Source of the DNA: Dehalococcoidia bacterium
GTDB lineage: Bacteria > Chloroflexota > Dehalococcoidia > UBA6926
Assembly: GCA_963666115.2 (NCBI GenBank)
Contig: CAXXET010000006.1
Coordinates: 320,001 to 384,000 of the forward strand
DNA: 64,000 nt
Direction of reading: 5' to 3'
Part shown: piece after piece, positions 1 to 64,000 of the stretch
How the letters are laid out: the number at the start of each line of letters is the position of its first letter
Position numbering within the stretch: position 1 is the stretch's first letter
Notes under the pieces: model-generated
The model's database searches: none
The model's input: the letters and a program-made list of their open reading frames with translations, nothing else
Told to the model about the DNA's origin: nothing
Translations under genes and position numbers: made by a program

Positions 1-1244
1 TTGACGTGGTGAGGCGTTATCTTGGCCATCGGGGCTACAACGTGCGGGTCGTGCAGAACTTCACGGACGTTGACGACAAGATCATCGCGCGCGCCCAGGA
101 GACGGGGCAGACCGCAGCGGAACTCGCGGAGACCTACATGGGCCTCTTCCGCGAAGACATGGAGTTGCTGAACGTGCTTCCGGCGGACGAATACCCGCTT
201 GCAACTGCTGAAGTGCCTTCGATGATTGAGATGATTTCCGGCCTCATCGACAAGGGGTTCGCGTATGCCGCAGGCGGCGACGTCTACTTCCGCGTGGACA
301 GGTTCGACAGCTACGGCAAGCTCTCTCACCGCACGCCGGACGGGATGATGGCGGGGGCGCGGGTCGCCCCCAATGAGCTCAAGGAATCGCCTCTGGACTT
401 CACGCTGTGGAAGGGCGCGAAGGAAGGCGAGCCGTCATGGGACAGCCCGTGGGGTCCCGGCCGCCCCGGCTGGCACATCGAGTGCTCTGCCATGTCCCTG
501 TCCTATCTCGGCCAAAAGATCGACATTCACGGCGGCGGGGCGGACCTGATCTTTCCCCACCATGAGAACGAAATCGCCCAGACGGAGGCATTCACCGGCA
601 CTGAGCCGTTCGCGCAGCACTGGCTCCACAACGGGCTGCTGCAACTCGGCGAGGAGAAGATGAGCAAGTCGCTCGGCAACCTCGTCTCCATCCGCGAGGT
701 TGTTGAGCAGCACGGCGCGGACGCGTTCCGGCTGTTCGTGCTGACATCCCACTACCGGATGCCGCTGACGTGGACGGACGATGGCGTTTTGGCGTCGGCC
801 CGCGCGGCTGAGCGGCTGTCTCGCGCCGCATGGGCAGCCGGAGGCGAGGGCAGCGCGCCCAACGTGGACGCATTCCGCGAACGTTTCCATGAGGCCATGG
901 ACGATGATCTCAACACGCCGCAGGCGCTCGCGGCACTCTTTGACATGGCCAGGGAGATCAACCGCACCGCAGGAGAGGGCGCTGATGTTTCAGACGCCTG
1001 CGCGTCATTGCGCGAGCTTGGCGGCGTGCTGGGCCTGCGGCTGGAGCAGCCCGGCAGCGCGGACGGACTCGGCGACGCCGGCCCGTTCATCGAGCTGCTG
1101 ATCGAGACACGGACGGCATTGCGGAAGGAAAAGCAGTTCGCGCTGGCGGACGGCCTGCGGGATAGGCTCGCGGAAATAGGTGTCGTGCTGGAGGATACGC
1201 CGCGCGGCACGGAATGGCGGTTCGAGCGGCGCGGCGGGCAATAG
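1..1244 (+). CDS. cysS: Cysteine--tRNA ligase (5' end outside window)
   Basis: NFTDVDDKII, GRPGWHIECSAM, DIHGGGxDLIFPHHENE and KMSKS motifs. Confidence 0.97.
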   Translation, partial: DVVRRYLGHRGYNVRVVQNFTDVDDKIIARAQETGQTAAELAETYMGLFREDMELLNVLPADEYPLATAEVPSMIEMISGLIDKGFAYAAGGDVYFRVDRFDSYGKLSHRTPDGMMAGARVAPNELKESPLDFTLWKGAKEGEPSWDSPWGPGRPGWHIECSAMSLSYLGQKIDIHGGGADLIFPHHENEIAQTEAFTGTEPFAQHWLHNGLLQLGEEKMSKSLGNLVSIREVVEQHGADAFRLFVLTSHYRMPLTWTDDGVLASARAAERLSRAAWAAGGEGSAPNVDAFRERFHEAMDDDLNTPQALAALFDMAREINRTAGEGADVSDACASLRELGGVLGLRLEQPGSADGLGDAGPFIELLIETRTALRKEKQFALADGLRDRLAEIGVVLEDTPRGTEWRFERRGGQ

Positions 1245-1284
1245 GAATCAATCGCCAAGACTCGTCCAGGAGCAGCTTTTACCT

Positions 1285-1734
1285 ATGTGGCTCATCACCT
1301 TCGATATAGATGGAACCATGGAGTTTGGCGACCCAAACGGCGTCTTGACGCGGGAGCACGTCGAGTATTTCCGGTCCAAGGGCGCGATCGTCGGCAGCGC
1401 GTCAGACAGGCCTGAGAGTTCGCAGTTGATCATGTGGCGGGGCTACGGCCTAGAGCCTGACTTTGTGCTGCTCAAGCACCATATGCCGACTCTCAAGGAG
1501 CGTTACCCGGATTTGGCGACGTATTGGCACGTTGGCGACCGACCGCTGGATCAACAGACCGCGCGCCAGGCGGGCTTCACCTTCTTCTGGCCGGATCAAT
1601 TTCCGTCGCCGGAGATGGGCGACGACTTCTTCATGCACGTGAAGCCGCCCGAAGAGGGAGGATCACTCTCCGCTGGTGAGGCCGCCGTGCGCCTTGCCGC
1701 CCACGCGCTGGACGTGGACGGCGTTAGCCCGTGA
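1285..1734 (+). CDS. HAD-superfamily hydrolase
   Basis: N-terminal ITFDIDGT (DxDGT) and HVGD motifs; ATG at 1285 with AGGAG upstream. Confidence 0.75.
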   Translation: MWLITFDIDGTMEFGDPNGVLTREHVEYFRSKGAIVGSASDRPESSQLIMWRGYGLEPDFVLLKHHMPTLKERYPDLATYWHVGDRPLDQQTARQAGFTFFWPDQFPSPEMGDDFFMHVKPPEEGGSLSAGEAAVRLAAHALDVDGVSP

Positions 1735-1948
1735 ATCGCGAACTGGCTATAGCCAATACGACGAAGATGACGGCGAGCCCGATTGTGGCCTGAAACAGGG
1801 TCTTTTCAAAGCCGCGCCGCGCCCGGAAGACGGACGCGCCCGCGCCGAATACGCCGCCGAGGTCCTGCGTCCGCACCTGCAGCAGGATCGCGCCGATCAG
1901 CAGCACGGCGATCAGCAACTGCAACACGTGGATGATGATAGTGATCAT
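1724..1948 (-). CDS. secG: Preprotein translocase subunit SecG
   Basis: 74 aa, two TM helices, ILLQ..LGGVFG..RRGFEKTL pattern. Confidence 0.9.
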   Translation of the reverse strand: MITIIIHVLQLLIAVLLIGAILLQVRTQDLGGVFGAGASVFRARRGFEKTLFQATIGLAVIFVVLAIASSRFTG

Positions 1949-1984
1949 TGATTCCGTTCCTTTGGCGACATCGATTCGCTCCGT

Positions 1985-3514
1985 CTATTGTGCCTCATTG
2001 CCGGCCGGCGCGAGCGCTTGCAGCTGCTCGGCCACCAACTGGTTCGCCACTTGCGGGTTCGCCTGCCCGCGCGTGGCGCGCATGACCTGGCCCACGAGGA
2101 AACCGACGGCGTTCTGCTTGCCCTTCTGGAAATCCGCAACCGCCTTGGGGTTGGCCTCGATGGCCTCTCGCACGGCGGCACCCAGCGCGTCCTGGTCGCT
2201 GATCTGCGTCAGGCCTTTCTCCTCGACAATCTGCCCGGGGCTTTTGCCAGCGCTGAACATCTCAGGGAAGACCTCTTTGGCCATGCGAACGCTGATCGTC
2301 CCGTCGTCCATCAGGTCAAGCATCGCGGCAAGGGCAGAGGCGGCAATAGGCGAGTCCGCAATGTCCGTGTCCGCCTCGCTGAGCAGGTGCGTCAAGTCGA
2401 CCATGACCCAGTTGGCGACGGCCTTGGCGCGGGCGCGCGCAGCTTCGTCGTTGGCCTGCCCGGAGGCGTGGGTGGCTTCTTCAAAGTAGTCCGCGGTTGA
2501 GCGCGCAGCCGTCAGCAGGCCGGCGTCGTAGGCGGACAGGCCGTACTCCGACATGAAGCGGCTGTGCCGGGCATCCGGCAGTTCCGGGAGAGACTGCCGC
2601 AACTCGCCGACCCATTCCCTGCCGACGACGAGCGGAGGCAGGTCAGGCTCAGGGAAATAGCGGTAATCCTGCGCGTATTCCTTGGAACGCTGGGAGAGGG
2701 TCGAGCCCGCCTCCTCGGACCAGCCGCGCGTTTCCTGCGGGATGCGTTCGCCTCGACCCAAGAGTTCCGTCTGCCGCTGCACCTCGAACTCCAACGCGCG
2801 AAAGACGGCGCGGAAGGAGTTCATGTTCTTGACCTCAACCTTCCAGTTGGGCAGGGGGTCGCCGGGCGCGCGCATGGAGATATTGGCGTCGCAGCGGAAG
2901 CTGCCCTCCTCCATGTTGCCGGTGGAGACGCCCAGGTACTGGAGGATGGAGCGCAGCTTGGTGAGGTAGAGCCGCGCCTCCTCCGGCGAGCGCAAGTCAG
3001 GCTCGCCGACGACCTCCATGAGCGGCACACCGGAGCGGTTGATGTCCACCAGTGAATACGTCTCGCCGGTGACGTCGACGCGGTGCGTGAGGCGGGCCGT
3101 GTCCTCCTCGAGGTGGACGCGCGTGATGCCGACTTTGCGCGCCTCGCCGTCCTCCGGCTCGATCTCCAGCCAGCCGTTGCGGGTCAGCGGCAGATCGTAC
3201 TGGGAAATCTGGTAGCCCTTCATCAGGTCTGGGTAGGGGTAGTTCTTGCGGTCGAACTTGGTGTCCTCGGCGATCTCGCAGTTCAATGCGAGCGCGGTCA
3301 TGATGGTGGCCGCGACGGCCTGGCGGTTGATGACGGGCAGCGTGCCGGGGAGGCCCATGCACACCGGGCAGACACGGGTATTGGGCTCCGCGCCCGTATA
3401 GTCCGTCGAACACGCGCAGAACATCTTGCTGTGGGTGAGGAGCTGGGCGTGAACCTCCAGCCCGATTACGGGTTCAAGCGCACGTTCAGTGGGGGCGGTG
3501 GCGGTGGCAGTCAT
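1985..3514 (-). CDS. gatB: Asp/Glu-tRNA amidotransferase subunit B
   Basis: [14 protein letters not shown], FDRKNYxYPDL, [11 protein letters not shown] motifs. Confidence 0.97.
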
Positions 3515-3548
3515 GGCTTATTCGTACGGGAATCTCGCTGGCCCTGGA

Positions 3549-3881
3549 TCATTCGTCCCTCGGCAGGGGACCACTGCCGCCCAAGCGACCCGTAACGCGG
3601 TAGCCGACTCGTTCAGCCCACACCTCTGTGGCGTTAGGGCACTCCACGCGCAAGCGGTCTGTCGCCTCCAGAGTGTCCTTGCCCAAGGCCCATTTCCTCG
3701 TTTCGATGTCGATTGCGACGATCTTCCCGTCGTGGTCGTTTATGACCTGCGGTCGGATGTCCTCGTGGTAAATCTCCTTACCGTGGCGGGCAGTTTCATC
3801 AGCCGATAGCCGAGGCAATCGCCTTGCAATCTCCTCAGGCGTTCGTCCCGCCTTGCCCGTCTTCGTTTCCCTCTCGCTCAT
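3549..3881 (-). CDS. Small DUF5678-like protein
   Basis: GKEIY..IRP..GKIVAIDIET pattern; ATG at 3881 with GGAGAG upstream; paralog at 4912-5193. Confidence 0.6.
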   Translation of the reverse strand: MSERETKTGKAGRTPEEIARRLPRLSADETARHGKEIYHEDIRPQVINDHDGKIVAIDIETRKWALGKDTLEATDRLRVECPNATEVWAERVGYRVTGRLGGSGPLPRDE

Positions 3882-3951
3882 CGTTCTCTCCTGCCTGCGT
3901 GGACACGCCCCATGGCCACTCCCATATTGTATGCCCAATCGGAAAGTGGGG

Positions 3952-3979
3952 TTGACCAGAGCCCGTCCGCTGCTATACT
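3952..3979 (+). promoter_or_regulatory. Sigma70-like promoter (TTGACC-16 nt-TATACT, extended -10 TG)
   Basis: Near-consensus hexamers upstream of the 60-aa ORF. Confidence 0.5.
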
Positions 3980-4035
3980 CAGCATCCCAAACATGAGTTT
4001 GTGTGACGGACGCTCCGTCGTAAGGAGGAACCATC

Positions 4036-4218
4036 ATGGGTGAGAAGAAGAGCTTTTCCATCGACCGCAACGGCAAGGTTGAGCGGACGACCGTGGGTGC
4101 TACTGGTCAGAAGCATGTCGATACTGAGGGAAAGCAAGGCAGAAACGGGCATTTCAAGGACGAGGGACAGTATCGCAGGGCAATTGAGAAGGCTGTGAAG
4201 GATAACAGCCGGTCATAG
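4036..4218 (+). CDS. Small basic hypothetical protein (60 aa)
   Basis: TAAGGAGG RBS directly upstream and a promoter-like sequence. Confidence 0.6.
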   Translation: MGEKKSFSIDRNGKVERTTVGATGQKHVDTEGKQGRNGHFKDEGQYRRAIEKAVKDNSRS

Positions 4219-4285
4219 GCGTGGACTCAAGTTCCAGCGTGGTACGGGTCGAGCTTAGTCCCGACAGCGTTCATCTGTCCGAGCG

Positions 4286-4909
4286 TTGGCTTTGCACATC
4301 GCCCCCCTTCTGAGAGACGGCTTCATTGTCGTGATGGTGCTTCTTGTGGCCGTCGCTTGCGATCCGTCTGAAAGCGGGGACGCTACGTCAACTGAAACGA
4401 TCATCCCGGAGGCCACGACGGAAGCGGTCGTGGCGACCCTTGAAGCCGAACTTAGTATGCAGGCGACGGTGGATGCAGCTGTGCCAACTATCGAGGCGCT
4501 CCTTGGCGAGTTTGCTACGGAGGAAGCCCAGATCTCCGGCGCCCTCCGTGTTACCCGCGTTATCGATGGCGACACTGTGGATGTTTGCTGCCCGGAGGCG
4601 CGAGTTCGTTTGCTTGGTATCGATGCGCCGGAGAGTGGGGAGCCACACTCGGATGAGGCGATCGGGATGGTGGAACGCCTGACACAGGGCCAGCCGATCC
4701 GCCTCGAAAAGTGCGAAGAAGAGGCGGATCGGTATGGCCGCCTTCTACGCCATGCTTTCGTTGGCGGAACCCATGTCAACCGCGAACTCGTCGAGGCAGG
4801 CCTCGCCCGCGCGTACGATTTCTCGCTCAACCTCAACCCCTGCTACGAGGACGAGCTGCGCGAGGCCGAGAGCGAGGCGCAGTGGGAAGGCCTGGGCATG
4901 TGGGAGTGA
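4286..4909 (+). CDS. Thermonuclease (SNase) family protein, probable lipoprotein
   Basis: VIDGDT, RVRLLGIDAPE, DRYGRLL, LVEAGLA, GLGMW motifs; AVAC lipobox; exact start uncertain. Confidence 0.88.
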   Translation: MALHIAPLLRDGFIVVMVLLVAVACDPSESGDATSTETIIPEATTEAVVATLEAELSMQATVDAAVPTIEALLGEFATEEAQISGALRVTRVIDGDTVDVCCPEARVRLLGIDAPESGEPHSDEAIGMVERLTQGQPIRLEKCEEEADRYGRLLRHAFVGGTHVNRELVEAGLARAYDFSLNLNPCYEDELREAESEAQWEGLGMWE

Positions 4910-4911
4910 CG

Positions 4912-5193
4912 CTATCTTCCGGCGCCATCCTCTCCTGCTATTCCGACCGTGAACAAGAGAATCTGGCTTATGCCGGGACACTTCTCACGCAGGAGGTGCG
5001 ACGCCTCGTCGGAATCCTTGCCCAGAGCCCAGTTCCCTGAGCGTGTGTCGATCGCGACTATCTCCCCAACGTGGTCGTCGATCACCAGATGGCGGATGTC
5101 TCGCTGATAAATTCGCTCGCCAATCAGACGCTGCTCAAGCATCATCATTCGCCATCCGTGTCCAAAGACATCCCTAAAACTTCGTGGCATCAC
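4912..5193 (-). CDS. DUF5678-like protein, possibly degenerate paralog of 3549-3881
   Basis: GERIY..IR..GEIVAIDTRSGNWALGKD aligns with the 3549-3881 product. Confidence 0.45.
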   Translation of the reverse strand: MMPRSFRDVFGHGWRMMMLEQRLIGERIYQRDIRHLVIDDHVGEIVAIDTRSGNWALGKDSDEASHLLREKCPGISQILLFTVGIAGEDGAGR

Positions 5194-5208
5194 AAGTGAC
5201 TCGCTCAG

Positions 5209-5961
5209 CTAGTCCCTGACAGGCGGCTCCATGAAAAAGCCCGCCAGCAGACCGATGGCCGAGAGCGCAAAGACTGCCGCCGGACAGTCATGCTCGTCCC
5301 GTTTTTCGTCCTCAGCTTGCGATCCGCGAGCCCTCAGGCTCTTTGGATCGACAGCCCTTTTAGGTGGAGTCCTTTCCTCGAACGGGATTCGATCCTTATT
5401 CAACTCCCTGAATTCCAGGTCCGTCAGGTCGAGCTTTTTTCTGTTGCAGACGCGACATGCCAGCTGCGTGTTGCGTCTATGGTCCTGGCCGCCTCTCGCT
5501 TTTGGAACCATGTGCTCCAGTTCAAGCTGGTTATAGGGGTACTGTCGACCGCAGTAGTTGCAGACACCGTCATTCTGCCTGTGGAACCAGTAGCGCTTGT
5601 CTTTGGCCTTCGGATCGTCTGCGCCCTCATAGTGGTCATACGGGCGCGCGCCGGAGGATGGTTTCACGGCTATTCTCCGCTGAGACCTCTGGCACATGAG
5701 GCACAAGTCATACTCGGACGGCTTGAAGCTGCCGCACTCAAGGCACTCGGAGATTACTCCCCGTCTCTCTTGTTCAAAGTGAGATCGACACAGGCGGTGC
5801 TTGTCCGGGATGACCGTGTCGCAATTCTGCTCACGGCACTTGTTAGGTTCCAGCGATTCAGTCTGTAAAGCCGCGTAACACTCGCCGCAATACTCGAACC
5901 ACGGCGGCTTATTCTTGCCGCACCGAGCGCACTCTCGCGGAAAGCGCTGTGTCATGGGCAC
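5209..5961 (-). CDS. HNH endonuclease with N-terminal Cys-rich repeats
   Basis: CNYCG..LEHMVPKARGG..N..LACRVCN HNH motif; several CxxC pairs. Confidence 0.85.
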   Translation of the reverse strand: MPMTQRFPRECARCGKNKPPWFEYCGECYAALQTESLEPNKCREQNCDTVIPDKHRLCRSHFEQERRGVISECLECGSFKPSEYDLCLMCQRSQRRIAVKPSSGARPYDHYEGADDPKAKDKRYWFHRQNDGVCNYCGRQYPYNQLELEHMVPKARGGQDHRRNTQLACRVCNRKKLDLTDLEFRELNKDRIPFEERTPPKRAVDPKSLRARGSQAEDEKRDEHDCPAAVFALSAIGLLAGFFMEPPVRD

Positions 5962-5987
5962 CCCTTCGAATGCCGGTTAGCGTCCGC

Positions 5988-8063
<2,076 letters not shown>

Positions 8064-8154
8064 GATTGTCGGTCAACCCTCCTGCCCGTTTCGCAAAAAA
8101 CGACGGGATTAGCCCCGTCTCAGATAGGAAAATAGCATTTGCGCCCCTATCCCG

Positions 8155-8952
8155 TCAATTGAGAACGCTGCCCGTCACCCCCGCCACCGCCTCGCGGAGA
8201 GCGTCCAGGCGGTCTATCGCCGAGTACGCTGTCGCGTCCATCTGGACGGGGGTGATGGATACTTTCTTCTCTCGCAGCGCCCATACGTCCGTCCCCTCCT
8301 GCGTATCGACGCGACGGCGGCTTGTCTGCCGCTCGATGCTGATCCAGTAGTAATCGCGACGCCCATCGTTCCCGTGCGTCACCTCAAAGTTCACCGCGCG
8401 CGGCACCAGGTTCGTGATCTCCACGCCTCGCAGCGCGTCCAGCCCCAGGTTTGGCACCGTCACGTTAAAGAGGAGGCCCGCGTACCGCTCCTTGTCGGCA
8501 AGAATCCGCTCCGCCAGCGCGCGCGCCACTGCCGCCGCCGTCGTGTACCGCGTCCGCTTCCGCAGCGGCATGGAAATCGCGATGGCCGGTATCCCGCGGA
8601 TATGCGCGTGCAGCGCCGCGCCCACCGTGCCGGATAGGAACACGTCCGCCCCCAGGTTGGTGCCGTGGTTGATGCCGGAGATCACCAGGTCAGGCTTTTC
8701 CTCCGCCATGATGTGGCCGAGCGCGACGATGACCGCGTCACCCGGCGTCCCGTCCACGGCGTAGTGGCGCGCGCCTCGCGTCCGCAGGCGGCGCACTCGC
8801 ACGGGCCGGTGCAGCGTGAAGCTCGCCCCCATCCCGCTCTGCTCGCGGTCCGGCGCCACGACGGTTATCTCGCCCAGCCCGCGCAGCGACTTCACCAGCG
8901 CGAGAATCCCGGGCGCGTGTATCCCGTCATCGTTCGTCAACAGCAATCGCAC
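8155..8952 (-). CDS. surE: 5'/3'-nucleotidase SurE
   Basis: LLTNDDG, GTPxD, SGINxGxN, SGTVGAA motifs. Confidence 0.95.
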   Translation of the reverse strand: MRLLLTNDDGIHAPGILALVKSLRGLGEITVVAPDREQSGMGASFTLHRPVRVRRLRTRGARHYAVDGTPGDAVIVALGHIMAEEKPDLVISGINHGTNLGADVFLSGTVGAALHAHIRGIPAIAISMPLRKRTRYTTAAAVARALAERILADKERYAGLLFNVTVPNLGLDALRGVEITNLVPRAVNFEVTHGNDGRRDYYWISIERQTSRRRVDTQEGTDVWALREKKVSITPVQMDATAYSAIDRLDALREAVAGVTGSVLN

Positions 8953-9052
8953 GCCGCAAGTCTACCCTACTCTGCGGTAGGATGAACGCATGCCCCCGCC
9001 TTCACGGGGGATACGGTAGGGAGCGGGGGTTCGGTAAGGAAAGGAGAACGAA

Positions 9053-9454
9053 ATGGCGCGGTCAATCACATTGGACGAGGCAAACACGGTCATCGCCGGC
9101 GCAATCGCCAAGGCGGAGGAGCAGGGGACGAAGATGAGCATCTCCGTCGTCGACGCGGGCGGGCGTTTGGTCGCCTTCGCGCGGATGGACGGCGCGATCT
9201 GGGCGGGCGTCTACGGCTCGCACGGCAAGGCGATAGCCTCCGCCGCGTTCGGTCGACCGTCGGGATTCTTCCAGGAGATGGCGAGCAACCCGATTTTCGC
9301 GGGCATCAAGGCCGCCGAGGGCGACCACATGATCCTGAGCCTGGGCGCAGTGCCGATCGAAAAGGACGGAGAGGTCATTGGGGCGGTCGGCGTCGGCGGC
9401 GGCACGGGCCAGCAGGATGAGGATTGCGCGGTTGCGGGGGCTGGGGGGGTGTAG
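9053..9454 (+). CDS. GlcG/HbpS family heme-binding protein
   Basis: ISVVDxGG..FARMDGA..KA, GAVGVGG..QDE; AAGGAG RBS. Confidence 0.9.
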   Translation: MARSITLDEANTVIAGAIAKAEEQGTKMSISVVDAGGRLVAFARMDGAIWAGVYGSHGKAIASAAFGRPSGFFQEMASNPIFAGIKAAEGDHMILSLGAVPIEKDGEVIGAVGVGGGTGQQDEDCAVAGAGGV

Positions 9455-9496
9455 GCGGTAGGTGGTATCCTTTTGGGGTAGTGGGAGGGGGAGACT

Positions 9497-10366
9497 ATGC
9501 CTGATGGGGAGAGCGTCGCGACATACCGAGCATTGAGCCTGGGTGCCGGAGTCCAAAGCTCGGTGCTTGCTTTGTTACTATCGCGCGGCGACCAGCGGCT
9601 TGTCGATGCAGGCTATCCGAAACCAGATTTGGCGGTGTTTGCTGATACCGGGTGGGAACCGGACTACGTCTATGAGCATCTGGACTGGTTGGAAACGCAG
9701 CTTGATTTTGAACTCATCCGGGTGAGCGACGGCAATCTCAGGGAGAATTTGAGGCGTGCCAAGACGGTAACCGGGCATGACTTTGTCGACGTTCCGATGT
9801 TCGTGACGAATCCCGATGGCGGGGCAGGTATTCTCCGTCGCCAATGCACGAATCACTACAAGATCCGGCCGATCCATCGGGCAGTGAGGGAACGGGCTGG
9901 AGGAAAGCGCGGACGCCCGTTCCCGAAAAACACCCACGCCGAGATGTGGCTTGGAATCTCAACGGATGAGATTGTGCGAATGAAGCCGAGCCGTGAACCA
10001 TGGACGGTGCATCGATGGCCGCTAATCGACATCGGTATGTCGCGCCAGGACTGCCTCGACTGGTTTGAGAGTGAATACCCTGACCGGCATCTGCCCAGGT
10101 CGGCCTGTGTCATCTGCCCCTATCGCTCTGACGCCCATTGGCAGGAGATGCGCGAGTACGAGCCCGAGAGCTTTGACGAGGCGGTCGCATTTGACAGGTG
10201 GCTGCGAAAGTCGTCAAAGAACCCGGTGCGGCAAGTGCTTGCGGGTCGCCCGTATCTGCATAGGACGCGCAGACCCCTTGGTAGCGCAGTTGAGGGTCTT
10301 GCGAGCGGCACACTTGTTGATGATGGGCTGTTTGAGGATGAATGTGAAGGTCACTGTGGCGTCTGA
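9497..10366 (+). CDS. PAPS-reductase-like / PP-loop adenine nucleotide alpha-hydrolase family protein with Cys motifs
   Basis: SLGAGVQS PP-loop variant, FADTGWE, RQCT, SACVICPY, C-terminal CEGHCGV. Confidence 0.75.
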   Translation: MPDGESVATYRALSLGAGVQSSVLALLLSRGDQRLVDAGYPKPDLAVFADTGWEPDYVYEHLDWLETQLDFELIRVSDGNLRENLRRAKTVTGHDFVDVPMFVTNPDGGAGILRRQCTNHYKIRPIHRAVRERAGGKRGRPFPKNTHAEMWLGISTDEIVRMKPSREPWTVHRWPLIDIGMSRQDCLDWFESEYPDRHLPRSACVICPYRSDAHWQEMREYEPESFDEAVAFDRWLRKSSKNPVRQVLAGRPYLHRTRRPLGSAVEGLASGTLVDDGLFEDECEGHCGV

Positions 10367-11591
10367 AAGTTCTACTATCCAGGCCCTTTATGGCCTTCAT
10401 CCTTATCAGCGCCAAGTTTTGGGCGATATAGTCGCGGCGCTTGCAGAGCCCGAGGGCCGGGTTGTTGCTCACCTACCTACTGGTGCTGGCAAGACCAGAA
10501 TTGCTAGCCACGTTGCGGGGCACATGCTCAACAGCAGTTCTGGAGATAGTGCCCTAGTTATCTGGCTTGCGTCCACCGAGGAACTATGTGACCAGGCCGC
10601 TGAAACACTCGAACGCGCCTGGCAGCATGTGGGCCAGAGAAACGTAACAATGAATCGGTTTTGGGGTGGACATCGAATCGATTTGCGACAGATTGAAGGT
10701 GGCTTTCTGGTTGCCGGGCTGGCGAAACTCTGGGCAGTTGCCAGCCAGGACAATACCTGGAGTCCTCATCTCGCACAAAGAACTGCGGGAGTGATCTTTG
10801 ATGAGGCTCACCAGGCAGTGGCGAGAACCTATTCATATTTGACGGAACAACTCATTGGATCAAGGACCCCGTTGCTTGGACTGACCGCAACTCCTGGCCG
10901 TAAAGCGTCCTTGAGTGATGAGGATTATGCCTTAGCGGAGATGTTTGCTCACAAGAAAGTGTCGATCGATCCCAAAGGGCACGTTAGCCCGGTTACGTAC
11001 CTGATTGCGAACGGATACCTTGCCGACCCTCGCTTTGTCACGAGGGCATTCACCGGCCAGCAGCGCGATTCACTTCGAACGAATAACGGCGATTATGCTC
11101 AGGAACTGCTCGACGAATTGGGGAGGGATCGAGAGCGCAACCAGAATATTGTAGATTGGACAGCAGACGCAGCGACTAGGCACAAGCGGATCATTGTATT
11201 CTGTCCTTCGGTCGAAAGTGTCCAGCAATGTGGGCAGCAGTTGGAGTTAAGGGGCCTCCAAGCAAACGGGATTACAGCAACGACTCCCCAAGATGTCCGC
11301 TCTGAGATTATTCGCAAATATCGCGAGACCTCGTCCACCCCCAGGATAATCTTGAATTATGGTGTCCTCACTGCGGGCTTCGACGCGCCACAGACTTCAT
11401 GCGCAATCATTGCGCGCCCGACTCAATCGCTGGTACTATATTCTCAGATGGTAGGTCGTGCGCTGCGGGGTCCGCGCGTTGGGGGAAATAGGTGGGCCGA
11501 AATACTCACCGTTGTCGACATGGACTTACCGGGGTTCGACTCTGTTACTGACGCATTTAGGAATTGGGAGGAGCTATGGCAGGAGAACTGA
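10356..11591 (+). CDS. SF2 DEAH-box (ResIII-like) helicase
   Basis: PTGAGKT, DEAH, GLTATP, QMVGRALR; GTG start inferred overlapping the upstream stop. Confidence 0.9.
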   Translation: MASESSTIQALYGLHPYQRQVLGDIVAALAEPEGRVVAHLPTGAGKTRIASHVAGHMLNSSSGDSALVIWLASTEELCDQAAETLERAWQHVGQRNVTMNRFWGGHRIDLRQIEGGFLVAGLAKLWAVASQDNTWSPHLAQRTAGVIFDEAHQAVARTYSYLTEQLIGSRTPLLGLTATPGRKASLSDEDYALAEMFAHKKVSIDPKGHVSPVTYLIANGYLADPRFVTRAFTGQQRDSLRTNNGDYAQELLDELGRDRERNQNIVDWTADAATRHKRIIVFCPSVESVQQCGQQLELRGLQANGITATTPQDVRSEIIRKYRETSSTPRIILNYGVLTAGFDAPQTSCAIIARPTQSLVLYSQMVGRALRGPRVGGNRWAEILTVVDMDLPGFDSVTDAFRNWEELWQEN

Positions 11592-13456
11592 CGCCTGACG
11601 AGAGGGAAGAATTCTCGATCCTTACTCCAGAAAGGCTTGTGGAGGCCCTGCGGGATACCAGATACAACAGCACCGCACATGCTATCGCTGAACTTGTCGA
11701 TAATTCTATCGAGGCCAATGCGCGAGAGATTAGCCTGCTTTGCGCAGAGGAATACGAGATGGTTGTCGAGCGAAGCAAGCGAAGAGTATCCGAGATAGCT
11801 GTCCTCGATAACGGTGATGGAATGGACCCGGAGACGTTAGCGCAGTCATTGATTTTCGGCGGAGGAACCAAGCACGATAGCCTGCGTGGGATGGGGAAAT
11901 ATGGAATGGGCCTGCCGACAGCATCGCTATCGCAATGCACGAAAGTCGAGATATGGAGTTGGCAGTCAGGTTACGAGAGCGCCTGGCATTCGTGGATTAA
12001 CGTCAAGGAGATAATGGCTGGCCGCCAAACTATTCCGATGCCAGACCAGGAGAAGATTCCGGATCGCTGGCTGCGCGCGGCAAGTACGGATATGTTCGAG
12101 AACCTGCCACTTTCGCACCAAAAATCGGGCACTCTGGTCGTATGGTCAGATCTTGACAAGATGCAGTGGAAAACGAGCAGCGCAATCCTGAGGAATACTG
12201 CGGAGGAGGTCGGACGGATCCATCGGCACTTTATCGCGTCAGGACGTTGCCGCATTCAGACTGTCAGCTTCTCTGCGACCAATCCAGACGACAAGCAAGC
12301 GGACATTGTCGTCCCTAACGACCCTACTTATTTGATGCCGACTACATCCACGCCCACGCCTTGGGGCGAAACTCCAATGTTTAGAGAGTGGACGAGAAAG
12401 CACTACGGCATTGAAGCGGGTGGCAGAGAAAACACAATTGATGTCGTGTACTCGATAGTCAAACCAGAAGCATTGCAAACCGACAGGGTTAGTATACAGC
12501 CGGGCAGACAGCCACACGGTGCACATGCTAGGAAGAACATAGGAGTGTCCGTGGTTCGGGAAGAACGTGAGATTATTCTCGACAAGTCATTCATGAGTGA
12601 GGGCGGCAGTTCTCGCGACCCGCGGCAGCGGTGGTGGGGTTGTGAAGTTAGGTTCGGGCGTGACGCCGACGAGTTTTTCGGGATAGACACCAAAAAGCAG
12701 GCCGTCTGGAAATTCACTAAGGCTGCTCAAGAGCTCGCCAGTGATGATAGACCAATAGCAGTTGTTCTTGATGAAATGGGTGTGGAGAGAGACCCGATTT
12801 ATGAATTGGTTTTCGAAATCAAGAATGAAATTGGAAACCTGATGCGGGAAATCAATAAGATGTTCGGCCAGCGAACGGGCGAATCGACTGAAGACAGGAA
12901 GCACAGCCCAGAGACGAAGGCTGCCGGCAGCATGTCAGAAGCCATAAAGGACGCAATCGAGGCCGGAGAAGAAAAGGAGACGCAGACAGACGAAGACCGG
13001 CGGACAATTCCTCCTGACGAGAGAGAAGAGGCGATCGCACTGGAACTAGAAGAATCGGGGCGGCCTCCCGAGAGAGCCAAAGAGCTTGCAATGGGACTGG
13101 TGCAACAGGAGCAAGGTTTTGTCTTTGATGTTGGACAAGTTTCAGGATACTCCATTTTTGACGTGCGTTCCAGCAAAGGCATATTGCACCTGACTCTGAA
13201 TATGGATCACCCAGTTTACGACTACTTGAACGTTATCGAACAAGATATCCGTGAAAACGCCGACGAGAACAGCCCCGAATTCAAGGCGGCTGTGGCAATT
13301 CGCCTACTATTGCTATGTTGGGCACGCATGGAAGACCAGGCTGCTACTCGCGAGGAGCGGATGCAGATACAGGATATTGCGGCGAAGTGGGGACGTCACG
13401 TTGACCGGGCGGTGAGGCACGCTAGCTCGGAGGACCCGGAGATGCCGACTGGATGA
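11576..13456 (+). CDS. MORC-like GHKL ATPase
   Basis: AIAELVDNSIEA, DNGDGM, GKYGMGL, SGTLVVW GHKL motifs; long C-terminal region. Confidence 0.85.
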   Translation: MAGELTPDEREEFSILTPERLVEALRDTRYNSTAHAIAELVDNSIEANAREISLLCAEEYEMVVERSKRRVSEIAVLDNGDGMDPETLAQSLIFGGGTKHDSLRGMGKYGMGLPTASLSQCTKVEIWSWQSGYESAWHSWINVKEIMAGRQTIPMPDQEKIPDRWLRAASTDMFENLPLSHQKSGTLVVWSDLDKMQWKTSSAILRNTAEEVGRIHRHFIASGRCRIQTVSFSATNPDDKQADIVVPNDPTYLMPTTSTPTPWGETPMFREWTRKHYGIEAGGRENTIDVVYSIVKPEALQTDRVSIQPGRQPHGAHARKNIGVSVVREEREIILDKSFMSEGGSSRDPRQRWWGCEVRFGRDADEFFGIDTKKQAVWKFTKAAQELASDDRPIAVVLDEMGVERDPIYELVFEIKNEIGNLMREINKMFGQRTGESTEDRKHSPETKAAGSMSEAIKDAIEAGEEKETQTDEDRRTIPPDEREEAIALELEESGRPPERAKELAMGLVQQEQGFVFDVGQVSGYSIFDVRSSKGILHLTLNMDHPVYDYLNVIEQDIRENADENSPEFKAAVAIRLLLLCWARMEDQAATREERMQIQDIAAKWGRHVDRAVRHASSEDPEMPTG

Positions 13457-14304
13457 TTGTCTCAGAAAGTACCGGCTTCAGTGTTCCTCCTCAGAATGCC
13501 GTCTTTATTGCCGCTCCATACATAAGGGCTGCCGCTCTGACTCGGTTCCTTGCGAATGTGCCCTCTGTGCCAGAGTTGACCTGTGTTACTCGCTGGCAAC
13601 CTAAGGATCTGGCGCTTGGTGTATCAGAGGTGGAGTGTCGACGGATCATCCTTAACAGGGGAGGCCATTTCCTGCTGCACCCAACGTTGCACGCCAAGTA
13701 TTATCGATTTGATGATGAGATTCTGATTGGCTCGGCCAATTTGACGATGTCGGGTATGGGCTGGTCATGGAGATCGAATCTGGAGATACTGGCACCGCCC
13801 TCAGACGCATTTGACTACCTAGCATTCGAGTCGGAACTCTTAGCGAGAGCCAGACCGATTTCCGACGTCGAATTCGAGCAATGGGCGTCTATCCAAGATC
13901 TCGGAACAGAGGCTGTGGGTTCGACGCCACAGTTCGCTCAAGCACCTGATTGGCGACCGGTTACTCGCGAATTTGAGAATTTCTCCAGAGCCTACTACGG
14001 CCGGTTACGCGAGATACCTTCAATTGATGAGGCGCGACGGGCCCAAAGCGATATTGTGACTTTGCAGTTGCCGCCCAACCAAGTGCCTGAATCACTGCGC
14101 AGACTGGTGACTACAGCCCTCTTGGCGTCTCCCTACGCGTCGGATGTCCTGCGCGTTCAGCATATGGACGCGGTGGATGCTGCTCGTGAGTTGGCTACGT
14201 TGTATGACCTGCCGTTACACTTGGCGCGGCGCGACATGGAAACCGTCCATAATTGGCTGAGAGAATTAGCCCCGGAACTGCTACCATCATCGGAGGATCA
14301 GTAG
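13453..14304 (+). CDS. Phospholipase D-family nuclease (single HKD motif)
   Basis: LHAKYYRFD..IGSANLT; ATGA overlap with the MORC gene stop. Confidence 0.8.
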   Translation: MIVSESTGFSVPPQNAVFIAAPYIRAAALTRFLANVPSVPELTCVTRWQPKDLALGVSEVECRRIILNRGGHFLLHPTLHAKYYRFDDEILIGSANLTMSGMGWSWRSNLEILAPPSDAFDYLAFESELLARARPISDVEFEQWASIQDLGTEAVGSTPQFAQAPDWRPVTREFENFSRAYYGRLREIPSIDEARRAQSDIVTLQLPPNQVPESLRRLVTTALLASPYASDVLRVQHMDAVDAARELATLYDLPLHLARRDMETVHNWLRELAPELLPSSEDQ

Positions 14305-14328
14305 CGCCATCGCAGAAAGGACACCGCC

Positions 14329-14802
14329 ATGACAAACCAACAACAATACGACGGCCCATCCCCCGCGCTCTCTATCTACGTCAACTTTGATGGGAACTGC
14401 CGGGAGGTGTTTGATGCTTACCTGGCTGTGTTTGGGGGGGAGTTCTCCAATTTGATGACGTTTGCGGATTTGCCGCCGGATGATGATTCGCCGCCTTTGC
14501 CGGACGGGTGGGGGGACAAGATCATGCACGTCGCCCTGCCCATCGGCGACGGGGTCCTCATGGGGAGCGACATGCCGCCCGGCTTCGGCCCGCCCCTCGC
14601 CGCCGGCAACAATTTCTCCGTCAGCTATGCCGCGCCCACGCGCGACGAGGCGAACCGCGTCTTCGCGGCCCTCGCGGAGGGCGGGGAGGTCACGATGGAT
14701 CTCCAGGACATGTTCTGGGGCGACTACTTCGGCACCTGCACTGACCGGTTCGGCATCAACTGGCAGGTTCACCACACAGTGGCCGAGGACGCGGGCGGGT
14801 AA
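14329..14802 (+). CDS. VOC/PhnB family protein
   Basis: YVNFDGNC, IMH, LMGSD, FWGDYFGxCTDRFGINW. Confidence 0.9.
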   Translation: MTNQQQYDGPSPALSIYVNFDGNCREVFDAYLAVFGGEFSNLMTFADLPPDDDSPPLPDGWGDKIMHVALPIGDGVLMGSDMPPGFGPPLAAGNNFSVSYAAPTRDEANRVFAALAEGGEVTMDLQDMFWGDYFGTCTDRFGINWQVHHTVAEDAGG

Positions 14803-14808
14803 GCCACG

Positions 14809-16449
14809 ATGGAACTACACGAGGCCCTCTGGGAGCTTGGCCTGCTGATTGTGCTCGCCAAGCTCCTCGAGGGCGTCTTCAAGCGATTCGGCCTGAACGC
14901 CATCATCGCCTATGCCACGGCCGGGATCATCCTTGGCCCCGTGCTTGGAATCGTCCATCCGGGCGGCGGCATGGAGGTCATTCTCGGCATCGGCATCTTC
15001 GTCTTCTTCTTCCTCGTCGGCATCGAGGAACTGGACATCAAGGGCTTCATCGCCGCCGCCCGCGGCCGCCTCTTCTTCGCGGCTGCGTTCTCGGTGGCGC
15101 TCTCCCTCCTCATATCCCTCGCGGTCACCAGCGATGTGCTGTTCGATCTTGGGCTGGGGCTCAACCTGGACGAGGCGCTCGCGCTCGCCGGCATCCTCTC
15201 TCTTTCCAGCCTGGGACTGGTCGCCAAGGTTCTTGTCGATGAGGGACGGCTCAAGGAGCCTGCGGGCATCCAGATATTCACCGCCGTGGTCATCGCCGAG
15301 CTGCTCGTGCTGTTCGTCGTGGGATTCGCCATCAGCGAGCACTTCTTTGCGGGCGAGGGCGATGCGGCCATGGACCCCGTCCACGCCCTGGTGGTCATCG
15401 GGCAGATCTTCATATTCGCCGCCCTCACGTGGCTGTTCTCCACGAGGGTTCTACCGTGGATCATCGTGGGCCTGCAGCGATTCCTGCGCGTGCCGCAGTT
15501 GTCCTTCGGCGTGCTGCTGGGCGGGCTCTTCCTCGTGGTTGTCGGCGCGGAGCAGGTCGGATTGCACGGCTCTCTGGGCGCGCTGCTCTTCGGCGCGGCG
15601 CTCTCCATGCTGCCGTACCAGGTGCGGCGGGACATCATGCCCGGCGTCCGGAGTTCCGCAGAGGGATTCTTCGTTCCGCTGTTCTTTGCCTCCGCCGGTC
15701 TGCACGTCAGCCTGGCCTTCCTCGATCTGCCGGCGACGACCGTTGCCGTGCTGATCCTCGTCCCGCTGGCAGGAAAATTCGCCGGCGCGTTCATCAGCAC
15801 TTTCGTCGCGCGGCTCGAAGCCCCGTTCGCCATCTCCGCCGGGCTCATGGCCAAGGGGGTCGCGGAGATTGCGCTGCTGCTGGTGATGTTCCAGGTCGGC
15901 TCCATCGACGAAGCCGTGTTCTCCCTCCTCGTGATCCTCATGTTTGCGTACATGCTCCTCTCCCCGTTCGGCATCAGCTTCGCGCTCAGGAGAGTCAAGG
16001 AACCGGTCGATCACATGGACGCGCTGCACCTGCCGCCCTCGATGGTTCCCTTCGCGCTGGAGGGCATCAGGGTGGGGGACATCCTCGATCGGTCACGCGC
16101 CTACGCTGACCATTCGTCGAGCATCCAGTCATTTGCCGAATACTGGCTCCTGCCGGAACAGCAGGACTACGTGGTTGTCGATAAAGGGGAGTTGGCCGGA
16201 ATCGTCTCGCTTGGCATGCTGCGCTACGTTCCCCGCGGCGAGTGGGACGACACGCCGCTGAGCCGCGTGCTGCGCGAGCACACGCCGCATGCCCATGACA
16301 ACGAACTGATCGAGGATGCCCTACAGCGGATGATCGACCACTCCCTGACGGTGATTCCCGTCAGGGATGAAGATACGAGCCGTTTCATCGGCTCGATCAC
16401 CATCAGCGAGGTTATGGAGTTGATCACGGTCACCGCGCGGGGCCACTAG
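14809..16449 (+). CDS. Cation:proton antiporter with C-terminal CBS pair
   Basis: Many TM helices, GIILGP, FFVPLFF, KGVAE; CBS-like tail. Confidence 0.85.
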   Translation: MELHEALWELGLLIVLAKLLEGVFKRFGLNAIIAYATAGIILGPVLGIVHPGGGMEVILGIGIFVFFFLVGIEELDIKGFIAAARGRLFFAAAFSVALSLLISLAVTSDVLFDLGLGLNLDEALALAGILSLSSLGLVAKVLVDEGRLKEPAGIQIFTAVVIAELLVLFVVGFAISEHFFAGEGDAAMDPVHALVVIGQIFIFAALTWLFSTRVLPWIIVGLQRFLRVPQLSFGVLLGGLFLVVVGAEQVGLHGSLGALLFGAALSMLPYQVRRDIMPGVRSSAEGFFVPLFFASAGLHVSLAFLDLPATTVAVLILVPLAGKFAGAFISTFVARLEAPFAISAGLMAKGVAEIALLLVMFQVGSIDEAVFSLLVILMFAYMLLSPFGISFALRRVKEPVDHMDALHLPPSMVPFALEGIRVGDILDRSRAYADHSSSIQSFAEYWLLPEQQDYVVVDKGELAGIVSLGMLRYVPRGEWDDTPLSRVLREHTPHAHDNELIEDALQRMIDHSLTVIPVRDEDTSRFIGSITISEVMELITVTARGH

Positions 16450-16593
16450 GCCCGGATACTCCCGCGCAGCGCGTGTCCTTACTTAAAGAGAGAAACACGT
16501 CAACGAATCCGTATACATGGTTGCCGCCATGCGCGCGCGGTGCTACCGTGTAGCCATGCGAGCAGGGCAGTGGTTGGCCCACGAGGTGGACGT

Positions 16594-17751
16594 ATGAGCC
16601 TTCGCGGTGAAGCGGCGATCATCGGAATCGGCGAGTTGCCCACGACCCGCGCCACTTTTGGCCGCTCCATGGTCGGCCTCATGGGCGACGTGGCCCGCAT
16701 CGCCATCCATGACGCGCACGTGCGCTTCGACGATATTGACGGGCTTGTGACGGAGGGCGGGAATGTGTCTCCGGCCTTCGCGTCCGAGTACCTTGGCATC
16801 CAGCCGCGGTTCGCTTCCGGCGCGAGCATGATGGGCGCAAGCGGCGCGACGGGCGTCACTCTCGCCTCCATGGCCGTGCAGAACGGCCTCGCCAATTATG
16901 TGCTCGTCGTCATTGCTACTGCGCGCAACCCCGCCATCCCGCCGGAGGGCGGCGGGCCTCCCAGCGCGCGGTCGGAGTTTGAGGACCCGTACGGCATGGC
17001 CGCCGGCGCCAACACGGGTTACGGCATGATGTACGTCAGGCACATGGAAGAATACGGCACCACCGAAGAGCAGATGGCGCAGATGGCCGTCAACGAGCGG
17101 TTCAACACGCTGGAGAATCCAAACTCCGTCTTCAAGGGGCAGCCCATCACGCATGACGACGTGATGAATTCCCGCTTTATCAACTATCCCATCAAGCTGC
17201 TTGAAACCGTGATGCCGTGCGCCGGCGCGGCGGCTGTCGTGGTGACGAGCGCGGAGCGCGCCAGGCACAGCCTGAACCGGCCTGTCTACGTGCTCGGCGC
17301 AGGCGTGGCGACCGATCCGCTCATGGGCTGGATGCGCGACAAGCTGACCGAGACGCCCGTTGCGCGGTCTGCCCCCACCGCGATCACGATGTCCGGCTAC
17401 ACGCCGCGCGACATGCAGTTCGCCCAATTCTACGATTGATACACCATCCTCCATGCCGTGAGCCTGGAAGATGCGGGACTGATGCCCAAGGGCGAGGTTG
17501 GGGCCTTCTTTGAATCGACGGACACCCGCTACAACGGCGAGTTCCCCATCAACACGGACGGCGGCCAGCTCTCCAGCGGCCAGCCGGGTCTCGCCGGCGG
17601 ATTCCGCCACGTCGTTGAGGGCGCGCGCCAGATCATGGGCAAGGCGGGCGTCCGGCAGATTGCCCGCAATGACCTCGGTCTGGTGAATGGTTGAGGCGGC
17701 ACCGCGAGCACCATGTGCACGCTGGTTCTCGGGTCCGAGAACGCACTCTAG
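16594..17751 (+). CDS. Thiolase-like protein (SCP-x/Ltp2 type) with two in-frame TGA codons (17437, 17692); putative selenoprotein, 385 aa if read through
   Basis: Frame continues through both TGAs to TAG at 17749-17751; colinear with and the same length (1158 nt) as paralog 18356-19513. Confidence 0.8.
17445..17473 (+). promoter_or_regulatory. Putative bacterial SECIS hairpin after UGA 17437
   Basis: CATCCTCCA pairs with TGGAAGATG (one mismatch); inner GC/GC pairs close loop CGUGA 17 nt after the UGA. Confidence 0.55.
17701..17726 (+). promoter_or_regulatory. Putative SECIS-like hairpin after UGA 17692
   Basis: ACC/GGT, GCG/CGC and GCAC/GTGC stems; loop 17 nt after the UGA; loop lacks the canonical G. 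Confidence 0.4.
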
Positions 17752-17795
17752 GGATACAGAAAGAGCACAGCCGCAGAGCCGCCGGAGATGCTGCC

Positions 17796-18314
17796 ATGAC
17801 GAGCGAATACAGGAGACCCGTCCCGCGCCCCACGATGAACCCGGAGTTGACCGCGCCGTTCTGGGCAGGGACGAAACGCCATGAACTCTGGCTCCAGAAC
17901 TGCAAGCCCTGCGGCAAGTTCATCTTCTACCCGCGCGAGGCCTGCCCCGAGTGCTGGGCTCACGGCGATGACCTGGTGTGGACGAAGGCGAGCGGCACGG
18001 GCCGCGTCCACTCCTACACCGTCGTCTATCAGCCCGCCCACCCGGCCTTCGGCGAGTTCATGCCCCAGGCGCAGGTTCTCATCGAGCTGGATGAGGGCGT
18101 GCGAATGGTCGGGAACATGGTGGACGTCTCGTCGGAGGAGTTCCGCGCGGACCCCGCCGTGCTCCCGGTCAACCAGCGCGTCGAGGCGGTCTTTGAAGAC
18201 GTGACGCCCGAGTGGACGCTTATCAAGTGGCGGCGCGTTGAGGAGGACCCCGTGCCGGGGTCCGATACGGCACCTACCGAGAACCCGTGGGCGAACGATC
18301 CCAGGTATAACTGA
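17796..18314 (+). CDS. DUF35 Zn-ribbon/OB-fold acyl-CoA-binding protein
   Basis: PFW..LWLQxCxxCG..YPRxxCPxC..SGxGxVxSYTV..IELDEG. Confidence 0.92.
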   Translation: MTSEYRRPVPRPTMNPELTAPFWAGTKRHELWLQNCKPCGKFIFYPREACPECWAHGDDLVWTKASGTGRVHSYTVVYQPAHPAFGEFMPQAQVLIELDEGVRMVGNMVDVSSEEFRADPAVLPVNQRVEAVFEDVTPEWTLIKWRRVEEDPVPGSDTAPTENPWANDPRYN

Positions 18315-18355
18315 TCCCGTTAGTGAGGCGTGGCGCAGAGCAGGAGGACAGAGAC

Positions 18356-19513
18356 GTGAGTTTCCGGGGAAAGGCCGCAATCATCGGTATCGGCGAACTC
18401 CCGTCGCGCCGGACGATTCCCGGCATGAGCACGGCCGGCCTGCTGGCGCAGGCGGCGCGTCTCGCCATCGAGGACGCGCACATCTCCAAGGATGAGGTCG
18501 ACGGGCTGGTTACGGAGGGAGGCTCGGTCTTCCCGGGATTCGCGGCGGAATACCTTGGCATCCGCCCCCGATTCGGCACCGGCGTTTCCATGATGGGGGC
18601 GAGCGGCGCGACCGCCGTCCTGCTTGCCGCGATGGCCGTCCAGAACGGCCTCGCAAGCAACGTCCTCGTCGTCATGGGGCAGGCGCGCAACCCTGCAATC
18701 GCCGCCGAGGGCGAGGGGGGCGCGAACCCAGCGACGGAGTTCGATTTCCCGTATGGGCCCGCCGCCGGCGCGAATTCCGGCTACGCACAGGTCTACAAGC
18801 GCCACATGGACCGGTACGGCACCACGCAGGAACAGATGGCGCGCGTGGCGGTAAATGAACGCGCCAACGCGCAGGGCAACGAGAATGCCGTGTTCAACGG
18901 CCAGCCGATCACCTATGACGACGTCATCGGCTCGCGGTACGTGAATTATCCGCTGCGGCTGCTGGAGTGCGTGATGCCGTGCGCGGGCGCGGCGGCGCTC
19001 ATCGTCACGACCGCCGAGAGGGCGAAGGCCGGGTTGAACAGGCCCGCGTACATGCTTGGCGGGGGGACAGCGGTGGACGGCCTCAGCGGGATGATGCGGC
19101 CGGAGCTGACCGTCACGCCGGTTGCCCGCTCTGCCCCAACCGCGTTCGCCATGTCCGGCTACGCCCCGAAAGACGTGCAGTTCGCCCAATTCTATGACGC
19201 TTACACCATCATCCACGCCGTGAGCCTGGAGGACGCGGGAATCGTGCCGAAGGGCGAGATCGGGCCGTTCTTTGCGGAGACCGACACCACCTACAACGGC
19301 ACGTTCCCGATCAATACGGACGGCGGCCAGTTGTCCGGCGGGCAGCCGGGTTCGGCAGGCGGCCTCCGCCACGTCGTTGAGGCGGCCCGTCAGATCATGG
19401 GCAAGGCGGGCGTGAGGCAGATCGAGCGGAACGACCTGGGCCTCGTGAATGGCAACGGCGGGATGTCGAGCGTCATGTGCACGCTGGTTCTCGGGTCCGC
19501 GAACGCACTCTAG
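18356..19513 (+). CDS. Thiolase-like protein, uninterrupted paralog
   Basis: AAIIGIGE, GAAALIVT, YDAYT, PINTDGGQLS; GTG start after AGGAGG. Confidence 0.93.
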   Translation: MSFRGKAAIIGIGELPSRRTIPGMSTAGLLAQAARLAIEDAHISKDEVDGLVTEGGSVFPGFAAEYLGIRPRFGTGVSMMGASGATAVLLAAMAVQNGLASNVLVVMGQARNPAIAAEGEGGANPATEFDFPYGPAAGANSGYAQVYKRHMDRYGTTQEQMARVAVNERANAQGNENAVFNGQPITYDDVIGSRYVNYPLRLLECVMPCAGAAALIVTTAERAKAGLNRPAYMLGGGTAVDGLSGMMRPELTVTPVARSAPTAFAMSGYAPKDVQFAQFYDAYTIIHAVSLEDAGIVPKGEIGPFFAETDTTYNGTFPINTDGGQLSGGQPGSAGGLRHVVEAARQIMGKAGVRQIERNDLGLVNGNGGMSSVMCTLVLGSANAL

Positions 19514-19522
19514 GAGGCAGGC

Positions 19523-19987
19523 ATGACAAGCGAATACACCAAGCCGCTGCCGCACGCCACGCTGAACCCGGAGGTGTCGCGGCCGTTCTGGGAGGGCACG
19601 AAGAAGCACGAGTTGTGGGTGCAGTACTGCGGCGCGTGCAATAAGTTCGTCTTCTTCCCGCGCGAAGTGTGCCCGTACGGCCTGTGCGCCATCGACAAGC
19701 TCGTCTGGACGAAGACCAGGGGCAAGGGCCGCGTCTACTCCTACACGACCGTCTACCAGTCCTCGTTCCCGGCGTTCACAGAGGAAGCCCCCTACATCCA
19801 CGCCACCATCCAGTTGGACGAGGGCCCGCGCATGTCGGGAAACGTCCTCGTGCCGAAGGAGCAACTAGCGGAAGACCCGAGCGCGCTGGCCGTCGGCCAG
19901 CGCGTCGAGGCCGTGTACGACGACGTGACGGATGACGTCACCCTCGTAAAGTGGCAGCCCATCCCGGAAGATGAGCCGCCAGATTAA
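19523..19987 (+). CDS. DUF35 Zn-ribbon/OB-fold protein
   Basis: Same motifs as 17796-18314; AGGAGG RBS. Confidence 0.92.
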   Translation: MTSEYTKPLPHATLNPEVSRPFWEGTKKHELWVQYCGACNKFVFFPREVCPYGLCAIDKLVWTKTRGKGRVYSYTTVYQSSFPAFTEEAPYIHATIQLDEGPRMSGNVLVPKEQLAEDPSALAVGQRVEAVYDDVTDDVTLVKWQPIPEDEPPD

Positions 19988-20423
19988 GCCGGTCGATCTT
20001 CTCGGACTGATTGCGATTGGCGTTGGCCTCCTGCTTATCGTGTCGGGGGTGATGATTGGCGGGGATACCGGCTCGTCGGTCAGGACGCTGGGCGGCTTTC
20101 TCCTGATTGGCGGACTTGGGGCGGTGATCCTCGTTGAACCCCACAGGCGGGAGAGGGCGCTCGCCCTGGCGCGGGGCATGATGAAGCGCTACCGGACGGG
20201 AACCGCCGCCTGGCGCTGGCAGTACCGGACGGCGATGGCGTGCCTGCTGCTGGCGGGGGTCATGTTTGTGCCCGCGCTGTTCCTGGGCACACTCTTTGGA
20301 ATGTTCATGACGACGCCGTTTATGCTGCTGAGCATCATGGCCGTCATTGCGTCCGGGGTTTTCTTCGTCTGCGGACTGCACAGCGCCTCCAACGACGAAT
20401 CGCGCCGCCGCCGCTCACCGTGA
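19971..20423 (+). CDS. Hypothetical membrane protein
   Basis: About four hydrophobic segments; overlaps the upstream stop. Confidence 0.55.
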   Translation: MSRQIKPVDLLGLIAIGVGLLLIVSGVMIGGDTGSSVRTLGGFLLIGGLGAVILVEPHRRERALALARGMMKRYRTGTAAWRWQYRTAMACLLLAGVMFVPALFLGTLFGMFMTTPFMLLSIMAVIASGVFFVCGLHSASNDESRRRRSP

Positions 20424-20452
20424 CCTACTCCCTGCGTTACAATAGGAACTGA

Positions 20453-20528
<76 letters not shown>

Positions 20529-20559
20529 TCCCTTACGATGACCTGCCGGAGAACGTGAC

Positions 20560-21327
20560 GTGTCATCACCAAACGCCCCGCAAACCGCCCAGCCCAGGGT
20601 GACGGTCACCTTCGCGGATTGGGGCGCGACGTACAAGATCGCGCTCGGCGTCATATTCGTCGGCGTCTCCATCATCGTCTTTGCCCCGTTCGTGGGGGGC
20701 GCCCTCATGCAGGCCGCATCGCCGCTCCTGGAGGATGTGGCGGGCGCGCCGCCGGACCGCGTCGTCTTCGCCGCGTCCGATTCGCAAACGGGCGTTGATG
20801 TACTCGTGCTGCTTGGCGTGGCCAATCTCATCGTCGGCATCTGCCTGTTCGCCGTGCGCCTCGTGCTTGAGCTCCTGGGGCTGGCCGGCGAGCCCATGTT
20901 GACCCGCAGGATCAGGCCGCGCGGCAAGCTGGCATTGGGCGGGGCCGCTGTCGCAGCGCTCGTGCTGATTGTCAGCGCATCGCTTGAAACCGTGATCCGC
21001 GAGTCGTCCGTGGACATCGATGCCGATATGTCCGACATACTGCGGGCGTTGGGCATCGCCGGGCAAGTGGGCGCGCTGTTCATGGCGTCCTCGATCATCA
21101 CGCTCTTCTGGTGGGGGCGCCTGTTTCGTTGGGCCGACGCCATCGGATGGGGCAGGCCGCGCTGGGGCTGGATCAACAGGCTCTCAGCGGCGATGATCCT
21201 GGCCGCGCTGCTCGCCGGGCTTCCCTTCATTCCCTTCGACGACGCGGCCTATCCCTTCGGCGTCACCGGCGCAGCCGTCCTGGTCCTGGGAATCATTCCG
21301 CAGATATTCGCCCGCGGACGCCCGTAG
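20560..21327 (+). CDS. Hypothetical membrane protein
   Basis: About six hydrophobic segments, GC3-rich codons. Confidence 0.65.
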   Translation: MSSPNAPQTAQPRVTVTFADWGATYKIALGVIFVGVSIIVFAPFVGGALMQAASPLLEDVAGAPPDRVVFAASDSQTGVDVLVLLGVANLIVGICLFAVRLVLELLGLAGEPMLTRRIRPRGKLALGGAAVAALVLIVSASLETVIRESSVDIDADMSDILRALGIAGQVGALFMASSIITLFWWGRLFRWADAIGWGRPRWGWINRLSAAMILAALLAGLPFIPFDDAAYPFGVTGAAVLVLGIIPQIFARGRP

Positions 21328-21337
21328 CGGCTGTCCC

Positions 21338-22600
21338 CTAGCTGACGTCGTACCAGCCGTAGAGGGAGATATACCAGGCCGCCAGCCCCGCAAGGCTCAG
21401 CGTCACGGCCATGACGGTGAAGACGATTCCCAGCAGTATCTTGCCGCCCTCCCGCTTGCGAGGCCGGCGTGGGAGCGGCGGGGCGGAGGCGGGAGCGGCT
21501 TGGGTTGCACGGGTCTGGGCGGGGCGAGTCTGCGGCCGGGTTCCCGTTGTGGCGGGCTGTGTTCCGCCGGTCTGCTGCGTCCTGAGCATCTGGCGGTATC
21601 CCTGCGACGTGACGCCGCGTGTTGTCGCCGGTGGTGGGGGAGGAGTGGGCGGCGGCGGGGCGGCGGGAATGGAGAGTGTGGCGGACGGGGACAGAGGAGC
21701 GGCGCTCACGGGAATGCCGCGCAGCGCCGTCTCCAGGTCCGGCACCTTCTCCACCGGAAGCGCGCAGAACTCCTCCAGCCGCTCTGTCAGTTTCGCCACC
21801 GTCTGGTCGGACGACTTCTTCAGCCGTTGGAAGAGCGGAGATTTCTTGGGATCCGCGTAGTCGTCCCTTGTGAACAGCAGGTTGTCCTCGTTGAAGAACG
21901 ACCATACGCCGGGGTCGGACGCCGCCGCGAGCAGGCTGAGGTAGACGACCAGCGACGGGAAATTGTCCACGTAGGAGTCATAGTCGTCCGCCGTCCTGAG
22001 CGGGTGTTGAAAATTCTTGTGCCCCAACTCCGGGCTGCGCTCCCCCCGGAACTGCGGCAGGAACATGCCGTCATAGTCCACCAGCCGGATGCGCCCGTCC
22101 TTTTGCACCATGACGTTGCCGTGCTGCAGGTCGTTGTGGGCGATGCCAAGCCCGCGGAGGCTGGCGGACGGGCCGCCGCGCCATTGGGCGGCGACCTGGC
22201 GCAACATGCCGGGGTCGTTGATCTTGTCGTCGACGAAGCTGCTCAGCGACTGCCCCTCCACCCACTCCATCCTGACGATGGGATACCACGTGCCGCGCAC
22301 GTTGATGCCGCGCTCCATGTACTCGAACTGCACGAACGACGGGGGCAGCACGTTCATCAGGTAGTCGCTCAACTTGTTGTAGCGGTCGTGCTGGTCTTTC
22401 ACCTCGCGGGTGAAGCACCGCACCGCGAACGTCCGCCCCCCAACCGAAAGCGGATAGACGCAGGCAAACGCGCCGGAGTACACCAGCGGCATCCCCCGCC
22501 GGTTGGTCGCCACCGTTCCCCGCTCGAAATCTGTGCCCGTGAAGCACAGCCGCGGGTTCTGAACGGCCTCGCTAAACTCCGTTATTCCCGGCCACGCCAT
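21338..22600 (-). CDS. Ser/Thr kinase-like protein (TerY-P/YegI-like) with Pro-rich linker and C-terminal TM
   Basis: SGAFACVY, AVRCF, HNDLQHGNVMV, LVDYDGM. Confidence 0.85.
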   Translation of the reverse strand: MAWPGITEFSEAVQNPRLCFTGTDFERGTVATNRRGMPLVYSGAFACVYPLSVGGRTFAVRCFTREVKDQHDRYNKLSDYLMNVLPPSFVQFEYMERGINVRGTWYPIVRMEWVEGQSLSSFVDDKINDPGMLRQVAAQWRGGPSASLRGLGIAHNDLQHGNVMVQKDGRIRLVDYDGMFLPQFRGERSPELGHKNFQHPLRTADDYDSYVDNFPSLVVYLSLLAAASDPGVWSFFNEDNLLFTRDDYADPKKSPLFQRLKKSSDQTVAKLTERLEEFCALPVEKVPDLETALRGIPVSAAPLSPSATLSIPAAPPPPTPPPPPATTRGVTSQGYRQMLRTQQTGGTQPATTGTRPQTRPAQTRATQAAPASAPPLPRRPRKREGGKILLGIVFTVMAVTLSLAGLAAWYISLYGWYDVS

Positions 22601-22621
22601 GATTCTGCTCTACGTCCGGGG

Positions 22622-23404
22622 CTATTCGACTTCGACGACGACCATCGTCGTATCGTCATTCCGCATCAGCTTGTCGCGGCGCAGGTCCTCGATCCACGCC
22701 TCCCATTCCTGCGGCTCCAGCGCCAGCAGCGTTTGCCACGGCTTCTCTCCCGCGGCGCTTTCCACCAGGAACCGGCGTGCGAGGGCGTCGCTGGCGAGTA
22801 TGAAAACGTCCCCCGCCGCGCACTTGCCGCCGACAAGCCTCACGCCGTCCCACAACTCCCCCGTGTTATTCGGGTTGCTGCAAATCAGGGCAGGGCTGTT
22901 GTCGAACTCAGCCGCGTCATGCAGCGGGAACGACACGCACAGCGCATCGTCGCGCACGACGAAGAGGCAGCTATCGCCCACTGCCACCGCCTCCCAGGAG
23001 AGCTGCTCCGGGTCGTCCGGCGTCGGTCCGACGGCCAGCCCCACGAGTGTCGCGTACGCCCCCGCGCGCGTCTTCGGCTCCGCGTGCCAGGGCAGGCGGT
23101 CCCACGGCACCGCGTCATGCCATGCCCCTTGCGGCGAGACTAACCACGCGCTCAGTGAATCCTCGGTCAGGTCGTCCAACTCCGGGGGCTGAGCAACGTA
23201 AGCATCGGCCAGCGCATCTGCCCATTCCCGGGCGAACGCGGACTCGGTCGCGCCGTCCGCGACGGCTATGCGCGCCGTGACTCCTTGCTCGGATTCCCCG
23301 TCCTGCTCCGGGTAGAGGACACGGAAAGAATCCTCGTACTCCTCCGCGCTGTTGCCCGCCTTGGGCAGCCACAACTCCGCGAGAGGTCGAAGGCCCACCG
23401 TCAC
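22622..23404 (-). CDS. PP2C-family protein phosphatase (YegK-like)
   Basis: YEDS, AVADGA, VGDS, LASDAL, NDDTT. Confidence 0.87.
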   Translation of the reverse strand: MTVGLRPLAELWLPKAGNSAEEYEDSFRVLYPEQDGESEQGVTARIAVADGATESAFAREWADALADAYVAQPPELDDLTEDSLSAWLVSPQGAWHDAVPWDRLPWHAEPKTRAGAYATLVGLAVGPTPDDPEQLSWEAVAVGDSCLFVVRDDALCVSFPLHDAAEFDNSPALICSNPNNTGELWDGVRLVGGKCAAGDVFILASDALARRFLVESAAGEKPWQTLLALEPQEWEAWIEDLRRDKLMRNDDTTMVVVEVE

Positions 23405-23416
23405 CCTCCGGCCGGG

Positions 23417-24271
23417 CTAATTCAAGTCCGACGCGGCGCGCGTGCCGATATCCAGGAACTGCACCAGCGCGACCATGTCCGCGTTGTACACGTAGCCGCG
23501 GGAGCCTTGCGTGACGGGCAAGTCCAGGCCGGCGGCGATGTCCACCACCTGCGGCGGGAACTCCGACGACATGCGGAACATCTGCGCCGCGTACTCGTCC
23601 TCCGGCACCGCGCTCTCATCGGCGGGGTACTGGACGGGCATCGCGTTCATTTCGGACAGATGCGCGTTGTAGACCAGCGCGTTGCCGTCGCTCGTCTCCA
23701 TCGCCATGATCTCTTCCGCCAGTGGAACCGGGTTCCCGTCCGTCGCCGCGCCGTCCGTCACGCTGATCACCATGGGCGGATACGAGTCCGGATGATCTGT
23801 GATCCAGTCATAGAGGGCTTTGGACGCGGTGGACAACGCCGCGCACATCGGCGTGCCCCACTTGGCTTCGGGGCGCAGCCAGACGGGGAACTTGCGCGTC
23901 ACCTCCACGATGCCGCCCGCGCCGTCCGACTCCTTCACCTGCCTTTCCTCCACCTGCGCCGCGTCCACGACCTCGCTGATGGGGAGGAACGGCTGCTCCG
24001 GCGAGGTTCCGGGAAGCGCCGATTGCACGTCCGGCGCGCCGGCGTCGTCCGTCGTGTAGGTGATGACGCCGATGTGGAAATAGTCGCGCACGTCCATGCC
24101 CTGCGAGCACCGTTGCGAGATGGCGTCCAGGATGCGGTTCACGGCGTCCGCCGCGCCGTCCATCTTTCGCAGCGGCTGGCCGCCCAACGACCCGTCCATC
24201 GAACCCGAGTGGTCGATCAGGAACAGGAAGCAGCCCGGGTTATTCCTGCTGATATCCGCCGAGTATGGCAT
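23417..24271 (-). CDS. vWA domain protein (TerY/YegL-like)
   Basis: DHSGSM MIDAS, GTPM, VTDG; start taken at MPYSAD. Confidence 0.87.
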   Translation of the reverse strand: MPYSADISRNNPGCFLFLIDHSGSMDGSLGGQPLRKMDGAADAVNRILDAISQRCSQGMDVRDYFHIGVITYTTDDAGAPDVQSALPGTSPEQPFLPISEVVDAAQVEERQVKESDGAGGIVEVTRKFPVWLRPEAKWGTPMCAALSTASKALYDWITDHPDSYPPMVISVTDGAATDGNPVPLAEEIMAMETSDGNALVYNAHLSEMNAMPVQYPADESAVPEDEYAAQMFRMSSEFPPQVVDIAAGLDLPVTQGSRGYVYNADMVALVQFLDIGTRAASDLN

Positions 24272-24367
24272 GAAACACCTCCCTGCAAGCCGCAGCAACC
24301 ATCCGGTGACGCTATACGCCTATTGTATGCCATGCGCGGCAGGTATAATGGGGTAGTGTAAGTCGAG

Positions 24368-25585
24368 GTGCCGGTGACCAACAGAGCGACGGACCTACAG
24401 CGGGCTGAGAGCGCCGATTCGTCGGCGCAGCCTGGCCCAATCGAGAATCAGCTTCATCTGCCCAGCCTGTACATATCAGGATTCAGGGGTATTGGGGAGT
24501 TGAACCTGCCGAGGCTTGCCCAGGTGACGCTGTTCGTTGGCGACAACGGCGTTGGGAAATCGACGATTTTGGACGCCGTTAGGCTGTACGCGGGGAGGGG
24601 CAACCTGAATGCGATAGCCCAGCTTTTGGATTCAAGGGAGGAGTACTCTCAGGCATGGGAAAATGGGGAACTGGTGGACAATCTCTGGTGGCCCGCATTG
24701 TTTCGCAAAATGCCGAGGGACACTGACCAGCGACTTGAAATAGGGCCTGCGCCAGAGGCTGATGGTGGTGGCGGACTTGTCATTGAGACCGTAACCCTTG
24801 ATGAAGACTCTGCGGAAGTCAGGCAGAGACGAGGTGTAGGCGGTGGGATAGCATCCGGGTCTTTCTTCAAGGTGGTCGTTCGCTTTAACGGTGAGGAGTG
24901 GCGCCTCTACGACTATAATCTTCAGAATGCGAAACCCTCCCCGAATTCGTCCCCGGAGGCGGAGATTGCAGTGGCCATGGAGCGACGGGAAGAGATTCCG
25001 GGGACGATATGCGAATCAGTTGGACCGGGATTGCCGGACAATGACGACCTGGGCCGCAAGTGGGACGAGATTGCCCTGACGTCATTTGAGGACGACGTCG
25101 TCGAAATCTTGCGCCCAATTGTTGGGCCTGATCTTGAACGAGTGGGAGTTGTCGGGAAACCCCTGGGGCCTCTGCACAAGCCAGATCGGCAGGTCGTCGC
25201 GCGACTTCGGGGTGACCGAAACAGGATGCCACTCAAGAGCCTCGGCGATGGTGCGCTGCGCTTCTTTGACATGGCCGTGACTCTCGCAAACAGCGCCGAC
25301 GGCTACCTGCTTATCGATGAGGTTGAAAACGGCATCCACTACTCCCACTTCGAAGAACTCTGGCGAATGATTCTTGAGGCTGCTGTTGAGCGCAACATCC
25401 AGGTTCTTGCCACGACCCACAGTTTCGATTGCGTAGCGGGATTTGCCCGTGCTGCCAACTCGCTCCCCGGTGACAACGGCATGCTGATTCGCCTGGACAA
25501 GGGCGATGACGGCGAAATCAAGACCGCTCAGTACTCAGAGGATCTTTTGTCGGTTGCCGACGAGATGGGGATAGAGGTTCGTTAG
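24368..25585 (+). CDS. AAA/ABC-like ATPase (AAA_15/AAA_21 type)
   Basis: GDNGVGKST, SLGDG, LIDEVENGIH, TTHS; start uncertain. Confidence 0.88.
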   Translation: MPVTNRATDLQRAESADSSAQPGPIENQLHLPSLYISGFRGIGELNLPRLAQVTLFVGDNGVGKSTILDAVRLYAGRGNLNAIAQLLDSREEYSQAWENGELVDNLWWPALFRKMPRDTDQRLEIGPAPEADGGGGLVIETVTLDEDSAEVRQRRGVGGGIASGSFFKVVVRFNGEEWRLYDYNLQNAKPSPNSSPEAEIAVAMERREEIPGTICESVGPGLPDNDDLGRKWDEIALTSFEDDVVEILRPIVGPDLERVGVVGKPLGPLHKPDRQVVARLRGDRNRMPLKSLGDGALRFFDMAVTLANSADGYLLIDEVENGIHYSHFEELWRMILEAAVERNIQVLATTHSFDCVAGFARAANSLPGDNGMLIRLDKGDDGEIKTAQYSEDLLSVADEMGIEVR

Positions 25586-25589
25586 GTAA

Positions 25590-26231
25590 ATGACCTCACC
25601 GTCCCGTCTAGGCCGGGCTACAGATCCGGCGAAGTTGCTTCTGGTTGAAGGAAGCGATGATTTACAGGTAGTGCGTCGGCTAGCACGTGAGAACATCCCC
25701 GAGCTACAGTTTGAGATATGGCAGCGACAGGGAATCGACAACCTTCTAAAGGCGATACCGCTACAGTACTTGCGTCAGGGTACAACGGCTCTTGGGATTC
25801 TTGTTGATGCTGACGACAACCTGCAATTTCGATGGAACGATGTTGCTGACAGTTTGAGGCAGGTACGAGTGGACTTACCTACTGAACCGGACCCGGCCGG
25901 AACTGTTCTTGAAGGAGCACCGCGAGTAGGTGTTTGGGTTATGCCGGACAATCGCTCCAGCGGTCAGCTTGAGGACTTCATTCACAAGATGATTCCTGAA
26001 TCCGATCCGGTCTGGCCTCGCTCCGAGGCGTATATTGATGGGATACCAGGACGTGACCGCAAGTTCGGCCGAACCAAGGTCCTGCGTGCAAAGGTAGGTG
26101 CTTGGCTCGCGGCTCGTGAGCGCCCACGTCCGGTGTGGATCGGTATCGAGCAGGGCGACCTTCAACTTGAAGAGAATAGCAGGGCCTTCCTGGATTGGCT
26201 CCAGCGGCTATTTGGTGACGTTCTGCCCTAG
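25590..26231 (+). CDS. DUF3226-like TOPRIM-fold protein
   Basis: LLVEGSDD, GILVDADD, GVWVMPDN..GQLEDF. Confidence 0.75.
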   Translation: MTSPSRLGRATDPAKLLLVEGSDDLQVVRRLARENIPELQFEIWQRQGIDNLLKAIPLQYLRQGTTALGILVDADDNLQFRWNDVADSLRQVRVDLPTEPDPAGTVLEGAPRVGVWVMPDNRSSGQLEDFIHKMIPESDPVWPRSEAYIDGIPGRDRKFGRTKVLRAKVGAWLAARERPRPVWIGIEQGDLQLEENSRAFLDWLQRLFGDVLP

Positions 26232-26247
26232 CTGTATCCCCCTGTTG

Positions 26248-26268
26248 GCCCTGAGCCTGTCGAAGGGC
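26248..26268. repeat. REP-like imperfect palindrome GCCCTGAGCCTGTCGAAGGGC
   Basis: GCCCT/AGGGC inverted ends, intergenic; resembles a common REP class. Confidence 0.5.
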
Positions 26269-26369
26269 GAATCCTACCCTGGCACATATACCCGTGCCAG
26301 CACCGAAATTAGGAGCCCTAATGCCATGCGAATGAATTGCAGATACGGTACGCGCGCGATTTGGGATGC

Positions 26370-26485
26370 AGCCGAACGCGATCACGCCGAACTGGTCCGC
26401 CGATGGCCGACAGCCCGCCCGCTCCCCACAGCAGCCGGAAATTCCGCCTGCGAAGCAGTTGGAGGAACGAACCATCCTTCTCCAT
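26370..26485 (-). pseudogene. Truncated, frameshifted MFS transporter N-terminus
   Basis: MEKDGSFLQLLRRRNFRLLWGAGGLSAIG continues as DQFGVIAF in another frame, then similarity ends. Confidence 0.55.
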
Positions 26486-26492
26486 CGCCGGA

Positions 26493-28307
26493 TCACCCGC
26501 TCTCCTCAACGTGGACCGTGATGATGTCCACGCCGTAGAACTTCTCGTGGCGGACGGCGGAGGCGTGGTATCGCAATAGCCGGAGCGAGAGATCGTCGGC
26601 TGTTGGGACCGCGCCCTCATCGGCCAGGTACGCCAGTTGGTCTTCGATGTTCTCGTGCCGCGTCGTCGCCACAAACTCCAGGTCCACCATGCCCGCCTGC
26701 GGCCGCGCCTTGATGACCAGCCGTGGAGGGCGGGAGCCGTCACCGGCGTCCTGCTCCGCCTGTAGAGTAGTTAGGGTGGCCAGGGTCTCTTCGCCCGCCG
26801 CGCGCAGCCGCAGCGTGGAGGTCTCGTTCCACCCCAAGTCGGATGCCGCGCGTGTCAGAAACTCATCAATTGCAGGGAGCGAGGTCGTCTCCAGCGTGAC
26901 TTCGAGGCGTGATTGGCGCGACCCCAGCGATTCAAGCAGGAGCGTCATCCCGATTGCGACAACAGCGCCAATCGTCGCGCCATTGCCCAGCAGCCCGCCC
27001 AGGACGTCGCCGAACAGGTCCGCCATGATGGGGTGATTGTGCAGGCCAAGACCCAGCGCTCCTGCGAGCGCGACGATCAGCGCGCGCTTCTGGTTCAGGC
27101 CCTCCCGCAGAACCGTCTGCAAGCCGCTGACGAACAGCATCCCCATGGCGAGCATCAGGTACGCCCCCAACACGGGGCCGGGAATCGTCAGCAGCGCGGC
27201 AGTGAACTTTGAAAAGAGCGCGAAAGCCACCAGGACGACTGCCACGCCGATGCCCACCCGGCGGGCGGCAACCCCGGTGAGGTTGATCAGGGTGAGGCTG
27301 AATGACGAATAGGACATTGGGGGCAGCGTGCCGGCGATTCCGGCCAGAAGCATCCCGATGCCGTTCACGCTCACCATTCCCTGGATCTTGCGGAAATCAA
27401 TCGCCCGGGGCCGCCGTCTCGAGCCTTGCTGGATCGCAACGCCGTCGCTGATCGTCTTGATTCCGATGACGAGCGTCAGGATCGCGAACGAGGGCAGAAG
27501 CGCCCAGAACTCCGGGCTGAACGTCAGGTCGAAGCCCAGCTCCGGGACCTCGGGGATGCCGAACCACGCCGCGCGGGCGATTCGCTCCGTTTCGACCAAC
27601 CCAAAGACAACTGCGACCACATAGCCGGCCGCGATGCTGATGAAGGGCCCTGCAAGGCGCCACTTCCCCCTGGCGCGCAGCGTCATGATGATCGAGACGA
27701 TAACTGTCGCCACGGCGATCAGCGGGCCGGAGGCAGTGGGGGCGTCATCGGGCAGATTCTGCACGCTGTTGAACGCGATTGGCAGCACGCTGACGGCGAT
27801 CAGCATGGTCACCGTCCCGATAACCACCGGCGTGAAGATACGGCGCAGCGTTGGCAGCCAAAAGGCGAGCCCAACCTGGATGACGCAGCAGATCACAAGC
27901 AAGGTCGCGAACATCGACGGCCCTGCGGCGGACATTGACGCCGCCATGATCGCGATAAACAGCGCCGCCGGGGACGTGAGGACGATGTGGCCTCCGCCGA
28001 ACCGCCAGATCTGGAACGCCTGCAGCGCCGTGATCGCCGCCGTGATCAGCAGCGCGGTGAACACGCCCCATGCCAGGTGGGTGTCATCAAGATCGGATGC
28101 GTGAATCGCCACTGCGACGTTCAGCACCGTCGGCGCGAGAATCAGCGCCGCGCCCTGGGCTCCCACAACCAGCGTGACCCAGGGAGACGTGGCCTCCTCC
28201 GGCTCAAACCGTATCGGCAGTTCGGCGTGTGGGGACGTCAAATTCAGTTCGTCTCCCGCCTTACAGCAGGAAATCGTCCCCCAGCAGGGCGCGGGCCTGA
28301 TCATCAT
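26493..28307 (-). CDS. NCS2 (xanthine/uracil) permease with extra C-terminal soluble domain
   Basis: TPVVIGTV, NLTGVAAR, IPGPVLG; real start may be TTG near 28241. Confidence 0.82.
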   Translation of the reverse strand: MMIRPAPCWGTISCCKAGDELNLTSPHAELPIRFEPEEATSPWVTLVVGAQGAALILAPTVLNVAVAIHASDLDDTHLAWGVFTALLITAAITALQAFQIWRFGGGHIVLTSPAALFIAIMAASMSAAGPSMFATLLVICCVIQVGLAFWLPTLRRIFTPVVIGTVTMLIAVSVLPIAFNSVQNLPDDAPTASGPLIAVATVIVSIIMTLRARGKWRLAGPFISIAAGYVVAVVFGLVETERIARAAWFGIPEVPELGFDLTFSPEFWALLPSFAILTLVIGIKTISDGVAIQQGSRRRPRAIDFRKIQGMVSVNGIGMLLAGIAGTLPPMSYSSFSLTLINLTGVAARRVGIGVAVVLVAFALFSKFTAALLTIPGPVLGAYLMLAMGMLFVSGLQTVLREGLNQKRALIVALAGALGLGLHNHPIMADLFGDVLGGLLGNGATIGAVVAIGMTLLLESLGSRQSRLEVTLETTSLPAIDEFLTRAASDLGWNETSTLRLRAAGEETLATLTTLQAEQDAGDGSRPPRLVIKARPQAGMVDLEFVATTRHENIEDQLAYLADEGAVPTADDLSLRLLRYHASAVRHEKFYGVDIITVHVEESG

Positions 28308-28671
28308 CGTCCGTGGTCACGGCCACGATGGCGTGCCCGGCCTGCCGATGCACAATGTGGATGGTGCGGACGTTGAGGTTGGCGTCCGTAAAGCGCCGGG
28401 CCACGCCCGCCAGCGCGCCGGGTTGGTCAGGCAGGCGAAACACGACGGCATCGGACGTGATCGCCCGCACGCTCGCCTCCAGGAGCGCATGCAGCGCCGC
28501 GTCATCATCGTTGGTGCTCAGCCGTATGACGCCGAATTCCCCGGCCTCGCGCCCGTCGATGGATTCGATGTTGATTCCGGCCTTGGCCAGAGCTTCTGTC
28601 ACGAGCGCCAGCGCGCCCGGCCCCTGGGAGGTGAAGGCGATGATCCGCCCGTCAGGATTATCTGTTTGCAT
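28261..28671 (-). CDS. Tandem ACT-domain protein
   Basis: PGALA..LAKAGINI and DQPGALA..NLNV repeats. Confidence 0.85.
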   Translation of the reverse strand: MQTDNPDGRIIAFTSQGPGALALVTEALAKAGINIESIDGREAGEFGVIRLSTNDDDAALHALLEASVRAITSDAVVFRLPDQPGALAGVARRFTDANLNVRTIHIVHRQAGHAIVAVTTDDDDQARALLGDDFLL

Positions 28672-28673
28672 CT

Positions 28674-29795
28674 CTATCCCTGCGTCACCGGCCACTCCAG
28701 GCAGTCCTGCACGATTCTGTCAATCATGTCGCGCGTGACGTGCGGCATGGTCACAATATGGGCGATATCTCCGTACGGGGCGAGCTGCCACATGAACAGC
28801 ACGTAATCCGAGGGGCGCGGGAAAACGACGATAGGGCTGTTCTCGGTGCGCCATGCCGCGATGCCGGCGGCGTTGAACGCCTGCACCGCGTACTCTGCGT
28901 TGTCCAGCATCCGCCTCACCATCTCCTGGAAGCCGTCCAGGCCATTGTGGGTCAGCCCGTACCAGATGATCATGGGCGTGATGGCGTTGCGCGAGCCCGC
29001 CAGCGTCGTGTCCAGGATGCCGACATACTCGATGGCCCGGCCGATTCGTGCCGTGTACTCCTTTCGCGTCACGACGACGCCGCACGGCATGGGCGAGCCG
29101 ATGAGCTTATGGCCGGAGATGGCGATGCTGTCGACGCCGCTGTCGAATCCGAACGGTTGGGGGTTATCGACGAAGGGGAGAATCATGCCGTGGAGCGCGC
29201 CATCGGCGTGGATATACGAACGGGCAACACCCAACTCGTCGATGATTGCCCGGATCGCGTCCAGGTTGTCGACGGCGCCCTTCATCGTCGTGCCGATGTT
29301 GGCGACAATGAGCGCCGGCGCGTCCCTGTTCACCCGCATGGATTCCCGCAGGTCGTCGTAATCAAGCTCCCCGTTCTCCTGGCTCCGCACCATGGTGTTG
29401 CGAATGCCGAGGACGTGCAGGATTTTCAGCACGGAATAGTGGGTGTCCTCTGAGAAGTAGGCGATGGGGTTCCCCAGCAGTTCTCGGCCCATGTAGATGC
29501 CGTACATATTGCCTTTGGTGCCGCCGCTTGTGACGTAGCCCCATGCATCGTCGGAAGGCAGCCTCATCAACTCGGCAACCATGCGCACCACCTCGCGCTC
29601 CGTCTCGTGCGTGTTCGCCTGGTAGCGTGAGTAGCTGAAGGGGTCTCCGACGTTGTTGGCGGCGAAAGCCATCAGCGGGTACAGCGGCGAGTAGTCGAAG
29701 TCCTGGTTGACCGGATACCCTGCGAAGAACGGGCTTAGCAGCTTGAATTCCGAGACCAACTCATCGATGCGCTGATCAATGCCTGATTGACTCAT
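28674..29795 (-). CDS. PLP-dependent histidine/serine decarboxylase (group II)
   Basis: GYP, NNVGDP, HYSVxK, GTTMKGAVD, HADGAL, SGHK, GSRN. Confidence 0.85.
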   Translation of the reverse strand: MSQSGIDQRIDELVSEFKLLSPFFAGYPVNQDFDYSPLYPLMAFAANNVGDPFSYSRYQANTHETEREVVRMVAELMRLPSDDAWGYVTSGGTKGNMYGIYMGRELLGNPIAYFSEDTHYSVLKILHVLGIRNTMVRSQENGELDYDDLRESMRVNRDAPALIVANIGTTMKGAVDNLDAIRAIIDELGVARSYIHADGALHGMILPFVDNPQPFGFDSGVDSIAISGHKLIGSPMPCGVVVTRKEYTARIGRAIEYVGILDTTLAGSRNAITPMIIWYGLTHNGLDGFQEMVRRMLDNAEYAVQAFNAAGIAAWRTENSPIVVFPRPSDYVLFMWQLAPYGDIAHIVTMPHVTRDMIDRIVQDCLEWPVTQG

Positions 29796-29908
29796 TGACG
29801 TTCACCTGCGTTGGCTGTGGTCATGCGTTCCCTTATCCTACTGCCATTTGACGCCCAACGCGCGAACGCTGTTCAATGACCCAAACGGAGTGAACCCGGG
29901 GGTTGAGC

Positions 29909-30598
29909 ATGAAACTGGATGGACGTCGAATTATCGTCACGGGCGGCAGCCGGGGCATCGGCTATCGGATCAGCGAACTCTTTCTCGCGGAGGGCGCTCA
30001 GGTGCTCGCCGTGTCTCGCAGTTCTGAGAAGCTTGAGGGCGCAAAGGAACGGCTTCCTGCGCTCAAAACCCTCGTTGCGGATGTTTCCGTTGCGTCGGAC
30101 GTCGACCGCGTCGTTGCGTGGACTGAGAGCGAATGGGGCGACCTTGACATCCTCGTGAACAACGCGGGCATTCTCGACGAATCCGACACCGGCCTCACCC
30201 AGTCTCCTGACGACGTCTTCCTCAAGACGATGCAGGTCAACGTCCACGGCGCGTATTTCTGCACCAAGCGCTTCCTGCCGCTGCTGCTGCGGTCAGACGA
30301 TCCGCGAATCCTCAACGTCGGTTCAAGCTCCGGTATCCTCGACGCAGGCATGAGGGATTCCTACGGCGTGTCCAAGGCTGCCCTGCACGCGCTCACGCTG
30401 GCAACCGCCAACGAGTTGAAGGGCAGGGTGGCGGTGAATGTGATGGATCCGGGGTGGGTCAAGTCGGATATGTCGCCCGACGGCCCCGGCGATCCGAAGT
30501 GGTCCGCAGCCGGCGCGCTCTCCATTGTCACCAGGACGGACGGCGTCACGGGCAGGCTGTTCAACGGCAAGCGCATCCGCGCATGGACGCCCCGCTAG
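29909..30598 (+). CDS. Short-chain dehydrogenase/reductase
   Basis: TGGSRGIG, NNAG, YxxSK, DPGWV. Confidence 0.9.
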   Translation: MKLDGRRIIVTGGSRGIGYRISELFLAEGAQVLAVSRSSEKLEGAKERLPALKTLVADVSVASDVDRVVAWTESEWGDLDILVNNAGILDESDTGLTQSPDDVFLKTMQVNVHGAYFCTKRFLPLLLRSDDPRILNVGSSSGILDAGMRDSYGVSKAALHALTLATANELKGRVAVNVMDPGWVKSDMSPDGPGDPKWSAAGALSIVTRTDGVTGRLFNGKRIRAWTPR

Positions 30599-30639
30599 TG
30601 ATCCCCGCAGCCTGATACGCGCGTCAGCGGCGCTGTGCC

Positions 30640-32031
30640 ATGGCATCCAACGAGGGTAGGGTGGGCGTGAGACGCATCGCCATCGTTGGCGCGGGCATCT
30701 CCGGCCTGGGCGCGGCGTGGGGATTGAGCCGCCACCCGGACAAGTTCGATTTTAGAATCTTCGAAGCGCGCGGCGAGATTGGCGGCAATGCCGTAACGGT
30801 CGATATGCCGCAGGATGACGGGAGTTCCATCCCGTTCGACATCTCCGTCACCGCCCTCATCCCGTCCGTCTACCAGCATGTCCTCCTGCTAATGGAACAA
30901 TTCGGCATTGACATGCTTGAAACGCGATTCAGCTACAGCGTGAAGTACGGGGACGGCGTCTACGCCCACGACTTCGATTCCAATCTCAGGCGGGAGCTGC
31001 AATCCGACATCGCGAAATTTCAGAGACTGCTCCGCCGCCTCTACCGCTTTGGCCGCCTGACCCGTTCCCGCTCCCTGCTCATCAATGCCCTCAACCCCTA
31101 CAACTACCTCAGCATGGGCACGGTTCTCAAAATGGGGCGGTTCTCCGATGACTTCAAGTACAAGATTCTCAAGCCCATGTTCGTCAATTTCCTGATGGCC
31201 ACAGACGTGTTCGCCATGCCCGCCTCCCTCTTTGCCCGCTATCTCGAATTCTTCGACATCGAGACGGCGACCACCATGCAAACGTGGGACCAGGGAACCC
31301 GCCGCATCTACGAGAATCTGTCCCTCGGGTTCCGCGACAAGATCCACTTGAATCGTCCCGTCCGAAAGGTATACCGGCAGGACTCCGGGGTCGTCATCGA
31401 GGACGAGAACGGCGTCCGGGAAGAGTTCGATGACGTCATCCTCGCCTGCAACGCGAATCACTCCCTGGCGCTGCTCGATAGCCCCACGCGCCTTGAGCGC
31501 TACATCCTCTCTCGTGTCCGCTACGATACCGATCTCCACCACAACGCCACCGTCCACACGGATTCCTCCGTGCTGCCGGATGATGAGATGAGGGCGCTTG
31601 AAACGCGGAGCAACTCCATCCGGCACTACGGCGAGAGGCCGGACAATTACCAGATCACGTACATCATGCACAACCAGCAGCCTTGGGCGGCCGGCTCCGA
31701 TAGGCCGTGCCTCGTGACCTTCAACGCCGCCGACCCCATCGACGAAGAGAAAATCCTCAGGAAGATGTCATTCCAGCACATCATCCATGACGTGCGGCAC
31801 GTCGCCGTGCTCGTCAGCCTCTTCCGCTTCATCCAGGGCAAGAAGCGAACGTGGCATTGCGGCGCCCATACGCTCGTCAACAGCCAGGAAACGTGCTTTG
31901 TGACTGGACTCGCCGCCGCGCGGCAACTGGGCGCGGACTACCCCTTTGACGATGAGGAGGCCAGGCGGATATTCAACTACTACGGCGGCATCATGTACGG
32001 CCGCCGGTTCAGGAAAGTCGGACGCCGCTGA
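30640..32031 (+). CDS. FAD-dependent oxidoreductase (amine oxidase/desaturase-like)
   Basis: GAGISGL dinucleotide-binding motif, IFEA..IGG. Confidence 0.85.
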   Translation: MASNEGRVGVRRIAIVGAGISGLGAAWGLSRHPDKFDFRIFEARGEIGGNAVTVDMPQDDGSSIPFDISVTALIPSVYQHVLLLMEQFGIDMLETRFSYSVKYGDGVYAHDFDSNLRRELQSDIAKFQRLLRRLYRFGRLTRSRSLLINALNPYNYLSMGTVLKMGRFSDDFKYKILKPMFVNFLMATDVFAMPASLFARYLEFFDIETATTMQTWDQGTRRIYENLSLGFRDKIHLNRPVRKVYRQDSGVVIEDENGVREEFDDVILACNANHSLALLDSPTRLERYILSRVRYDTDLHHNATVHTDSSVLPDDEMRALETRSNSIRHYGERPDNYQITYIMHNQQPWAAGSDRPCLVTFNAADPIDEEKILRKMSFQHIIHDVRHVAVLVSLFRFIQGKKRTWHCGAHTLVNSQETCFVTGLAAARQLGADYPFDDEEARRIFNYYGGIMYGRRFRKVGRR

Positions 32032-32144
32032 CCGCTCGGCGCGCGTTGCCCGCCGCCCATTTGTTAAACCCGCGCGCGTCAACGTATACTGTTAGGCAGC
32101 GCTCTATCTTGCGCATCGCGCAATGATGGCAGGAGATCATAGGC

Positions 32145-34169
32145 ATGACGGTTTCCGCTGACGGTCCGGCAACACAGACGCTCAGCCTGCCGGAAGAACT
32201 CATCCTGATTCTCCTCAATGAGGAGGACGGCTATTTCCACCAGGTGCCCGGCTGGAACCTGAACTGCGTCGTCGTCGGCGCGGCCCTTGCCGAACTGTCC
32301 CTCCGGGGGCGCATCGATACCGACATTGAATCGCTCATCCTCGTGGACAAGACGGACACGGACGACATCGCCCTGGACACCATCCTGGATGAAATCGGCT
32401 CCGAGCCGGAACAGCACAGCACCACGTATTGGATTGAGCGTCTCGCCCCGCTCGCGGAAACCATCATCGACGATACGCTCGCCCGCCTGGTCCGGATCGG
32501 CATCCTGCTGCATCACGACGGCGACTTTTGGACGATGGCCCGCTCATCGCGCGGCATCCAGTTCGGCGGCGGCGAATGGAGAGACACGGCAGCCGAGTTC
32601 GTCAGAAACCGGATCGTCAGGGCCATTTTCAGCAATGAGATTCCTGAGCCGAGAGACATCATCCTCATCTGCCTGGTCAACACGGTTGACGTGCTCCGCT
32701 TCATCTTTCCCGTCGAAGCGGAAGAGGAGGAGCGGATCGGCCAGATTTCCAGGATGGACGTCATTGGGCGGTCCATTGCGGATGCCGTGTCTCAGAACCT
32801 GGCCGGCCCCCTGTTGCGCCATTCGGCGCTGGCCAGGACAATCCCGACCGTTTCCCTCCGCAAAGTGGTGTTCAACAAGAACATGCGGAAGGGCAACATC
32901 CCGGCGCTGTTTGCGGACCTCGCCAAACAGTACGGCCCTGTGTTCCAGATCAAGCCGCCGTTCATGAAGCCCCTGGTGTTCATTGCGGGGCCCGATACCA
33001 ATCGCTGGGCTCACCGGCAAGGCCGCATGTATCTTCGCGCCAGGGACTACTTCCACGACTTCGAGAAGACCTATGGAGCCGCCGGCGTGCTCCCGTCACT
33101 GGACGGGGCAGACCATTTCCGGCTGCGAAAGTCCCTCCAGCCCGCCTATTCCCGCACACGGCTGGAGGGGCAGGTCGACATGATCTATAAGAATGCGCGG
33201 GCATTCATGACGAATTGGAAAGTCGGGGACGCCCTCCCGGCCAGCGCGACGTCCAGGGCGATGATCAACGCGCAGGTCTCCCCGTTCTTTGTCGGCGTTG
33301 ATTCACAGGACCTCATCGAAGACCTCGCCAAGTACAAGGAACGCGTGCTTAGCGTTCACGTCATGAAACTCATGCCCAAGTTCCTCCTCAAAACTCCGGC
33401 GATGAGGCGGCGAGAGAAGCTCATCGACGTGCTGATGGAGCGCGTGCAGGGCGTCCACACCCCGGCTCAGCGCGCGGGCCAGCCCCGCGATCTGGTCGAT
33501 GATTATCTCAGCCTTCATGCCAGCGACCCTCAATTCGTGCCGGAATCCAACCTGCGCTTCGCCTTTTCCGTCGCCCTGGTCGCAAGCGTCTATCTCGGCG
33601 ACATGATGAGCTTCTGCCTGTACGCCATGGCGGCGTACCCGGAATATCACAGGGAAATCCGCCGCGAGGCCGATGCCCTGTTCGCCAACGGCGACCCTAC
33701 GGGAGAGGATGTCACCCCTGAAACGATCAACGTCACCCATCGCTTCATCATGGAATGCATGCGCCTCTGGCCCATCGTCCCCGTGTCTGTCCGCAACGTA
33801 ATGAATACCTGCGTTGTGGAGGGATATGAACTTCCCATCGGAATGCGCGTGCACGTCGCGCAGACCGCCGCGCACTACATGGACGATGTGTTCCCGGACG
33901 CCGACAAGTTCGATATCGACCGCTACCTGCCGCCCCGCAACGAGCATCACAGCCCCGGCTACGCGCCGTTCGGCCTTGGCACCCATACCTGCCTCGGCAA
34001 TCGCCAGATGGAGCTTCAGCTCACCCTGAATCTGCTCATGATCGCCCGCCACTTCACCTTTGACATATCACCGGCAAAGTTCAGGAAAGAAGTCAAGATC
34101 ACCGCGCTGCCGTCAATGAAGCCCGACAAGAAGCTCAAGCTTGTCGTGACGGAGAGGCGCGAACTCTAG
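32145..34169 (+). CDS. GPP34/GOLPH3-like domain fused to cytochrome P450
   Basis: N-terminal LSLPEELILILL..GAALAELSLRGRI; ECMR (ExxR) and FGLGTHTCLG heme-Cys motif. Confidence 0.85.
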   Translation: MTVSADGPATQTLSLPEELILILLNEEDGYFHQVPGWNLNCVVVGAALAELSLRGRIDTDIESLILVDKTDTDDIALDTILDEIGSEPEQHSTTYWIERLAPLAETIIDDTLARLVRIGILLHHDGDFWTMARSSRGIQFGGGEWRDTAAEFVRNRIVRAIFSNEIPEPRDIILICLVNTVDVLRFIFPVEAEEEERIGQISRMDVIGRSIADAVSQNLAGPLLRHSALARTIPTVSLRKVVFNKNMRKGNIPALFADLAKQYGPVFQIKPPFMKPLVFIAGPDTNRWAHRQGRMYLRARDYFHDFEKTYGAAGVLPSLDGADHFRLRKSLQPAYSRTRLEGQVDMIYKNARAFMTNWKVGDALPASATSRAMINAQVSPFFVGVDSQDLIEDLAKYKERVLSVHVMKLMPKFLLKTPAMRRREKLIDVLMERVQGVHTPAQRAGQPRDLVDDYLSLHASDPQFVPESNLRFAFSVALVASVYLGDMMSFCLYAMAAYPEYHREIRREADALFANGDPTGEDVTPETINVTHRFIMECMRLWPIVPVSVRNVMNTCVVEGYELPIGMRVHVAQTAAHYMDDVFPDADKFDIDRYLPPRNEHHSPGYAPFGLGTHTCLGNRQMELQLTLNLLMIARHFTFDISPAKFRKEVKITALPSMKPDKKLKLVVTERREL

Positions 34170-36637
34170 GACTCCGCCTCGAAGCGTCGATGCGTCGCAT
34201 CGATCGCCAGGTCCAGTTCCTCCGCCCAGCGCTGCGCCGTTGATCGCAGCCGCACGTTCTGGTACGAGCCCCAGATCACCATGGCGGGCAACACCAGCAC
34301 GACCGAGACGATCAGGGAGTAGAGAATCGTGATGGTCGCCGTAATGCCGAACTGCTGCGACACCACCAGCGGCGAGGCGATCAGCACGCCGAATCCCAGC
34401 GCCGTCGTCAGCGCGGAGCCCAGGAGCGCCGAGCCTGTCGTCGCCAGTGTCTTGATCGCCGCCTGCTCCGGGTTGCGTTCGGCTGCGTATTCCTCCCGGT
34501 AGCGGTGGATGATGTGGATTGTGTAATCCACGCCGATGCCGATTGATAACGCGGTGATGATCGACGTGATGAGCGTGTACGGGATTCCGGCAAGCGCCAT
34601 CGTTCCCAGCACGGCAATGAGCACAAGGACGATGGGCCCAACCGCGACAATCGAAAGCGCGGGCTGCCGTAGCGTCACCCAGAAAAAGGCCGTCAGGACG
34701 ATGAGCGCCGCCGCGACGGTCGTTCCCACCGCCCCCGTCTGCCCCGCTGTTATCTGGTCTCCCACCGCCACGGACAGAATCCCGAGCGACGTTGCCGTTA
34801 TGGTGTCGTCCTCGCCGAACCAGCGCGCCTCGATTTCCTCCTGGAGGAGGCCCGTTAACGCAAGGTCGTCCGTGTACGCCGGGAACTGGAGTAGCAGGAT
34901 GTCGCCGCCGTTGGGATTGTTGTACATCAGGCGGCTAAAGGAGGGGTCTCTTTCTTCCAGGCGGTCTAGCAGCTCCTGCATCAGCACGGTCTTCAACTGC
35001 ACGTCGCCGTGCGCCTCCTCGAAGAGGACGTCCATCTCCGCGTCGTACTTGTCCCCGGGCGTGCCGTCGTCAACCGTCCAGTCCAGCAGCAGCATCTCAT
35101 AAGAGGACTGCATCGGCCCGGCGGCGGCCTGCGGGCGCGTTGTCTCATTCCCGAAGGCGGTTGTCAGATCGTCAACGTTCAGCAGGGTGCGTGTTTCCGT
35201 GGCCTCTGCCTTGATGATGATGCTCGTCATCTCCGTCGAGCCGCCAACCGCAGCGTCCAGCGTCTCAAGGTCGCGGATGACGCTGCCGTCCTGAGGCAAA
35301 ACGTCCCGGATGTTGAATTCCGAACGCAGGTCCGTGGCGGAATAGCCGAGGAAGGCCGTGATCAGCAGGACGCCGATGATATACGGCACGGGCCGCCTCG
35401 TGACCTCCCGCCCCAGCACCTCGGCCAGGCGCGGCACGCCGGGCAGGGCGTTGGAAACCGCCCGCGGCCGTTGCAGGCTGCCCCGTCGTTCCCGCCGGCG
35501 GTCGATGATCAGCCGCCCCGCCGGCAGCAGCGTCAGCATGACGATCAGGGCCATCCCCACGCCCAGCCCCGCCACGATCCCAAAGTCTCCGATGACGCTG
35601 ATGGGGGAGAAGCGCGCCGCGAACATGCTCACCACCGTCGTAACGGCGGCCAGCGTCAGCGGTACTGTCACGTTCCGCAGACCCCGGCGAACCGCATCGA
35701 GAACCGGACGGCCCTCCAGCCGCACCTCGCGGTAGTGTGAGATCGCCTGGATCGCGTAGTCCACCGTCAGGCTGATGATCACCACGGGCACCACCGCCGT
35801 CAGCGAACTCGGCGGGCCGATGATCCCCAGGCCGTTCGGCCCGAGCCAGCCCTCCGCCCCGATAACCCAGATGATGGCCATGAGAAGGCCCGCCAGCGTC
35901 AGGAGCATATCCGCCAGGGAACGTGTAAACAGGTACAGCAGCGCCGCGATGAGCAGGAGGGCCAGCCCGATCAGGGGGGCCATCCCCTCCTCGGTGGCCT
36001 TCTTGTATTCATCCTCTGTGACGATTGGAGAGACGCTGCTCACGCTCAGCGGCCCCTCATCCCCCACTGCAAGCTCATTGATGCGCCGCTCGGCGTTCTC
36101 AACCCGCTCGTCGCCCGTGTTGATCAGCGTGATCAGCGCGATGGACGCCGGTGCGCCGTCCACGTCCGTCCCCGTCATCGCGTTCATGAATTCGCCCAGC
36201 GGCGCGTTCATGATTGTGTCGATATCCTCTTGCGTCACGGAGCGCAAATCGTCCGCCTGCAGCGTGACCTCGATGAAGGAGGAGGGCGCAAGGATGGGAC
36301 TGTCGGGCGCAAGGACCGGCGCAACCGCCGGATCCTGCGCCATCTCATCCAGCAGGGAGTCCATCTGGTGGAGCCCCTCCGGCGTCATGGCATCCCCCCG
36401 GAAGATGACCGTCACGACGCTTACTTCGCCGGAATCGCTGAAGTGCTCCTCAATATCGTCGGCCGCCGTGACGAGCGGATGGTCCGTCGGAAGGAATGCG
36501 AGGCTCGCGCCCTCCGTCAGCGGCGCGCGAAGAGTGGCGCCGTAGCCCAGAGCCACCGTTACCAGCAGCAGAACGGCGATAGTGATCCATGGCCGCGCGG
36601 TCACAAGCCCGCTCATCGTGCGAAGCCCCGAATTCAT
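34166..36637 (-). CDS. MMPL/RND family transporter
   Basis: Two 1+5 TM halves, LTVDYAI and GIGVDYTIH. Confidence 0.9.
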   Translation of the reverse strand: MNSGLRTMSGLVTARPWITIAVLLLVTVALGYGATLRAPLTEGASLAFLPTDHPLVTAADDIEEHFSDSGEVSVVTVIFRGDAMTPEGLHQMDSLLDEMAQDPAVAPVLAPDSPILAPSSFIEVTLQADDLRSVTQEDIDTIMNAPLGEFMNAMTGTDVDGAPASIALITLINTGDERVENAERRINELAVGDEGPLSVSSVSPIVTEDEYKKATEEGMAPLIGLALLLIAALLYLFTRSLADMLLTLAGLLMAIIWVIGAEGWLGPNGLGIIGPPSSLTAVVPVVIISLTVDYAIQAISHYREVRLEGRPVLDAVRRGLRNVTVPLTLAAVTTVVSMFAARFSPISVIGDFGIVAGLGVGMALIVMLTLLPAGRLIIDRRRERRGSLQRPRAVSNALPGVPRLAEVLGREVTRRPVPYIIGVLLITAFLGYSATDLRSEFNIRDVLPQDGSVIRDLETLDAAVGGSTEMTSIIIKAEATETRTLLNVDDLTTAFGNETTRPQAAAGPMQSSYEMLLLDWTVDDGTPGDKYDAEMDVLFEEAHGDVQLKTVLMQELLDRLEERDPSFSRLMYNNPNGGDILLLQFPAYTDDLALTGLLQEEIEARWFGEDDTITATSLGILSVAVGDQITAGQTGAVGTTVAAALIVLTAFFWVTLRQPALSIVAVGPIVLVLIAVLGTMALAGIPYTLITSIITALSIGIGVDYTIHIIHRYREEYAAERNPEQAAIKTLATTGSALLGSALTTALGFGVLIASPLVVSQQFGITATITILYSLIVSVVLVLPAMVIWGSYQNVRLRSTAQRWAEELDLAIDATHRRFEAES

Positions 36638-37695
36638 GAGGGTTCTATCTCCTCCCGGTGTGACTCGCCATCAGGATAGAATTGGCGGCAATACCTGCGA
36701 AAGGGCATGATGTCCCCATCGAGCCTGAACAGGCGCGGTCGCGAGCGGTACTTCTTGCGGTTCCAGATGATGACGTCCATCTCCACGTTCTGCATCTGGT
36801 TGCCTGCGACGAACTTGTTCATAAGCGGGGCGCGCAGCTTCTTCGGCAGGAATCCCAACCCCGCAATGAAGCGCCTGGGCTTCGTGATTTCCTTCACTTG
36901 TGAGAACAGCGTCATTTCCACGTCTGTGCCGTCGATTGGCGTCGCAAGAACCCAAAGACGCATATCCATCCCGATGGAGCGCTCGCGTATCTCCACGTAT
37001 GAATACCCAAGCCCATAAACCAGCGTTGTCGCAGAGACGTCAAAGGTTACGCGCCCCACCCGCGCGACCTGCGTGACAGTCCGGAAATCAAACCGGCTCT
37101 CCAACCGGTGCCCCTCGATCACCAGCGGGGCTGTTCGGCTGACCCCGCCAAATCCGTGGACGTAATTCAGGTGTGAATAGTCAACCGAGTTCTCCGTGGT
37201 CTCCTGCGGATGGCCTGCGAACCGGATGCTCCTGCGTTCCAGGGAACTCCACTCTCCGTCATTTTCGGGTTCATCGGGCATCGGCCACTGCGGCGGACGG
37301 CGGTCGATGCCCCGCCATCCGAAGATCAGCCCCATGCGTTCCTCTATGTCGAAGAGGCGCAGGCGCGCCGTTGGAGGAGGATTCGTGTACGGCGTTGAGA
37401 TGCACTGGCCCGTCGCATCGTATGTAAACCCGTGAAAGGGACAGACGAGGCATCCGTCCACGACACGCCCGCCGAACTCCGGGGAGAGATTCGCGCCCAA
37501 ATGCGGGCAATGCGCCTCCGCAACGCAAATCTGCCCCGCGCCATCAACCCAGATGATGATCTCCTCGCCCATCCACGTTCTGCTGATCAGCTTGGCCTTT
37601 TCAACCGCCTTGCGTGTTTCAATGAAGTACCACCCCTCCGGGAACGGTGACGGCAGCGGAGCCTCCTCCTGGTTCAAAAGTAGCGTGGTTGTCAT
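36634..37695 (-). CDS. Rieske non-heme iron oxygenase (KshA/Neverland-like)
   Basis: CPHLG..CPFHG, ENSVDYSHLNYVH, DVIIWNRKKY. Confidence 0.88.
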   Translation of the reverse strand: MTTTLLLNQEEAPLPSPFPEGWYFIETRKAVEKAKLISRTWMGEEIIIWVDGAGQICVAEAHCPHLGANLSPEFGGRVVDGCLVCPFHGFTYDATGQCISTPYTNPPPTARLRLFDIEERMGLIFGWRGIDRRPPQWPMPDEPENDGEWSSLERRSIRFAGHPQETTENSVDYSHLNYVHGFGGVSRTAPLVIEGHRLESRFDFRTVTQVARVGRVTFDVSATTLVYGLGYSYVEIRERSIGMDMRLWVLATPIDGTDVEMTLFSQVKEITKPRRFIAGLGFLPKKLRAPLMNKFVAGNQMQNVEMDVIIWNRKKYRSRPRLFRLDGDIMPFRRYCRQFYPDGESHREEIEPS

Positions 37696-37729
37696 CGGTC
37701 ATCACTCCCTGGGGCAAAGGCACACCATT

Positions 37730-39223
37730 TTACCATGTTGGCGCAGCGTCTGACGCGGGCTCCTCTTCACCCTCCGCCTCCCCAACGTTCGCAAGTCTCA
37801 TCAGCAGCGCCGGCAGAATCGCCAACAGCGAGACGAAGCCCGCGATCATGAACAGGTTTTGGAAGACGGTCACGCCCGCCTCGATCAGCGGCCCCTGCGT
37901 CTCCTCGAATGTCGCTCCAATCGTCACGTCCGCCGTCAGGCTGTAGAATCGCTCAATCCCCCACGCGGACAGCCCGGCAAGGCCCAGCGCCATGCCCACC
38001 ATGCGCGCCGCCGTGACCAGGGACGCCGCCGCTCCCCAATAGTGGCTGGGCGCCGCGCTCAGGGCCGTCACGCTGATGGGAGGCAGCACCAGCCCAAACC
38101 CCATCCCGGACAGCACAAGGGGCGCCGTTAGCCGGAATTCCTCCACCTCGGTTCCCCACCCGCTCATGAACAGCAGGCCGATGCCGATGAAGGCCAGGCC
38201 CGTCACCGTCACGGGGATAACCCCCGTCCACCGCAGGATGTAGCCCCCGACAATCGCCCCCACCGGTATCGCCGCCGTCAGCCGCACAAGGTGCAGCGCG
38301 CTCTCCCAGTCTTCTTTCTCCATCACCGTGTTCGCCATCAGCGGCACGGCCACAAGAGCAATGATCAGGGACACCCCCACCATGAACTGCGTCACGTTCG
38401 CGGACACGAACGCGCGTGATTTGTACAGGAATGAGGCGAATAACGGCTGCTCCGCGCGGCGCTCAAAGATGACGACGACGGCGACCAGAACGGCTCCCAG
38501 CGCGAGAATCGCGTAGGGCAGCACGGAATCGAAGGAGAAGATCGCCCGCTGTGACAGCCCGACCGTGACGACGGTCAACGCCGCCCCCACCGTCACCGCG
38601 CCCACGTAATCCATCTTGGCCTGCGGGTTGGCCTGGTTCCGCAGGATCGCCATCAGCGCGATCAGCAGCAGGCTCTGCGGCACGTCCAGCCAGAAGATGA
38701 ACCGCCAGCCCACCCACTCGATGAGCGCCCCGCCGTACAGCGGCCCCAGCACCGATCCTGCCTCCGCCGACGCCGCCACGAGTCCGAGCGTCAGGCCGCG
38801 CTGGTGTGGCTTCACCGCCGCCACCGCCATCGCCAGGCCGATGGGAACGGTCGCGCCGCCGCCGATGGCCTGGATCACCCGCGCGGACACGATCCACGCG
38901 AAGTTCGGCGCGACGGCCACGAACGCGGAGCCAACCGCAAAGATGAGCAGCGCGATCTGGAACATCCGCACGCGCCCATATACGTCGGACAGGCGGCCTG
39001 CCAGCGGCATGGCGACCGTATAGCTGACCAGGTAGCCCGTGATGATCCATGACGCCGTATCGAGGTCGGTCAACGGGATTTCAAGCTCCAGCATGACCGT
39101 CGGCAGCGCGGCCACCACCACCGTCTGATCGAGCGCAGTCGAAAAGACGCCGAGGCAGATAATCGTAATGATCGCCGTCTGCGAGGAGCCGAGAGAGGAG
39201 ACGCGGGAACGGACGGTGTTCAC
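37730..39223 (-). CDS. DHA2-type MFS transporter (P55/Rv1410c-like)
   Basis: ALDQTVVVAALP, GRLSDVYGR, RVIQAIGGG, GSVLGPLYG. Confidence 0.9.
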   Translation of the reverse strand: MNTVRSRVSSLGSSQTAIITIICLGVFSTALDQTVVVAALPTVMLELEIPLTDLDTASWIITGYLVSYTVAMPLAGRLSDVYGRVRMFQIALLIFAVGSAFVAVAPNFAWIVSARVIQAIGGGATVPIGLAMAVAAVKPHQRGLTLGLVAASAEAGSVLGPLYGGALIEWVGWRFIFWLDVPQSLLLIALMAILRNQANPQAKMDYVGAVTVGAALTVVTVGLSQRAIFSFDSVLPYAILALGAVLVAVVVIFERRAEQPLFASFLYKSRAFVSANVTQFMVGVSLIIALVAVPLMANTVMEKEDWESALHLVRLTAAIPVGAIVGGYILRWTGVIPVTVTGLAFIGIGLLFMSGWGTEVEEFRLTAPLVLSGMGFGLVLPPISVTALSAAPSHYWGAAASLVTAARMVGMALGLAGLSAWGIERFYSLTADVTIGATFEETQGPLIEAGVTVFQNLFMIAGFVSLLAILPALLMRLANVGEAEGEEEPASDAAPTW

Positions 39224-39969
39224 GATCCCGATGCTGCGTCCGGAAGTTGGATGTCAACCGGCTGGTCGTATTCGGAGAGGTTGATCAGCCTGCTCGTGCC
39301 CGCGCCGTCGTCGTCGAACACGTTGCCCAGTATCTTGATCTGGCGCACGCTCTGGTCGTCCGCGCCAACCCACACGGTCAGTTCGATTGGGTGGCCGGAA
39401 TCCGCGGACGTGATCAGATTCGCGAGGTCCTCGGAGAGGATGTCCCCGTCGATCCTGATGGTCTCCAGATCGTTGACCGTCTCCCGCCCCGCGAGCGCGA
39501 CATTCTGGATCTTTGGCAGCAGGTCGCTGAGCGTCTTGCCCAGGCCGATGAAGTTGAACGGCACCTGCTCCAGCGGCAGGGGAGTCCACGGCGCGCCCGA
39601 TGCGAACTGCATCATCGCCGTGTTGCCCACCGCGATGATGCCGATCTGCACGAATCCCATGGCGGGCGATTCCACGTCCACCACCAGGTGCGTGCGGTCC
39701 GGCGCCTGCACCTTCCCGTCCACGCTCTTGAGCGTCTGCCCAAAGAACTTCGTGCCGGATTCCAACTCATCGACCATCTGGAACCGCGCCGTCTCGAATG
39801 AAAGCAGGTGCGCGCTCGTGCGGTCGAGAACTTCGTCCAGAGTCAACTCAGGCTCAGGAGTAGCGGTAGGCGTAGCCGCAACCCCGCACCCGCCCGCGAG
39901 AAACAGCAGGCCGGCAGCCAGCCCGAAAACTGGCAGCCCCCGAAGGATGAATCCGATTGCGCGCGCCAT
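39220..39969 (-). CDS. LppX/LprAFG family lipoprotein
   Basis: LAGGC lipobox, APDR, VWVG, C-terminal YDQPVDIQLP; overlaps the MFS start. Confidence 0.75.
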   Translation of the reverse strand: MARAIGFILRGLPVFGLAAGLLFLAGGCGVAATPTATPEPELTLDEVLDRTSAHLLSFETARFQMVDELESGTKFFGQTLKSVDGKVQAPDRTHLVVDVESPAMGFVQIGIIAVGNTAMMQFASGAPWTPLPLEQVPFNFIGLGKTLSDLLPKIQNVALAGRETVNDLETIRIDGDILSEDLANLITSADSGHPIELTVWVGADDQSVRQIKILGNVFDDDGAGTSRLINLSEYDQPVDIQLPDAASGS

Positions 39970-40039
39970 GGTCGTATCATAGCACCCGCCAACCTGGCGC
40001 CGAGCGCGCAGCTTAGATGGCGCTCAGCCGCTGTCTCCT

Positions 40040-40528
40040 CTAGCTGCGGTCGGCGAGCCTTCCGTCCAGGATCAGGAGGCCGGCCTTGTCGTCACCGACC
40101 AAAATGAGGTCGTCGATGATGTCCTGGGCGGCCTTTTCCTCCTCCACCTGCTCTTCGACGAACCACTCGAGGAAGACGTGGGAGGGGTAATCGGAGTGCT
40201 GCTGTGCCGTGCGGTACAGGTTCTCGATCATCCCGGTTACCTTGCGCTCATGCTCCAGCGACGCCTTCATCGCGCCCAGGCACGTGCCGAAATCCTTGGG
40301 CGGCTCCGGCAGCGACTGCACCGTAACGCGGCCATCGCGGTCATTGATGAAGTCGAAGAACTTCATCGCGTGGGTGGTCTCTTCCTTCGACTGGAGCTTC
40401 ATCCAGTGGGCGAATCCGCGCAGGTTCGCCTCCTCGAAAAAGGCGGCCATGGCAAGGTAGAGGTGGGACGCGTACAACTCCGCGTTCAACTGGTCATTGA
40501 GCACCTTTTCCATCTCAGGGTGTATCAT
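40040..40528 (-). CDS. ftnA: Non-heme ferritin
   Basis: LNxQLNAELYASxLYLAM, EExxHAMK, LEWFVEEQVEEE. Confidence 0.93.
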   Translation of the reverse strand: MIHPEMEKVLNDQLNAELYASHLYLAMAAFFEEANLRGFAHWMKLQSKEETTHAMKFFDFINDRDGRVTVQSLPEPPKDFGTCLGAMKASLEHERKVTGMIENLYRTAQQHSDYPSHVFLEWFVEEQVEEEKAAQDIIDDLILVGDDKAGLLILDGRLADRS

Positions 40529-40674
40529 TTTTCCCTCCCGGATACCGGAGTCCGATCCTGCGAACTGTCAAACAACCACTAACCTGTAGTATACGGGCAT
40601 TTCGGCAAATACTACACTTAGTAGATTGAAACTTGTTCAACTCGGCTTAACGGCGGAAAAGGACTGTTGCTGCT

Positions 40675-42021
40675 ATGGTGTCGATGCGTCTCGCAGGGTC
40701 GCGGCCTGTCAGCGCCTCATCGGCGGCGGTGTTCCGCATCCTCTTCGGCCTGCTGGGCCTCGTGGCGGTTGTTCGATTCTTCGCAAGGGGCTGGGTCTCA
40801 GAGCTCTACATCGAGCCTGTGCATCACTTCACGTATTCGGGGTTTTGGTGGGTGCAGCCGTGGCCGGCGTGGGGCATGTACCTGCATTTTGCGCTGCTCG
40901 GGCTTGCGAGCATCGGCGTGGCGCTCGGCTACCGGTACCGCCTGTCGATCATCGCGTTCTTTCTCCTGTTCACGTACATCGAGCTCATCGACAGGACGAC
41001 GTACCTGAACCACTACTACTGGGTGAGTCTCGCAAGCTTCCTGATGATCTTCCTGCCGCTGAATCGCGCGGCATCCCTTGACGCGCTGCGGAATCCGTCC
41101 ATCCGAACCGGCACGATTCCCGTGTGGGCGCTCTGGGCGCTCATGGCACAGTTGGCGGTGGTGTACCTGTTTGCGGGCATTGCCAAGCTGAACCCGGACT
41201 GGCTCCTCAACGCGCAGCCGATGCGAATCTGGATGTTCAACAACGGCGACGTGCCGCTTGTGGGGCCGCTGCTCAAGGAGGTCTGGACAGCGTATGCGAT
41301 GAGCTGGGCGGGGGCTGTGTTTGACCTCACGATCATCGGCTGGCTGCTGTGGCGGCGCAGCAGACCTGTCGCGTATGCCGTGCTCGTCGTGTTTCACCTG
41401 ATGACGTGGGTGTTGTTCCCGATTGGAATGTTCCCGTGGATCATGATTGCCGGAACACTGATCTTCTTTCTGCCGGACTGGCCGGACCGCCTTATCGCCA
41501 GGTTACGGCGCAGGCCGCTTTCGACACCGACGGGGCAGGGGGCGGCATTGTCCCAACCAACTCCGCTCTTTCGGGTGGGCGCCGTTGCGCTGCTGGCATT
41601 CGCGCTCATACAAATCGCAATACCCCTCCGGCACTGGGCGTATCCCGGGAACGTGCGATGGAACGAGGACGGCTATCTCTTCTCGTGGCGCGTGCTGCTA
41701 ACCGAGAAGACCGGCCATATCAGGTTTCACGTGACCGATACGGCAACGGGCGAGCGATGGGTGGAATACCCCGAAGACTGGCTCAGCCCCTTGCAGGCGG
41801 AGCGTATGCCGTACCAGCCGGACATGATTCTACAGACGGCGCATATCATTGCAGACGATGCCGCCAAGCGAGGCCGCGATGTTGAAGTCCGCGCCGATTC
41901 GTTCGTTGCGTTCAATGGCCGGGAGGCCGCGCGCTTTGTGGACCCGGACGTTGACCTTGCGCAGGTCGAGCCGGGCTTGTGGCCGAAGACGTGGGTTCTT
42001 CCGGCGCCGGACGACGTTTGA
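40675..42021 (+). CDS. HTTM domain / vitamin K-dependent gamma-carboxylase-like protein
   Basis: FRILFG, YLNHYY, AGIAKLNPDW, IGMFP, FSWRVLLTEK, QPDMILQ. Confidence 0.9.
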   Translation: MVSMRLAGSRPVSASSAAVFRILFGLLGLVAVVRFFARGWVSELYIEPVHHFTYSGFWWVQPWPAWGMYLHFALLGLASIGVALGYRYRLSIIAFFLLFTYIELIDRTTYLNHYYWVSLASFLMIFLPLNRAASLDALRNPSIRTGTIPVWALWALMAQLAVVYLFAGIAKLNPDWLLNAQPMRIWMFNNGDVPLVGPLLKEVWTAYAMSWAGAVFDLTIIGWLLWRRSRPVAYAVLVVFHLMTWVLFPIGMFPWIMIAGTLIFFLPDWPDRLIARLRRRPLSTPTGQGAALSQPTPLFRVGAVALLAFALIQIAIPLRHWAYPGNVRWNEDGYLFSWRVLLTEKTGHIRFHVTDTATGERWVEYPEDWLSPLQAERMPYQPDMILQTAHIIADDAAKRGRDVEVRADSFVAFNGREAARFVDPDVDLAQVEPGLWPKTWVLPAPDDV

Positions 42022-42022
42022 C

Positions 42023-43120
42023 CTAGCGCAGGCTGTCCCCGTCCGTATCGCTGAAACCGACGGATACGCCAAGCAGGCTGACGACCTCCGTGCTCAGCGT
42101 TCGCTGGAGGTCTGAAAGGCGGTCATAGACCTCGCGCACCTGCTCGGGCCTTTCCGAAAGAGCGCGGCGCAGCGGCACATCGACGTCGTCAATGGCCGCG
42201 AGCGCGTCATCAAAGTTCTGCTTCATGCGGTCATCGGTCTCGGCGGACAGCACACGCACGATGTCGGATATTCCGTAGCTTTGTTCGCTGTCATGTCCGA
42301 CGTACATATCCCTCATGCCAAGGATCTGATTGCGTAGATCTTCAAGGGCGTGTTCCCCTTTGCCGCCCGGCAAGAGTTCCAAGTCCGGGCCACCCTCGCG
42401 CAGCCCCATCGCAGACGCGAGCCGCATGTCAACTATCGTGCGAATGAGAAACACCTGGGTTCTGACGACTTCGGCAACGGCCTGGCCGGTGAGCAGGGAC
42501 GCGGTTCCGCGGTCGGTAAAGAAGTCCTTGTACGGCGTCGCGCGCTCAATCCCCGTCGTCCATTCCTCCGCCACAAGCGCCGCTTCAACGTCCACGACTT
42601 CTCCAAGAGACGTCAGGAAAGCGCACCGCGTTGAGTCCGGCCCGGACAGCGCCTGCACTGCGTCATCCGCGAATACCAGGTACTCGATTGCGCCCATCCC
42701 GCGCTGCGTGGACGACAACGTGAACCGTATGTCGTCAGGGGTTGTGGCCGGGTTGTTCTCCAGCATGTTTTCAATGCGCTCCGGCTCCACCAGCGGCCAA
42801 TCCATGATGCCCAGCGAGCGGCGATCCATCACGGGACCCATCCACGTTGCCTCAGAGCGCATCCACGGCGCGCGCGTGTCCCGCCACGCCTGTTGGGCGG
42901 CGGCCAACGTTGAGTCGGTCGGGTTGGCGCAGAGGGCGTCCAGCGCCACTCGCAGCTCGCCGGTTTTCACAGCGACGGACTCATAACCGGGGACGATGAT
43001 GAGATCGGTCAGGCTTATTAGAACCTCGTCTTCTTCCGGCGCTGCCTCGCTGCCCTGGTTGCAGGCGACGGCCAGCGCGATGAGCGCGCCCAGACCGATG
43101 AGTCGAACCAGTTTGATCAT
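42023..43120 (-). CDS. Imelysin family lipoprotein
   Basis: LAVAC lipobox, GMGAIEYL, C-terminal GFSDTDGD; TGATG coupling with the upstream gene. Confidence 0.85.
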   Translation of the reverse strand: MIKLVRLIGLGALIALAVACNQGSEAAPEEDEVLISLTDLIIVPGYESVAVKTGELRVALDALCANPTDSTLAAAQQAWRDTRAPWMRSEATWMGPVMDRRSLGIMDWPLVEPERIENMLENNPATTPDDIRFTLSSTQRGMGAIEYLVFADDAVQALSGPDSTRCAFLTSLGEVVDVEAALVAEEWTTGIERATPYKDFFTDRGTASLLTGQAVAEVVRTQVFLIRTIVDMRLASAMGLREGGPDLELLPGGKGEHALEDLRNQILGMRDMYVGHDSEQSYGISDIVRVLSAETDDRMKQNFDDALAAIDDVDVPLRRALSERPEQVREVYDRLSDLQRTLSTEVVSLLGVSVGFSDTDGDSLR

Positions 43121-44529
43121 CACAACGACCTCAGAAACGTGATCAGGGCCTGCCGGTCTTCTGCTGCGAGGCCCATGAAGCTGTCTCGTGACTGCTCCGC
43201 CTCGCCGCCATGCCACAGTATCGCCTCTTCAAGATTGCGGGCGCGTCCGTCATGCAGAAACGTTGTGTGGCCGTTCACCGTCTCAACCAGTCCGATGCCC
43301 CAGAGCGGCGACGTTCGCCACTCCCGCCCGTTGGCCTCCGCATCGGGCCGGTTGTCTGCCAGACCCTCTCCCATGTCATGGAGCAGCAGGTCGGTGTAGG
43401 GGTAGATGATCTGGCTGCGCAGGGGCAGGACGGGAAAATCGTCTGCCGTCGTGTAGCGGGGCATGTGGCAGGAGACGCAACCGGTCTGCGCAAACAACTG
43501 CGCTCCATGGCGGACGTCGGGGTCGTCCACGTTGCGCATGGCGGGCACCGCGAGGGTCTGCACGTAGAACGTGACCTTGCCCAGCCGCTCATCCGGCGCC
43601 TCCGGCGCGCCGCCGTTGGGACGCGCCCGGCATTCCGCCTGGACCGGCGGGCAATTCTCGTGCGGGAAGTACGATGACGTGATGCCAATATCGCCGAGAA
43701 AGGCGCCTGCGGACTGCTGTTCAACGGTCGGCTGGTTTGCCTTCCAGCCAAAACGGCCAAGGACATACGATTGCCGCCCGATGTCCCACACCATGTTGGG
43801 ACGGCCTGAAACCCCGTCGCCGTCGAGGTCGTCCGGGTCTGCCTGCGCCAAGATGTCGTCCTCCCCTATAGCTTCCAGCAACCCCAGCCCGATTGTCTGC
43901 GGCGCGATTCGGGGTGAAATCATCAACTGCTCATGGAGCGGCCCATAAGCCGGCTCCGCAATCGTGTATGTCGGCTTGCGCAGGGAATACGACTCGCCAT
44001 CGGGATACGTCCCGTGAATGAACTCGTATCGAATGAGGATACGCCCCTCAGGTTGGACTCCGAGAATCGCGCGGTCCTGGAGTTGGCCTCCGTAGTTCGG
44101 CTCATCGACGGGGCCGTTTGGGCCGGGAATGCTGAGCCTGAGCAGCAGTCCCCGCACCGGATCGTCATCGTTATCGGGGGGCCGTGCCCGCCCGTCATGC
44201 GCGTGGCAGGAGGAGCACGACTGCGCGTTGAACGTCGGCCCCAGCCCGTCGCGCGCCTCCGTTGAGGCCGGCGCCGTCACCCAGTTCTGGTTGAAGAAGC
44301 TGTCGCCGATCTCGAACGTCCGGCGTTCCTCATTGGTCAGGTTCCGCGCGGAAAGCTCGAACGCATTGGAACCCGCGCTGAGCGCCGTCGTTTCGCCGCC
44401 AAGCATCTCGCCAAAAAGCAGTTCCGGATCGATGTCGTCCTGCCCGCCGCCCAGGCAGGCAGTGGACAGGACGACCGATCCAAGCACGATACCGGAAAGG
44501 AGCAGCGCTCGCGCCCGCGCACGGAACAT
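43120..44529 (-). CDS. Di-heme oxidoreductase family (DUF1111)
   Basis: CSSCH and CVSCH, GLGLLEAI, GRFGWKA, LHDGRAR. Confidence 0.92.
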   Translation of the reverse strand: MFRARARALLLSGIVLGSVVLSTACLGGGQDDIDPELLFGEMLGGETTALSAGSNAFELSARNLTNEERRTFEIGDSFFNQNWVTAPASTEARDGLGPTFNAQSCSSCHAHDGRARPPDNDDDPVRGLLLRLSIPGPNGPVDEPNYGGQLQDRAILGVQPEGRILIRYEFIHGTYPDGESYSLRKPTYTIAEPAYGPLHEQLMISPRIAPQTIGLGLLEAIGEDDILAQADPDDLDGDGVSGRPNMVWDIGRQSYVLGRFGWKANQPTVEQQSAGAFLGDIGITSSYFPHENCPPVQAECRARPNGGAPEAPDERLGKVTFYVQTLAVPAMRNVDDPDVRHGAQLFAQTGCVSCHMPRYTTADDFPVLPLRSQIIYPYTDLLLHDMGEGLADNRPDAEANGREWRTSPLWGIGLVETVNGHTTFLHDGRARNLEEAILWHGGEAEQSRDSFMGLAAEDRQALITFLRSL

Positions 44530-45734
44530 CAGCTAACGCTGATCGTGATTCCGATTTCCTCAGCGCCGGTGACGATGGTGTCCGTCTGGTTCTCAAGCGA
44601 GACAATGGTGGACCTGACGGCCATCCGTCCCGCTGTCTGGTCGGACACGCCCTCGGCCAGGTGCTGGTCGAATGGGTCGGGAATCGCCGTTGCGAGCGCG
44701 ACGCTGTGTCGGATTTCGGAAGCGAGTTGATCAGCCAACGCGGCGTCCTGCTCGGCGAAGAGGTCGCGGACGCCGGGGCCGGTCACCGTGCCGTAGTCGC
44801 CGAAGTAGACCATCTCAATGCCCTTCGCGTTGGCGATGATGTCCGCGTTCGTGTTGTCGGAGAAGCAGGAATGCTCATCTTCCTGCGAGCGCTCCTCGTA
44901 GGCGACCGCCATTCGCTCGCCTGCCAGTTCGCCGCGGCTCAGTTCGCCGATGCCGGTGATGATCCGCTGGATGGCCTCATCGGAGTCCAGGGCGACGAAG
45001 TCCGCGCGGTAGTTGTTTGCGCCGGGCGCCCATGCGTTGACCATCTGCTGGAGGTGGATGAGAAGCAGGTCTGAGGCGATGGCCAGGTACGTTGCCCGCC
45101 GGTGCGCGTTGGGGTTCGTCGTGTAGTCCTCGATTGGCCGCGCGCCGGGCGCGCCCGCGTTGAAGTCCTGGCCCCAGAGGAGGAACTCGATGGCGTGCCA
45201 GCCTGTCGAGACATTCTCCTCGCCGCCCATTTCATTGAGCTCGATCAGCAGGTTGGCGTCGATGACCGGATACTGCTCCGGGTTGTTGATGATCCCGGCG
45301 CCCGGATCGCCCTCAACGTAGTCGATGTAGGACTCGTCGAGCGGCCAGGCATTGATCAGCCCCTCCGGCCCGTCATCGGGATTATCGATTGGCCCGTCGT
45401 AGAACCGGAACGCCTCGGTCGGACCGTAGTCGTCGCGGGCAAGCAGCCAGAGCCGCTTGGCGGCCTCCAGGTTTGCCGGGGTGGGATCGGCGATGAATCG
45501 ATCGATTGCCGCGTCCATCGCAATGGCGGAATCCAGGCTGGTCGAATACAGATGGTGAACGCCCTCGGCGTAGTTCGTGACCACCGCCTGCTTCAACTCG
45601 TCATCGGGGCCGCTCGATGTCGTTGTGCAGGCCACCATCAGCCCGGCAATCAGCGCCCCGAAGATCAGAATCACAGACCTTGCTCTCACAATCGTCCTCC
45701 CTGTTGACGTGTTCTCTGCCCTATGGTTTGTCAC
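44529..45734 (-). CDS. Imelysin / iron-regulated protein A lipoprotein
   Basis: NAWPLDE, TGWHAIEFLLWGQD, GELAGER, EDEHSCFSDNT; start uncertain. Confidence 0.9.
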   Translation of the reverse strand: MTNHRAENTSTGRTIVRARSVILIFGALIAGLMVACTTTSSGPDDELKQAVVTNYAEGVHHLYSTSLDSAIAMDAAIDRFIADPTPANLEAAKRLWLLARDDYGPTEAFRFYDGPIDNPDDGPEGLINAWPLDESYIDYVEGDPGAGIINNPEQYPVIDANLLIELNEMGGEENVSTGWHAIEFLLWGQDFNAGAPGARPIEDYTTNPNAHRRATYLAIASDLLLIHLQQMVNAWAPGANNYRADFVALDSDEAIQRIITGIGELSRGELAGERMAVAYEERSQEDEHSCFSDNTNADIIANAKGIEMVYFGDYGTVTGPGVRDLFAEQDAALADQLASEIRHSVALATAIPDPFDQHLAEGVSDQTAGRMAVRSTIVSLENQTDTIVTGAEEIGITISVS

Positions 45735-45960
45735 ACCAAAGCGGCGATTCCGGGAGCAACAGCCGTGGAGAACTGGACGTGCTGCGTATCACATTCAACG
45801 GAGGGGAGGTCCGCCGTTGCCGTTCTCTCGCGCCATTACGCCCGGTCTCGCCAACTTTAGCGTCATTTACATTAGTAAAGGCAGCTAAACATGTCAAGAG
45901 GCAGCTAACAGCGGCGGAGAAGATTCAATCCTGCTTGGGCAGGGAGTGGGTGTCTGTGGG

Positions 45961-46650
45961 CTAGATAGGCCCGGAGACGCGAACGTGCTGGGCCCACCGG
46001 GTTGGAACCGTGACGTCCTTCCGGTCGATTGTCAGCCGGATGTGTCCGGCGCGCAGGTCCACCTCTTCGATGATGGCCTCGCGCCCCGGCACCACGTCGT
46101 TGTCGTGCATGTAATGGAGGAGTTCAAGATCGTCCTCCCCCTCCTCTGTGATGCGCCACACGACAATTGTCTCGCCCACGCTCGTGTCAGTCATCTTGCG
46201 CGCGCCCAAAAGCCGCTGCTCATCGGCCGATCCGGGAAACGGGTTGCCGTGAGGGCAGGTCGTCGGGTGCCCCAGGGACTCGTAGAGATGAGCCTCCAGC
46301 TTCGACGACAGCGTGTGCTCCATGTGCTCCGCTTCGTCGTCGGCGTCGGCCCAGTTGTACCCCAGGCTGTCGACGAGCAGTCTTTCAATGAGATAGTGCC
46401 GCCGGATGATGGACTCGGCGATACCCCTGCCCTCGGGTGTCAGCTGCACGCCGGCGCTCTGGTCGATGACTGCAAGGCCCTGGCGCTCCATCCTCTGAAA
46501 CGCCTGCGTGACTGCCGATGCAGACACGCCCAGCCGTTCGGCAAGGCGGGAGCCAACGACCCGCGATCCCTCCCGCACGGTCGTGTAGATGCGGATCAGG
46601 TATTCTCCCTGTACTGCGCTTGTGGCCTGGTGCGATTCGTCTTTGGTCAT
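45961..46650 (-). CDS. DtxR/IdeR family metal-dependent repressor
   Basis: EYL, LAERLGVS..VT HTH, RRHxLIE, EH, CPHGNP, FeoA-like tail. Confidence 0.92.
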   Translation of the reverse strand: MTKDESHQATSAVQGEYLIRIYTTVREGSRVVGSRLAERLGVSASAVTQAFQRMERQGLAVIDQSAGVQLTPEGRGIAESIIRRHYLIERLLVDSLGYNWADADDEAEHMEHTLSSKLEAHLYESLGHPTTCPHGNPFPGSADEQRLLGARKMTDTSVGETIVVWRITEEGEDDLELLHYMHDNDVVPGREAIIEEVDLRAGHIRLTIDRKDVTVPTRWAQHVRVSGPI

Positions 46651-46816
46651 ATGCCCGTCTACCTTGGCATTCCTTGCAGGGCTCTGTTTGCCCCATTGTA
46701 CGACGCCCCTGCGAGGCGGCGTAACCCGCGCGCGTGTGAGACTTTTCACAAACGGCATTTCATGTTAAGCTCACTAAATATGTGGACAGTTGACTAAAGG
46801 AGGATACCCTCATTCT

Positions 46817-47857
46817 ATGACGAATGTGAAGCTGATGAGCGTGAAGCTGGCGGTAATACTTATCCTGGCGGTTGGCCTTATAGCGGTGATTGCGTGCGGC
46901 GGGGATGATCCCACCGCGACTCCGCGCCCCCAGCCCGTTGCCCCAACGGCAACCACCGCGCCGGAACCCACCGCAACCACCGCGCCGGAACCCACAGCAA
47001 CGCCGACACCTGTGCCGGAGCCAACCGCGGTTCCGATTACCGTGACTGACATGTTGGGCAGGTCCGTCACGATTCCCGCAGCCCCGCAGCGCATCGCCAG
47101 TATCAGCCCCACGACGACGGAGTTCCTCTACGCGGTTGGAGGCACAGCAGTCGTCAGGGACTCCAGTTCACGCTATCCCGCCGAAGTGAATCAGCTTCCC
47201 GACGTTGGGCCGTCCTATACGCCAAACATGGAGCTTCTCGCCGAACAGACACCGGACCTCATCCTCTTTGAGGGGCTGACCCAGGGCCGCCACCTGCAGG
47301 CGCTGTCCCAGATTGGAGTCCCCGTGGTTGGCCTTCGCGTGACATCGTTGCAGGACGTCTACGACGGCATCGACCTGGTCGGCCAAATCGTGGATCAGCA
47401 GGAGGCCGCGGTAGCGCTGAAGGGGTCGATTGCCGAACGCATCGAGGCCGCCACCGCAAAGGTGCCGGAGGGCACGACTGCGCTGATCCTCATTCCCGAT
47501 GAGGAGCAGAACCTGTACGCGGCCAAGCCCAACTCCTACACGGGCGCAATCGCGGATGAGCTTGGATTTGTGAATCCCGCGGCGGACATGGCAGACGGGC
47601 AGCGCTTCCCCGGCTTTGCCCTGCTCCCGCCTGAGCAACTGGCAATCATCAACCCGGACTACATCTTCACCATCACGCCCGCGCCCCCGCCGGCCCCGCG
47701 TTTCGCGGATCTGTTTGTGGCGAATCCCGCCGCCGGCTTCCTGACCGCCGTGCAGATGGGCAACGTGCATGAGATTGATGCTACGCTGTTCATCCAGGCC
47801 CCCGGCCCGCGATTCGTGGATGCCGTGGAGATGATGGCGGAGTTTGTAGGAGGTTAG
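46817..47857 (+). CDS. Fe-siderophore/cobalamin-type ABC substrate-binding lipoprotein
   Basis: VIAC lipobox, PT-rich linker, VTDMLGR, PQRIASISP, PGPRF. Confidence 0.9.
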   Translation: MTNVKLMSVKLAVILILAVGLIAVIACGGDDPTATPRPQPVAPTATTAPEPTATTAPEPTATPTPVPEPTAVPITVTDMLGRSVTIPAAPQRIASISPTTTEFLYAVGGTAVVRDSSSRYPAEVNQLPDVGPSYTPNMELLAEQTPDLILFEGLTQGRHLQALSQIGVPVVGLRVTSLQDVYDGIDLVGQIVDQQEAAVALKGSIAERIEAATAKVPEGTTALILIPDEEQNLYAAKPNSYTGAIADELGFVNPAADMADGQRFPGFALLPPEQLAIINPDYIFTITPAPPPAPRFADLFVANPAAGFLTAVQMGNVHEIDATLFIQAPGPRFVDAVEMMAEFVGG

Positions 47858-47864
47858 TCCGTAG

Positions 47865-48842
47865 TTGTCCCGACGCGCACTGGTCCTGCCCGGGCTGGCG
47901 ATACTGCTCGCGGTAGGCTGCCTGATCGGGATAATCTACGGCCCGGCCAGTATCGACGCCCCGGCGGCGGTGTGGGCGGTATTCGCTGACGGCGGGGATG
48001 AGGCCACCGAACTGGTTGTTGGCCAATTTCGGCTGCCCAGGGTCATCGCGGCGCTGGTAGCCGGGGCCTCATTCGGCGCCTCCGGCGCGCTCATCCAGAG
48101 CGCGACGCGGAACCCGCTCGGAGACCCACAACTGTTCGGCGTGGGCGGCGGCGCGGCGATCATCCAGGCCCTTGCCATGGCCGGTCTCATCACTGCGAGC
48201 GCATGGGGCTTGGCGGCGCTGTCCGTCGTCGCCTGCCTGGTGATTTCGATCCTGATATTCCTGTTCGCCTCCCGCGAGGACCTCACGCCGACCCGTCTGG
48301 CTCTCATTGGCGTCTCGGTTGGCGCGCTCGCCCTTGCGGTGACGGCGGGCATACTGGCCTATGCCCGCGTCTTTAGCGTGCAGTCCATCTTTCTCATCAG
48401 CGGTAGCGTGACGAATCGCTCCTGGGATGACATCACGCCTGCTCTTCCGTTCCTGGTCGTTGGGCTAATGCTGGCTGTGGTGGCTGCCGGTCGACTCAAC
48501 GTGTTGGCGCTGGGCGACCGCCTTGCGCGCCACCTCGGGGCGAACCCGAACCGGACTCGCCTTGTCGCGATGGCATCGGCAGGCGTGCTCGCCGGCGCGG
48601 GAGTTTCATTGGCGGGTGTCGTCGGATTCGTCGGCCTGCTCACGCCGCACCTCGTGCGTCTGTTGGTGGGCAACGACGCGAGAATCGTGTTCGCGGTTTC
48701 CATCCCGACTGGAGCGGCCATCGTGCTCTACGCCGATCAGATCGCCAGGCTCACCTTCATGCCCTCTGAAATCCCCGTCGGACTGGTCACGACGGCGCTG
48801 GGCGCGCCCCTGATGATTTGGATTGCCAGGCAGCTTCGGTGA
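47865..48842 (+). CDS. FecCD/BtuC family permease
   Basis: RLPR, RNPLGDP, FVGLLTPH, EIPVG. Confidence 0.93.
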   Translation: MSRRALVLPGLAILLAVGCLIGIIYGPASIDAPAAVWAVFADGGDEATELVVGQFRLPRVIAALVAGASFGASGALIQSATRNPLGDPQLFGVGGGAAIIQALAMAGLITASAWGLAALSVVACLVISILIFLFASREDLTPTRLALIGVSVGALALAVTAGILAYARVFSVQSIFLISGSVTNRSWDDITPALPFLVVGLMLAVVAAGRLNVLALGDRLARHLGANPNRTRLVAMASAGVLAGAGVSLAGVVGFVGLLTPHLVRLLVGNDARIVFAVSIPTGAAIVLYADQIARLTFMPSEIPVGLVTTALGAPLMIWIARQLR

Positions 48843-48849
48843 CGCGCTG

Positions 48850-49557
48850 ATGGTCAATCACCCTCGTATACAGGTACAAGACGTGGTGTTCTCCTATGGG
48901 GAGCGCAGAACTCTGAACGGCATTACAACGTCGATAGCGGCAGGGGAATTCGTCTTCGTCCTGGGCGCCAACGGGATGGGGAAATCGACGTTGATGCGCC
49001 TAATGGTCGGGGAGTTGGAGCCGACCGAAGGCCGCATCCTGATCGAGCAGGACGGCGCTGCGGCCCGCCTGCCCGGACATGCCGGGAACATCGCCTATCT
49101 CCCGCAAGACCTGCAAGACCCGCCGTTCCTTTCCGTCAGGGAGGTCGTGAGCCTTGCGCGATTCAACCCCGGGCGCAGCATCGGCTGGCGGCTTTCCAGG
49201 GCTGATTCCGCGCTGGTGGATCAGGCCATAGACCAATGCGGCCTCGGACAGTTGGCTGACCGGCAGTTCTCCCAGCTCTCAGGCGGTGAAAAGCAGCGCG
49301 CTTGGCTCGCATTCTGCCTAGCCCAGCAGCGCCAATTCATCTTCCTCGATGAGTCCCTCCAGAGCCTCGACTACCACAGCCGCAACGACTTCTTCGATAT
49401 GCTTGCCGCCCTGGCGGAACAGGGAAAGGGGGTACTGGTCATCACGCATGATTTGGACATGGCGAGGCGGGCAGGCCGACGGGTCCTGGTTCTGCGGGAC
49501 GGCGCGCTGATTTATGATGGGGCGCCGGGGGACAGCCTGGCGGGACTGCTTGAATGA
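48850..49557 (+). CDS. ABC transporter ATP-binding protein
   Basis: GANGMGKST, LSGGEKQR, FLDE, ITHD. Confidence 0.93.
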   Translation: MVNHPRIQVQDVVFSYGERRTLNGITTSIAAGEFVFVLGANGMGKSTLMRLMVGELEPTEGRILIEQDGAAARLPGHAGNIAYLPQDLQDPPFLSVREVVSLARFNPGRSIGWRLSRADSALVDQAIDQCGLGQLADRQFSQLSGGEKQRAWLAFCLAQQRQFIFLDESLQSLDYHSRNDFFDMLAALAEQGKGVLVITHDLDMARRAGRRVLVLRDGALIYDGAPGDSLAGLLE

Positions 49558-49619
49558 TCTTTTCGCCCCCCATGCCCAGACCTTGCTGAGAGGCTGCCAA
49601 TCGCTGGAAGTGGTTGGGC

Positions 49620-50525
49620 TCAGAGCGTCCCCTTATAGTGCCTTCCGAAGCCACTGCCAAAGAGCCGCCTCCACCGGACAATCGAATCCCGAATTGACGG
49701 GCAGGCTAGGGCATCGCTCGCAATTCCCGCGTACCGATTGATGCTCTCTTTGAGAATCTCAAACTGCGCATCATCCCAGTGGCGGTCAAATGTCTCCGAG
49801 CCCAGCACAGGATTCCTGACCTTGGGTTTCCGCTGCTGCCTCTGCAGATAGCTGTCCATCCTCGTCAAGACCGTCGTCAACGTGCTGGCGACTGACCTCA
49901 CGGAGTCTTGCCCACGGTCGTCTGTCTGGATTGCGTTTGCGGCGAGGGTGGTGAGCATGATGGACTTGGCGATGTAGTTGCTCTCGCGGTCTCGCAAGTA
50001 TTTGAGTAGCCGTACTGCGCGCTTCAGGTTGACATTGGTGACCCTGCTCTTCTCATGGAACCAGTTGTGGTAGTGTTTGCCGTCCGTTTCCTCAAACCGG
50101 TTGTCAACACCGTTGCAAACCTTGTGTGTGTCGCCTCGTGTGATTCGCGGGACAACGTCCATGCTGAAATTGTTGGCGAACCTGATTGTGACGCACCTTG
50201 TGCCCAACTCAAGTTTGTCCCTGTAGTTTGGATTCTTGGCTAGCGCCTCGTGGACAGCACCGAGGTAATCCCTGGGTTGCCAACCATCCTGAGGATTCAT
50301 CACGATCTGGACATCGGCATCGTATTCGTCCTCCTCGTGTACGGGCTTGATCAGCGTGTCCAGGCTCAGGGAACCTTGCCGATCTATCTTCTGGAATCCA
50401 TCAAGTTCTCTACGCAGGTGGTTTTTGACACCGTGAATGCCGGAGCGGATCCTGCTGACCCTTTCCATGTTCGGGTTGACTTCGTCCCTCAGGAAGAGCC
50501 TGAATTGTCTAACAAGAGCGGTCAT
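49620..50525 (-). CDS. cGAS/DncV-like nucleotidyltransferase (CD-NTase, SMODS)
   Basis: QGS..T.IKP..EYDAD, RCVTI, MDVVP, VRLLKYLRD, NP. Confidence 0.85.
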   Translation of the reverse strand: MTALVRQFRLFLRDEVNPNMERVSRIRSGIHGVKNHLRRELDGFQKIDRQGSLSLDTLIKPVHEEDEYDADVQIVMNPQDGWQPRDYLGAVHEALAKNPNYRDKLELGTRCVTIRFANNFSMDVVPRITRGDTHKVCNGVDNRFEETDGKHYHNWFHEKSRVTNVNLKRAVRLLKYLRDRESNYIAKSIMLTTLAANAIQTDDRGQDSVRSVASTLTTVLTRMDSYLQRQQRKPKVRNPVLGSETFDRHWDDAQFEILKESINRYAGIASDALACPSIRDSIVRWRRLFGSGFGRHYKGTL

Positions 50526-50541
50526 CGCACCCTCCTCGCGG

Positions 50542-51564
50542 TCATGTCAGCGCCGTGAACTGTGTCGCCGGCTGGGCCAGGAAAGTCTCGATGATGCGAG
50601 TCTCGTTTTCCTTGACGACCTGCCGCGCTTCCGATGGTAGCAGGCTTCTTGCCGCCTCCCAATCGTCCATCTCAATCGGCTCGCGTCCCTCAGGCCGATC
50701 GAGCCTTGTGATGTTGTTCCGGCCGATGAGTAGCCCCGCCTGGTTGACTGCCGTTTCCGATTGCAGGTGCATCTGAAACTCAAACACCCTGCGCCAGTGG
50801 AGCAAGCCGGCGCTCTTTGATTGTCTGTCGCTCATCTCAAACGGCTTTCCGCCGCAGCCGATGCTGAGGATGCGCACATTTTCAGGCTGCGCGTCGAAGC
50901 ATGAGAGAGCCTCCACCAGGGCCGCCAGCGTCGGGTTGTTAGCCCAGATACCTCCATCGAAGTACGTGTAACCGCCTCTGTGGAAGGGAGGGAAATATGT
51001 CGGGGCCGCAGACGTAGCGGCGGCCACCGCTTGCATCGGCGCGTCTCCGTCGAGTGTGTAATCGGGATGATGCGGTGTCTTGTATACCCACACTTCGCCG
51101 TTCCTGCCCTCGGTCGCGGGTACGAGCAGCCGATACTTCGAGTCTCGCAATGCCTTGCCGCCAACCCGTTCTCGGAGAAGCGCGTCCAACGGCTTGCGAT
51201 CATAGCGAGCCCGGAAGAACTGCCGCAACCTGCCTGGAAGGCCTCGCCGGAACTGGGGAAAGACAAGGTAACCCTCGTCCAGGTACATGCGCTCGACTTC
51301 TGTTGCGGTAAGCCCCGCCCCAAGCCCCAATGCAATGATGCCGCCGGTCGACGTTCCTGCTATGAGGTCGAAATAGTCCCCGATGCTCTGCCCGTTGAGA
51401 TAATCCCGCTCCAGAGATGCGAGGATGGTCGCCGGAAAGATACCCCTGATCCCACCGCCGTCAATCGAAAGAATGCGGAAGCGTTGGTCCGCGTTCCATG
51501 GCAGGCGCTTGCGAGGCTCCTGAGCCGTCGAATCTGAACGAGACGGGAGACTGTGAACGTCCAT
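50542..51564 (-). CDS. Patatin-like phospholipase (CBASS CapV-like effector)
   Basis: DGGGIRG, GTSTG, SAAPTYF, DGGIWANNP; start 51564 or 51579. Confidence 0.88.
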   Translation of the reverse strand: MDVHSLPSRSDSTAQEPRKRLPWNADQRFRILSIDGGGIRGIFPATILASLERDYLNGQSIGDYFDLIAGTSTGGIIALGLGAGLTATEVERMYLDEGYLVFPQFRRGLPGRLRQFFRARYDRKPLDALLRERVGGKALRDSKYRLLVPATEGRNGEVWVYKTPHHPDYTLDGDAPMQAVAAATSAAPTYFPPFHRGGYTYFDGGIWANNPTLAALVEALSCFDAQPENVRILSIGCGGKPFEMSDRQSKSAGLLHWRRVFEFQMHLQSETAVNQAGLLIGRNNITRLDRPEGREPIEMDDWEAARSLLPSEARQVVKENETRIIETFLAQPATQFTALT

Positions 51565-51583
51565 GCCAGTCCAATCCAAAAAA

Positions 51584-51656
51584 TACCCCTGGGCGGACTC
51601 GAACCGCCGACACTCGGTTTAGGAAACCGATGCTCTGTCCTCTGAGCTACAGGGGC
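51584..51656 (-). tRNA. tRNA-Arg(CCT)
   Basis: GCCCCTG/CAGGGGT acceptor stem, TCGGT-TTCCTAA-ACCGA anticodon arm, GGTTCGA; no encoded CCA. Confidence 0.95.
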
Positions 51657-51713
51657 ACGTGTTCGATCTGGGAGGCTGCGCGACGCAAAAATCGCTGTGC
51701 ATGCCAGGCGATT

Positions 51714-52832
51714 CTAGGTGCGGGCTGCTGCCAGTCCTGCGGCGGCCCGCGCCTTGCTCTCCGCCGCCTTCAGCAGCGCGTCATACGCCTTGATGAAGGC
51801 ATCCACGCCCTCATCCAGCAATTCGGCGTGGACCTTTTGGAAATCTACGCCTTGGGCGGCGATGTCCGAGAGAACCTTCGCAGAACCCGCAGGATCGTCC
51901 CCAATTGTCGAACGCACGGCGCTCACGCTGCGGAATGAGTCCACCGTCGCCGGGGGCATCGTATTGACCGTATTGGGTCCGATAAGCTCATCGACGTACA
52001 GCGTCGCGGTGTAGGCGGGGTTCTTCGTGCTCGTGCTTGCCCACAGCAGCTGCTGGGGACGCGCCCCGCGCGCCGCCTGCGCCCGGAACTCCGGCTCCTC
52101 CGCAAGCCGCAGCGAGAGTTGGAACGCCTGCCGCGCATTCGCCACCGCCGCCTTGCCGCGCAGCGCCAGGGCCTCGTCCGTCCCAATCCCGTCCAGCAGA
52201 GCGTCCACCTTGGAGTCCACGCGGCTCACGAAGAACGATGAGACGGATGCCGCATGTGTCGGGTCTGCCAGCCGGGCAACGCCGCGCGTATAGGCCCGTG
52301 CCGCCGCCTCGTACTGCTCCAGCGAGAACATCAGCGTCACGTTGACGTTCACGCCCTGCGCGATGAGTTCCTCCACCGCGGGAAAACCCTGCGGCGCGGC
52401 GGGAACCTTGATCATCAGGTTCGGGCGGTTCACCTCGCCCCACAGCCGCAGCCCGTCGCTGATCGTCCCCTGCGTGTCGTACGCCAGGTGCGGCGACACT
52501 TCAAGGGAAACAAACCCGTCCGCGCCGCCGGATGCGTCGTAGACGGGGCGCAGCACGTCTGCCGCATCGCGAATATCGCGGATGCCCACGTGCTCGAACA
52601 GGTCTTTGGCGGTGCTGCCGGGATTCGCGGCCATGTACGATGACAGGGCGTCGTCGTATGACGCGCTGCCCGTGACGGCCTTTTCGAAGATGCTCGGGTT
52701 GCTCGTCACGCCGCGCAGCCCGTCCTCATCGACAAGCCGCTTCAGCCCGCCCGTATCGATCAGGTCCCTGTCGATATAGTCGAGCCAGAAAGACTGTCCC
52801 AGATTGCGGAGGTCTTGCAGCGGATTAGACAT
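51714..52832 (-). CDS. tal: Transaldolase
   Basis: [45 protein letters not shown]. Confidence 0.95.
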
Positions 52833-52895
52833 GTCTCGTCACCTCTCCTGATTGCCAGCCCAACGTGTCCACCATCCGCCGATTTGCCCTCGTAG

Positions 52896-54092
52896 TCAAG
52901 CGACGGCAACCCTGGCCGGACGGCGCGCCAATGCGCGGCGGTACACGTCGAGAACCTCGTCGGCCACCACGCCCCAATGGTAGCGGGTGACGGTCTCGGA
53001 GCCGGCGGCGGCGATGGCACCCCGCAGTTCCGCGTCTCGCAGCAGCCGCATCAGCGTTGCGGCGAACCCCTCCTCATTGCGCGGATCGGCCAATAGGCCG
53101 TTGTGCTCATTCGAGATGACCGACCTGTGCCCCGCAATATCGGACGCAACGACGGCCCTGCCCGCCGCCATCGCCTGGATGAGCACGATGCCCATGCTTT
53201 CGTTCCCCAACGCCGGGCTGCAAAAGATGTCCGCCGTCCGGTAGTAGCGCGGCAGGTCCTCATCCGAGGCGTAGCCGATGAAATGCACGTCCTCAAGCCC
53301 ACGCTCGCCGATGACCCGCGCGCTCTCCCTGTCCATGTTCCCCGGCCCGACAACAAGCAGCCGGCAGTTGGGGAACTGCCACCGTATCTGCCCATAGGCC
53401 CGGAGCATGTGCGGAAACCCCTTCCGCTTCTCCATCCGCCCCTGGAACAGGATGTTCAGCTTGCCGTCCTGGTACGTCTGGAACGGCTCCGCCCCGGCGA
53501 AGGCTCCCATGTCCACCCCGTTCGGGATGATCGTGTAGTCGCCGGGGAAATAGCGGTTGGCGAATTCTCTCGCCGGTTCGGTCACCGCAATGCGCTCATC
53601 CAGCCTTTGCACCCACCGCTGCAAAAGCGGGCGCGAAAGCCCCAGGGCGCGCCGCCGCTCCGCGTAGGCGTGGAACGTGCCCACCAGCGCCGGGCCGGAT
53701 GCAAGGCGCAAGAACGTCAGCGGCAGGGTAGGGGTCATCGGCTCGTGCAGATGCACCACGTCGAAATTCCCGCGTTCCAACAGGGGGCGCACGTGCTTGC
53801 CCAGCGTCAGCGACACCGTGACTCTTGCGATGGAGCCCGCCGTCGGAACGGGAATGGGGCGTCCGATGATGGCGAGGTTGTCCGCGTCCACGTCGTCGAG
53901 CGGTTTGGATGAGGGCGCGACGATGGTAACCTCGTGTCCGCGTCGGCGCAGTTCGTCGCTCAGGCCGGAGATATGATTCGTCACCCCGCCCGGGTAGGCG
54001 AAATCGTAGGGGGAGACGATGGCAATGCGGAGTGGCCGCGACCAATCGGCCGCGGCCACGTCCAACGTTTCGCGTTCAGCTATGGCGCTCAT
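52896..54092 (-). CDS. GT4 glycosyltransferase, PimA-like
   Basis: VSPYD..PGGV..H, HLHEP, GTFH, RKG, ESMGIVL. Confidence 0.85.
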   Translation of the reverse strand: MSAIAERETLDVAAADWSRPLRIAIVSPYDFAYPGGVTNHISGLSDELRRRGHEVTIVAPSSKPLDDVDADNLAIIGRPIPVPTAGSIARVTVSLTLGKHVRPLLERGNFDVVHLHEPMTPTLPLTFLRLASGPALVGTFHAYAERRRALGLSRPLLQRWVQRLDERIAVTEPAREFANRYFPGDYTIIPNGVDMGAFAGAEPFQTYQDGKLNILFQGRMEKRKGFPHMLRAYGQIRWQFPNCRLLVVGPGNMDRESARVIGERGLEDVHFIGYASDEDLPRYYRTADIFCSPALGNESMGIVLIQAMAAGRAVVASDIAGHRSVISNEHNGLLADPRNEEGFAATLMRLLRDAELRGAIAAAGSETVTRYHWGVVADEVLDVYRRALARRPARVAVA

Positions 54093-54160
54093 CAGTGTGA
54101 CCGTCGCTTAATGCTAACACGACAGCCCTACCGGCGATGCGCCGTGCAGATTGCGGCTCC

Positions 54161-55294
54161 CTAGAGCACCGCCTCCCGGTCCAGCCTGACCTCGATGTGC
54201 GGCAGCGTATCGTCCGGCCCGCCCTCATTGGCGATGAACTGCTCAAGGCGGTTGCGCGCCTCCTCATCCCGCATTTGCAAAGGCGGAGACTTCATGAAGT
54301 AGGACGACGGCGGGACAAGCGCGCCGCTGATGCCGCGATCCAGCGCGATCTTCGCGCAGCGGATGGCGTCGATGACGACGCCGGCGGAGTTCGGGCTGTC
54401 CCACACTTCGAGCTTCAGCTCAAGATTCAAGGGCACGTCGCCAAACGTGCGCCCCTCCATGCGAATGTACGCCCATTTGCGGTCCAGCAGCCACGGCACG
54501 TAGTCGCTCGGCCCAACGTGGATGTTGTCCGGGTCCAGGTCGAAGTCCAACTGCGAGAGCACGGAATTGGTCTTGGACTCCTTCTTGGACGTCAGCCGCT
54601 CCCACTCCAACATGTTGTAGAAGTCCGTGTTGCCGCCGAAGTTCAACTGGTACGTGTTCTCCAGCTTGACGGCGCGGTCTCCGAACAGCCGCGACAGCAC
54701 GCGGTGAACGATGGTCGAGCCGACCTGCGACTTGATGTCGTCGCCGATCACCGGCAGGCCCGCGTCGCGGAACCTCTTCTGCCAGTACGGCTCCCGCGCA
54801 ATGAACACCGGCACGCAGTTGATGACGGCAACGCCGGCCGCGAGCGCCTGCTCCACGTACCACTTCGTCGCCATCTCGCTGCCCACGGGCAGGTAGCTGA
54901 TCAGGACATCGACCTCGCGCTCCTTGAGGATGTTGAGGATGTCCGCCGTCTGCCCTGTGGCCTTGTCGATCTTCTGTGAGAGAAACTCGCCGAGACCGTC
55001 GTGCGTCATGCCGCGCTCGACAGTCACGCCCGTGCGCGGCACGTCCGTGAACTTATACGTGTTGTTGGGCTCGGCGAAGATCGCCTCGGAGAGATCGGCG
55101 CCCACCTTCGTCGCGCCCACGTCGAACGCCGCCACGAAATTGATGTCCGATATGTGATACGGACCGAGCCGGGGGTGCATCAAGCCCGGGATCGACTCGG
55201 AATCGGACGCGTGCTGATAGTAGTGGATGCCCTGAACCAGGGAGGACGCGCAGTTGCCGACCCCCACGATTGCCACATTGATCTGGTCTCCCAT
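54161..55294 (-). CDS. ino1: Myo-inositol-1-phosphate synthase
   Basis: [39 protein letters not shown]. Confidence 0.95.
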
Positions 55295-55549
55295 AAAAAC
55301 CTCCTAGGTCTGCGCAAGGAATCAAGTAACCACATACAGCGCCCCGCGTCAAATCGCCCAGGCGACCCCTATCTGATTCCCCCGCTTCTTGTCGGTTGTG
55401 GCGTTTCACCGGCCAGCGACCACATACCAACGGCGGTCCCGCCCCCACAGGAGGCCCGCATAGCAACTTAGGACAATCCCCGCGCCCTGTTGGAAATCCT
55501 GACGATGCGGCTAAACCAAGCCGCTTGATGCTGTCAGGCGGAAAGTACC

Positions 55550-55747
55550 CTACTTCTCTTCTTCCATCCCCGACTCACGCAGCTTGTTGGCCTCCGCGTC
55601 GCTCAGAATGCGGAACACGGAAGCGCTGGGATCCTCGTCGGCCACGCCGCGAACGGCGGGGCGCCCGTTCTTCAGCGTCACCAGCTTGGGGTTGCGGATC
55701 ACGACAGACTTCCGGAGCTTTAGTGAGTACGCGGTCAGCTCTTCCAT
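55550..55747 (-). CDS. Small DUF5679-like protein
   Basis: AY.LK.R....NP..VTLKNGRPA.RG pattern; AGGGAG RBS. Confidence 0.65.
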   Translation of the reverse strand: MEELTAYSLKLRKSVVIRNPKLVTLKNGRPAVRGVADEDPSASVFRILSDAEANKLRESGMEEEK

Positions 55748-55826
55748 GACAATCTCCCTTGCGTAAGACGTAATGAACTGACTCTAGGGTTGACAGTACG
55801 CTCATGTCAAGATGCTAACGCGCCCT

Positions 55827-56777
55827 TTACGGGCTATTCGCCCCGAATACGGTATGAGGGTGCCACCTGCCGGAGCCCGTGCGCCGCAGCAGCGCAAGCA
55901 GGGAGCCGTCCGGCGCCAACGCCGCGGCGTTCCCCGCCTCAGGCCCCGGGCAGAAGACGGCATCGGATTCCCCCGGCACGCTCACCCAGTCCCCGGACGC
56001 GGGCGCAAGGTCCATGCCGGAGCGCACCCGCCCTGTGAAACCGGAGCGCACCTGTATGGCGGGCCACCCCGGAAACACGGACGCCAGTGGCGCGACCGCT
56101 CCCGCTGCCCCGTCTCCCGCCAGTGCCTCTTCCGCTTCCTCCAGCCCCAGCGAATTGTGTTCCGTGAACGGCCCCACCCGAACGCGCTGCAGGCCGTCCA
56201 GCACCCCGCCGCATCCCAGTCGCTCGCCAATGTCCGCGGCCAGCGACCGCACGTACATCCCGCGTCCGCACGCCACAGAGAGGCGGACGCGGGGCAGGGC
56301 AAACGACTGCGCGTCGATCCCGTACACCGTCACCGCCCTCGGCTCGCGCTGAACCTCCTCGCCGCGCCGCGCAATCTCATAGAGCCGCTCTCCCTGGTGC
56401 TTCAGCGCGCTGTACATTGGCGGCACCTGCCGGATTTCACCGATGAACTCCGGGATCACCTGCCGGACGTCGTCTTCCGTCACGCCCTCCGTCGTTCTCG
56501 TCTCCAGCACCGTGCCGTCCATGTCCAGCGTGTCCGTGACCGTGCCGAGCAGCACCTCTGCCTCATACCCCTTGGCCAGTTCCTCGATGCGGCTGCTGAG
56601 GCGCGTCGCCTGCCCGAAGAGAATCGGCAGCACGCCCTCCGCCGCAGGGTCCAACGTCCCCCCGTGCCCCACGCGCTTCACCCGGCTCGCCCGCCGCAGC
56701 CGCTTGACCACGTCGAACGACGTCATCCCGCGAGGCTTCCAGATTGAGACAAAGCCGTTCAGATTAGCGTTCGCCAC
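55827..56777 (-). CDS. truB: tRNA pseudouridine(55) synthase
   Basis: KPxGMTS, GHGGTLDP, QVPPMYSALK, GMYVRSL. Confidence 0.96.
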   Translation of the reverse strand: MANANLNGFVSIWKPRGMTSFDVVKRLRRASRVKRVGHGGTLDPAAEGVLPILFGQATRLSSRIEELAKGYEAEVLLGTVTDTLDMDGTVLETRTTEGVTEDDVRQVIPEFIGEIRQVPPMYSALKHQGERLYEIARRGEEVQREPRAVTVYGIDAQSFALPRVRLSVACGRGMYVRSLAADIGERLGCGGVLDGLQRVRVGPFTEHNSLGLEEAEEALAGDGAAGAVAPLASVFPGWPAIQVRSGFTGRVRSGMDLAPASGDWVSVPGESDAVFCPGPEAGNAAALAPDGSLLALLRRTGSGRWHPHTVFGANSP

Positions 56778-56804
56778 GACTCTCCCCGCTCGCCGGCTTG
56801 AGGG

Positions 56805-58580
56805 TTAGTAGGACGGCCGCTCCTGCTGCACGTACGTCATGATGATATCGCCCTCTTCGAAGTCCGAGAATCCCTCGATGCCGATGCCGCACTCCTGGCC
56901 CGCGTTCACTTCGCGCGCCTCATCACGGTACCGGCGCAGGCTGGCGATGGGAGCGTCCGTGATGACCTCCCCGTCGCGCAGAACCCGCGCCAGCGACGTG
57001 CGGCGCACCCGCCCGTCCATGACGACGCACCCTGCCACGCGCCCCCCCCGGATATCGAAGACCTGCCGAACCTCCGCCCGTCCCTCTTCAACCTCGTGCA
57101 GCAGCGGCGCAGCCAGTCCGCGCAGCGCGTTATCGAGATCGTCCAGCAGTTGGTAGATGATGGCGTAGTTCCGGATCTCCACCCTGCGTGAATCGGCGAG
57201 GCGGCGAGCCGCCGTTTCGATGCGCGAGTTGAACCCAAGGATCGTCGCGTCCGACGCGGTCGCCAGCAGCACGTCGCCTTCCGTAATCGACCCGACGTCC
57301 GTGTGCAAAATCTTGCTGCGCGTCATCTCGTTGCCCAACCGCGATATCGAACTCCGCAGCGCCTCCAGGCTGCCCTGCGTGTCCGCCTTGATGATCAGGT
57401 TCAGGTCGCGCACGTCCCCGCTGCCGATCTGTGAGGCGTACTGCTCGAGGCTTGAGGGCTGGCGCCGGTCTGCGGTCTCCGCTGCGTCGGCCCGTTGTGT
57501 AGCCGCCGCCCGCGCCTCTTGGTCGGACCTGGCAATCTCCAGCACGTCCCCGGCCCGCGGCACGTCGGTCAGGCCGAGGATTTCCACGGGCATCGACGGC
57601 CCCGCCTCCGCTAGACGCTTGCCGCGAAAGTCCGTCATCGCCCGGACCCGCCCCCACGTCGCCCCCACCAGCACGGTCATCCCCGTCCGCAGCGTTCCCG
57701 ACTGCACCAGGACGGTGGCGACCGGGCCGCGGTTCTGATCCAGCCGCGCCTCGATCACCGTTGCGCGCGCCGAAACCTCGGGATCGGCGCTCAACTCAGA
57801 GATTTCCGCCACGAGCTGCAGGGATTCCAGCAGGTCCTCCAGGCCGTCGCCCGTTCGCGCGGAGACCGGCACGCTCAGCACGTCGCCGCCCCAGTCTTCC
57901 ACCAGCACTTCCTGTTCGGACAACTGGCGCTTCACGCGCTCCGGATCGGCGGCCGGCACGTCCATCTTGTTGATCGCCACGATGATCGGCACGTCCGCCG
58001 CCTTCACGTGGTTGATCGCCTCGATCGTTTGCGGCATCACGCCGTCGTCCGCCGCCACCACCAGCACGGCGATATCCGTGACGTTCGCCCCGCGCGCCCG
58101 CAGCGTCGTGAACGCCTCGTGCCCCGGTGTATCAAGAAAAGTGATGGGCGCGCCGTGGACATCCACCTGGTACGCGCCGATGTGCTGCGTGATGCCCCCC
58201 GCCTCCCCGTCCGCCACGTTGGTCTCACGCACGGCGTCCAGGATGCTCGTCTTCCCGTGGTCGACATGACCGAGAACTGTCACGACGGGCGGGCGCGGCT
58301 GCGCGTTCTCCGTCTTTTCCGCGTCTGCCATCCGCTCGCCCAGCGCGGCGTCCGCGTCCTCCGCCTCCTTGACGTCAAACCCGTAGAACTTTGCGATTGG
58401 TGTCGCGATGTCGGCGTCGATGGCATCGTTCAGGCCCGCCATCACGCCCATGCGCATCAGGTTCTTGATGACCTCAACGGGATTCGCGCCAACCTGCTCT
58501 GCCAGTTCGCCCACGGTGATACCGCGGGACAACTCCAGCACCCGCTCCTCGGATTCCGCTGTCCGTCCCTGTGTTGTCAT
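56805..58580 (-). CDS. infB: Translation initiation factor IF-2
   Basis: [30 protein letters not shown]. Confidence 0.97.
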
Positions 58581-58921
58581 GGCGAGACCCCCTCGCCGCC
58601 CGCGCGGCTCAGGATCACCGCCTGCCCCTCGCGGCGCAGGCGGTCGCGGTCATCCGACGATAGGGGAGCGCTGAGCAGAAGCCGCTTTTCAAGATAGGAG
58701 CCGCGCAGTCCGCGCTCCCAGCATGTGTCCTCTAAGCAGAGATACGCCCCGCGCCCTGAGAGCTTGCCGGAGCCGTCGACGGAGACCCTGCCTGAGGTAT
58801 CGCGAACAACCCGCACGAGCTCGTGTTTTGCCCGTGTCTGTCGGCAGGCGATGCACGTCCGCTGTGGTTTGCGCCGCGCCTCTGTGCCTTGTCGTCGTCG
58901 CTCTCTCGTTGCTGCCGTCAC
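58577..58921 (-). CDS. ylxR: YlxR family protein
   Basis: PQRTCIACR, LVRVVR, GRGAYLC. Confidence 0.92.
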   Translation of the reverse strand: MTAATRERRRQGTEARRKPQRTCIACRQTRAKHELVRVVRDTSGRVSVDGSGKLSGRGAYLCLEDTCWERGLRGSYLEKRLLLSAPLSSDDRDRLRREGQAVILSRAGGEGVSP

Positions 58922-58923
58922 GT

Positions 58924-60564
58924 CTAGCGGTTGCCGCCTCTCCTCCCGCCGCGCCGCTCGTCTCGGCCACCGCGGAAACGCCCGCCGCGTTCCGGGAAAA
59001 TATCCTCGGCGAATCGAATGCCGCCGCTCGTCTCGCCCTGCCGCTCTGACTGGTACTCCTGCAAGAACGCATCGAAGTCGAACCGCGCCGATTCCTCGTC
59101 GCCCTCTTCGGCCTCGTCGCCGTCGGCTTCCTCCTCCACAGGCTCGCCCTCTGCTTCTTCAAGGGCGCGCAGCAGCGCCTCTTCCTCTTCCTGCAGCTTG
59201 CGGAGCTCGTCTTCGATTTCCTCTTCGGTCTGAGCAGTCTCGGGAGCCGTCGCCTCGATGGTCGCCGCCTCATCGGTGGCCTCGGCCTCAACGGTGGCGA
59301 CGGCCTCCGGCGCTTCGACAGCCTCAACCTCTTGCTCGGCGGCCTCAACTGGCTCAACTGTTGCCACGGCCTCCTCGACGGGCAGCGCCTCCGCTGCCGC
59401 CCCGGTCTCAGCCTCTTCGGCCACGCTCACGGCCTCCGCGACGATGGCCTCAACCTCCGCCTCGTCCGTTTCAACGGCCTGCTCTGCGACGGCGGCGTGC
59501 TCCGGCCCGCGGGCCGTGCGTTCAGCCTCCTCCGCCAACACCTCAGACGTGCTGCGGATGTCGATTCTCCAGCCGGTCAGCCGCGCCGCCAGCCGCGCGT
59601 TCAGCCCCTCCCGCCCAATGGCGAGCGATAGCTGCTGCTCAGGCACCACCACGAGCGCCGAGCGGTCGCCGGTGATCTCCACGCGCGATGTCTGCGCCGG
59701 ACTCAGCGCGTGGCCGATGTACACGGACGGGTCCTCATTCCACGGGATGACGTCGATCTTCTCGCCGTGCAGCTCGTTGACGATGTTCTGGATGCGAACG
59801 CCCCGCAAGCCCACGCATGAGCCAACGGGATCGACGCCCTCCTGCCGCGCCTCCACGGCCACCTTGGAGCGGTAGCCCGGCTCGCGCGCGACGTTCCTGA
59901 TGACGACCGTCCCGCTCATGATCTCCGGCACTTCCAGTTCAAATAGGCGGCGAATCAAATCCCGGTGGGCGCGCGAGACCAGGATTCGCGGGCCGCGAAT
60001 ACCTTTCTCCACTTCCTGGATGAGCACGCGGATGCGCTGCCGCGCATAGTACTGCTCGCTCGGCACCTGCTCCGTATGCAGGAGAACCGCCTCCGTGCGG
60101 CCCAGTCCGATGACGACCTGTCCCTGCTCAACCTTCTGCACCACGCCCGTCATCAACTCGTTGATCCGGCCCGCGTACTCGTCGTACACCTGGTCGCGCT
60201 CCGCCTCGCGCAGACGCTGCATGACCACCTGCTTCGCGGTCTGGGCGGCGATGCGCCCCGCGTCCTCCGGGCTCTCCTCAACGGAAATCGTGTCGCCGAT
60301 GTTGACGCCCGGCTTGATGACGCGGGCCTCTTCGAGCGTGATCTCGTCGTTGGGTTGGGTGACTGTCTCGACGACGGCCTTGTTGACGGTGACGATGATC
60401 TCGCCGGTTGTGGGCAGTATCTGGACGTCGATGTCATCCGTCTCGGCGCCATCGCGCTTGTACGCCGATCTCACCGCGTCCTCGATGGCTTCGAGGACGA
60501 CGTCGCGCGGCAGCCGGCGTTCCGTCGCCAACTGCGTGACCGCGAGCAGGAAATCGCTCTTCAT
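58924..60564 (-). CDS. nusA: Transcription factor NusA with acidic C-terminal extension
   Basis: GRIAAQTAKQV, AREPGxRSK, LAIGREGxNARLA; start MKSDF at 60564. Confidence 0.96.
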   Translation of the reverse strand: MKSDFLLAVTQLATERRLPRDVVLEAIEDAVRSAYKRDGAETDDIDVQILPTTGEIIVTVNKAVVETVTQPNDEITLEEARVIKPGVNIGDTISVEESPEDAGRIAAQTAKQVVMQRLREAERDQVYDEYAGRINELMTGVVQKVEQGQVVIGLGRTEAVLLHTEQVPSEQYYARQRIRVLIQEVEKGIRGPRILVSRAHRDLIRRLFELEVPEIMSGTVVIRNVAREPGYRSKVAVEARQEGVDPVGSCVGLRGVRIQNIVNELHGEKIDVIPWNEDPSVYIGHALSPAQTSRVEITGDRSALVVVPEQQLSLAIGREGLNARLAARLTGWRIDIRSTSEVLAEEAERTARGPEHAAVAEQAVETDEAEVEAIVAEAVSVAEEAETGAAAEALPVEEAVATVEPVEAAEQEVEAVEAPEAVATVEAEATDEAATIEATAPETAQTEEEIEDELRKLQEEEEALLRALEEAEGEPVEEEADGDEAEEGDEESARFDFDAFLQEYQSERQGETSGGIRFAEDIFPERGGRFRGGRDERRGGRRGGNR

Positions 60565-60612
60565 ACGCCCCTCATTTCCGCTGCCAAACACTCCCCCGCA
60601 ACAAGAGCCGCT

Positions 60613-60644
60613 AATAAAAAAAGTGGGATTGGCGCCCCACCTTT
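60613..60644 (-). terminator. Terminator-like hairpin in the nusA leader
   Basis: Minus strand GGTGGGG-cgcca-ATCCCAC followed by TTTTTTTATT. Confidence 0.6.
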
Positions 60645-60770
60645 CATACGCGCGGTTCTCGTTGCCTTCTGCCCCAAAGTGTACCATCCGAACCCCCGCG
60701 CGGCAATTCCAAAACCCCCGCCGCCCCTCCGAATCCCCCGCGTAGGCGGAGGCCACCCGCACCTCCGTTT

Positions 60771-60788
60771 TTCCCGCGAAAGCGGGAA
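60771..60788. repeat. REP-like palindrome TTCCCGC-GAAA-GCGGGAA
   Basis: Perfect 7-bp inverted repeat with GAAA loop, intergenic. Confidence 0.6.
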
Positions 60789-60872
60789 TCTAGACCACAA
60801 TATCACCTTAACATCATCTAAAATCCAAAATAAGTCACCACTCCGTAATACAAAACCTAGTATCCTTGACGC

Positions 60873-63800
60873 ATGGTCACCCTCCCCCACATCCCCACAC
60901 CGTCCGCAACCTGGCGAACCCTCGCCCTAACCATCCTCGTCCTCATCGCCGCCGCCATGGCATGGTCATCCGCCCCCCAGGCCGCCGCCCAATCCGCCCC
61001 CGGCCAGGTCGCATCCGTCACCGTCACCCGCGCCAACGCCACCCTCACCGCCATGTGGAACGCCCCCGCAGGCGCGACCAAGTACCACATCACGTATAGC
61101 TCCGACAACAAGAAGAGTTGGAGCGCAGCCGCCGGCCCCAACGACAACCACGCCGCCACCACCATCGACATCACCGGCATCGACGTCTCGAAGAGCTATG
61201 TCGTCGGCGTCCGCGCGGGAAACGCCCACGGCTGGGGCCAGTGGCGCAACTCGGCGAGCAACTCGCCCGATCCGCCGCCGGGCAAGCCCGGCACAATCAC
61301 CGTGAGACGCGCCGACGGCACGCTCACCGCCTCCTGGGATGCCGTCAACGGCGCGGACAAGTACCACGTCACCTACAGCTCGGACAACCGCAAGAGTTGG
61401 AGCCTCGCCGCCCACGCCCACACCACGACCGGCATCACTTTCAACGTCAACAACGCCCTCACCTATATCGTGGGTGTGCGCGCCGGCAAGACCGTCGGTA
61501 ACGCTACACTGTGGAGCGGCTGGCGCAACTCGTCGTCGAGCGGCTCTGTGGGGCCGCCCGCAGCCCCGGCCGAGGTGTCGACCAACCGGGTCTGCGACAG
61601 CAAGTTCTCGTTCAGTTGGACGCCGGTGGCGGGCGCGACGGGCTACGACCTCGTCAGCAGCCCCAACAACCGCAAGAGCTGGCAGCGTCTGGCCACGAAC
61701 ACGGGCGTGACAGGCGGTGTGTTCACCAGCTGGCAGAAGGACAAGACCTACTACATCGCCGTGCGGGCGCGGAACGCCAACGGGATGAGCGGCTGGACCA
61801 ACTCCGCCGCCGCGCCCGCGCCCGCCTGCAAGGCCGGCAACCCGAAAGCAGTGACCGCCACCACGCACGGGACGGCGGGCGGCAGCATCACGACGACGTG
61901 GGACGCGGGCCATCGCGCCAGCGCCTACAACCTCAACTACCAGGTGGGCTCCAACTGGACGCGCATCGCATCCAACATTTCCGCCACAACGCACACCAAC
62001 ACTGTGACCGGCACGGACGCAGTTCAGTTCGCCGTGCAATCGATCGGCAACGGTACAACGAGCGAGTGGAGCCACGCGAACATCGGCTGGCTCACCGCGT
62101 CCAACCCCACCGCAACCGGCGCAACCCTCGCCCTCGCAGGCCACTCCGGCAGTTGGCACGTCAAGAAGACATCGCCCTCTCCCGCCGGAACATGCTCCTC
62201 CGCCATCAGCGGCGCAACGCACACGCTCTCCACCCTGACCGGCAGCACAACCTACACCGTCACCGCCTACAGCGATGCCGTCTGCGCGAACGCCATCGGC
62301 AGCGCAACCTTCACGACGACCCAGTCCTCCGCCCTCCCCTCCGCCCCCGCCGCGCCAACGCTGACGACTGGCAACGCGCGCCTCACAGTGGACTGGACCG
62401 CCGCCGCGCACAACGGCGCACTCATCACGGATTACGATTTCCGCTACCGCACGGTGGGCACGTCCACCTGGAGCGGCGCCTACATCCAGGGCGCAAGCTA
62501 CAGCCCCGGTTCTCTGGGGAACTGGAAGCAAAGCAACGGTAGCGCGGGGATGGCGCTGGACCTGGGAAACGTCAGCCTCTCCGGCCTGACGGTGACCAAG
62601 GTATCCACCGGCGGCATCTCCAACGTCTATAAGATCAGCGAGGCAGTCGGCGGCTTCCGCCTGAAACTGAATGCGAAGAACGCCTGGAACTATACGCTGA
62701 CGTACCAGGCGCGCTACGCCGCTACCGCCCCGTCCACGAGCAACATGAACACCCACGGCACGCTCTTGTGGGAGCAGTCGGCCGGCTCCGGCTCGTCGTT
62801 CACCAAGGACGCCTCCACACTCGCCCTCCCCGCCAACACCCACTTCTGGGTCACGACGACCGCCGATGGCCGCACGGACATCGTCACGCCCACAATCCAG
62901 GCGGACGCCGCCACCGTCCCCTCTCCGCTGCGCGGCACGGTCACCGGCCTGACCAACGGCACGAACTACGACGTCCAGGTGCGCGCCGTCAACGCCAACG
63001 GCCTCGGCCCATGGTCGCCCTCGGGCACGCTCAAGGCGGGGCTGCCCGCCCGGCCCGCCGCGCCCGCGCTCGTCTCCGGCAATAGCCGGATGACCGTCAA
63101 CTGGGTCGCCGCCAACGGCAACGGCTCCACCATCACCGACTATGACATCCGCTATTCGTCCAACGGCGGCTCCACCTGGACGACCCTTGAGATGAACGCC
63201 GCCGCGAACACCGCCCGCTCCTACACAATCATGAGCCTCAACAACGACACGGCCTACGTCGTCCGGCTCCGCGCCACCAACACCCACGGCGACAGCGTCT
63301 GGTCGCCGTCCTCCGCATCCGTCGAAGCAGGCACGCCCGATCCGCCCACCGCTCCCGCGCTCACCCCCGGCTCCGGCCAGGTCACGGCGACGTGGACGGC
63401 CCCCGCCAACAACGGCTCGGCCATCACCGATTACGATCTGCGCTACTGCTCGACGGCCTGTTCGACGGCCAGCAACTGGACGTTCGTCGAGAACGGCACG
63501 TCCGCGGGCACGACCGCCACCATCCCGAACCTGACCGACGGCACGCCCTACCAGGTGGAGGTGCGAGCCACGAACGGGCGCGGCGACAGCGGATGGTCGC
63601 CTGCCACAACTCTTGCCACCCTCACCGCCAGCCAGGTCACCGGCGTCACGGCCACGCTCACCTTCGCCAAGGGCAGCCACAGCGGCAGCTGGTACCTCAA
63701 GAAGACCGCGCCAACCCCGGCCGGAACCTGCTCATCCACCATCGCCGTGACAACGACGACGCAGAACCTCACCAACCTCACGCGCAACACCGCCTACACC

Positions 63801-64000
63801 TATTTCGCCTACTCCGACTCCGCCTGCGCGACGGCCATCGCCCGCATCGCGTTCTCTACTCTCCCGTCCACGCTTACTGCCAGCGCGTCCAACACGTCGC
63901 CTACGCTCACCATCGCCCACCACACCGGCAGCTGGTACGTCAAGGAGACAAGCCCCTCCACCACCGGCACCTGCTCCTCCGCCATCTCGGGGACGACCCA
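60873..64000 (+). CDS. Large secreted fibronectin type III repeat protein (3' end outside window)
   Basis: MVTLPHIP..LALTILVLIAAAMAWSSAPQAAA signal peptide, then repeated FN3 motifs (LTAxW, NGSxITDYDxRY, YxVxVRAxN); absent from the ORF track, consistent with no stop in the window. Confidence 0.85.
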   Translation, partial: MVTLPHIPTPSATWRTLALTILVLIAAAMAWSSAPQAAAQSAPGQVASVTVTRANATLTAMWNAPAGATKYHITYSSDNKKSWSAAAGPNDNHAATTIDITGIDVSKSYVVGVRAGNAHGWGQWRNSASNSPDPPPGKPGTITVRRADGTLTASWDAVNGADKYHVTYSSDNRKSWSLAAHAHTTTGITFNVNNALTYIVGVRAGKTVGNATLWSGWRNSSSSGSVGPPAAPAEVSTNRVCDSKFSFSWTPVAGATGYDLVSSPNNRKSWQRLATNTGVTGGVFTSWQKDKTYYIAVRARNANGMSGWTNSAAAPAPACKAGNPKAVTATTHGTAGGSITTTWDAGHRASAYNLNYQVGSNWTRIASNISATTHTNTVTGTDAVQFAVQSIGNGTTSEWSHANIGWLTASNPTATGATLALAGHSGSWHVKKTSPSPAGTCSSAISGATHTLSTLTGSTTYTVTAYSDAVCANAIGSATFTTTQSSALPSAPAAPTLTTGNARLTVDWTAAAHNGALITDYDFRYRTVGTSTWSGAYIQGASYSPGSLGNWKQSNGSAGMALDLGNVSLSGLTVTKVSTGGISNVYKISEAVGGFRLKLNAKNAWNYTLTYQARYAATAPSTSNMNTHGTLLWEQSAGSGSSFTKDASTLALPANTHFWVTTTADGRTDIVTPTIQADAATVPSPLRGTVTGLTNGTNYDVQVRAVNANGLGPWSPSGTLKAGLPARPAAPALVSGNSRMTVNWVAANGNGSTITDYDIRYSSNGGSTWTTLEMNAAANTARSYTIMSLNNDTAYVVRLRATNTHGDSVWSPSSASVEAGTPDPPTAPALTPGSGQVTATWTAPANNGSAITDYDLRYCSTACSTASNWTFVENGTSAGTTATIPNLTDGTPYQVEVRATNGRGDSGWSPATTLATLTASQVTGVTATLTFAKGSHSGSWYLKKTAPTPAGTCSSTIAVTTTTQNLTNLTRNTAYTYFAYSDSACATAIARIAFSTLPSTLTASASNTSPTLTIAHHTGSWYVKETSPSTTGTCSSAISGTT

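Follow-up and report, generated by a model that had tools for sequence, protein, structure and literature searches.

A mobile four-gene island combining a solo PAPS-reductase-fold enzyme with a helicase, a GHKL ATPase and a predicted PLD nuclease is a candidate two-module defence cassette

The island and its insertion site

The window analyzed here is a stretch of 64,000 nucleotides from the genome of a Dehalococcoidia bacterium (Chloroflexota). It contains an island of four genes that is delineated, together with the adjacent host genes, in Table 1. As stated in the preliminary description of this DNA, the four open reading frames (ORFs) are co-oriented on the plus strand, and each start overlaps the preceding stop, by 29 or 11 nt for genes 1 and 2 (depending on the start of gene 2), 16 nt for genes 2 and 3, and 4 nt for genes 3 and 4. 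The same description held that the island is more AT-rich than its surroundings, lies between unrelated genes and lacks a methyltransferase, all of which is borne out. The GC content is 0.53-0.58 between positions 9500 and 14500, compared with 0.64-0.68 on both sides; the flanking ORFs, according to Pfam, are housekeeping genes, namely, those for an H+-pyrophosphatase, SurE and the HbpS-like protein on the left, and the glyoxalase-fold protein and a Na/H exchanger on the right; and no methyltransferase domain was detected with Pfam in the four island proteins, nor was one found in the adjacent genes.

Table 1. Coordinates of the island, its genes and the flanking host genes in the window
Feature	Position	Strand	Remarks
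Whole cassette island, low GC, inserted	9459..14315		Delimited by GC content and by empty-site comparison with congener G004
Gene 1, solo PAPS-reductase-fold enzyme of the phrog_424 type, putatively DNA-marking	9497..10366	+	289 aa
Gene 2, SF2 (ResIII/DEAH) helicase/translocase	10338 (ATG) or 10356 (GTG) to 11591	+	417 or 411 aa
Gene 3, GHKL ATPase (HATPase_c_3, MORC/paraMORC-like) with a long C-terminal region	11576 (ATG)..13456	+	ORF open from TTG 11564
Gene 4, predicted single-HKD PLD-family nuclease with a C-terminal helical extension	13453..14304	+	283 aa
Left flank, HbpS-like protein, host backbone, outside the system	9053..9454	+	PF03928 1.6e-32; adjoins the glyoxalase gene in congeners
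Right flank, glyoxalase-fold protein, host backbone, outside the system	14329..14802	+	PF00903 6.5e-8; kept in congeners

In the congener G004, the site is empty, with the HbpS-like and glyoxalase genes about 100 bp apart. Because homology between the window and G004 stops at about 9458 and restarts at about 14316, the island is a discrete insertion of about 4.86 kb. In other congeners, the same site is occupied: G007 carries a HerA-like ATPase and a methyltransferase there, G013 carries PDC-M33 with a PAPS-reductase fusion, and G009 carries an MT-A70 methylase and a DndB/DpdB-like protein. The insertion site is a defence hotspot in this group. Insertion mediated by an integrase or a tRNA gene was rejected given that the tRNA gene nearest to the island is at 20453, and no integrase is found among the flanking ORFs scanned against Pfam, several of which have no Pfam match. 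A look-up of sequencing runs listed no RNA run, and the word shares were small (0.27, 0.12).

The solo PAPS-reductase-fold enzyme

Judging by its sequence, the product of gene 1 belongs to phrog_424, a phage family of PAPS-reductase-fold enzymes, and is not a true SspD, DndC or CysH. It matches the phrog_424 profile over residues 11-289 (E 2.8e-47, 162.8 bits) and the PADLOC model of SspD at 43.2 bits (E 9.7e-12, model positions 4-202 of 277), compared with 384 and 364 bits, over the full length, for the true SspD proteins of loci L187 and L185. The Pfam PAPS_reduct domain scores 19.5 bits, under the gathering cut-off of 22.5, and a genuine CysH-type gene (177.9 bits) is present elsewhere in the same genome, so that a function of gene 1 in sulfate assimilation is rejected.

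Across 94 sequences of the gene 1 family, residues G16, G18, Q20, S21, D50, T51, C117, C204, C207, C283 and C287 are invariant. An alignment with SspD (A5) shows that the cysteines are common to both families: C117 in an RxCT motif, C204 and C207 in a CxxC motif, and the C-terminal pair C283/C287. The phosphate-binding loop, in contrast, reads S-L-G-A-G-V-Q-S-S in the gene 1 family versus S-G-G-K-D-S in the two SspD proteins aligned, with the invariant Q20 replacing the Asp of the SspD loop. Given this non-canonical loop, ATP-pyrophosphatase activity is not assured.

The AF2 model of the protein built from the 94-row alignment A2 has a pLDDT of 91.3; an earlier model from the shallow alignment A1 (pLDDT 57.9) was discarded. 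The best PDB folds for this model are CysH, GMP synthetase, LarE and TtuA, the likeness to CysH-type PAPS reductases being limited to the core (TMq 0.38-0.41). A profile search of the PDB with alignment A1 yielded no match, and with alignment A2 one weak match, chain 21fy_C 'PptA' (E 0.0046), on which a literature search returned nothing relevant. No named Tdp chain was found in the PDB with family profiles or among the fold-search matches listed (to rank 50).

The helicase-GHKL-PLD trio

The product of gene 2 is an SF2 helicase (Pfam: ResIII 3e-17, DEAD 7.8e-15, Helicase_C 3.5e-13). Its motifs PTGAGKTR, DEAHQA and GLTATPGR and the core of motif VI (Q, M, G, R, R, G) do not vary across 30 aligned copies, and in a set of 36 copies they are conserved to 95% or more. 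The best matches of the helicase are PbeA in PADLOC (59 bits, 5.9e-17) and RadD in NCBIfam (97 bits versus a cut-off of 720); the NCBIfam model dnd_restrict_1 scores 30.6 bits versus a cut-off of 600.

The product of gene 3 matches HATPase_c_3 (PF13589; E 2.7e-21, 76.4 bits), and its N-box EL.DNS..A.A, G1 motif D.G.GM and G2 motif GKYG.GLPT each reach 95% conservation or more across 34 copies. Human MORC2 is matched weakly (E 0.0012) and only by the N-terminal GHKL part (residues 32-122). Thus, the name MORC used in the preliminary description is too specific, and 'MORC/paraMORC-type GHKL ATPase' fits; the remaining assignments (PAPS-reductase fold, SF2 helicase, GHKL, single-HKD PLD) stand. 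In the Protein Atlas, this protein falls only into generic 'ATP-binding protein' clusters, and one look-alike cluster includes Morc6_S5 in 20% of its members. The GHKL gene is the most divergent gene of the cassette between congeners, with 41% amino acid identity.

The product of gene 4 matches PLDc_2 (3.4e-4) and PLDc (9.9e-4), both below the Pfam cut-off. Each chain contains one HxK(x)4D(x)6GSxN motif, LHAKYYRFDDEILIGSANLT, as in the Nuc/BfiI type, and all 31 aligned copies share H80, K82, G93, S94, A95 and N96. The match to DrmC is weak (26.7 bits, 6.2e-7 in PADLOC; 17.2 bits versus a cut-off of 133 in NCBIfam), and a PDB search with this protein found no match. Overall, all catalytic motifs of the three proteins are retained across 33-36 copies. 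A complex of the helicase with the PLD protein, predicted from their own alignments (A4 and A3) in two runs without controls, scored 0.00 in both, which speaks neither for nor against binding.

Spread and co-conservation of the cassette

The complete four-gene set, in the same order, is present in 26 of the 31 genome loci with a gene 1 relative that is at least 62% identical; three of the other five loci are cut by contig ends and two are decayed. The same arrangement recurs in all 11 further loci anchored on the GHKL gene, as well as in G002 and G322, and spans at least 5 phyla, so that the gene set singled out earlier in one genome is indeed co-conserved. In the phylogenetic tree, the solo enzymes from the cassettes form one clade and, accordingly, the many copies count as one evolutionary association spread by transfer. 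The occurrence of the cassette is sporadic, in 1 of 20 congeners, 4 of 400 Chloroflexota and 9 of 401 Alphaproteobacteria. Some copies are decaying, with a stop in the helicase gene of L010, truncations in L014 and L022, and a stop in one GHKL gene of G528. The cassette is horizontally mobile, and joins rigid co-inheritance and horizontal spread with intact motifs, a hotspot location and the replacement pattern described below.

These features bear on the possibility that the cassette is a mobile module for DNA repair or maintenance, in which a MutL-like ATPase, a UvrD-like helicase and a nuclease would act on damaged or sulfur-modified DNA. The combination of GHKL ATPase, helicase and nuclease does resemble mismatch repair (PMC2292703, in excerpt), and RadD is the best, if low-scoring, NCBIfam match of the helicase. 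However, the sporadic distribution, the low GC content, the hotspot shared with methylases and defence candidates, the spread across phyla and the fast turnover of the GHKL gene between congeners are all typical of defence systems, and we regard a repair function as highly improbable.

Trios next to canonical Ssp genes

Full-length relatives of the GHKL protein were searched for in 400 Chloroflexota, 168 Latescibacterota and 401 Alphaproteobacteria genomes. All 15 close relatives (49-53% identity) are encoded beside the solo enzyme, and 16 of the 17 evaluable distant relatives (30-39% identity) beside canonical SspD, mostly along with SspA, SspB and SspC. PADLOC was run on two of the distant loci, where it assigns 364-384 bits to SspD and 757-1137 bits to SspC; at the remaining distant loci, the Ssp genes were identified by tblastn. 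In some loci, gaps of 0.4-5 kb separate the trio from the Ssp genes, and at the distant locus L196, no SspD is found within 9 kb; this adjacency could, in part, reflect clustering in defence islands.

Because the distant trios adjoin SspA-B-C-D, the solo enzyme occupies the place of the known phosphorothioate modification module. Given this replacement pattern, the most plausible reading is that the trio restricts in partnership with phosphorothioate modification and has not been described before, with the solo enzyme apparently standing in for SspABCD. The substitution also favours the earlier proposal that the PP-loop, Cys-rich enzyme would be the modifier and the other three proteins would restrict.

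The same two-module logic could operate with a mark other than phosphorothioate, such as an adenylyl, thio or other adduct on the backbone or on a base. Such a mark would be compatible with the replacement of Asp by Gln in a loop unlike those of both SspD and DndC, with the CysH-type enzymes that are the nearest solved folds and that bind a sulfonucleotide without hydrolysing ATP, and with a remotely SspD-like enzyme that has no SspB or SspC equivalents beside it. Nevertheless, the cysteine pattern is common to gene 1 and SspD, elsewhere the trio accompanies canonical phosphorothioate genes (16 of 17 loci), and tdpC is reported to be a single-gene phosphorothioate writer (PMC12914056, in excerpt), so that we consider a different mark unlikely.

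Phage homologs and the PDC-M33 clade

The viral contig stretches matched hold 554 relatives, and cultured phages encode relatives as well, including Pelagibacter phage HTVC034P (42.6%) and Thermus phage P23-77 (39%). In the loci examined, the phage genes are solitary and located near DNA methyltransferase and replication genes, and the trio is absent from all 80 viral loci examined. Such gene neighbourhoods are typical of orphan modification enzymes with a protective role. The phage homologs of gene 1 are called uncharacterised in an excerpt of PMC11437467, and an excerpt of PMC13551039 describes the function of the phage 'PAPS reductases' of the phrog_424 type as unknown; a phage PAPS reductase is also stated there to evade Dnd. 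We rejected JSS1_004 as this 'phage PAPS reductase against Dnd' given that the abstract describes a kinase/shutoff protein. The phrog_424 family is usually annotated as an auxiliary metabolic gene, assigned to sulfur metabolism in hundreds of phage genomes, and the names of the cluster members are uninformative (one 'hypothetical protein' only).

A paralogous clade of the enzyme is fused to DUF6339 (PDC-M33C), a domain for which a literature search found no paper. The fusion gene follows PDC-M33A and PDC-M33B in 33 of 80 genome loci (all three components in 31, two in the other 2). In loci L033, L034 and L039, the trio follows the DUF6339::PAPS-reductase fusion with PDC-M33A and M33B; in L033, it is on the opposite strand, which shows that the two modules are separable. 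At other loci, PAPS-reductase paralogs pair with GmrSD/SspE-like and DndB-like proteins.

Some defence systems include QueC-like PP-loop enzymes that conjugate or modify a protein or nucleotide. By analogy, gene 1 might be a sensor, regulator or effector arm, for example, one that performs such conjugation, next to a self-sufficient helicase-nuclease defence formed by the trio. The absence of an assigned function throughout the phrog_424 family, the non-canonical loop and the lack of a DNA-binding partner in the island would accord with such a role. Yet the exact swap of SspABCD for the solo enzyme beside the trio is hard to explain unless the two have equivalent jobs, the solitary phage copies adjoin methyltransferases, and the GmrSD/SspE-like and DndB-like partners of the paralogs are typical of DNA modification. 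Hence, this role of gene 1 appears to us quite improbable.

A proposed two-module mechanism

Taken together, the comparative evidence suggests that the island is probably a mobile, two-module defence cassette of the restriction-modification type, in which gene 1 would mark self DNA and the trio would restrict. What kind of mark is made, which way the dependence runs and how the three proteins share the work are inferred as follows. The first module, gene 1, a small enzyme with the PAPS-reductase (adenine-nucleotide alpha-hydrolase) fold, would mark the DNA of its own genome without SspB and SspC helpers; the mark would most likely be a phosphorothioate, for which a housekeeping cysteine desulfurase would provide the sulfur. 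In the second module, the SF2 helicase would translocate on DNA, the GHKL ATPase would serve as an ATP-driven clamp or matchmaker, like MutL or MORC, and the single-HKD PLD protein would dimerise to form the nuclease, with the trio attacking or blocking DNA that lacks the mark. In a less likely variant, the trio would be switched on by the mark, as SspE is.

Several features count against this mechanism. The island encodes neither a cysteine desulfurase nor a partner of the SspB or DndE type for DNA recognition or nicking, which leaves the choice of sites unexplained; there are also the non-canonical loop of gene 1, its low SspD score and the lack of a DndC match.

A broader scheme, which we offer tentatively and hold with some doubt, would join the phage and cellular observations. 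Under this scheme, the phrog_424 enzymes would be autonomous writers of DNA backbone marks, that is, one-protein replacements of SspABCD; the phage homologs would be orphan modifiers that protect against such restriction; and the trio would be a fourth, undescribed branch of phosphorothioate restriction that accounts for part of the 'orphan' sspBCD clusters. A 2025 review, in excerpt, recognizes three such branches, dndFGH/sspFGH, sspE and pbeABCD (PMC12707154). In the paper that described SspFGH, 2,211 of 2,678 sspBCD clusters lack both sspE and sspFGH, and the authors ask about other restriction partners (PMC8092258). If the proposal is correct, phosphorothioate-type immunity gains a new restriction module, for which the trio, located beside SspD in nearly all evaluable distant loci, is a concrete candidate. 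An enzyme that marks DNA with one gene would be useful as a compact tool and would either open a second route to backbone modification or extend the Tdp route, and a very common phage gene now annotated as metabolic would gain a testable function. The small size of the cassette (4.9 kb, four genes) suits it to heterologous work.

Comparison with known systems

A literature search found no paper on the combination of a PAPS-reductase-fold gene with an SF2 helicase, a GHKL ATPase and a PLD nuclease, and supplementary neighbourhood tables (PMC12914056, Supplementary Data 1-2; PMC6459918; PMC8092258) may list some such loci. PADLOC produced only weak, partial matches for the four proteins (SspD 43 bits, PbeA 59, MzaB 40, DrmC 27), in line with the novelty proposed in the preliminary description. 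We rejected Mza and BREX type 4 and, given the weak DrmC match with neither DrmA nor DrmB, DISARM. Dnd was rejected as well: none of the island proteins matches DndC, DndD, DndE, DndF, DndG or DndH in PADLOC at E <= 0.01, and the score for dnd_restrict_1 is far under the cut-off.

TdpABC includes a hexameric translocase, TdpA, and a nuclease, TdpB, unlike the set of SF2 helicase, GHKL ATPase and PLD protein. Compared by description only, this compact phosphorothioate system of extremophiles is similar to the island in that a single PAPS-reductase-domain gene would be the modifier. The island would accord with this architecture, having one such gene as a putative DNA modifier, and in the tdpABC cluster, only tdpC is needed for phosphorothioate synthesis (PMC12914056, in excerpt).

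DndCDEA-PbeABCD is phosphorothioate-dependent, and its PbeA protein, the best PADLOC match of the island helicase, combines PLD with ResIII/Helicase_C and acts with a large DNA-manipulating ATPase (PMC6459918, in excerpt). In PbeABCD, however, the PLD domain and the helicase motor are fused, the ATPase PbeC is of the SMC-like (AAA_23) and not the GHKL type, the system needs two small proteins, and DndCDEA serves as the modifier. In the island, the helicase and PLD genes are separate, with the GHKL gene between them, and no AAA_23 protein is encoded; PbeABCD was therefore rejected.

The MORC/paraMORC operons are laterally mobile and link a GHKL ATPase with an SF2 helicase and a nuclease, HKD among those listed (Iyer, Abhiman and Aravind 2008; PMC2292703, in excerpt); the island GHKL protein carries the corresponding HATPase_c_3 motifs. 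The difference is in the modifier position, which is taken by a DNA methylase in those operons and by a PAPS-reductase-fold enzyme in the island; the term 'PAPS' does not occur in that paper.

Gene 1 belongs to the same family as the phage 'PAPS reductases' (phrog_424), which occur without the trio. PDC-M33 includes a paralogous clade of this enzyme family and occupies the very same chromosomal site in the congener G013. The window, however, contains none of PDC-M33A, M33B and M33C, and the four proteins match none of those models.

Canonical Ssp was rejected. Neither SspA, SspB (DUF4007) nor SspC is matched by the four proteins in Pfam and PADLOC, and SspE, SspF, SspG and SspH have no PADLOC match at E <= 0.01 in the island; the trio is neither SspE (DUF262/DUF1524) nor SspFGH, and in the SspFGH paper the terms helicase, ATPase, phospholipase and HATPase do not occur (PMC8092258). 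Gene 1, for its part, differs from true SspD both in its roughly 43-bit score and in the replacement of SGGKDS by GAGVQS. Thus, the earlier statement that the cassette is neither dnd nor ssp stands with respect to gene content, but not as a claim that it is unrelated to Ssp, because the restriction trio is shared with Ssp loci, where distant trios lie directly beside SspA-B-C-D. Gene 1 is a remote homolog of SspD with the same cysteine pattern, and the overall logic, a modifier coupled with an ATP-driven restriction module, would be common to both systems.

The four-gene cassette and its insertion site

The four genes form a real, intact and mobile cassette that consists of gene 1, encoding a PAPS-reductase-fold protein (the solo enzyme), and a trio encoding an SF2 helicase, a GHKL ATPase and a PLD nuclease. 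The preliminary description presented these genes as co-oriented with overlapping ends, AT-rich relative to the flanks and located between unrelated genes, and all these features hold. Throughout the four + strand ORFs, the start overlaps the stop of the preceding ORF; the GC content is 0.53-0.58 inside the island vs 0.64-0.68 in the flanks; and a Pfam scan of the neighbors identifies housekeeping genes on both sides: those on the left encode H+-pyrophosphatase, SurE and an HbpS-like protein, and those on the right encode a glyoxalase-fold protein and a Na/H exchanger. In a search of five congeners at the DNA level, the HbpS-like and glyoxalase genes were located approximately 100 bp apart in genome G004, and alignment to this site yields the insertion bounds. 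The island does not abut a tRNA gene, the closest one being located at position 20453, and no integrase was found among the flanking ORFs scanned. Lower GC is also observed elsewhere in the window, where an ATPase-DUF3226 gene pair has the appearance of a further small insertion of two genes, which may have a role in defence.

Features of the window, in window coordinates
Feature	Position	Strand	Length	Content or evidence
Insertion bounds	~9459-14315			Alignment to the empty G004 site
Cassette	9497-14304	+		Four ORFs; ORF analysis
Gene 1	9497-10366	+	289 aa	PAPS-reductase fold
Gene 2	start ATG 10338 or GTG 10356	+	417 aa or 411 aa	SF2 helicase
Gene 3	start ATG 11576; open from TTG 11564	+	626 aa from ATG	GHKL ATPase
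Gene 4	3'-most ORF of cassette	+	283 aa	PLD
Low-GC patch	24368-26231	+	405 aa, 213 aa	AAA_21/AAA_15 ATPase, then DUF3226 protein; GC 0.559 over 24500-25999 vs ~0.65 around
Lower-GC stretch	3500-6000			GC 0.57-0.60
HNH endonuclease gene	5209-5961	-	250 aa	Inside the 3500-6000 stretch
ORF	3549-4076	-		No Pfam match; 3500-6000 stretch
ORF	4255-4836	-		No Pfam match; 3500-6000 stretch

The solo enzyme and the trio proteins

Gene 1 matches the Pfam PAPS_reduct model below threshold (19.5 vs 22.5 bits), the PADLOC SspD model weakly (43 bits) and no NCBIfam model; a strong match is phrog_424, annotated as phosphoadenosine phosphosulfate reductase (E 2.8e-47). It is present in one copy in the genome, which also encodes a separate CysH-type protein elsewhere (177.9 bits). 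The gene 1 alignment comprises 94 rows, namely, 93 of the 160 fetched homologs, with pairs of at least 85% identity collapsed, and the window protein. The AlphaFold model built from this alignment has a pLDDT of 91.3, with a disordered tail (284-289), and in Foldseek comparisons with the PDB shows only the core fold common to CysH, GMP synthetase, LarE and TtuA, the top match being CysH (E 2e-4, TMq 0.40). Sixteen positions are invariant in all 94 rows: G16, G18, Q20, S21, D50, T51, R115, C117, K122, E158, C204, C207, E282, C283, G285 and C287. When aligned with two true SspD proteins, gene 1 has the same RxCT cysteine, CxxC pair and C-terminal cysteine pair but differs in the loop, which is S-G-G-K-D-S in SspD and G-A-G-V-Q-S in the gene 1 family. 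A PDB chain denoted PptA (21fy_C, 270 aa) matches true SspD with E 3.7e-8 and the gene 1 family profile weakly, across the CxxC region (E 0.0046); a literature search for PptA returned nothing relevant.

Gene 2 contains the ResIII, DEAD and Helicase_C domains (Pfam) of an SF2 helicase, its top PADLOC match being PbeA, and gene 3 is a GHKL ATPase (Pfam HATPase_c_3), the N-terminus of which is weakly matched by both MzaB and human MORC2. Gene 4 has one HKD motif. The catalytic motifs scored in the trio (Walker A, DEAH, motifs III and VI, GHKL N-box/G1/G2, and HxK...GSxN) are at least 95% conserved among stop-to-stop translations of 36 helicase, 34 GHKL and 33 PLD genes.

Gene neighborhoods of gene 1 relatives

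Relatives of gene 1 are numerous, with more than 6,615 in the database among 8,000 candidates scored. A scan with one genome per species matched at least 568 stretches, of which at least 518 encode a gene 1 relative, and the best 80 loci were sorted by tblastn and ORF analysis into three groups. In the first, the four genes are conserved together: all four are present in the window order in 26 of 31 loci (gene 1 identity 62-71%), the other five being cut by contig ends (L007, L012, L015) or truncated inside long contigs (L014, L022). In the second group (33 of the 80), the gene 1 relative (43-51% identity) is fused to DUF6339 behind matches to PDC-M33A and M33B, parts of a PADLOC candidate system, with all three M33 parts detected in 31 loci and two parts in the other 2. 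The genes downstream of these fusions are variable and encode GmrSD/SspE-like, DndB-like, or ResIII and AAA_23 proteins; in 3 of the 33 loci (L033, L034 and L039), the helicase-GHKL-PLD trio is found there, on the opposite strand relative to the fusion in L033. The remaining 16 loci contain neither the trio cassette nor the M33 fusion, and in some, a small GIY-YIG gene adjoins gene 1.

Downstream of PDC-M33/PAPS-reductase fusions in L036 (11224-15747), L040, L042 and L054, a gene for a ResIII/SNF2 helicase (724 aa) is paired with one for an AAA_23 SMC-like ATPase (710 aa), an arrangement that recalls PbeA and PbeC. Several genomes carry two gene 1 family loci (L034 and L039, L031 and L072, L058 and L070); L034 and L039, both M33-fusion loci with the trio, reside in the same 1.5-Mb record.

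In a quick maximum-likelihood tree, all 26 rows that combine the solo enzyme with the trio form one clade (SH-aLRT 99), in which Chloroflexota, Latescibacterota, Acidobacteriota, Binatota and Pseudomonadota are mixed, suggesting that this pairing arose once and then spread by transfer.

Alternative partners of the trio

The GHKL protein was chosen as the anchor for a further comparison because the presence of gene 1 should not be presupposed. Relatives of this protein were detected in 4 of 400 genomes of Chloroflexota, 24 of 168 genomes of Latescibacterota (26 places) and 9 of 401 genomes of Alphaproteobacteria, of which 4 are N-terminal-only matches left out of the neighborhood comparison. 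All 15 places with close relatives (49-53% identity) have the arrangement solo enzyme-helicase-GHKL-PLD. Among the distant full-length relatives (30-39% identity), canonical SspD adjoins 16 of the 17 places that are evaluable once three at contig ends are left out, the usual layout being SspA-SspB-SspC-SspD followed by helicase-GHKL-PLD; at the remaining place, L196, there is no SspD within 9 kb of the GHKL relative. Two Ssp-linked loci yield PADLOC scores of 1137 and 757 bits for SspC and 384 and 364 bits for SspD, with SspA at 497, SspB at 369 and SspE at 429 bits. One of these two, locus L185 of genome G315 (33-8368), consists of SspC-SspD-SspE, a GHKL gene (33% identity) after a 9 bp gap, and a gene of 164 aa that has no Pfam match, and lacks a helicase or PLD gene; the GHKL protein can therefore accompany SspE as well.

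Thus, the trio can be partnered by SspABCD, by the M33-type fusion or by the solo enzyme, and each of these three alternatives includes a PAPS-reductase-fold protein. This pattern would be expected if the trio functions as a restriction module and reads what such an enzyme produces.

Local history of the cassette

Among 20 congeneric species genomes, one (G002) encodes a full-length GHKL relative, at the same chromosomal site. At the nucleotide level, G000 and G002 are 80-89% identical across the flanks and most of gene 1; at the gene 1 3' end, identity drops first to 75% and further to 68%, and it is 58-72% in the helicase gene, 47-60% in the GHKL gene and 79-87% at the PLD 3' end; the respective amino acid identities for genes 1 to 4 are 92, 69, 41 and 68%. 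The G002 locus (L183) compared with window positions 9039-14802 is a mosaic, in which the divergence of the PLD 3' end and of the greater part of gene 1 is similar to that of the flanks (79-89% nucleotide identity). The cassette is therefore older than the split of the two species. The putative restriction core was either swapped or evolved rapidly, with the putative modifier retained, and the mosaic divergence suggests allele exchange or diversifying selection acting on the GHKL protein.

The HbpS-like/glyoxalase intergenic site is a hotspot of defence cargo in the genus: it is empty in G004 (L182) and is occupied by a HerA-like ATPase, an unknown gene and a methyltransferase in G007 (L179), by PDC-M33A/B/C with the PAPS-reductase fusion in G013 (L180), and by an MT-A70 methylase with a 770-aa DndB/DpdB-like protein in G009 (L181). 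Several cassette copies are in decay, with an internal stop in the helicase gene (L010), loss of everything that follows the helicase or the N-terminal part of GHKL (L014 and L022), a GHKL protein without about 150 N-terminal residues (L002), and a TAA inside the GHKL gene in one of the two copies in genome G528 (G528:C1:4553536-4555398).

Phage homologs

A scan of viral contigs matched at least 600 stretches, at least 554 of which encode a gene 1 relative. In all of the best 80 of these loci, the gene is solitary (~272 aa), and in none was the trio detected at E <= 1e-4; the conserved neighbors scanned include DNA methyltransferase, DNA polymerase, primase and helicases. A gene 1 relative is also present in 49 records of cultured phages, among them Pelagibacter phage HTVC034P, phages of Geobacillus and Thermus, and prophages of Mycobacterium abscessus. 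In excerpts of two papers, the phage homologs are termed uncharacterised, and roles in DNA modification or anti-defence are proposed (PMC11437467, PMC13551039).

Comparison with known systems

That the set is distinct from dnd and ssp, as originally surmised, is supported by the weak and partial PADLOC (2023) matches of the four proteins, and a literature search, which does not reach supplementary files, turned up no account of these four genes together. Operons combining GHKL, SF2 helicase and nuclease genes with methylases are known, as part of the 2008 MORC paper attests (PMC2292703), and the word "PAPS" does not occur in that paper. The PLD-helicase fusion PbeA acts with an SMC-like ATPase, according to an excerpt of its description (PMC6459918). 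The SspFGH paper, in which the words helicase, ATPase, phospholipase and HATPase are absent, puts at 83.9% the sspBCD clusters that lack sspE and sspFGH (PMC8092258), and passages from a 2025 review list only three restriction branches for phosphorothioates (PMC12707154). The words helicase, PLD and HATPase are likewise absent from another paper, one section of which states that tdpC alone suffices for phosphorothioate synthesis by tdpABC (PMC12914056). Against this background, we moderately favor the interpretation of the cassette as a defence system of the restriction-modification type, where SspABCD would be replaced as the DNA marker by a solo PAPS-reductase-fold enzyme of the phage type, with the helicase, GHKL and PLD proteins responsible for restriction; the putative mark is most likely a phosphorothioate.

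What the first reader, a model, noticed from the sequence alone, without database searches (positions are those of the whole stretch)
16594..17751. Thiolase-like gene with two in-frame UGA codons at catalytic-loop positions: candidate double-selenocysteine enzyme
Seen: the ORF track breaks this gene into pieces, but the frame runs intact as FAQFYD-TGA(17437)-YTILHAV and LGLVNG-TGA(17692)-GGTASTMCTLVLGSENAL to a TAG. This gives 1158 nt, exactly the length of the adjacent paralog, with no frameshift. Both interruptions are TGA, and both differ at all three bases from the paralog codons (GCT Ala, AAC Asn). Established: site 1 corresponds to the Cys of the HDCF loop of SCP2-type thiolases (His in the YDHF motif of the Ltp2 aldolase). 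By eye, site 2 (GL-VNG-U-GG) aligns with the catalytic Cys of GL-ATL-C-IGGG in biosynthetic thiolases. The N-terminal nucleophile Cys is absent (MMGASG). Inference: both UGAs encode Sec, putting two Sec in one active site. Thiolase-fold proteins are not among the classic selenoprotein families, though I cannot check recent surveys.
Basis: partly seen in the sequence, partly recalled or inferred. Interest (0 to 1): 0.92.

Follow-up and report, generated by a model that had tools for sequence, protein, structure and literature searches.

The report
Double-selenocysteine thiolase-fold aldolase-like gene
This is one intact gene for a thiolase-shaped enzyme, most like a known side-chain aldolase, whose two internal TGA codons are almost certainly read as selenocysteine at two catalytic-loop positions, a use of selenium missing from current selenoprotein catalogues.

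Summary
Window 16594-17751 (+) is one 385-codon frame broken only by TGA at 17437-17439 (F-Y-D-U-Y) and 17692-17694 (V-N-G-U-G-G), ending in TAG.

Both TGAs most likely encode selenocysteine (about 0.9).
- The genome has tRNA-Sec, its only UGA-reading tRNA, plus selA, selB and a Sec-containing selD.
- 20 of 21 congeneric genomes keep both TGAs at the same codons.
- pN/pS is 0.05-0.11 downstream of each TGA.
- Synonymous diversity drops right after both TGAs.
- Site 1 is Cys in paralogs and in 64 of 150 distant homologs.
- Double-TGA homologs occur in 29 of 301 sampled Dehalococcoidia genomes.

The protein is not a thiolase, because Gly replaces the nucleophilic Cys. Its closest solved relative is the bile-acid retro-aldolase CtSal (9MYR). 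Site 1 is CtSal's essential catalytic Cys304. Site 2 lies two residues before the oxyanion-hole Gly and at the strand position of the classical thiolase CxG Cys.

Weak points:
- The site-1 SECIS hairpin is not statistically exceptional.
- Site 2 has almost no Cys counterparts.
- The substrate is unknown.
- Selenium incorporation and the distance between the two sites were not measured.

No thiolase-fold family appears in the 2026 catalogue of 119 prokaryotic selenoprotein families. This scan noted the same kind of gene earlier on other DNA (e1-2332413).

The parts
16583..16588 (+). Shine-Dalgarno-like GAGGTG, 5 nt before the ATG
   Evidence: Read directly from the sequence. Function inferred.
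16594..17751 (+). Gene A: a 385-codon thiolase-fold, Sal-like protein with Sec282 and Sec367. Stop is TAG 17749-17751.
   Evidence: PF22691; 9myr_A E 3.9e-76; pLDDT 94; 9myr_A TM 0.92.
16834..16836 (+). Codon 81, Gly, at the position of the thiolase nucleophilic Cys
   Evidence: G in 129 of 137 filled rows. G81 aligned to Cys89 of the genome's classical thiolase.
17431..17442 (+). Y280-D281-U282-Y283 motif. It equals Y302-D-C304-Y of CtSal and NEAF/HDCF of thiolases. TGA1 is at 17437-17439.
   Evidence: Tyr302 base, Cys304 essential acid; hhalign probability 99%.
17445..17473 (+). Hairpin after TGA1 (candidate SECIS 1), with apical loop CGUGA at 17457-17461
   Evidence: (one compensatory C-G to G-C pair). 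Synonymous diversity dips here. The energy is not exceptional against a synonymous-codon null.
17692..17694 (+). TGA2, Sec367. It is the penultimate residue of the second-last beta strand, followed by nearly invariant G368-G369.
   Evidence: G369 equals CtSal Gly391, the oxyanion hole.
17702..17724 (+). Hairpin after TGA2 (candidate SECIS 2), with its apical loop around 17711-17715
   Evidence: across 42 unique homologous sequences mean z is -2.21 against synonymous-codon resampling, and 24 of 42 reach p<=0.05.
17796..18314 (+). DUF35 partner gene (C4 zinc ribbon plus OB fold), 45 nt after gene A
   Evidence: PF12172 and PF01796. The same pairing is seen in L104 and in paralogs C and E.
18356..19513 (+). 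Paralog B, 70% identical to A. It has Ala and Asn at the two sites here, and Sec/Sec in 13 congeners.
19523..19987 (+). Second DUF35 gene, the partner of B

Best explanation
Gene A encodes a selenoprotein of the thiolase superfamily. Both in-frame UGAs are recoded to selenocysteine by the bacterial SelB/SECIS route, using hairpins inside the coding sequence just downstream of each UGA.

The protein belongs to the nucleophile-less, DUF35-associated Sal/SLP branch. It most likely works with the adjacent DUF35 protein as a retro-aldol type C-C lyase on a 3-hydroxyacyl-CoA whose identity is unknown.

By analogy with CtSal:
- Tyr280 abstracts the beta-hydroxyl proton.
- The enolate is held by the Gly369 amide.
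- Sec282, in the place of the essential Cys304, delivers the proton to the alpha-carbon.
- Sec367, at the classical CxG acid/base position in the same catalytic loop, acts as a second selenol/selenolate. It may serve as a proton relay or a diselenide partner.

Shown here: an intact conserved frame, the Sec machinery, selection downstream of both UGAs, the fold, and the residue mapping. Inferred: actual Se insertion, the aldolase chemistry, the role of each Sec, the substrate, and binding to DUF35. I put the Sec reading at about 0.9 and the aldolase mechanism at about 0.5.
For: Machinery:
- tRNA-Sec scores 68 bits against a cut-off of 47, and ARAGORN calls it SeC(tca).
- It is the only tRNA of 47 with anticodon tca; tRNA-Trp is cca.
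- selA, selB and selD all score over their cut-offs.
- selD itself has U in CAGUAAK.
- An MGMT homolog has VVPUHRV at the active-site Cys, a catalogued Sec family.
- TGA is still the commonest stop: 659 of 1497 long frames.

Conservation:
- A-type orthologs with 2 TGA occur in G000 and in 20 of 21 congeners.
- The TGA positions are identical in 20 of 20 loci and in L060.
- 12 of 18 further loci at 59-82% identity are U,U and 6 are C,U.
- In a class-wide sample of 301 genomes, 68 have a hit at E<=1e-80. By my count of the rows, 41 carry at least one TGA-bearing hit and 29 carry a 2-TGA hit.

Selection:
- pN/pS is 0.088 before TGA1, 0.054 between the TGAs and 0.112 after TGA2.

RNA-level constraint:
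- Synonymous diversity is 0.140 and 0.123 after the two TGAs against 0.335 gene-wide in A. In Sec-containing B it is 0.116 and 0.064 against 0.358.
- In the B copies that lost the TGAs, the dip after site 1 is gone: 0.379 against 0.263.
- The site-2 hairpin is more stable than synonymous-codon nulls: mean z -2.21, with 24 of 42 at p<=0.05.
- There is one compensatory pair in the site-1 hairpin.

Sec/Cys pairing:
- Site 1 is Cys in paralogs C and D and in 64 of 150 representatives.
- Cys and Sec alternate at least four times on the tree.

Database proteins end exactly at ...FYD (4) or ...VNG/VNT (4).

Fold and mechanism:
- 9myr_A is the best match by sequence (E 3.9e-76) and by fold (TM 0.92).
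- The CtSal paper passages give the Tyr302/Cys304 dyad, with C304A/S/H inactive, and Gly391 as oxyanion hole.
- Gln325 and Gln330 match Gln347 and Gln352.
- Paralog E sits beside a MaoC-type hydratase pair and paralog C near a crotonase.
Against: - No direct evidence of selenium in the protein.
- The site-1 hairpin is not more stable than synonymous-codon nulls: mean z -0.7 to -0.8, with 1 of 32 and 3 of 30 at p<=0.05.
- Site 2 has a Cys in only 1 of 150 representatives (P0027). It is otherwise variable, with N, T, V, S and others. That is unusual for a Sec position.
- The low synonymous diversity after site 2 persists (0.115) in B copies that lost the TGA, so part of that dip has another cause.
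- CtSal's oxyanion residue Gln161 is Ala here.
- Flanking genes give no substrate. Only the DUF35 gene is conserved next to it.
- hhalign does not place the classical CxG Cys on U367.
- The Se-Se distance was not measured.
- RNA evidence is one metatranscriptome contig of a relative spanning TGA2. That is weak.
Confidence: 0.8

Rival explanations
1. Both UGAs are Sec, but the chemistry is not Sal-like acid/base aldol cleavage. Either one Sec is a covalent nucleophile, replacing the lost N-terminal Cys through an acyl-selenoester (a thiolase or acyltransferase-type reaction). Or the Sec pair is a diselenide redox centre or switch.
For: - Two chalcogen residues are more than CtSal needs.
- Site 2 Sec is an innovation with no Cys precedent in the family.
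- Gln161 of the CtSal oxyanion hole is not kept.
- Most catalogued selenoproteins are redox-active.
- Earlier scan notes describe other thiolase-fold families with Sec at the nucleophile position. These are unchecked leads.
Against: - The whole subfamily, including the proven aldolase CtSal, lacks the nucleophile.
- It keeps the Tyr-Asp-Cys/Sec motif and the two Gln.
- Hydratase genes sit by paralogs C and E.
- No redox partner genes are adjacent.
Confidence: 0.15
2. The UGAs are read through as another amino acid (Cys, Trp or other) rather than Sec.
For: Incorporation was not measured. The site-1 hairpin is statistically unremarkable.
Against: - The only UGA-decoding tRNA found is tRNA-Sec.
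- The selA/selB/selD set is complete.
- UGA stands at canonical Sec positions of SelD and MGMT.
- TGA is the most used stop.
- Site 1 switches only between TGA and Cys codons in close relatives.
Confidence: 0.04
3. A decaying pseudogene, a gene split into three ORFs, or an assembly or sequencing error.
For: Gene callers cut it into pieces. The neighbouring paralog B could cover a lost function.
Against: - The same two TGAs appear in independent assemblies of 20 congeners and of distant Dehalococcoidia.
- pN/pS is 0.05-0.11 after the TGAs.
- There are no frameshifts or other stops.
- Contigs of other runs that cover the sites list no differences there (106 differences were not shown).
Confidence: 0.01

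Closest known systems
CtSal-Shy(DUF35), the bile-acid C5 side-chain retro-aldolase of Comamonas testosteroni (PDB 9MYR; PMC12329534, abstract and passages read)
   Same: - It is the best sequence and fold match.
- Gly stands at the nucleophile position.
- The Y-D-C/U-Y motif is shared.
- Gln347/Gln352 equivalents are present.
- The Gly-Gly loop with the oxyanion-hole Gly is shared.
- Both have a DUF35 partner.
   Different: - Sec replaces the catalytic Cys304.
- A second Sec stands where CtSal has Thr389.
- Gln161 is Ala here.
- DUF35 is a free-standing protein here, not the tail of a MaoC hydratase.
- Foldseek gives about 37% identity.
- The substrate is unknown, and no steroid-pathway genes are nearby.
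TbSLP (Trypanosoma brucei SCP2-thiolase-like protein, 5AB4-7) and SCP2-thiolases (HDCF loop)
   Same: Cys at the HDCF/YDCF position corresponds to site 1. The fold is the same.
   Different: SCP2-thiolases keep the nucleophilic Cys and a His. None has Sec, and none has a chalcogen at both the HDCF and CxG positions.
Ltp2-ChsH2(DUF35) steroid aldolase (6OK1)
   Same: Thiolase fold, no nucleophile, a DUF35 partner, and the Tyr base of the Y-D-x-F/Y motif.
   Different: Ltp2 has His at site 1 and uses Tyr344 as the acid. Here these are Sec282 and Gln330.
Classical biosynthetic/degradative thiolase (the genome's own copy, G000:C7:214755-215939)
   Same: The superfamily is the same. NEAF equals YDUY and GHP equals GQP. 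U367 occupies the same strand position as the CxG Cys380 in the models.
   Different: The CxS nucleophile and the His are absent, so thiolysis by the classical mechanism is excluded.
Catalogued prokaryotic selenoproteins (119 families/subfamilies, PMC13188914 Table 1, read)
   Same: UGA recoding with in-gene hairpins, Sec/Cys interchange at site 1, and a few families with 2-3 Sec.
   Different: No thiolase-fold or DUF35-associated family is listed. Most listed families are redox proteins with UxxC or CxxU motifs. Here the two Sec are 85 residues apart in an enzyme whose closest relative does acid/base C-C cleavage.
Selenium-containing thiolase of Clostridium kluyveri (recalled from memory, not seen in any call)
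   Same: A thiolase reported to contain selenium.
   Different: As I recall it, the selenium there was non-specific selenomethionine, not UGA-encoded Sec.

Membership tests
Bacterial SelB/SECIS-dependent selenoprotein | In-frame UGA conserved at the same codon in orthologs | tested here: met
Bacterial SelB/SECIS-dependent selenoprotein | Genome encodes tRNA-Sec, SelA, SelB and SelD | tested here: met
Bacterial SelB/SECIS-dependent selenoprotein | Stem-loop with a small apical loop about 15-25 nt downstream of the UGA, under selection | tested here: inconclusive
   Site 2: the hairpin beats the synonymous-codon null (z -2.21, 24 of 42), and different compensating stems occur in the paralogs. 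Site 1: the hairpin is present with one compensatory pair and a synonymous-diversity dip that vanishes when the TGA is lost, but its energy is not exceptional. SelB binding was not tested.
Bacterial SelB/SECIS-dependent selenoprotein | Cys-containing homologs aligned to the UGA | tested here: inconclusive
   Site 1 is met: paralogs C and D, and 64 of 150 representatives. Site 2: only 1 of 150 (P0027).
Bacterial SelB/SECIS-dependent selenoprotein | Coding constraint continues after the UGA | tested here: met
   pN/pS is 0.054 and 0.112.
Bacterial SelB/SECIS-dependent selenoprotein | Selenium found in the polypeptide | not testable with these tools
   Needs 75Se labelling or mass spectrometry.
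Sal-type thiolase-fold retro-aldolase | Thiolase fold closest to CtSal | tested here: met
Sal-type thiolase-fold retro-aldolase | Gly in place of the nucleophilic Cys | tested here: met
Sal-type thiolase-fold retro-aldolase | Y-D-C-Y dyad (Tyr base, Cys acid) | tested here: met
   The Tyr is kept and the Cys position holds Sec. Whether Sec can do the Cys job is inferred.
Sal-type thiolase-fold retro-aldolase | Oxyanion hole of Gly391 amide plus Gln161; Gln347 and Gln352 near the Cys | tested here: inconclusive
   The Gly369, Gln325 and Gln330 equivalents are present. Gln161 aligns with Ala.
Sal-type thiolase-fold retro-aldolase | DUF35 partner bound to the enzyme | not tested
   An adjacent DUF35 gene is present. 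Binding was not modelled.
Sal-type thiolase-fold retro-aldolase | Retro-aldol cleavage of a 3-hydroxyacyl-CoA | not testable with these tools
   Needs an enzyme assay.
True thiolase (classical or SCP2-type) | Nucleophilic Cys of the CxS motif | tested here: not met
   G81.
True thiolase (classical or SCP2-type) | His of the GHP motif | tested here: not met
   Q330.
True thiolase (classical or SCP2-type) | Acid/base Cys in CxG (classical) or HDCF (SCP2) | tested here: inconclusive
   The HDCF position holds Sec282 (solid). CxG equals Sec367 by strand register, but not by hhalign.
Ltp2-type aldolase | YDHF His and second catalytic Tyr344 | tested here: not met
   Sec282 and Gln330 stand there instead.

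The most novel reading that the evidence does not exclude
The two selenocysteines form a catalytic selenol/selenolate (or reversible diselenide) pair. The pair gives a thiolase-fold scaffold without its nucleophile a chemistry that no Cys homolog has. This would be the first selenoenzyme whose Sec residues act in C-C bond cleavage or formation on CoA thioesters rather than in redox catalysis. It is expanded into 3-4 paralogs per genome and widespread in marine and sponge-associated Dehalococcoidia.
Probability: 0.35. Interest if true: 0.9.

Novelty: new variant of a known kind. Interest (0 to 1): 0.8.

Why it matters
Almost all known selenoproteins are redox enzymes. The 2026 catalogue of 119 prokaryotic families lists no thiolase-fold member.

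Here Sec stands at the proven catalytic acid position of a C-C lyase. A second Sec stands in the neighbouring catalytic loop where relatives have no Cys. That would be a non-redox, or at least unconventional, use of selenium.

The family is common. It occurs in 41 of 301 sampled Dehalococcoidia genomes, with four Sec-encoding paralog types in the genus and three in this genome. Databases truncate it at the TGAs, so both selenoproteome size and acyl-CoA metabolism of these abundant uncultured bacteria are under-annotated.

Nature also supplies controls for testing what Sec buys over Cys in acid/base catalysis: Cys/Sec forms, Sec/Sec forms, and an Ala/Asn derivative still under selection.

Tried and rejected
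- A crude genome-wide screen for in-frame TGAs by codon-usage likelihood gave 8 candidates. It missed selD and included likely adjacent genes. It was abandoned as a selenoproteome estimate.
- Plain RNAfold energies do not separate Sec from non-Sec sequences.
- The site-1 hairpin is not significant against synonymous-codon nulls.
- One alignment-wide RNAalifold structure for site 2 was not attempted. The stems sit in registers shifted by 1-2 nt between paralogs, so no covariance model was built.
- hhalign and a gapless offset scan could not fix the CxG register. Secondary-structure register was used instead.
- Gene neighbourhoods of A in this and three other genomes gave no pathway clue.
- Laying public runs gave contigs only. 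No differences were listed at the TGAs, and one metatranscriptome contig of a relative spans TGA2. That is not proof of transcription, and parts without cover say nothing.
- Literature searches for a Sec thiolase or aldolase found nothing relevant. Supplements and the BSepDB website could not be seen and might list such genes.
- A pseudogene, a split gene, sequencing error and a general TGA reassignment were rejected (see rivals).
- Complex prediction was not used, because A with DUF35 is a textbook pair.
Full report
**Observation.** The stretch 16594-17751 (+) translates as one 385-residue frame. It has exactly two internal stops, both TGA, at 17437-17439 (FAQFYD*YTILHAV) and 17692-17694 (LGLVNG*GGTAS), and it ends in TAG. 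A GAGGTG lies 5 nt before the ATG. ORF listing and my own codon-usage gene finder cut it into pieces of 281 and 78 codons. The adjacent paralog B (70% identical) has GCT and AAC at the two codons. Its homologous span 18356-19513 is 1158 nt, like gene A. The longest ORF starts at 18323.

**Can this organism make selenoproteins?** The window is G000:C6:320001-384000 of a 2.07 Mb, 9-contig genome.
- It has a tRNA-Sec (68 bits, cut-off 47; ARAGORN SeC, anticodon tca).
- This is the only one of 47 tRNAs that reads UGA; tRNA-Trp is cca.
- selA scores 539 bits, selB 330 bits and selD 387 bits, all over their curated cut-offs.
- selD itself carries one TGA, in CAGUAAK.
- An O6-methylguanine-DNA methyltransferase homolog has VVPUHRV at its active-site Cys. 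That family is in the published catalogue.
- TGA remains the commonest stop: 659 TGA, 588 TAG and 250 TAA among 1497 stop-to-stop frames of 300 codons or more.

So there is no general reassignment of TGA.

**Conservation.** I searched 41 genomes, G000 plus 40 relatives.
- A-type orthologs at 89-99% identity with '2 TGA' are listed for G000 and 20 of the 21 other genomes of the genus.
- None is listed for G001, which is 90% complete in 230 contigs.
- In the 20 loci fetched (one of them G000) the stops are at identical codons in 20 of 20. The same holds in L060.
- Paralog B has the same two TGAs in 13 congeners and none in 7 genomes including this one.
- Two further paralogs, C (G000:C4:246426-247580) and D (G000:C6:411157-412311), have Cys at site 1 and TGA at site 2.
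- A fifth, E, has Ser and Thr.
- Named records found by pattern search are all Dehalococcoidia MAGs. Of 18 such loci read, 12 have U,U (down to 59% identity, in genomes of 2.7-3.7 Mb) and 6 have C,U.
- In an even sample of the class (301 genomes with G000), 68 have a hit at E<=1e-80. By my count of the listed rows, 41 genomes have at least one TGA-bearing hit, 29 have a 2-TGA hit (18 in the window's family, 11 in other families), and 27 have only TGA-free hits. The codon positions in those 11 were not read.

**Selection.** Across the 20 A sequences, pN/pS is 0.088 before TGA1, 0.054 between the TGAs and 0.112 after TGA2. That excludes decay after the first stop.

**Synonymous diversity.**
- In A (21 sequences) it is 0.335 gene-wide but 0.140 and 0.123 in the 13 codons after TGA1 and TGA2. 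These windows rank 22nd and 14th lowest of 373.
- In Sec-containing B (13 sequences) it is 0.116 and 0.064 against 0.358 gene-wide.
- In the six fetched B copies without TGAs, the dip after site 1 is gone (0.379 against 0.263). The one after site 2 stays (0.115). That second dip is therefore not wholly SECIS-related.

**Hairpins.**
- After TGA1 a stem (17445-17473) with apical loop CGUGA is predicted. RNAalifold keeps its core and shows one C-G to G-C compensatory pair. The same swap is seen in the distant U,U genes.
- Against a null that resamples synonymous codons, this hairpin is not exceptional: mean z -0.69 with 1 of 32 at p<=0.05, and -0.82 with 3 of 30 when two mismatches are allowed.
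- After TGA2 a hairpin with a 3-5 nt loop about 19-24 nt from the UGA is found in every paralog type. The stem sequences differ: GCGAGCA/UGCACGC, GAGCGAC/GUCGCUC, UGAGCA/UGCUCA and CGGCGAGCG/UGCUCGCUG.
- This one beats the null: mean z -2.21, with 24 of 42 at p<=0.05 and 37 of 42 at p<=0.2.

**Sec/Cys pattern.** I aligned the 150 best representatives of 7259 hits.
- The nucleophile column is Gly in 129 of 137 filled rows.
- Site 1 is Cys in 64 rows besides the query's placeholder, then Ser 22, Ala 22 and Asp 14.
- Site 2 is variable (Asn 26, Thr 16, Val 12 and others), with Cys only in P0027.
- Eight database proteins end exactly at ...FYD (P0010, P0030, P0034, P0041) or ...VNG/VNT (P0003, P0007, P0008, P0015). 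They were cut at the same codons by gene callers.
- I built a quick IQ-TREE of 93 rows. L075 was dropped for length, and the label of L070 is a regex artefact.
- On that tree, all site-2 Sec genes fall in one clade and site 1 switches between Cys and Sec at least four times. For example, L096 has C and L097 has U at branch lengths under 0.02.
- The Ala/Asn form of B is one clade of 7 with a long stem branch.
- That form is still under purifying selection: pN/pS 0.124 against 0.064 in Sec/Sec B.

**What the protein is.**
- Pfam sees only Thiolase_C_1.
- All 18 NCBIfam thiolase or lipid-transfer models score below their cut-offs, and no selenoprotein model hits.
- The best solved relative is 9myr_A (E 3.9e-76), then 4u4e, 7yvy and 6ok1.
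- The AlphaFold model (pLDDT 94, pTM 0.94) matches 9myr_A best (TM 0.92/0.90), then 4u4e and the Ltp2 aldolase 6ok1.
- 9MYR is CtSal, a retro-aldolase for 22-hydroxy bile-acid CoA esters (PMC12329534; abstract and passages). In it Tyr302 is the base and Cys304 the acid. C304A, C304S and C304H are all inactive. The Gly391 amide and Gln161 form the oxyanion hole, Gln347 and Gln352 flank the Cys, and Gly replaces the thiolase nucleophile.

**Residue mapping.** By the gap-free alignment:
- Tyr280 equals Tyr302.
- Sec282 equals Cys304.
- Gln325 and Gln330 equal Gln347 and Gln352.
- Sec367 equals Thr389.
- Gly369 equals Gly391.
- Gln161 aligns with Ala.

Against the genome's own classical thiolase and 17 others, hhalign (probability 99%) confirms that G81 equals the CxS Cys, YDUY equals NEAF, and GQP equals GHP. 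So this is not a thiolase.

**Is site 2 the CxG position?** hhalign puts the classical Cys380 on G362 with low confidence, and its default local alignment stops at residue 353. A gapless offset scan ranks the G362 and U367 registers first and second, both with negative scores. The two AlphaFold models decide it better.
- In the classical enzyme the last hairpin is strand 374-381, turn 382-384, strand 385-393, with Cys380 the seventh residue of the strand.
- In gene A it is strand 361-368, turn 369-372, strand 373-380, with Sec367 the seventh residue.
- The extra length lies in the linker after the preceding helix.

With the oxyanion-hole Gly two residues on, I take U367 as the CxG-equivalent, with moderate confidence. 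I recall, from no call, that Gly380 of the Zoogloea thiolase CxG has that role. The distance between residues 282 and 367 could not be measured with these tools.

**Context.**
- Gene A is followed after 45 nt by a DUF35 gene (zinc ribbon plus OB fold), then B and a second DUF35 gene.
- Upstream are a glyoxalase-fold gene and a Na+/H+ antiporter. Downstream are a small membrane ORF and tRNA-Ala.
- In three distant genomes only the DUF35 gene is conserved beside the double-Sec gene.
- Paralog C has DUF35, two MFS transporters and a crotonase nearby.
- Paralog E has DUF35 and a MaoC-type hydratase pair. That is the arrangement of known hydratase-aldolase systems.
- Paralog D has no adjacent DUF35, and a transposase lies nearby.

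**Reads.** One run holds 0.55 of the sampled words and others hold small shares. Laid contigs list no differences at either TGA where they cover them, though 106 differences were not shown. One contig from a metatranscriptomic library, from a relative, spans 17616-17781 across TGA2. This is weak.

**Literature.**
- A search for selenoprotein + thiolase + selenocysteine gave 21 papers, none relevant by the listing. The one that looked possible (PMC5109826, passages) names other selenoproteins.
- The 2026 review PMC13188914 lists 119 families. I read Table 1 in full and found no thiolase-fold, SCP2 or DUF35 entry.
- The BSepDB paper (PMC13326102, one section) lists two Dehalococcoidia MAGs with 46-49 selenoprotein genes but no thiolase.
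- deep-Sep (PMC12013277) has no hit for the terms.
- Searches with SAR202 and with acetyl-CoA acetyltransferase gave nothing relevant.
- PMC5649159 (one passage) notes SelA/SelB enrichment in sponge symbiont bins.
- Supplements and database websites were not visible.

**Earlier notes of this scan.** The scan describes the same kind of gene in another genome (e1-2332413), and Sec at the nucleophile position in other thiolase-fold families (e1-1228244, e1-3359974). I treat these as leads only.

**Verdict.** This is a real, intact gene. It is a double selenoprotein with high probability and belongs to the Sal-like aldolase branch of the thiolase superfamily. The chemistry and substrate are inferred.

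Noticed in passing
window 18356-19513: Paralog B has lost both Sec codons (Ala GCT, Asn AAC) in a single clade of 7 genomes, while 13 congeners keep Sec/Sec. The derived form sits on a long branch but stays under purifying selection (pN/pS 0.124). It may be a non-catalytic partner subunit.
   Followed up: partly
L117:9985-10587 (-) = G000:C4:249410-250012: An O6-methylguanine-DNA methyltransferase homolog has TGA at the active-site Cys (VVPUHRV). This is a catalogued selenoprotein family, and it lies about 2 kb from paralog C.
   Followed up: partly
L018:1441-2520 (+) (G000:C6, outside the window): selD is itself a selenoprotein here (CAGUAAK).
   Followed up: yes
L119:6505-9286 (-) (G000:C6:533559-536340): The Sec-free paralog E (YDSF, HGTGG) sits with a DUF35 gene and two MaoC/hot-dog hydratase genes. 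This is a ChsH1-ChsH2-Ltp2-like hydratase-aldolase layout.
   Followed up: partly
window 14809-16449 and L117:8256-9977: Both gene A and paralog C lie next to a Na+/H+ exchanger gene (CPA2 type, with a CBS or TrkA-N domain). This may be coincidence or the trace of a segmental duplication.
   Followed up: no
window 24368-26231: A two-gene candidate defence system in a lower-GC stretch (GC 0.57). An AAA ATPase matches PADLOC PDC-M38A (E 1e-66) and its neighbour matches PDC-M38B (E 5e-32).
   Followed up: partly
window 10065-14304: A low-GC island (0.53-0.55 against about 0.64) with a ResIII/DEAD helicase, a GHKL ATPase weakly like MzaB, and a PLD-like protein weakly like DrmC. It looks like an acquired defence island.
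   Followed up: partly
L118:1560-6707 (G000:C6): Paralog D (VNT-U-RGY) has no adjacent DUF35 gene. A DDE transposase and a 606-aa ORF lie downstream of it.
   Followed up: no
all family genes read: Every complete Sec-containing family gene read ends in TAG or TAA, never TGA, although TGA is the commonest stop in the genome's long frames.
   Followed up: no
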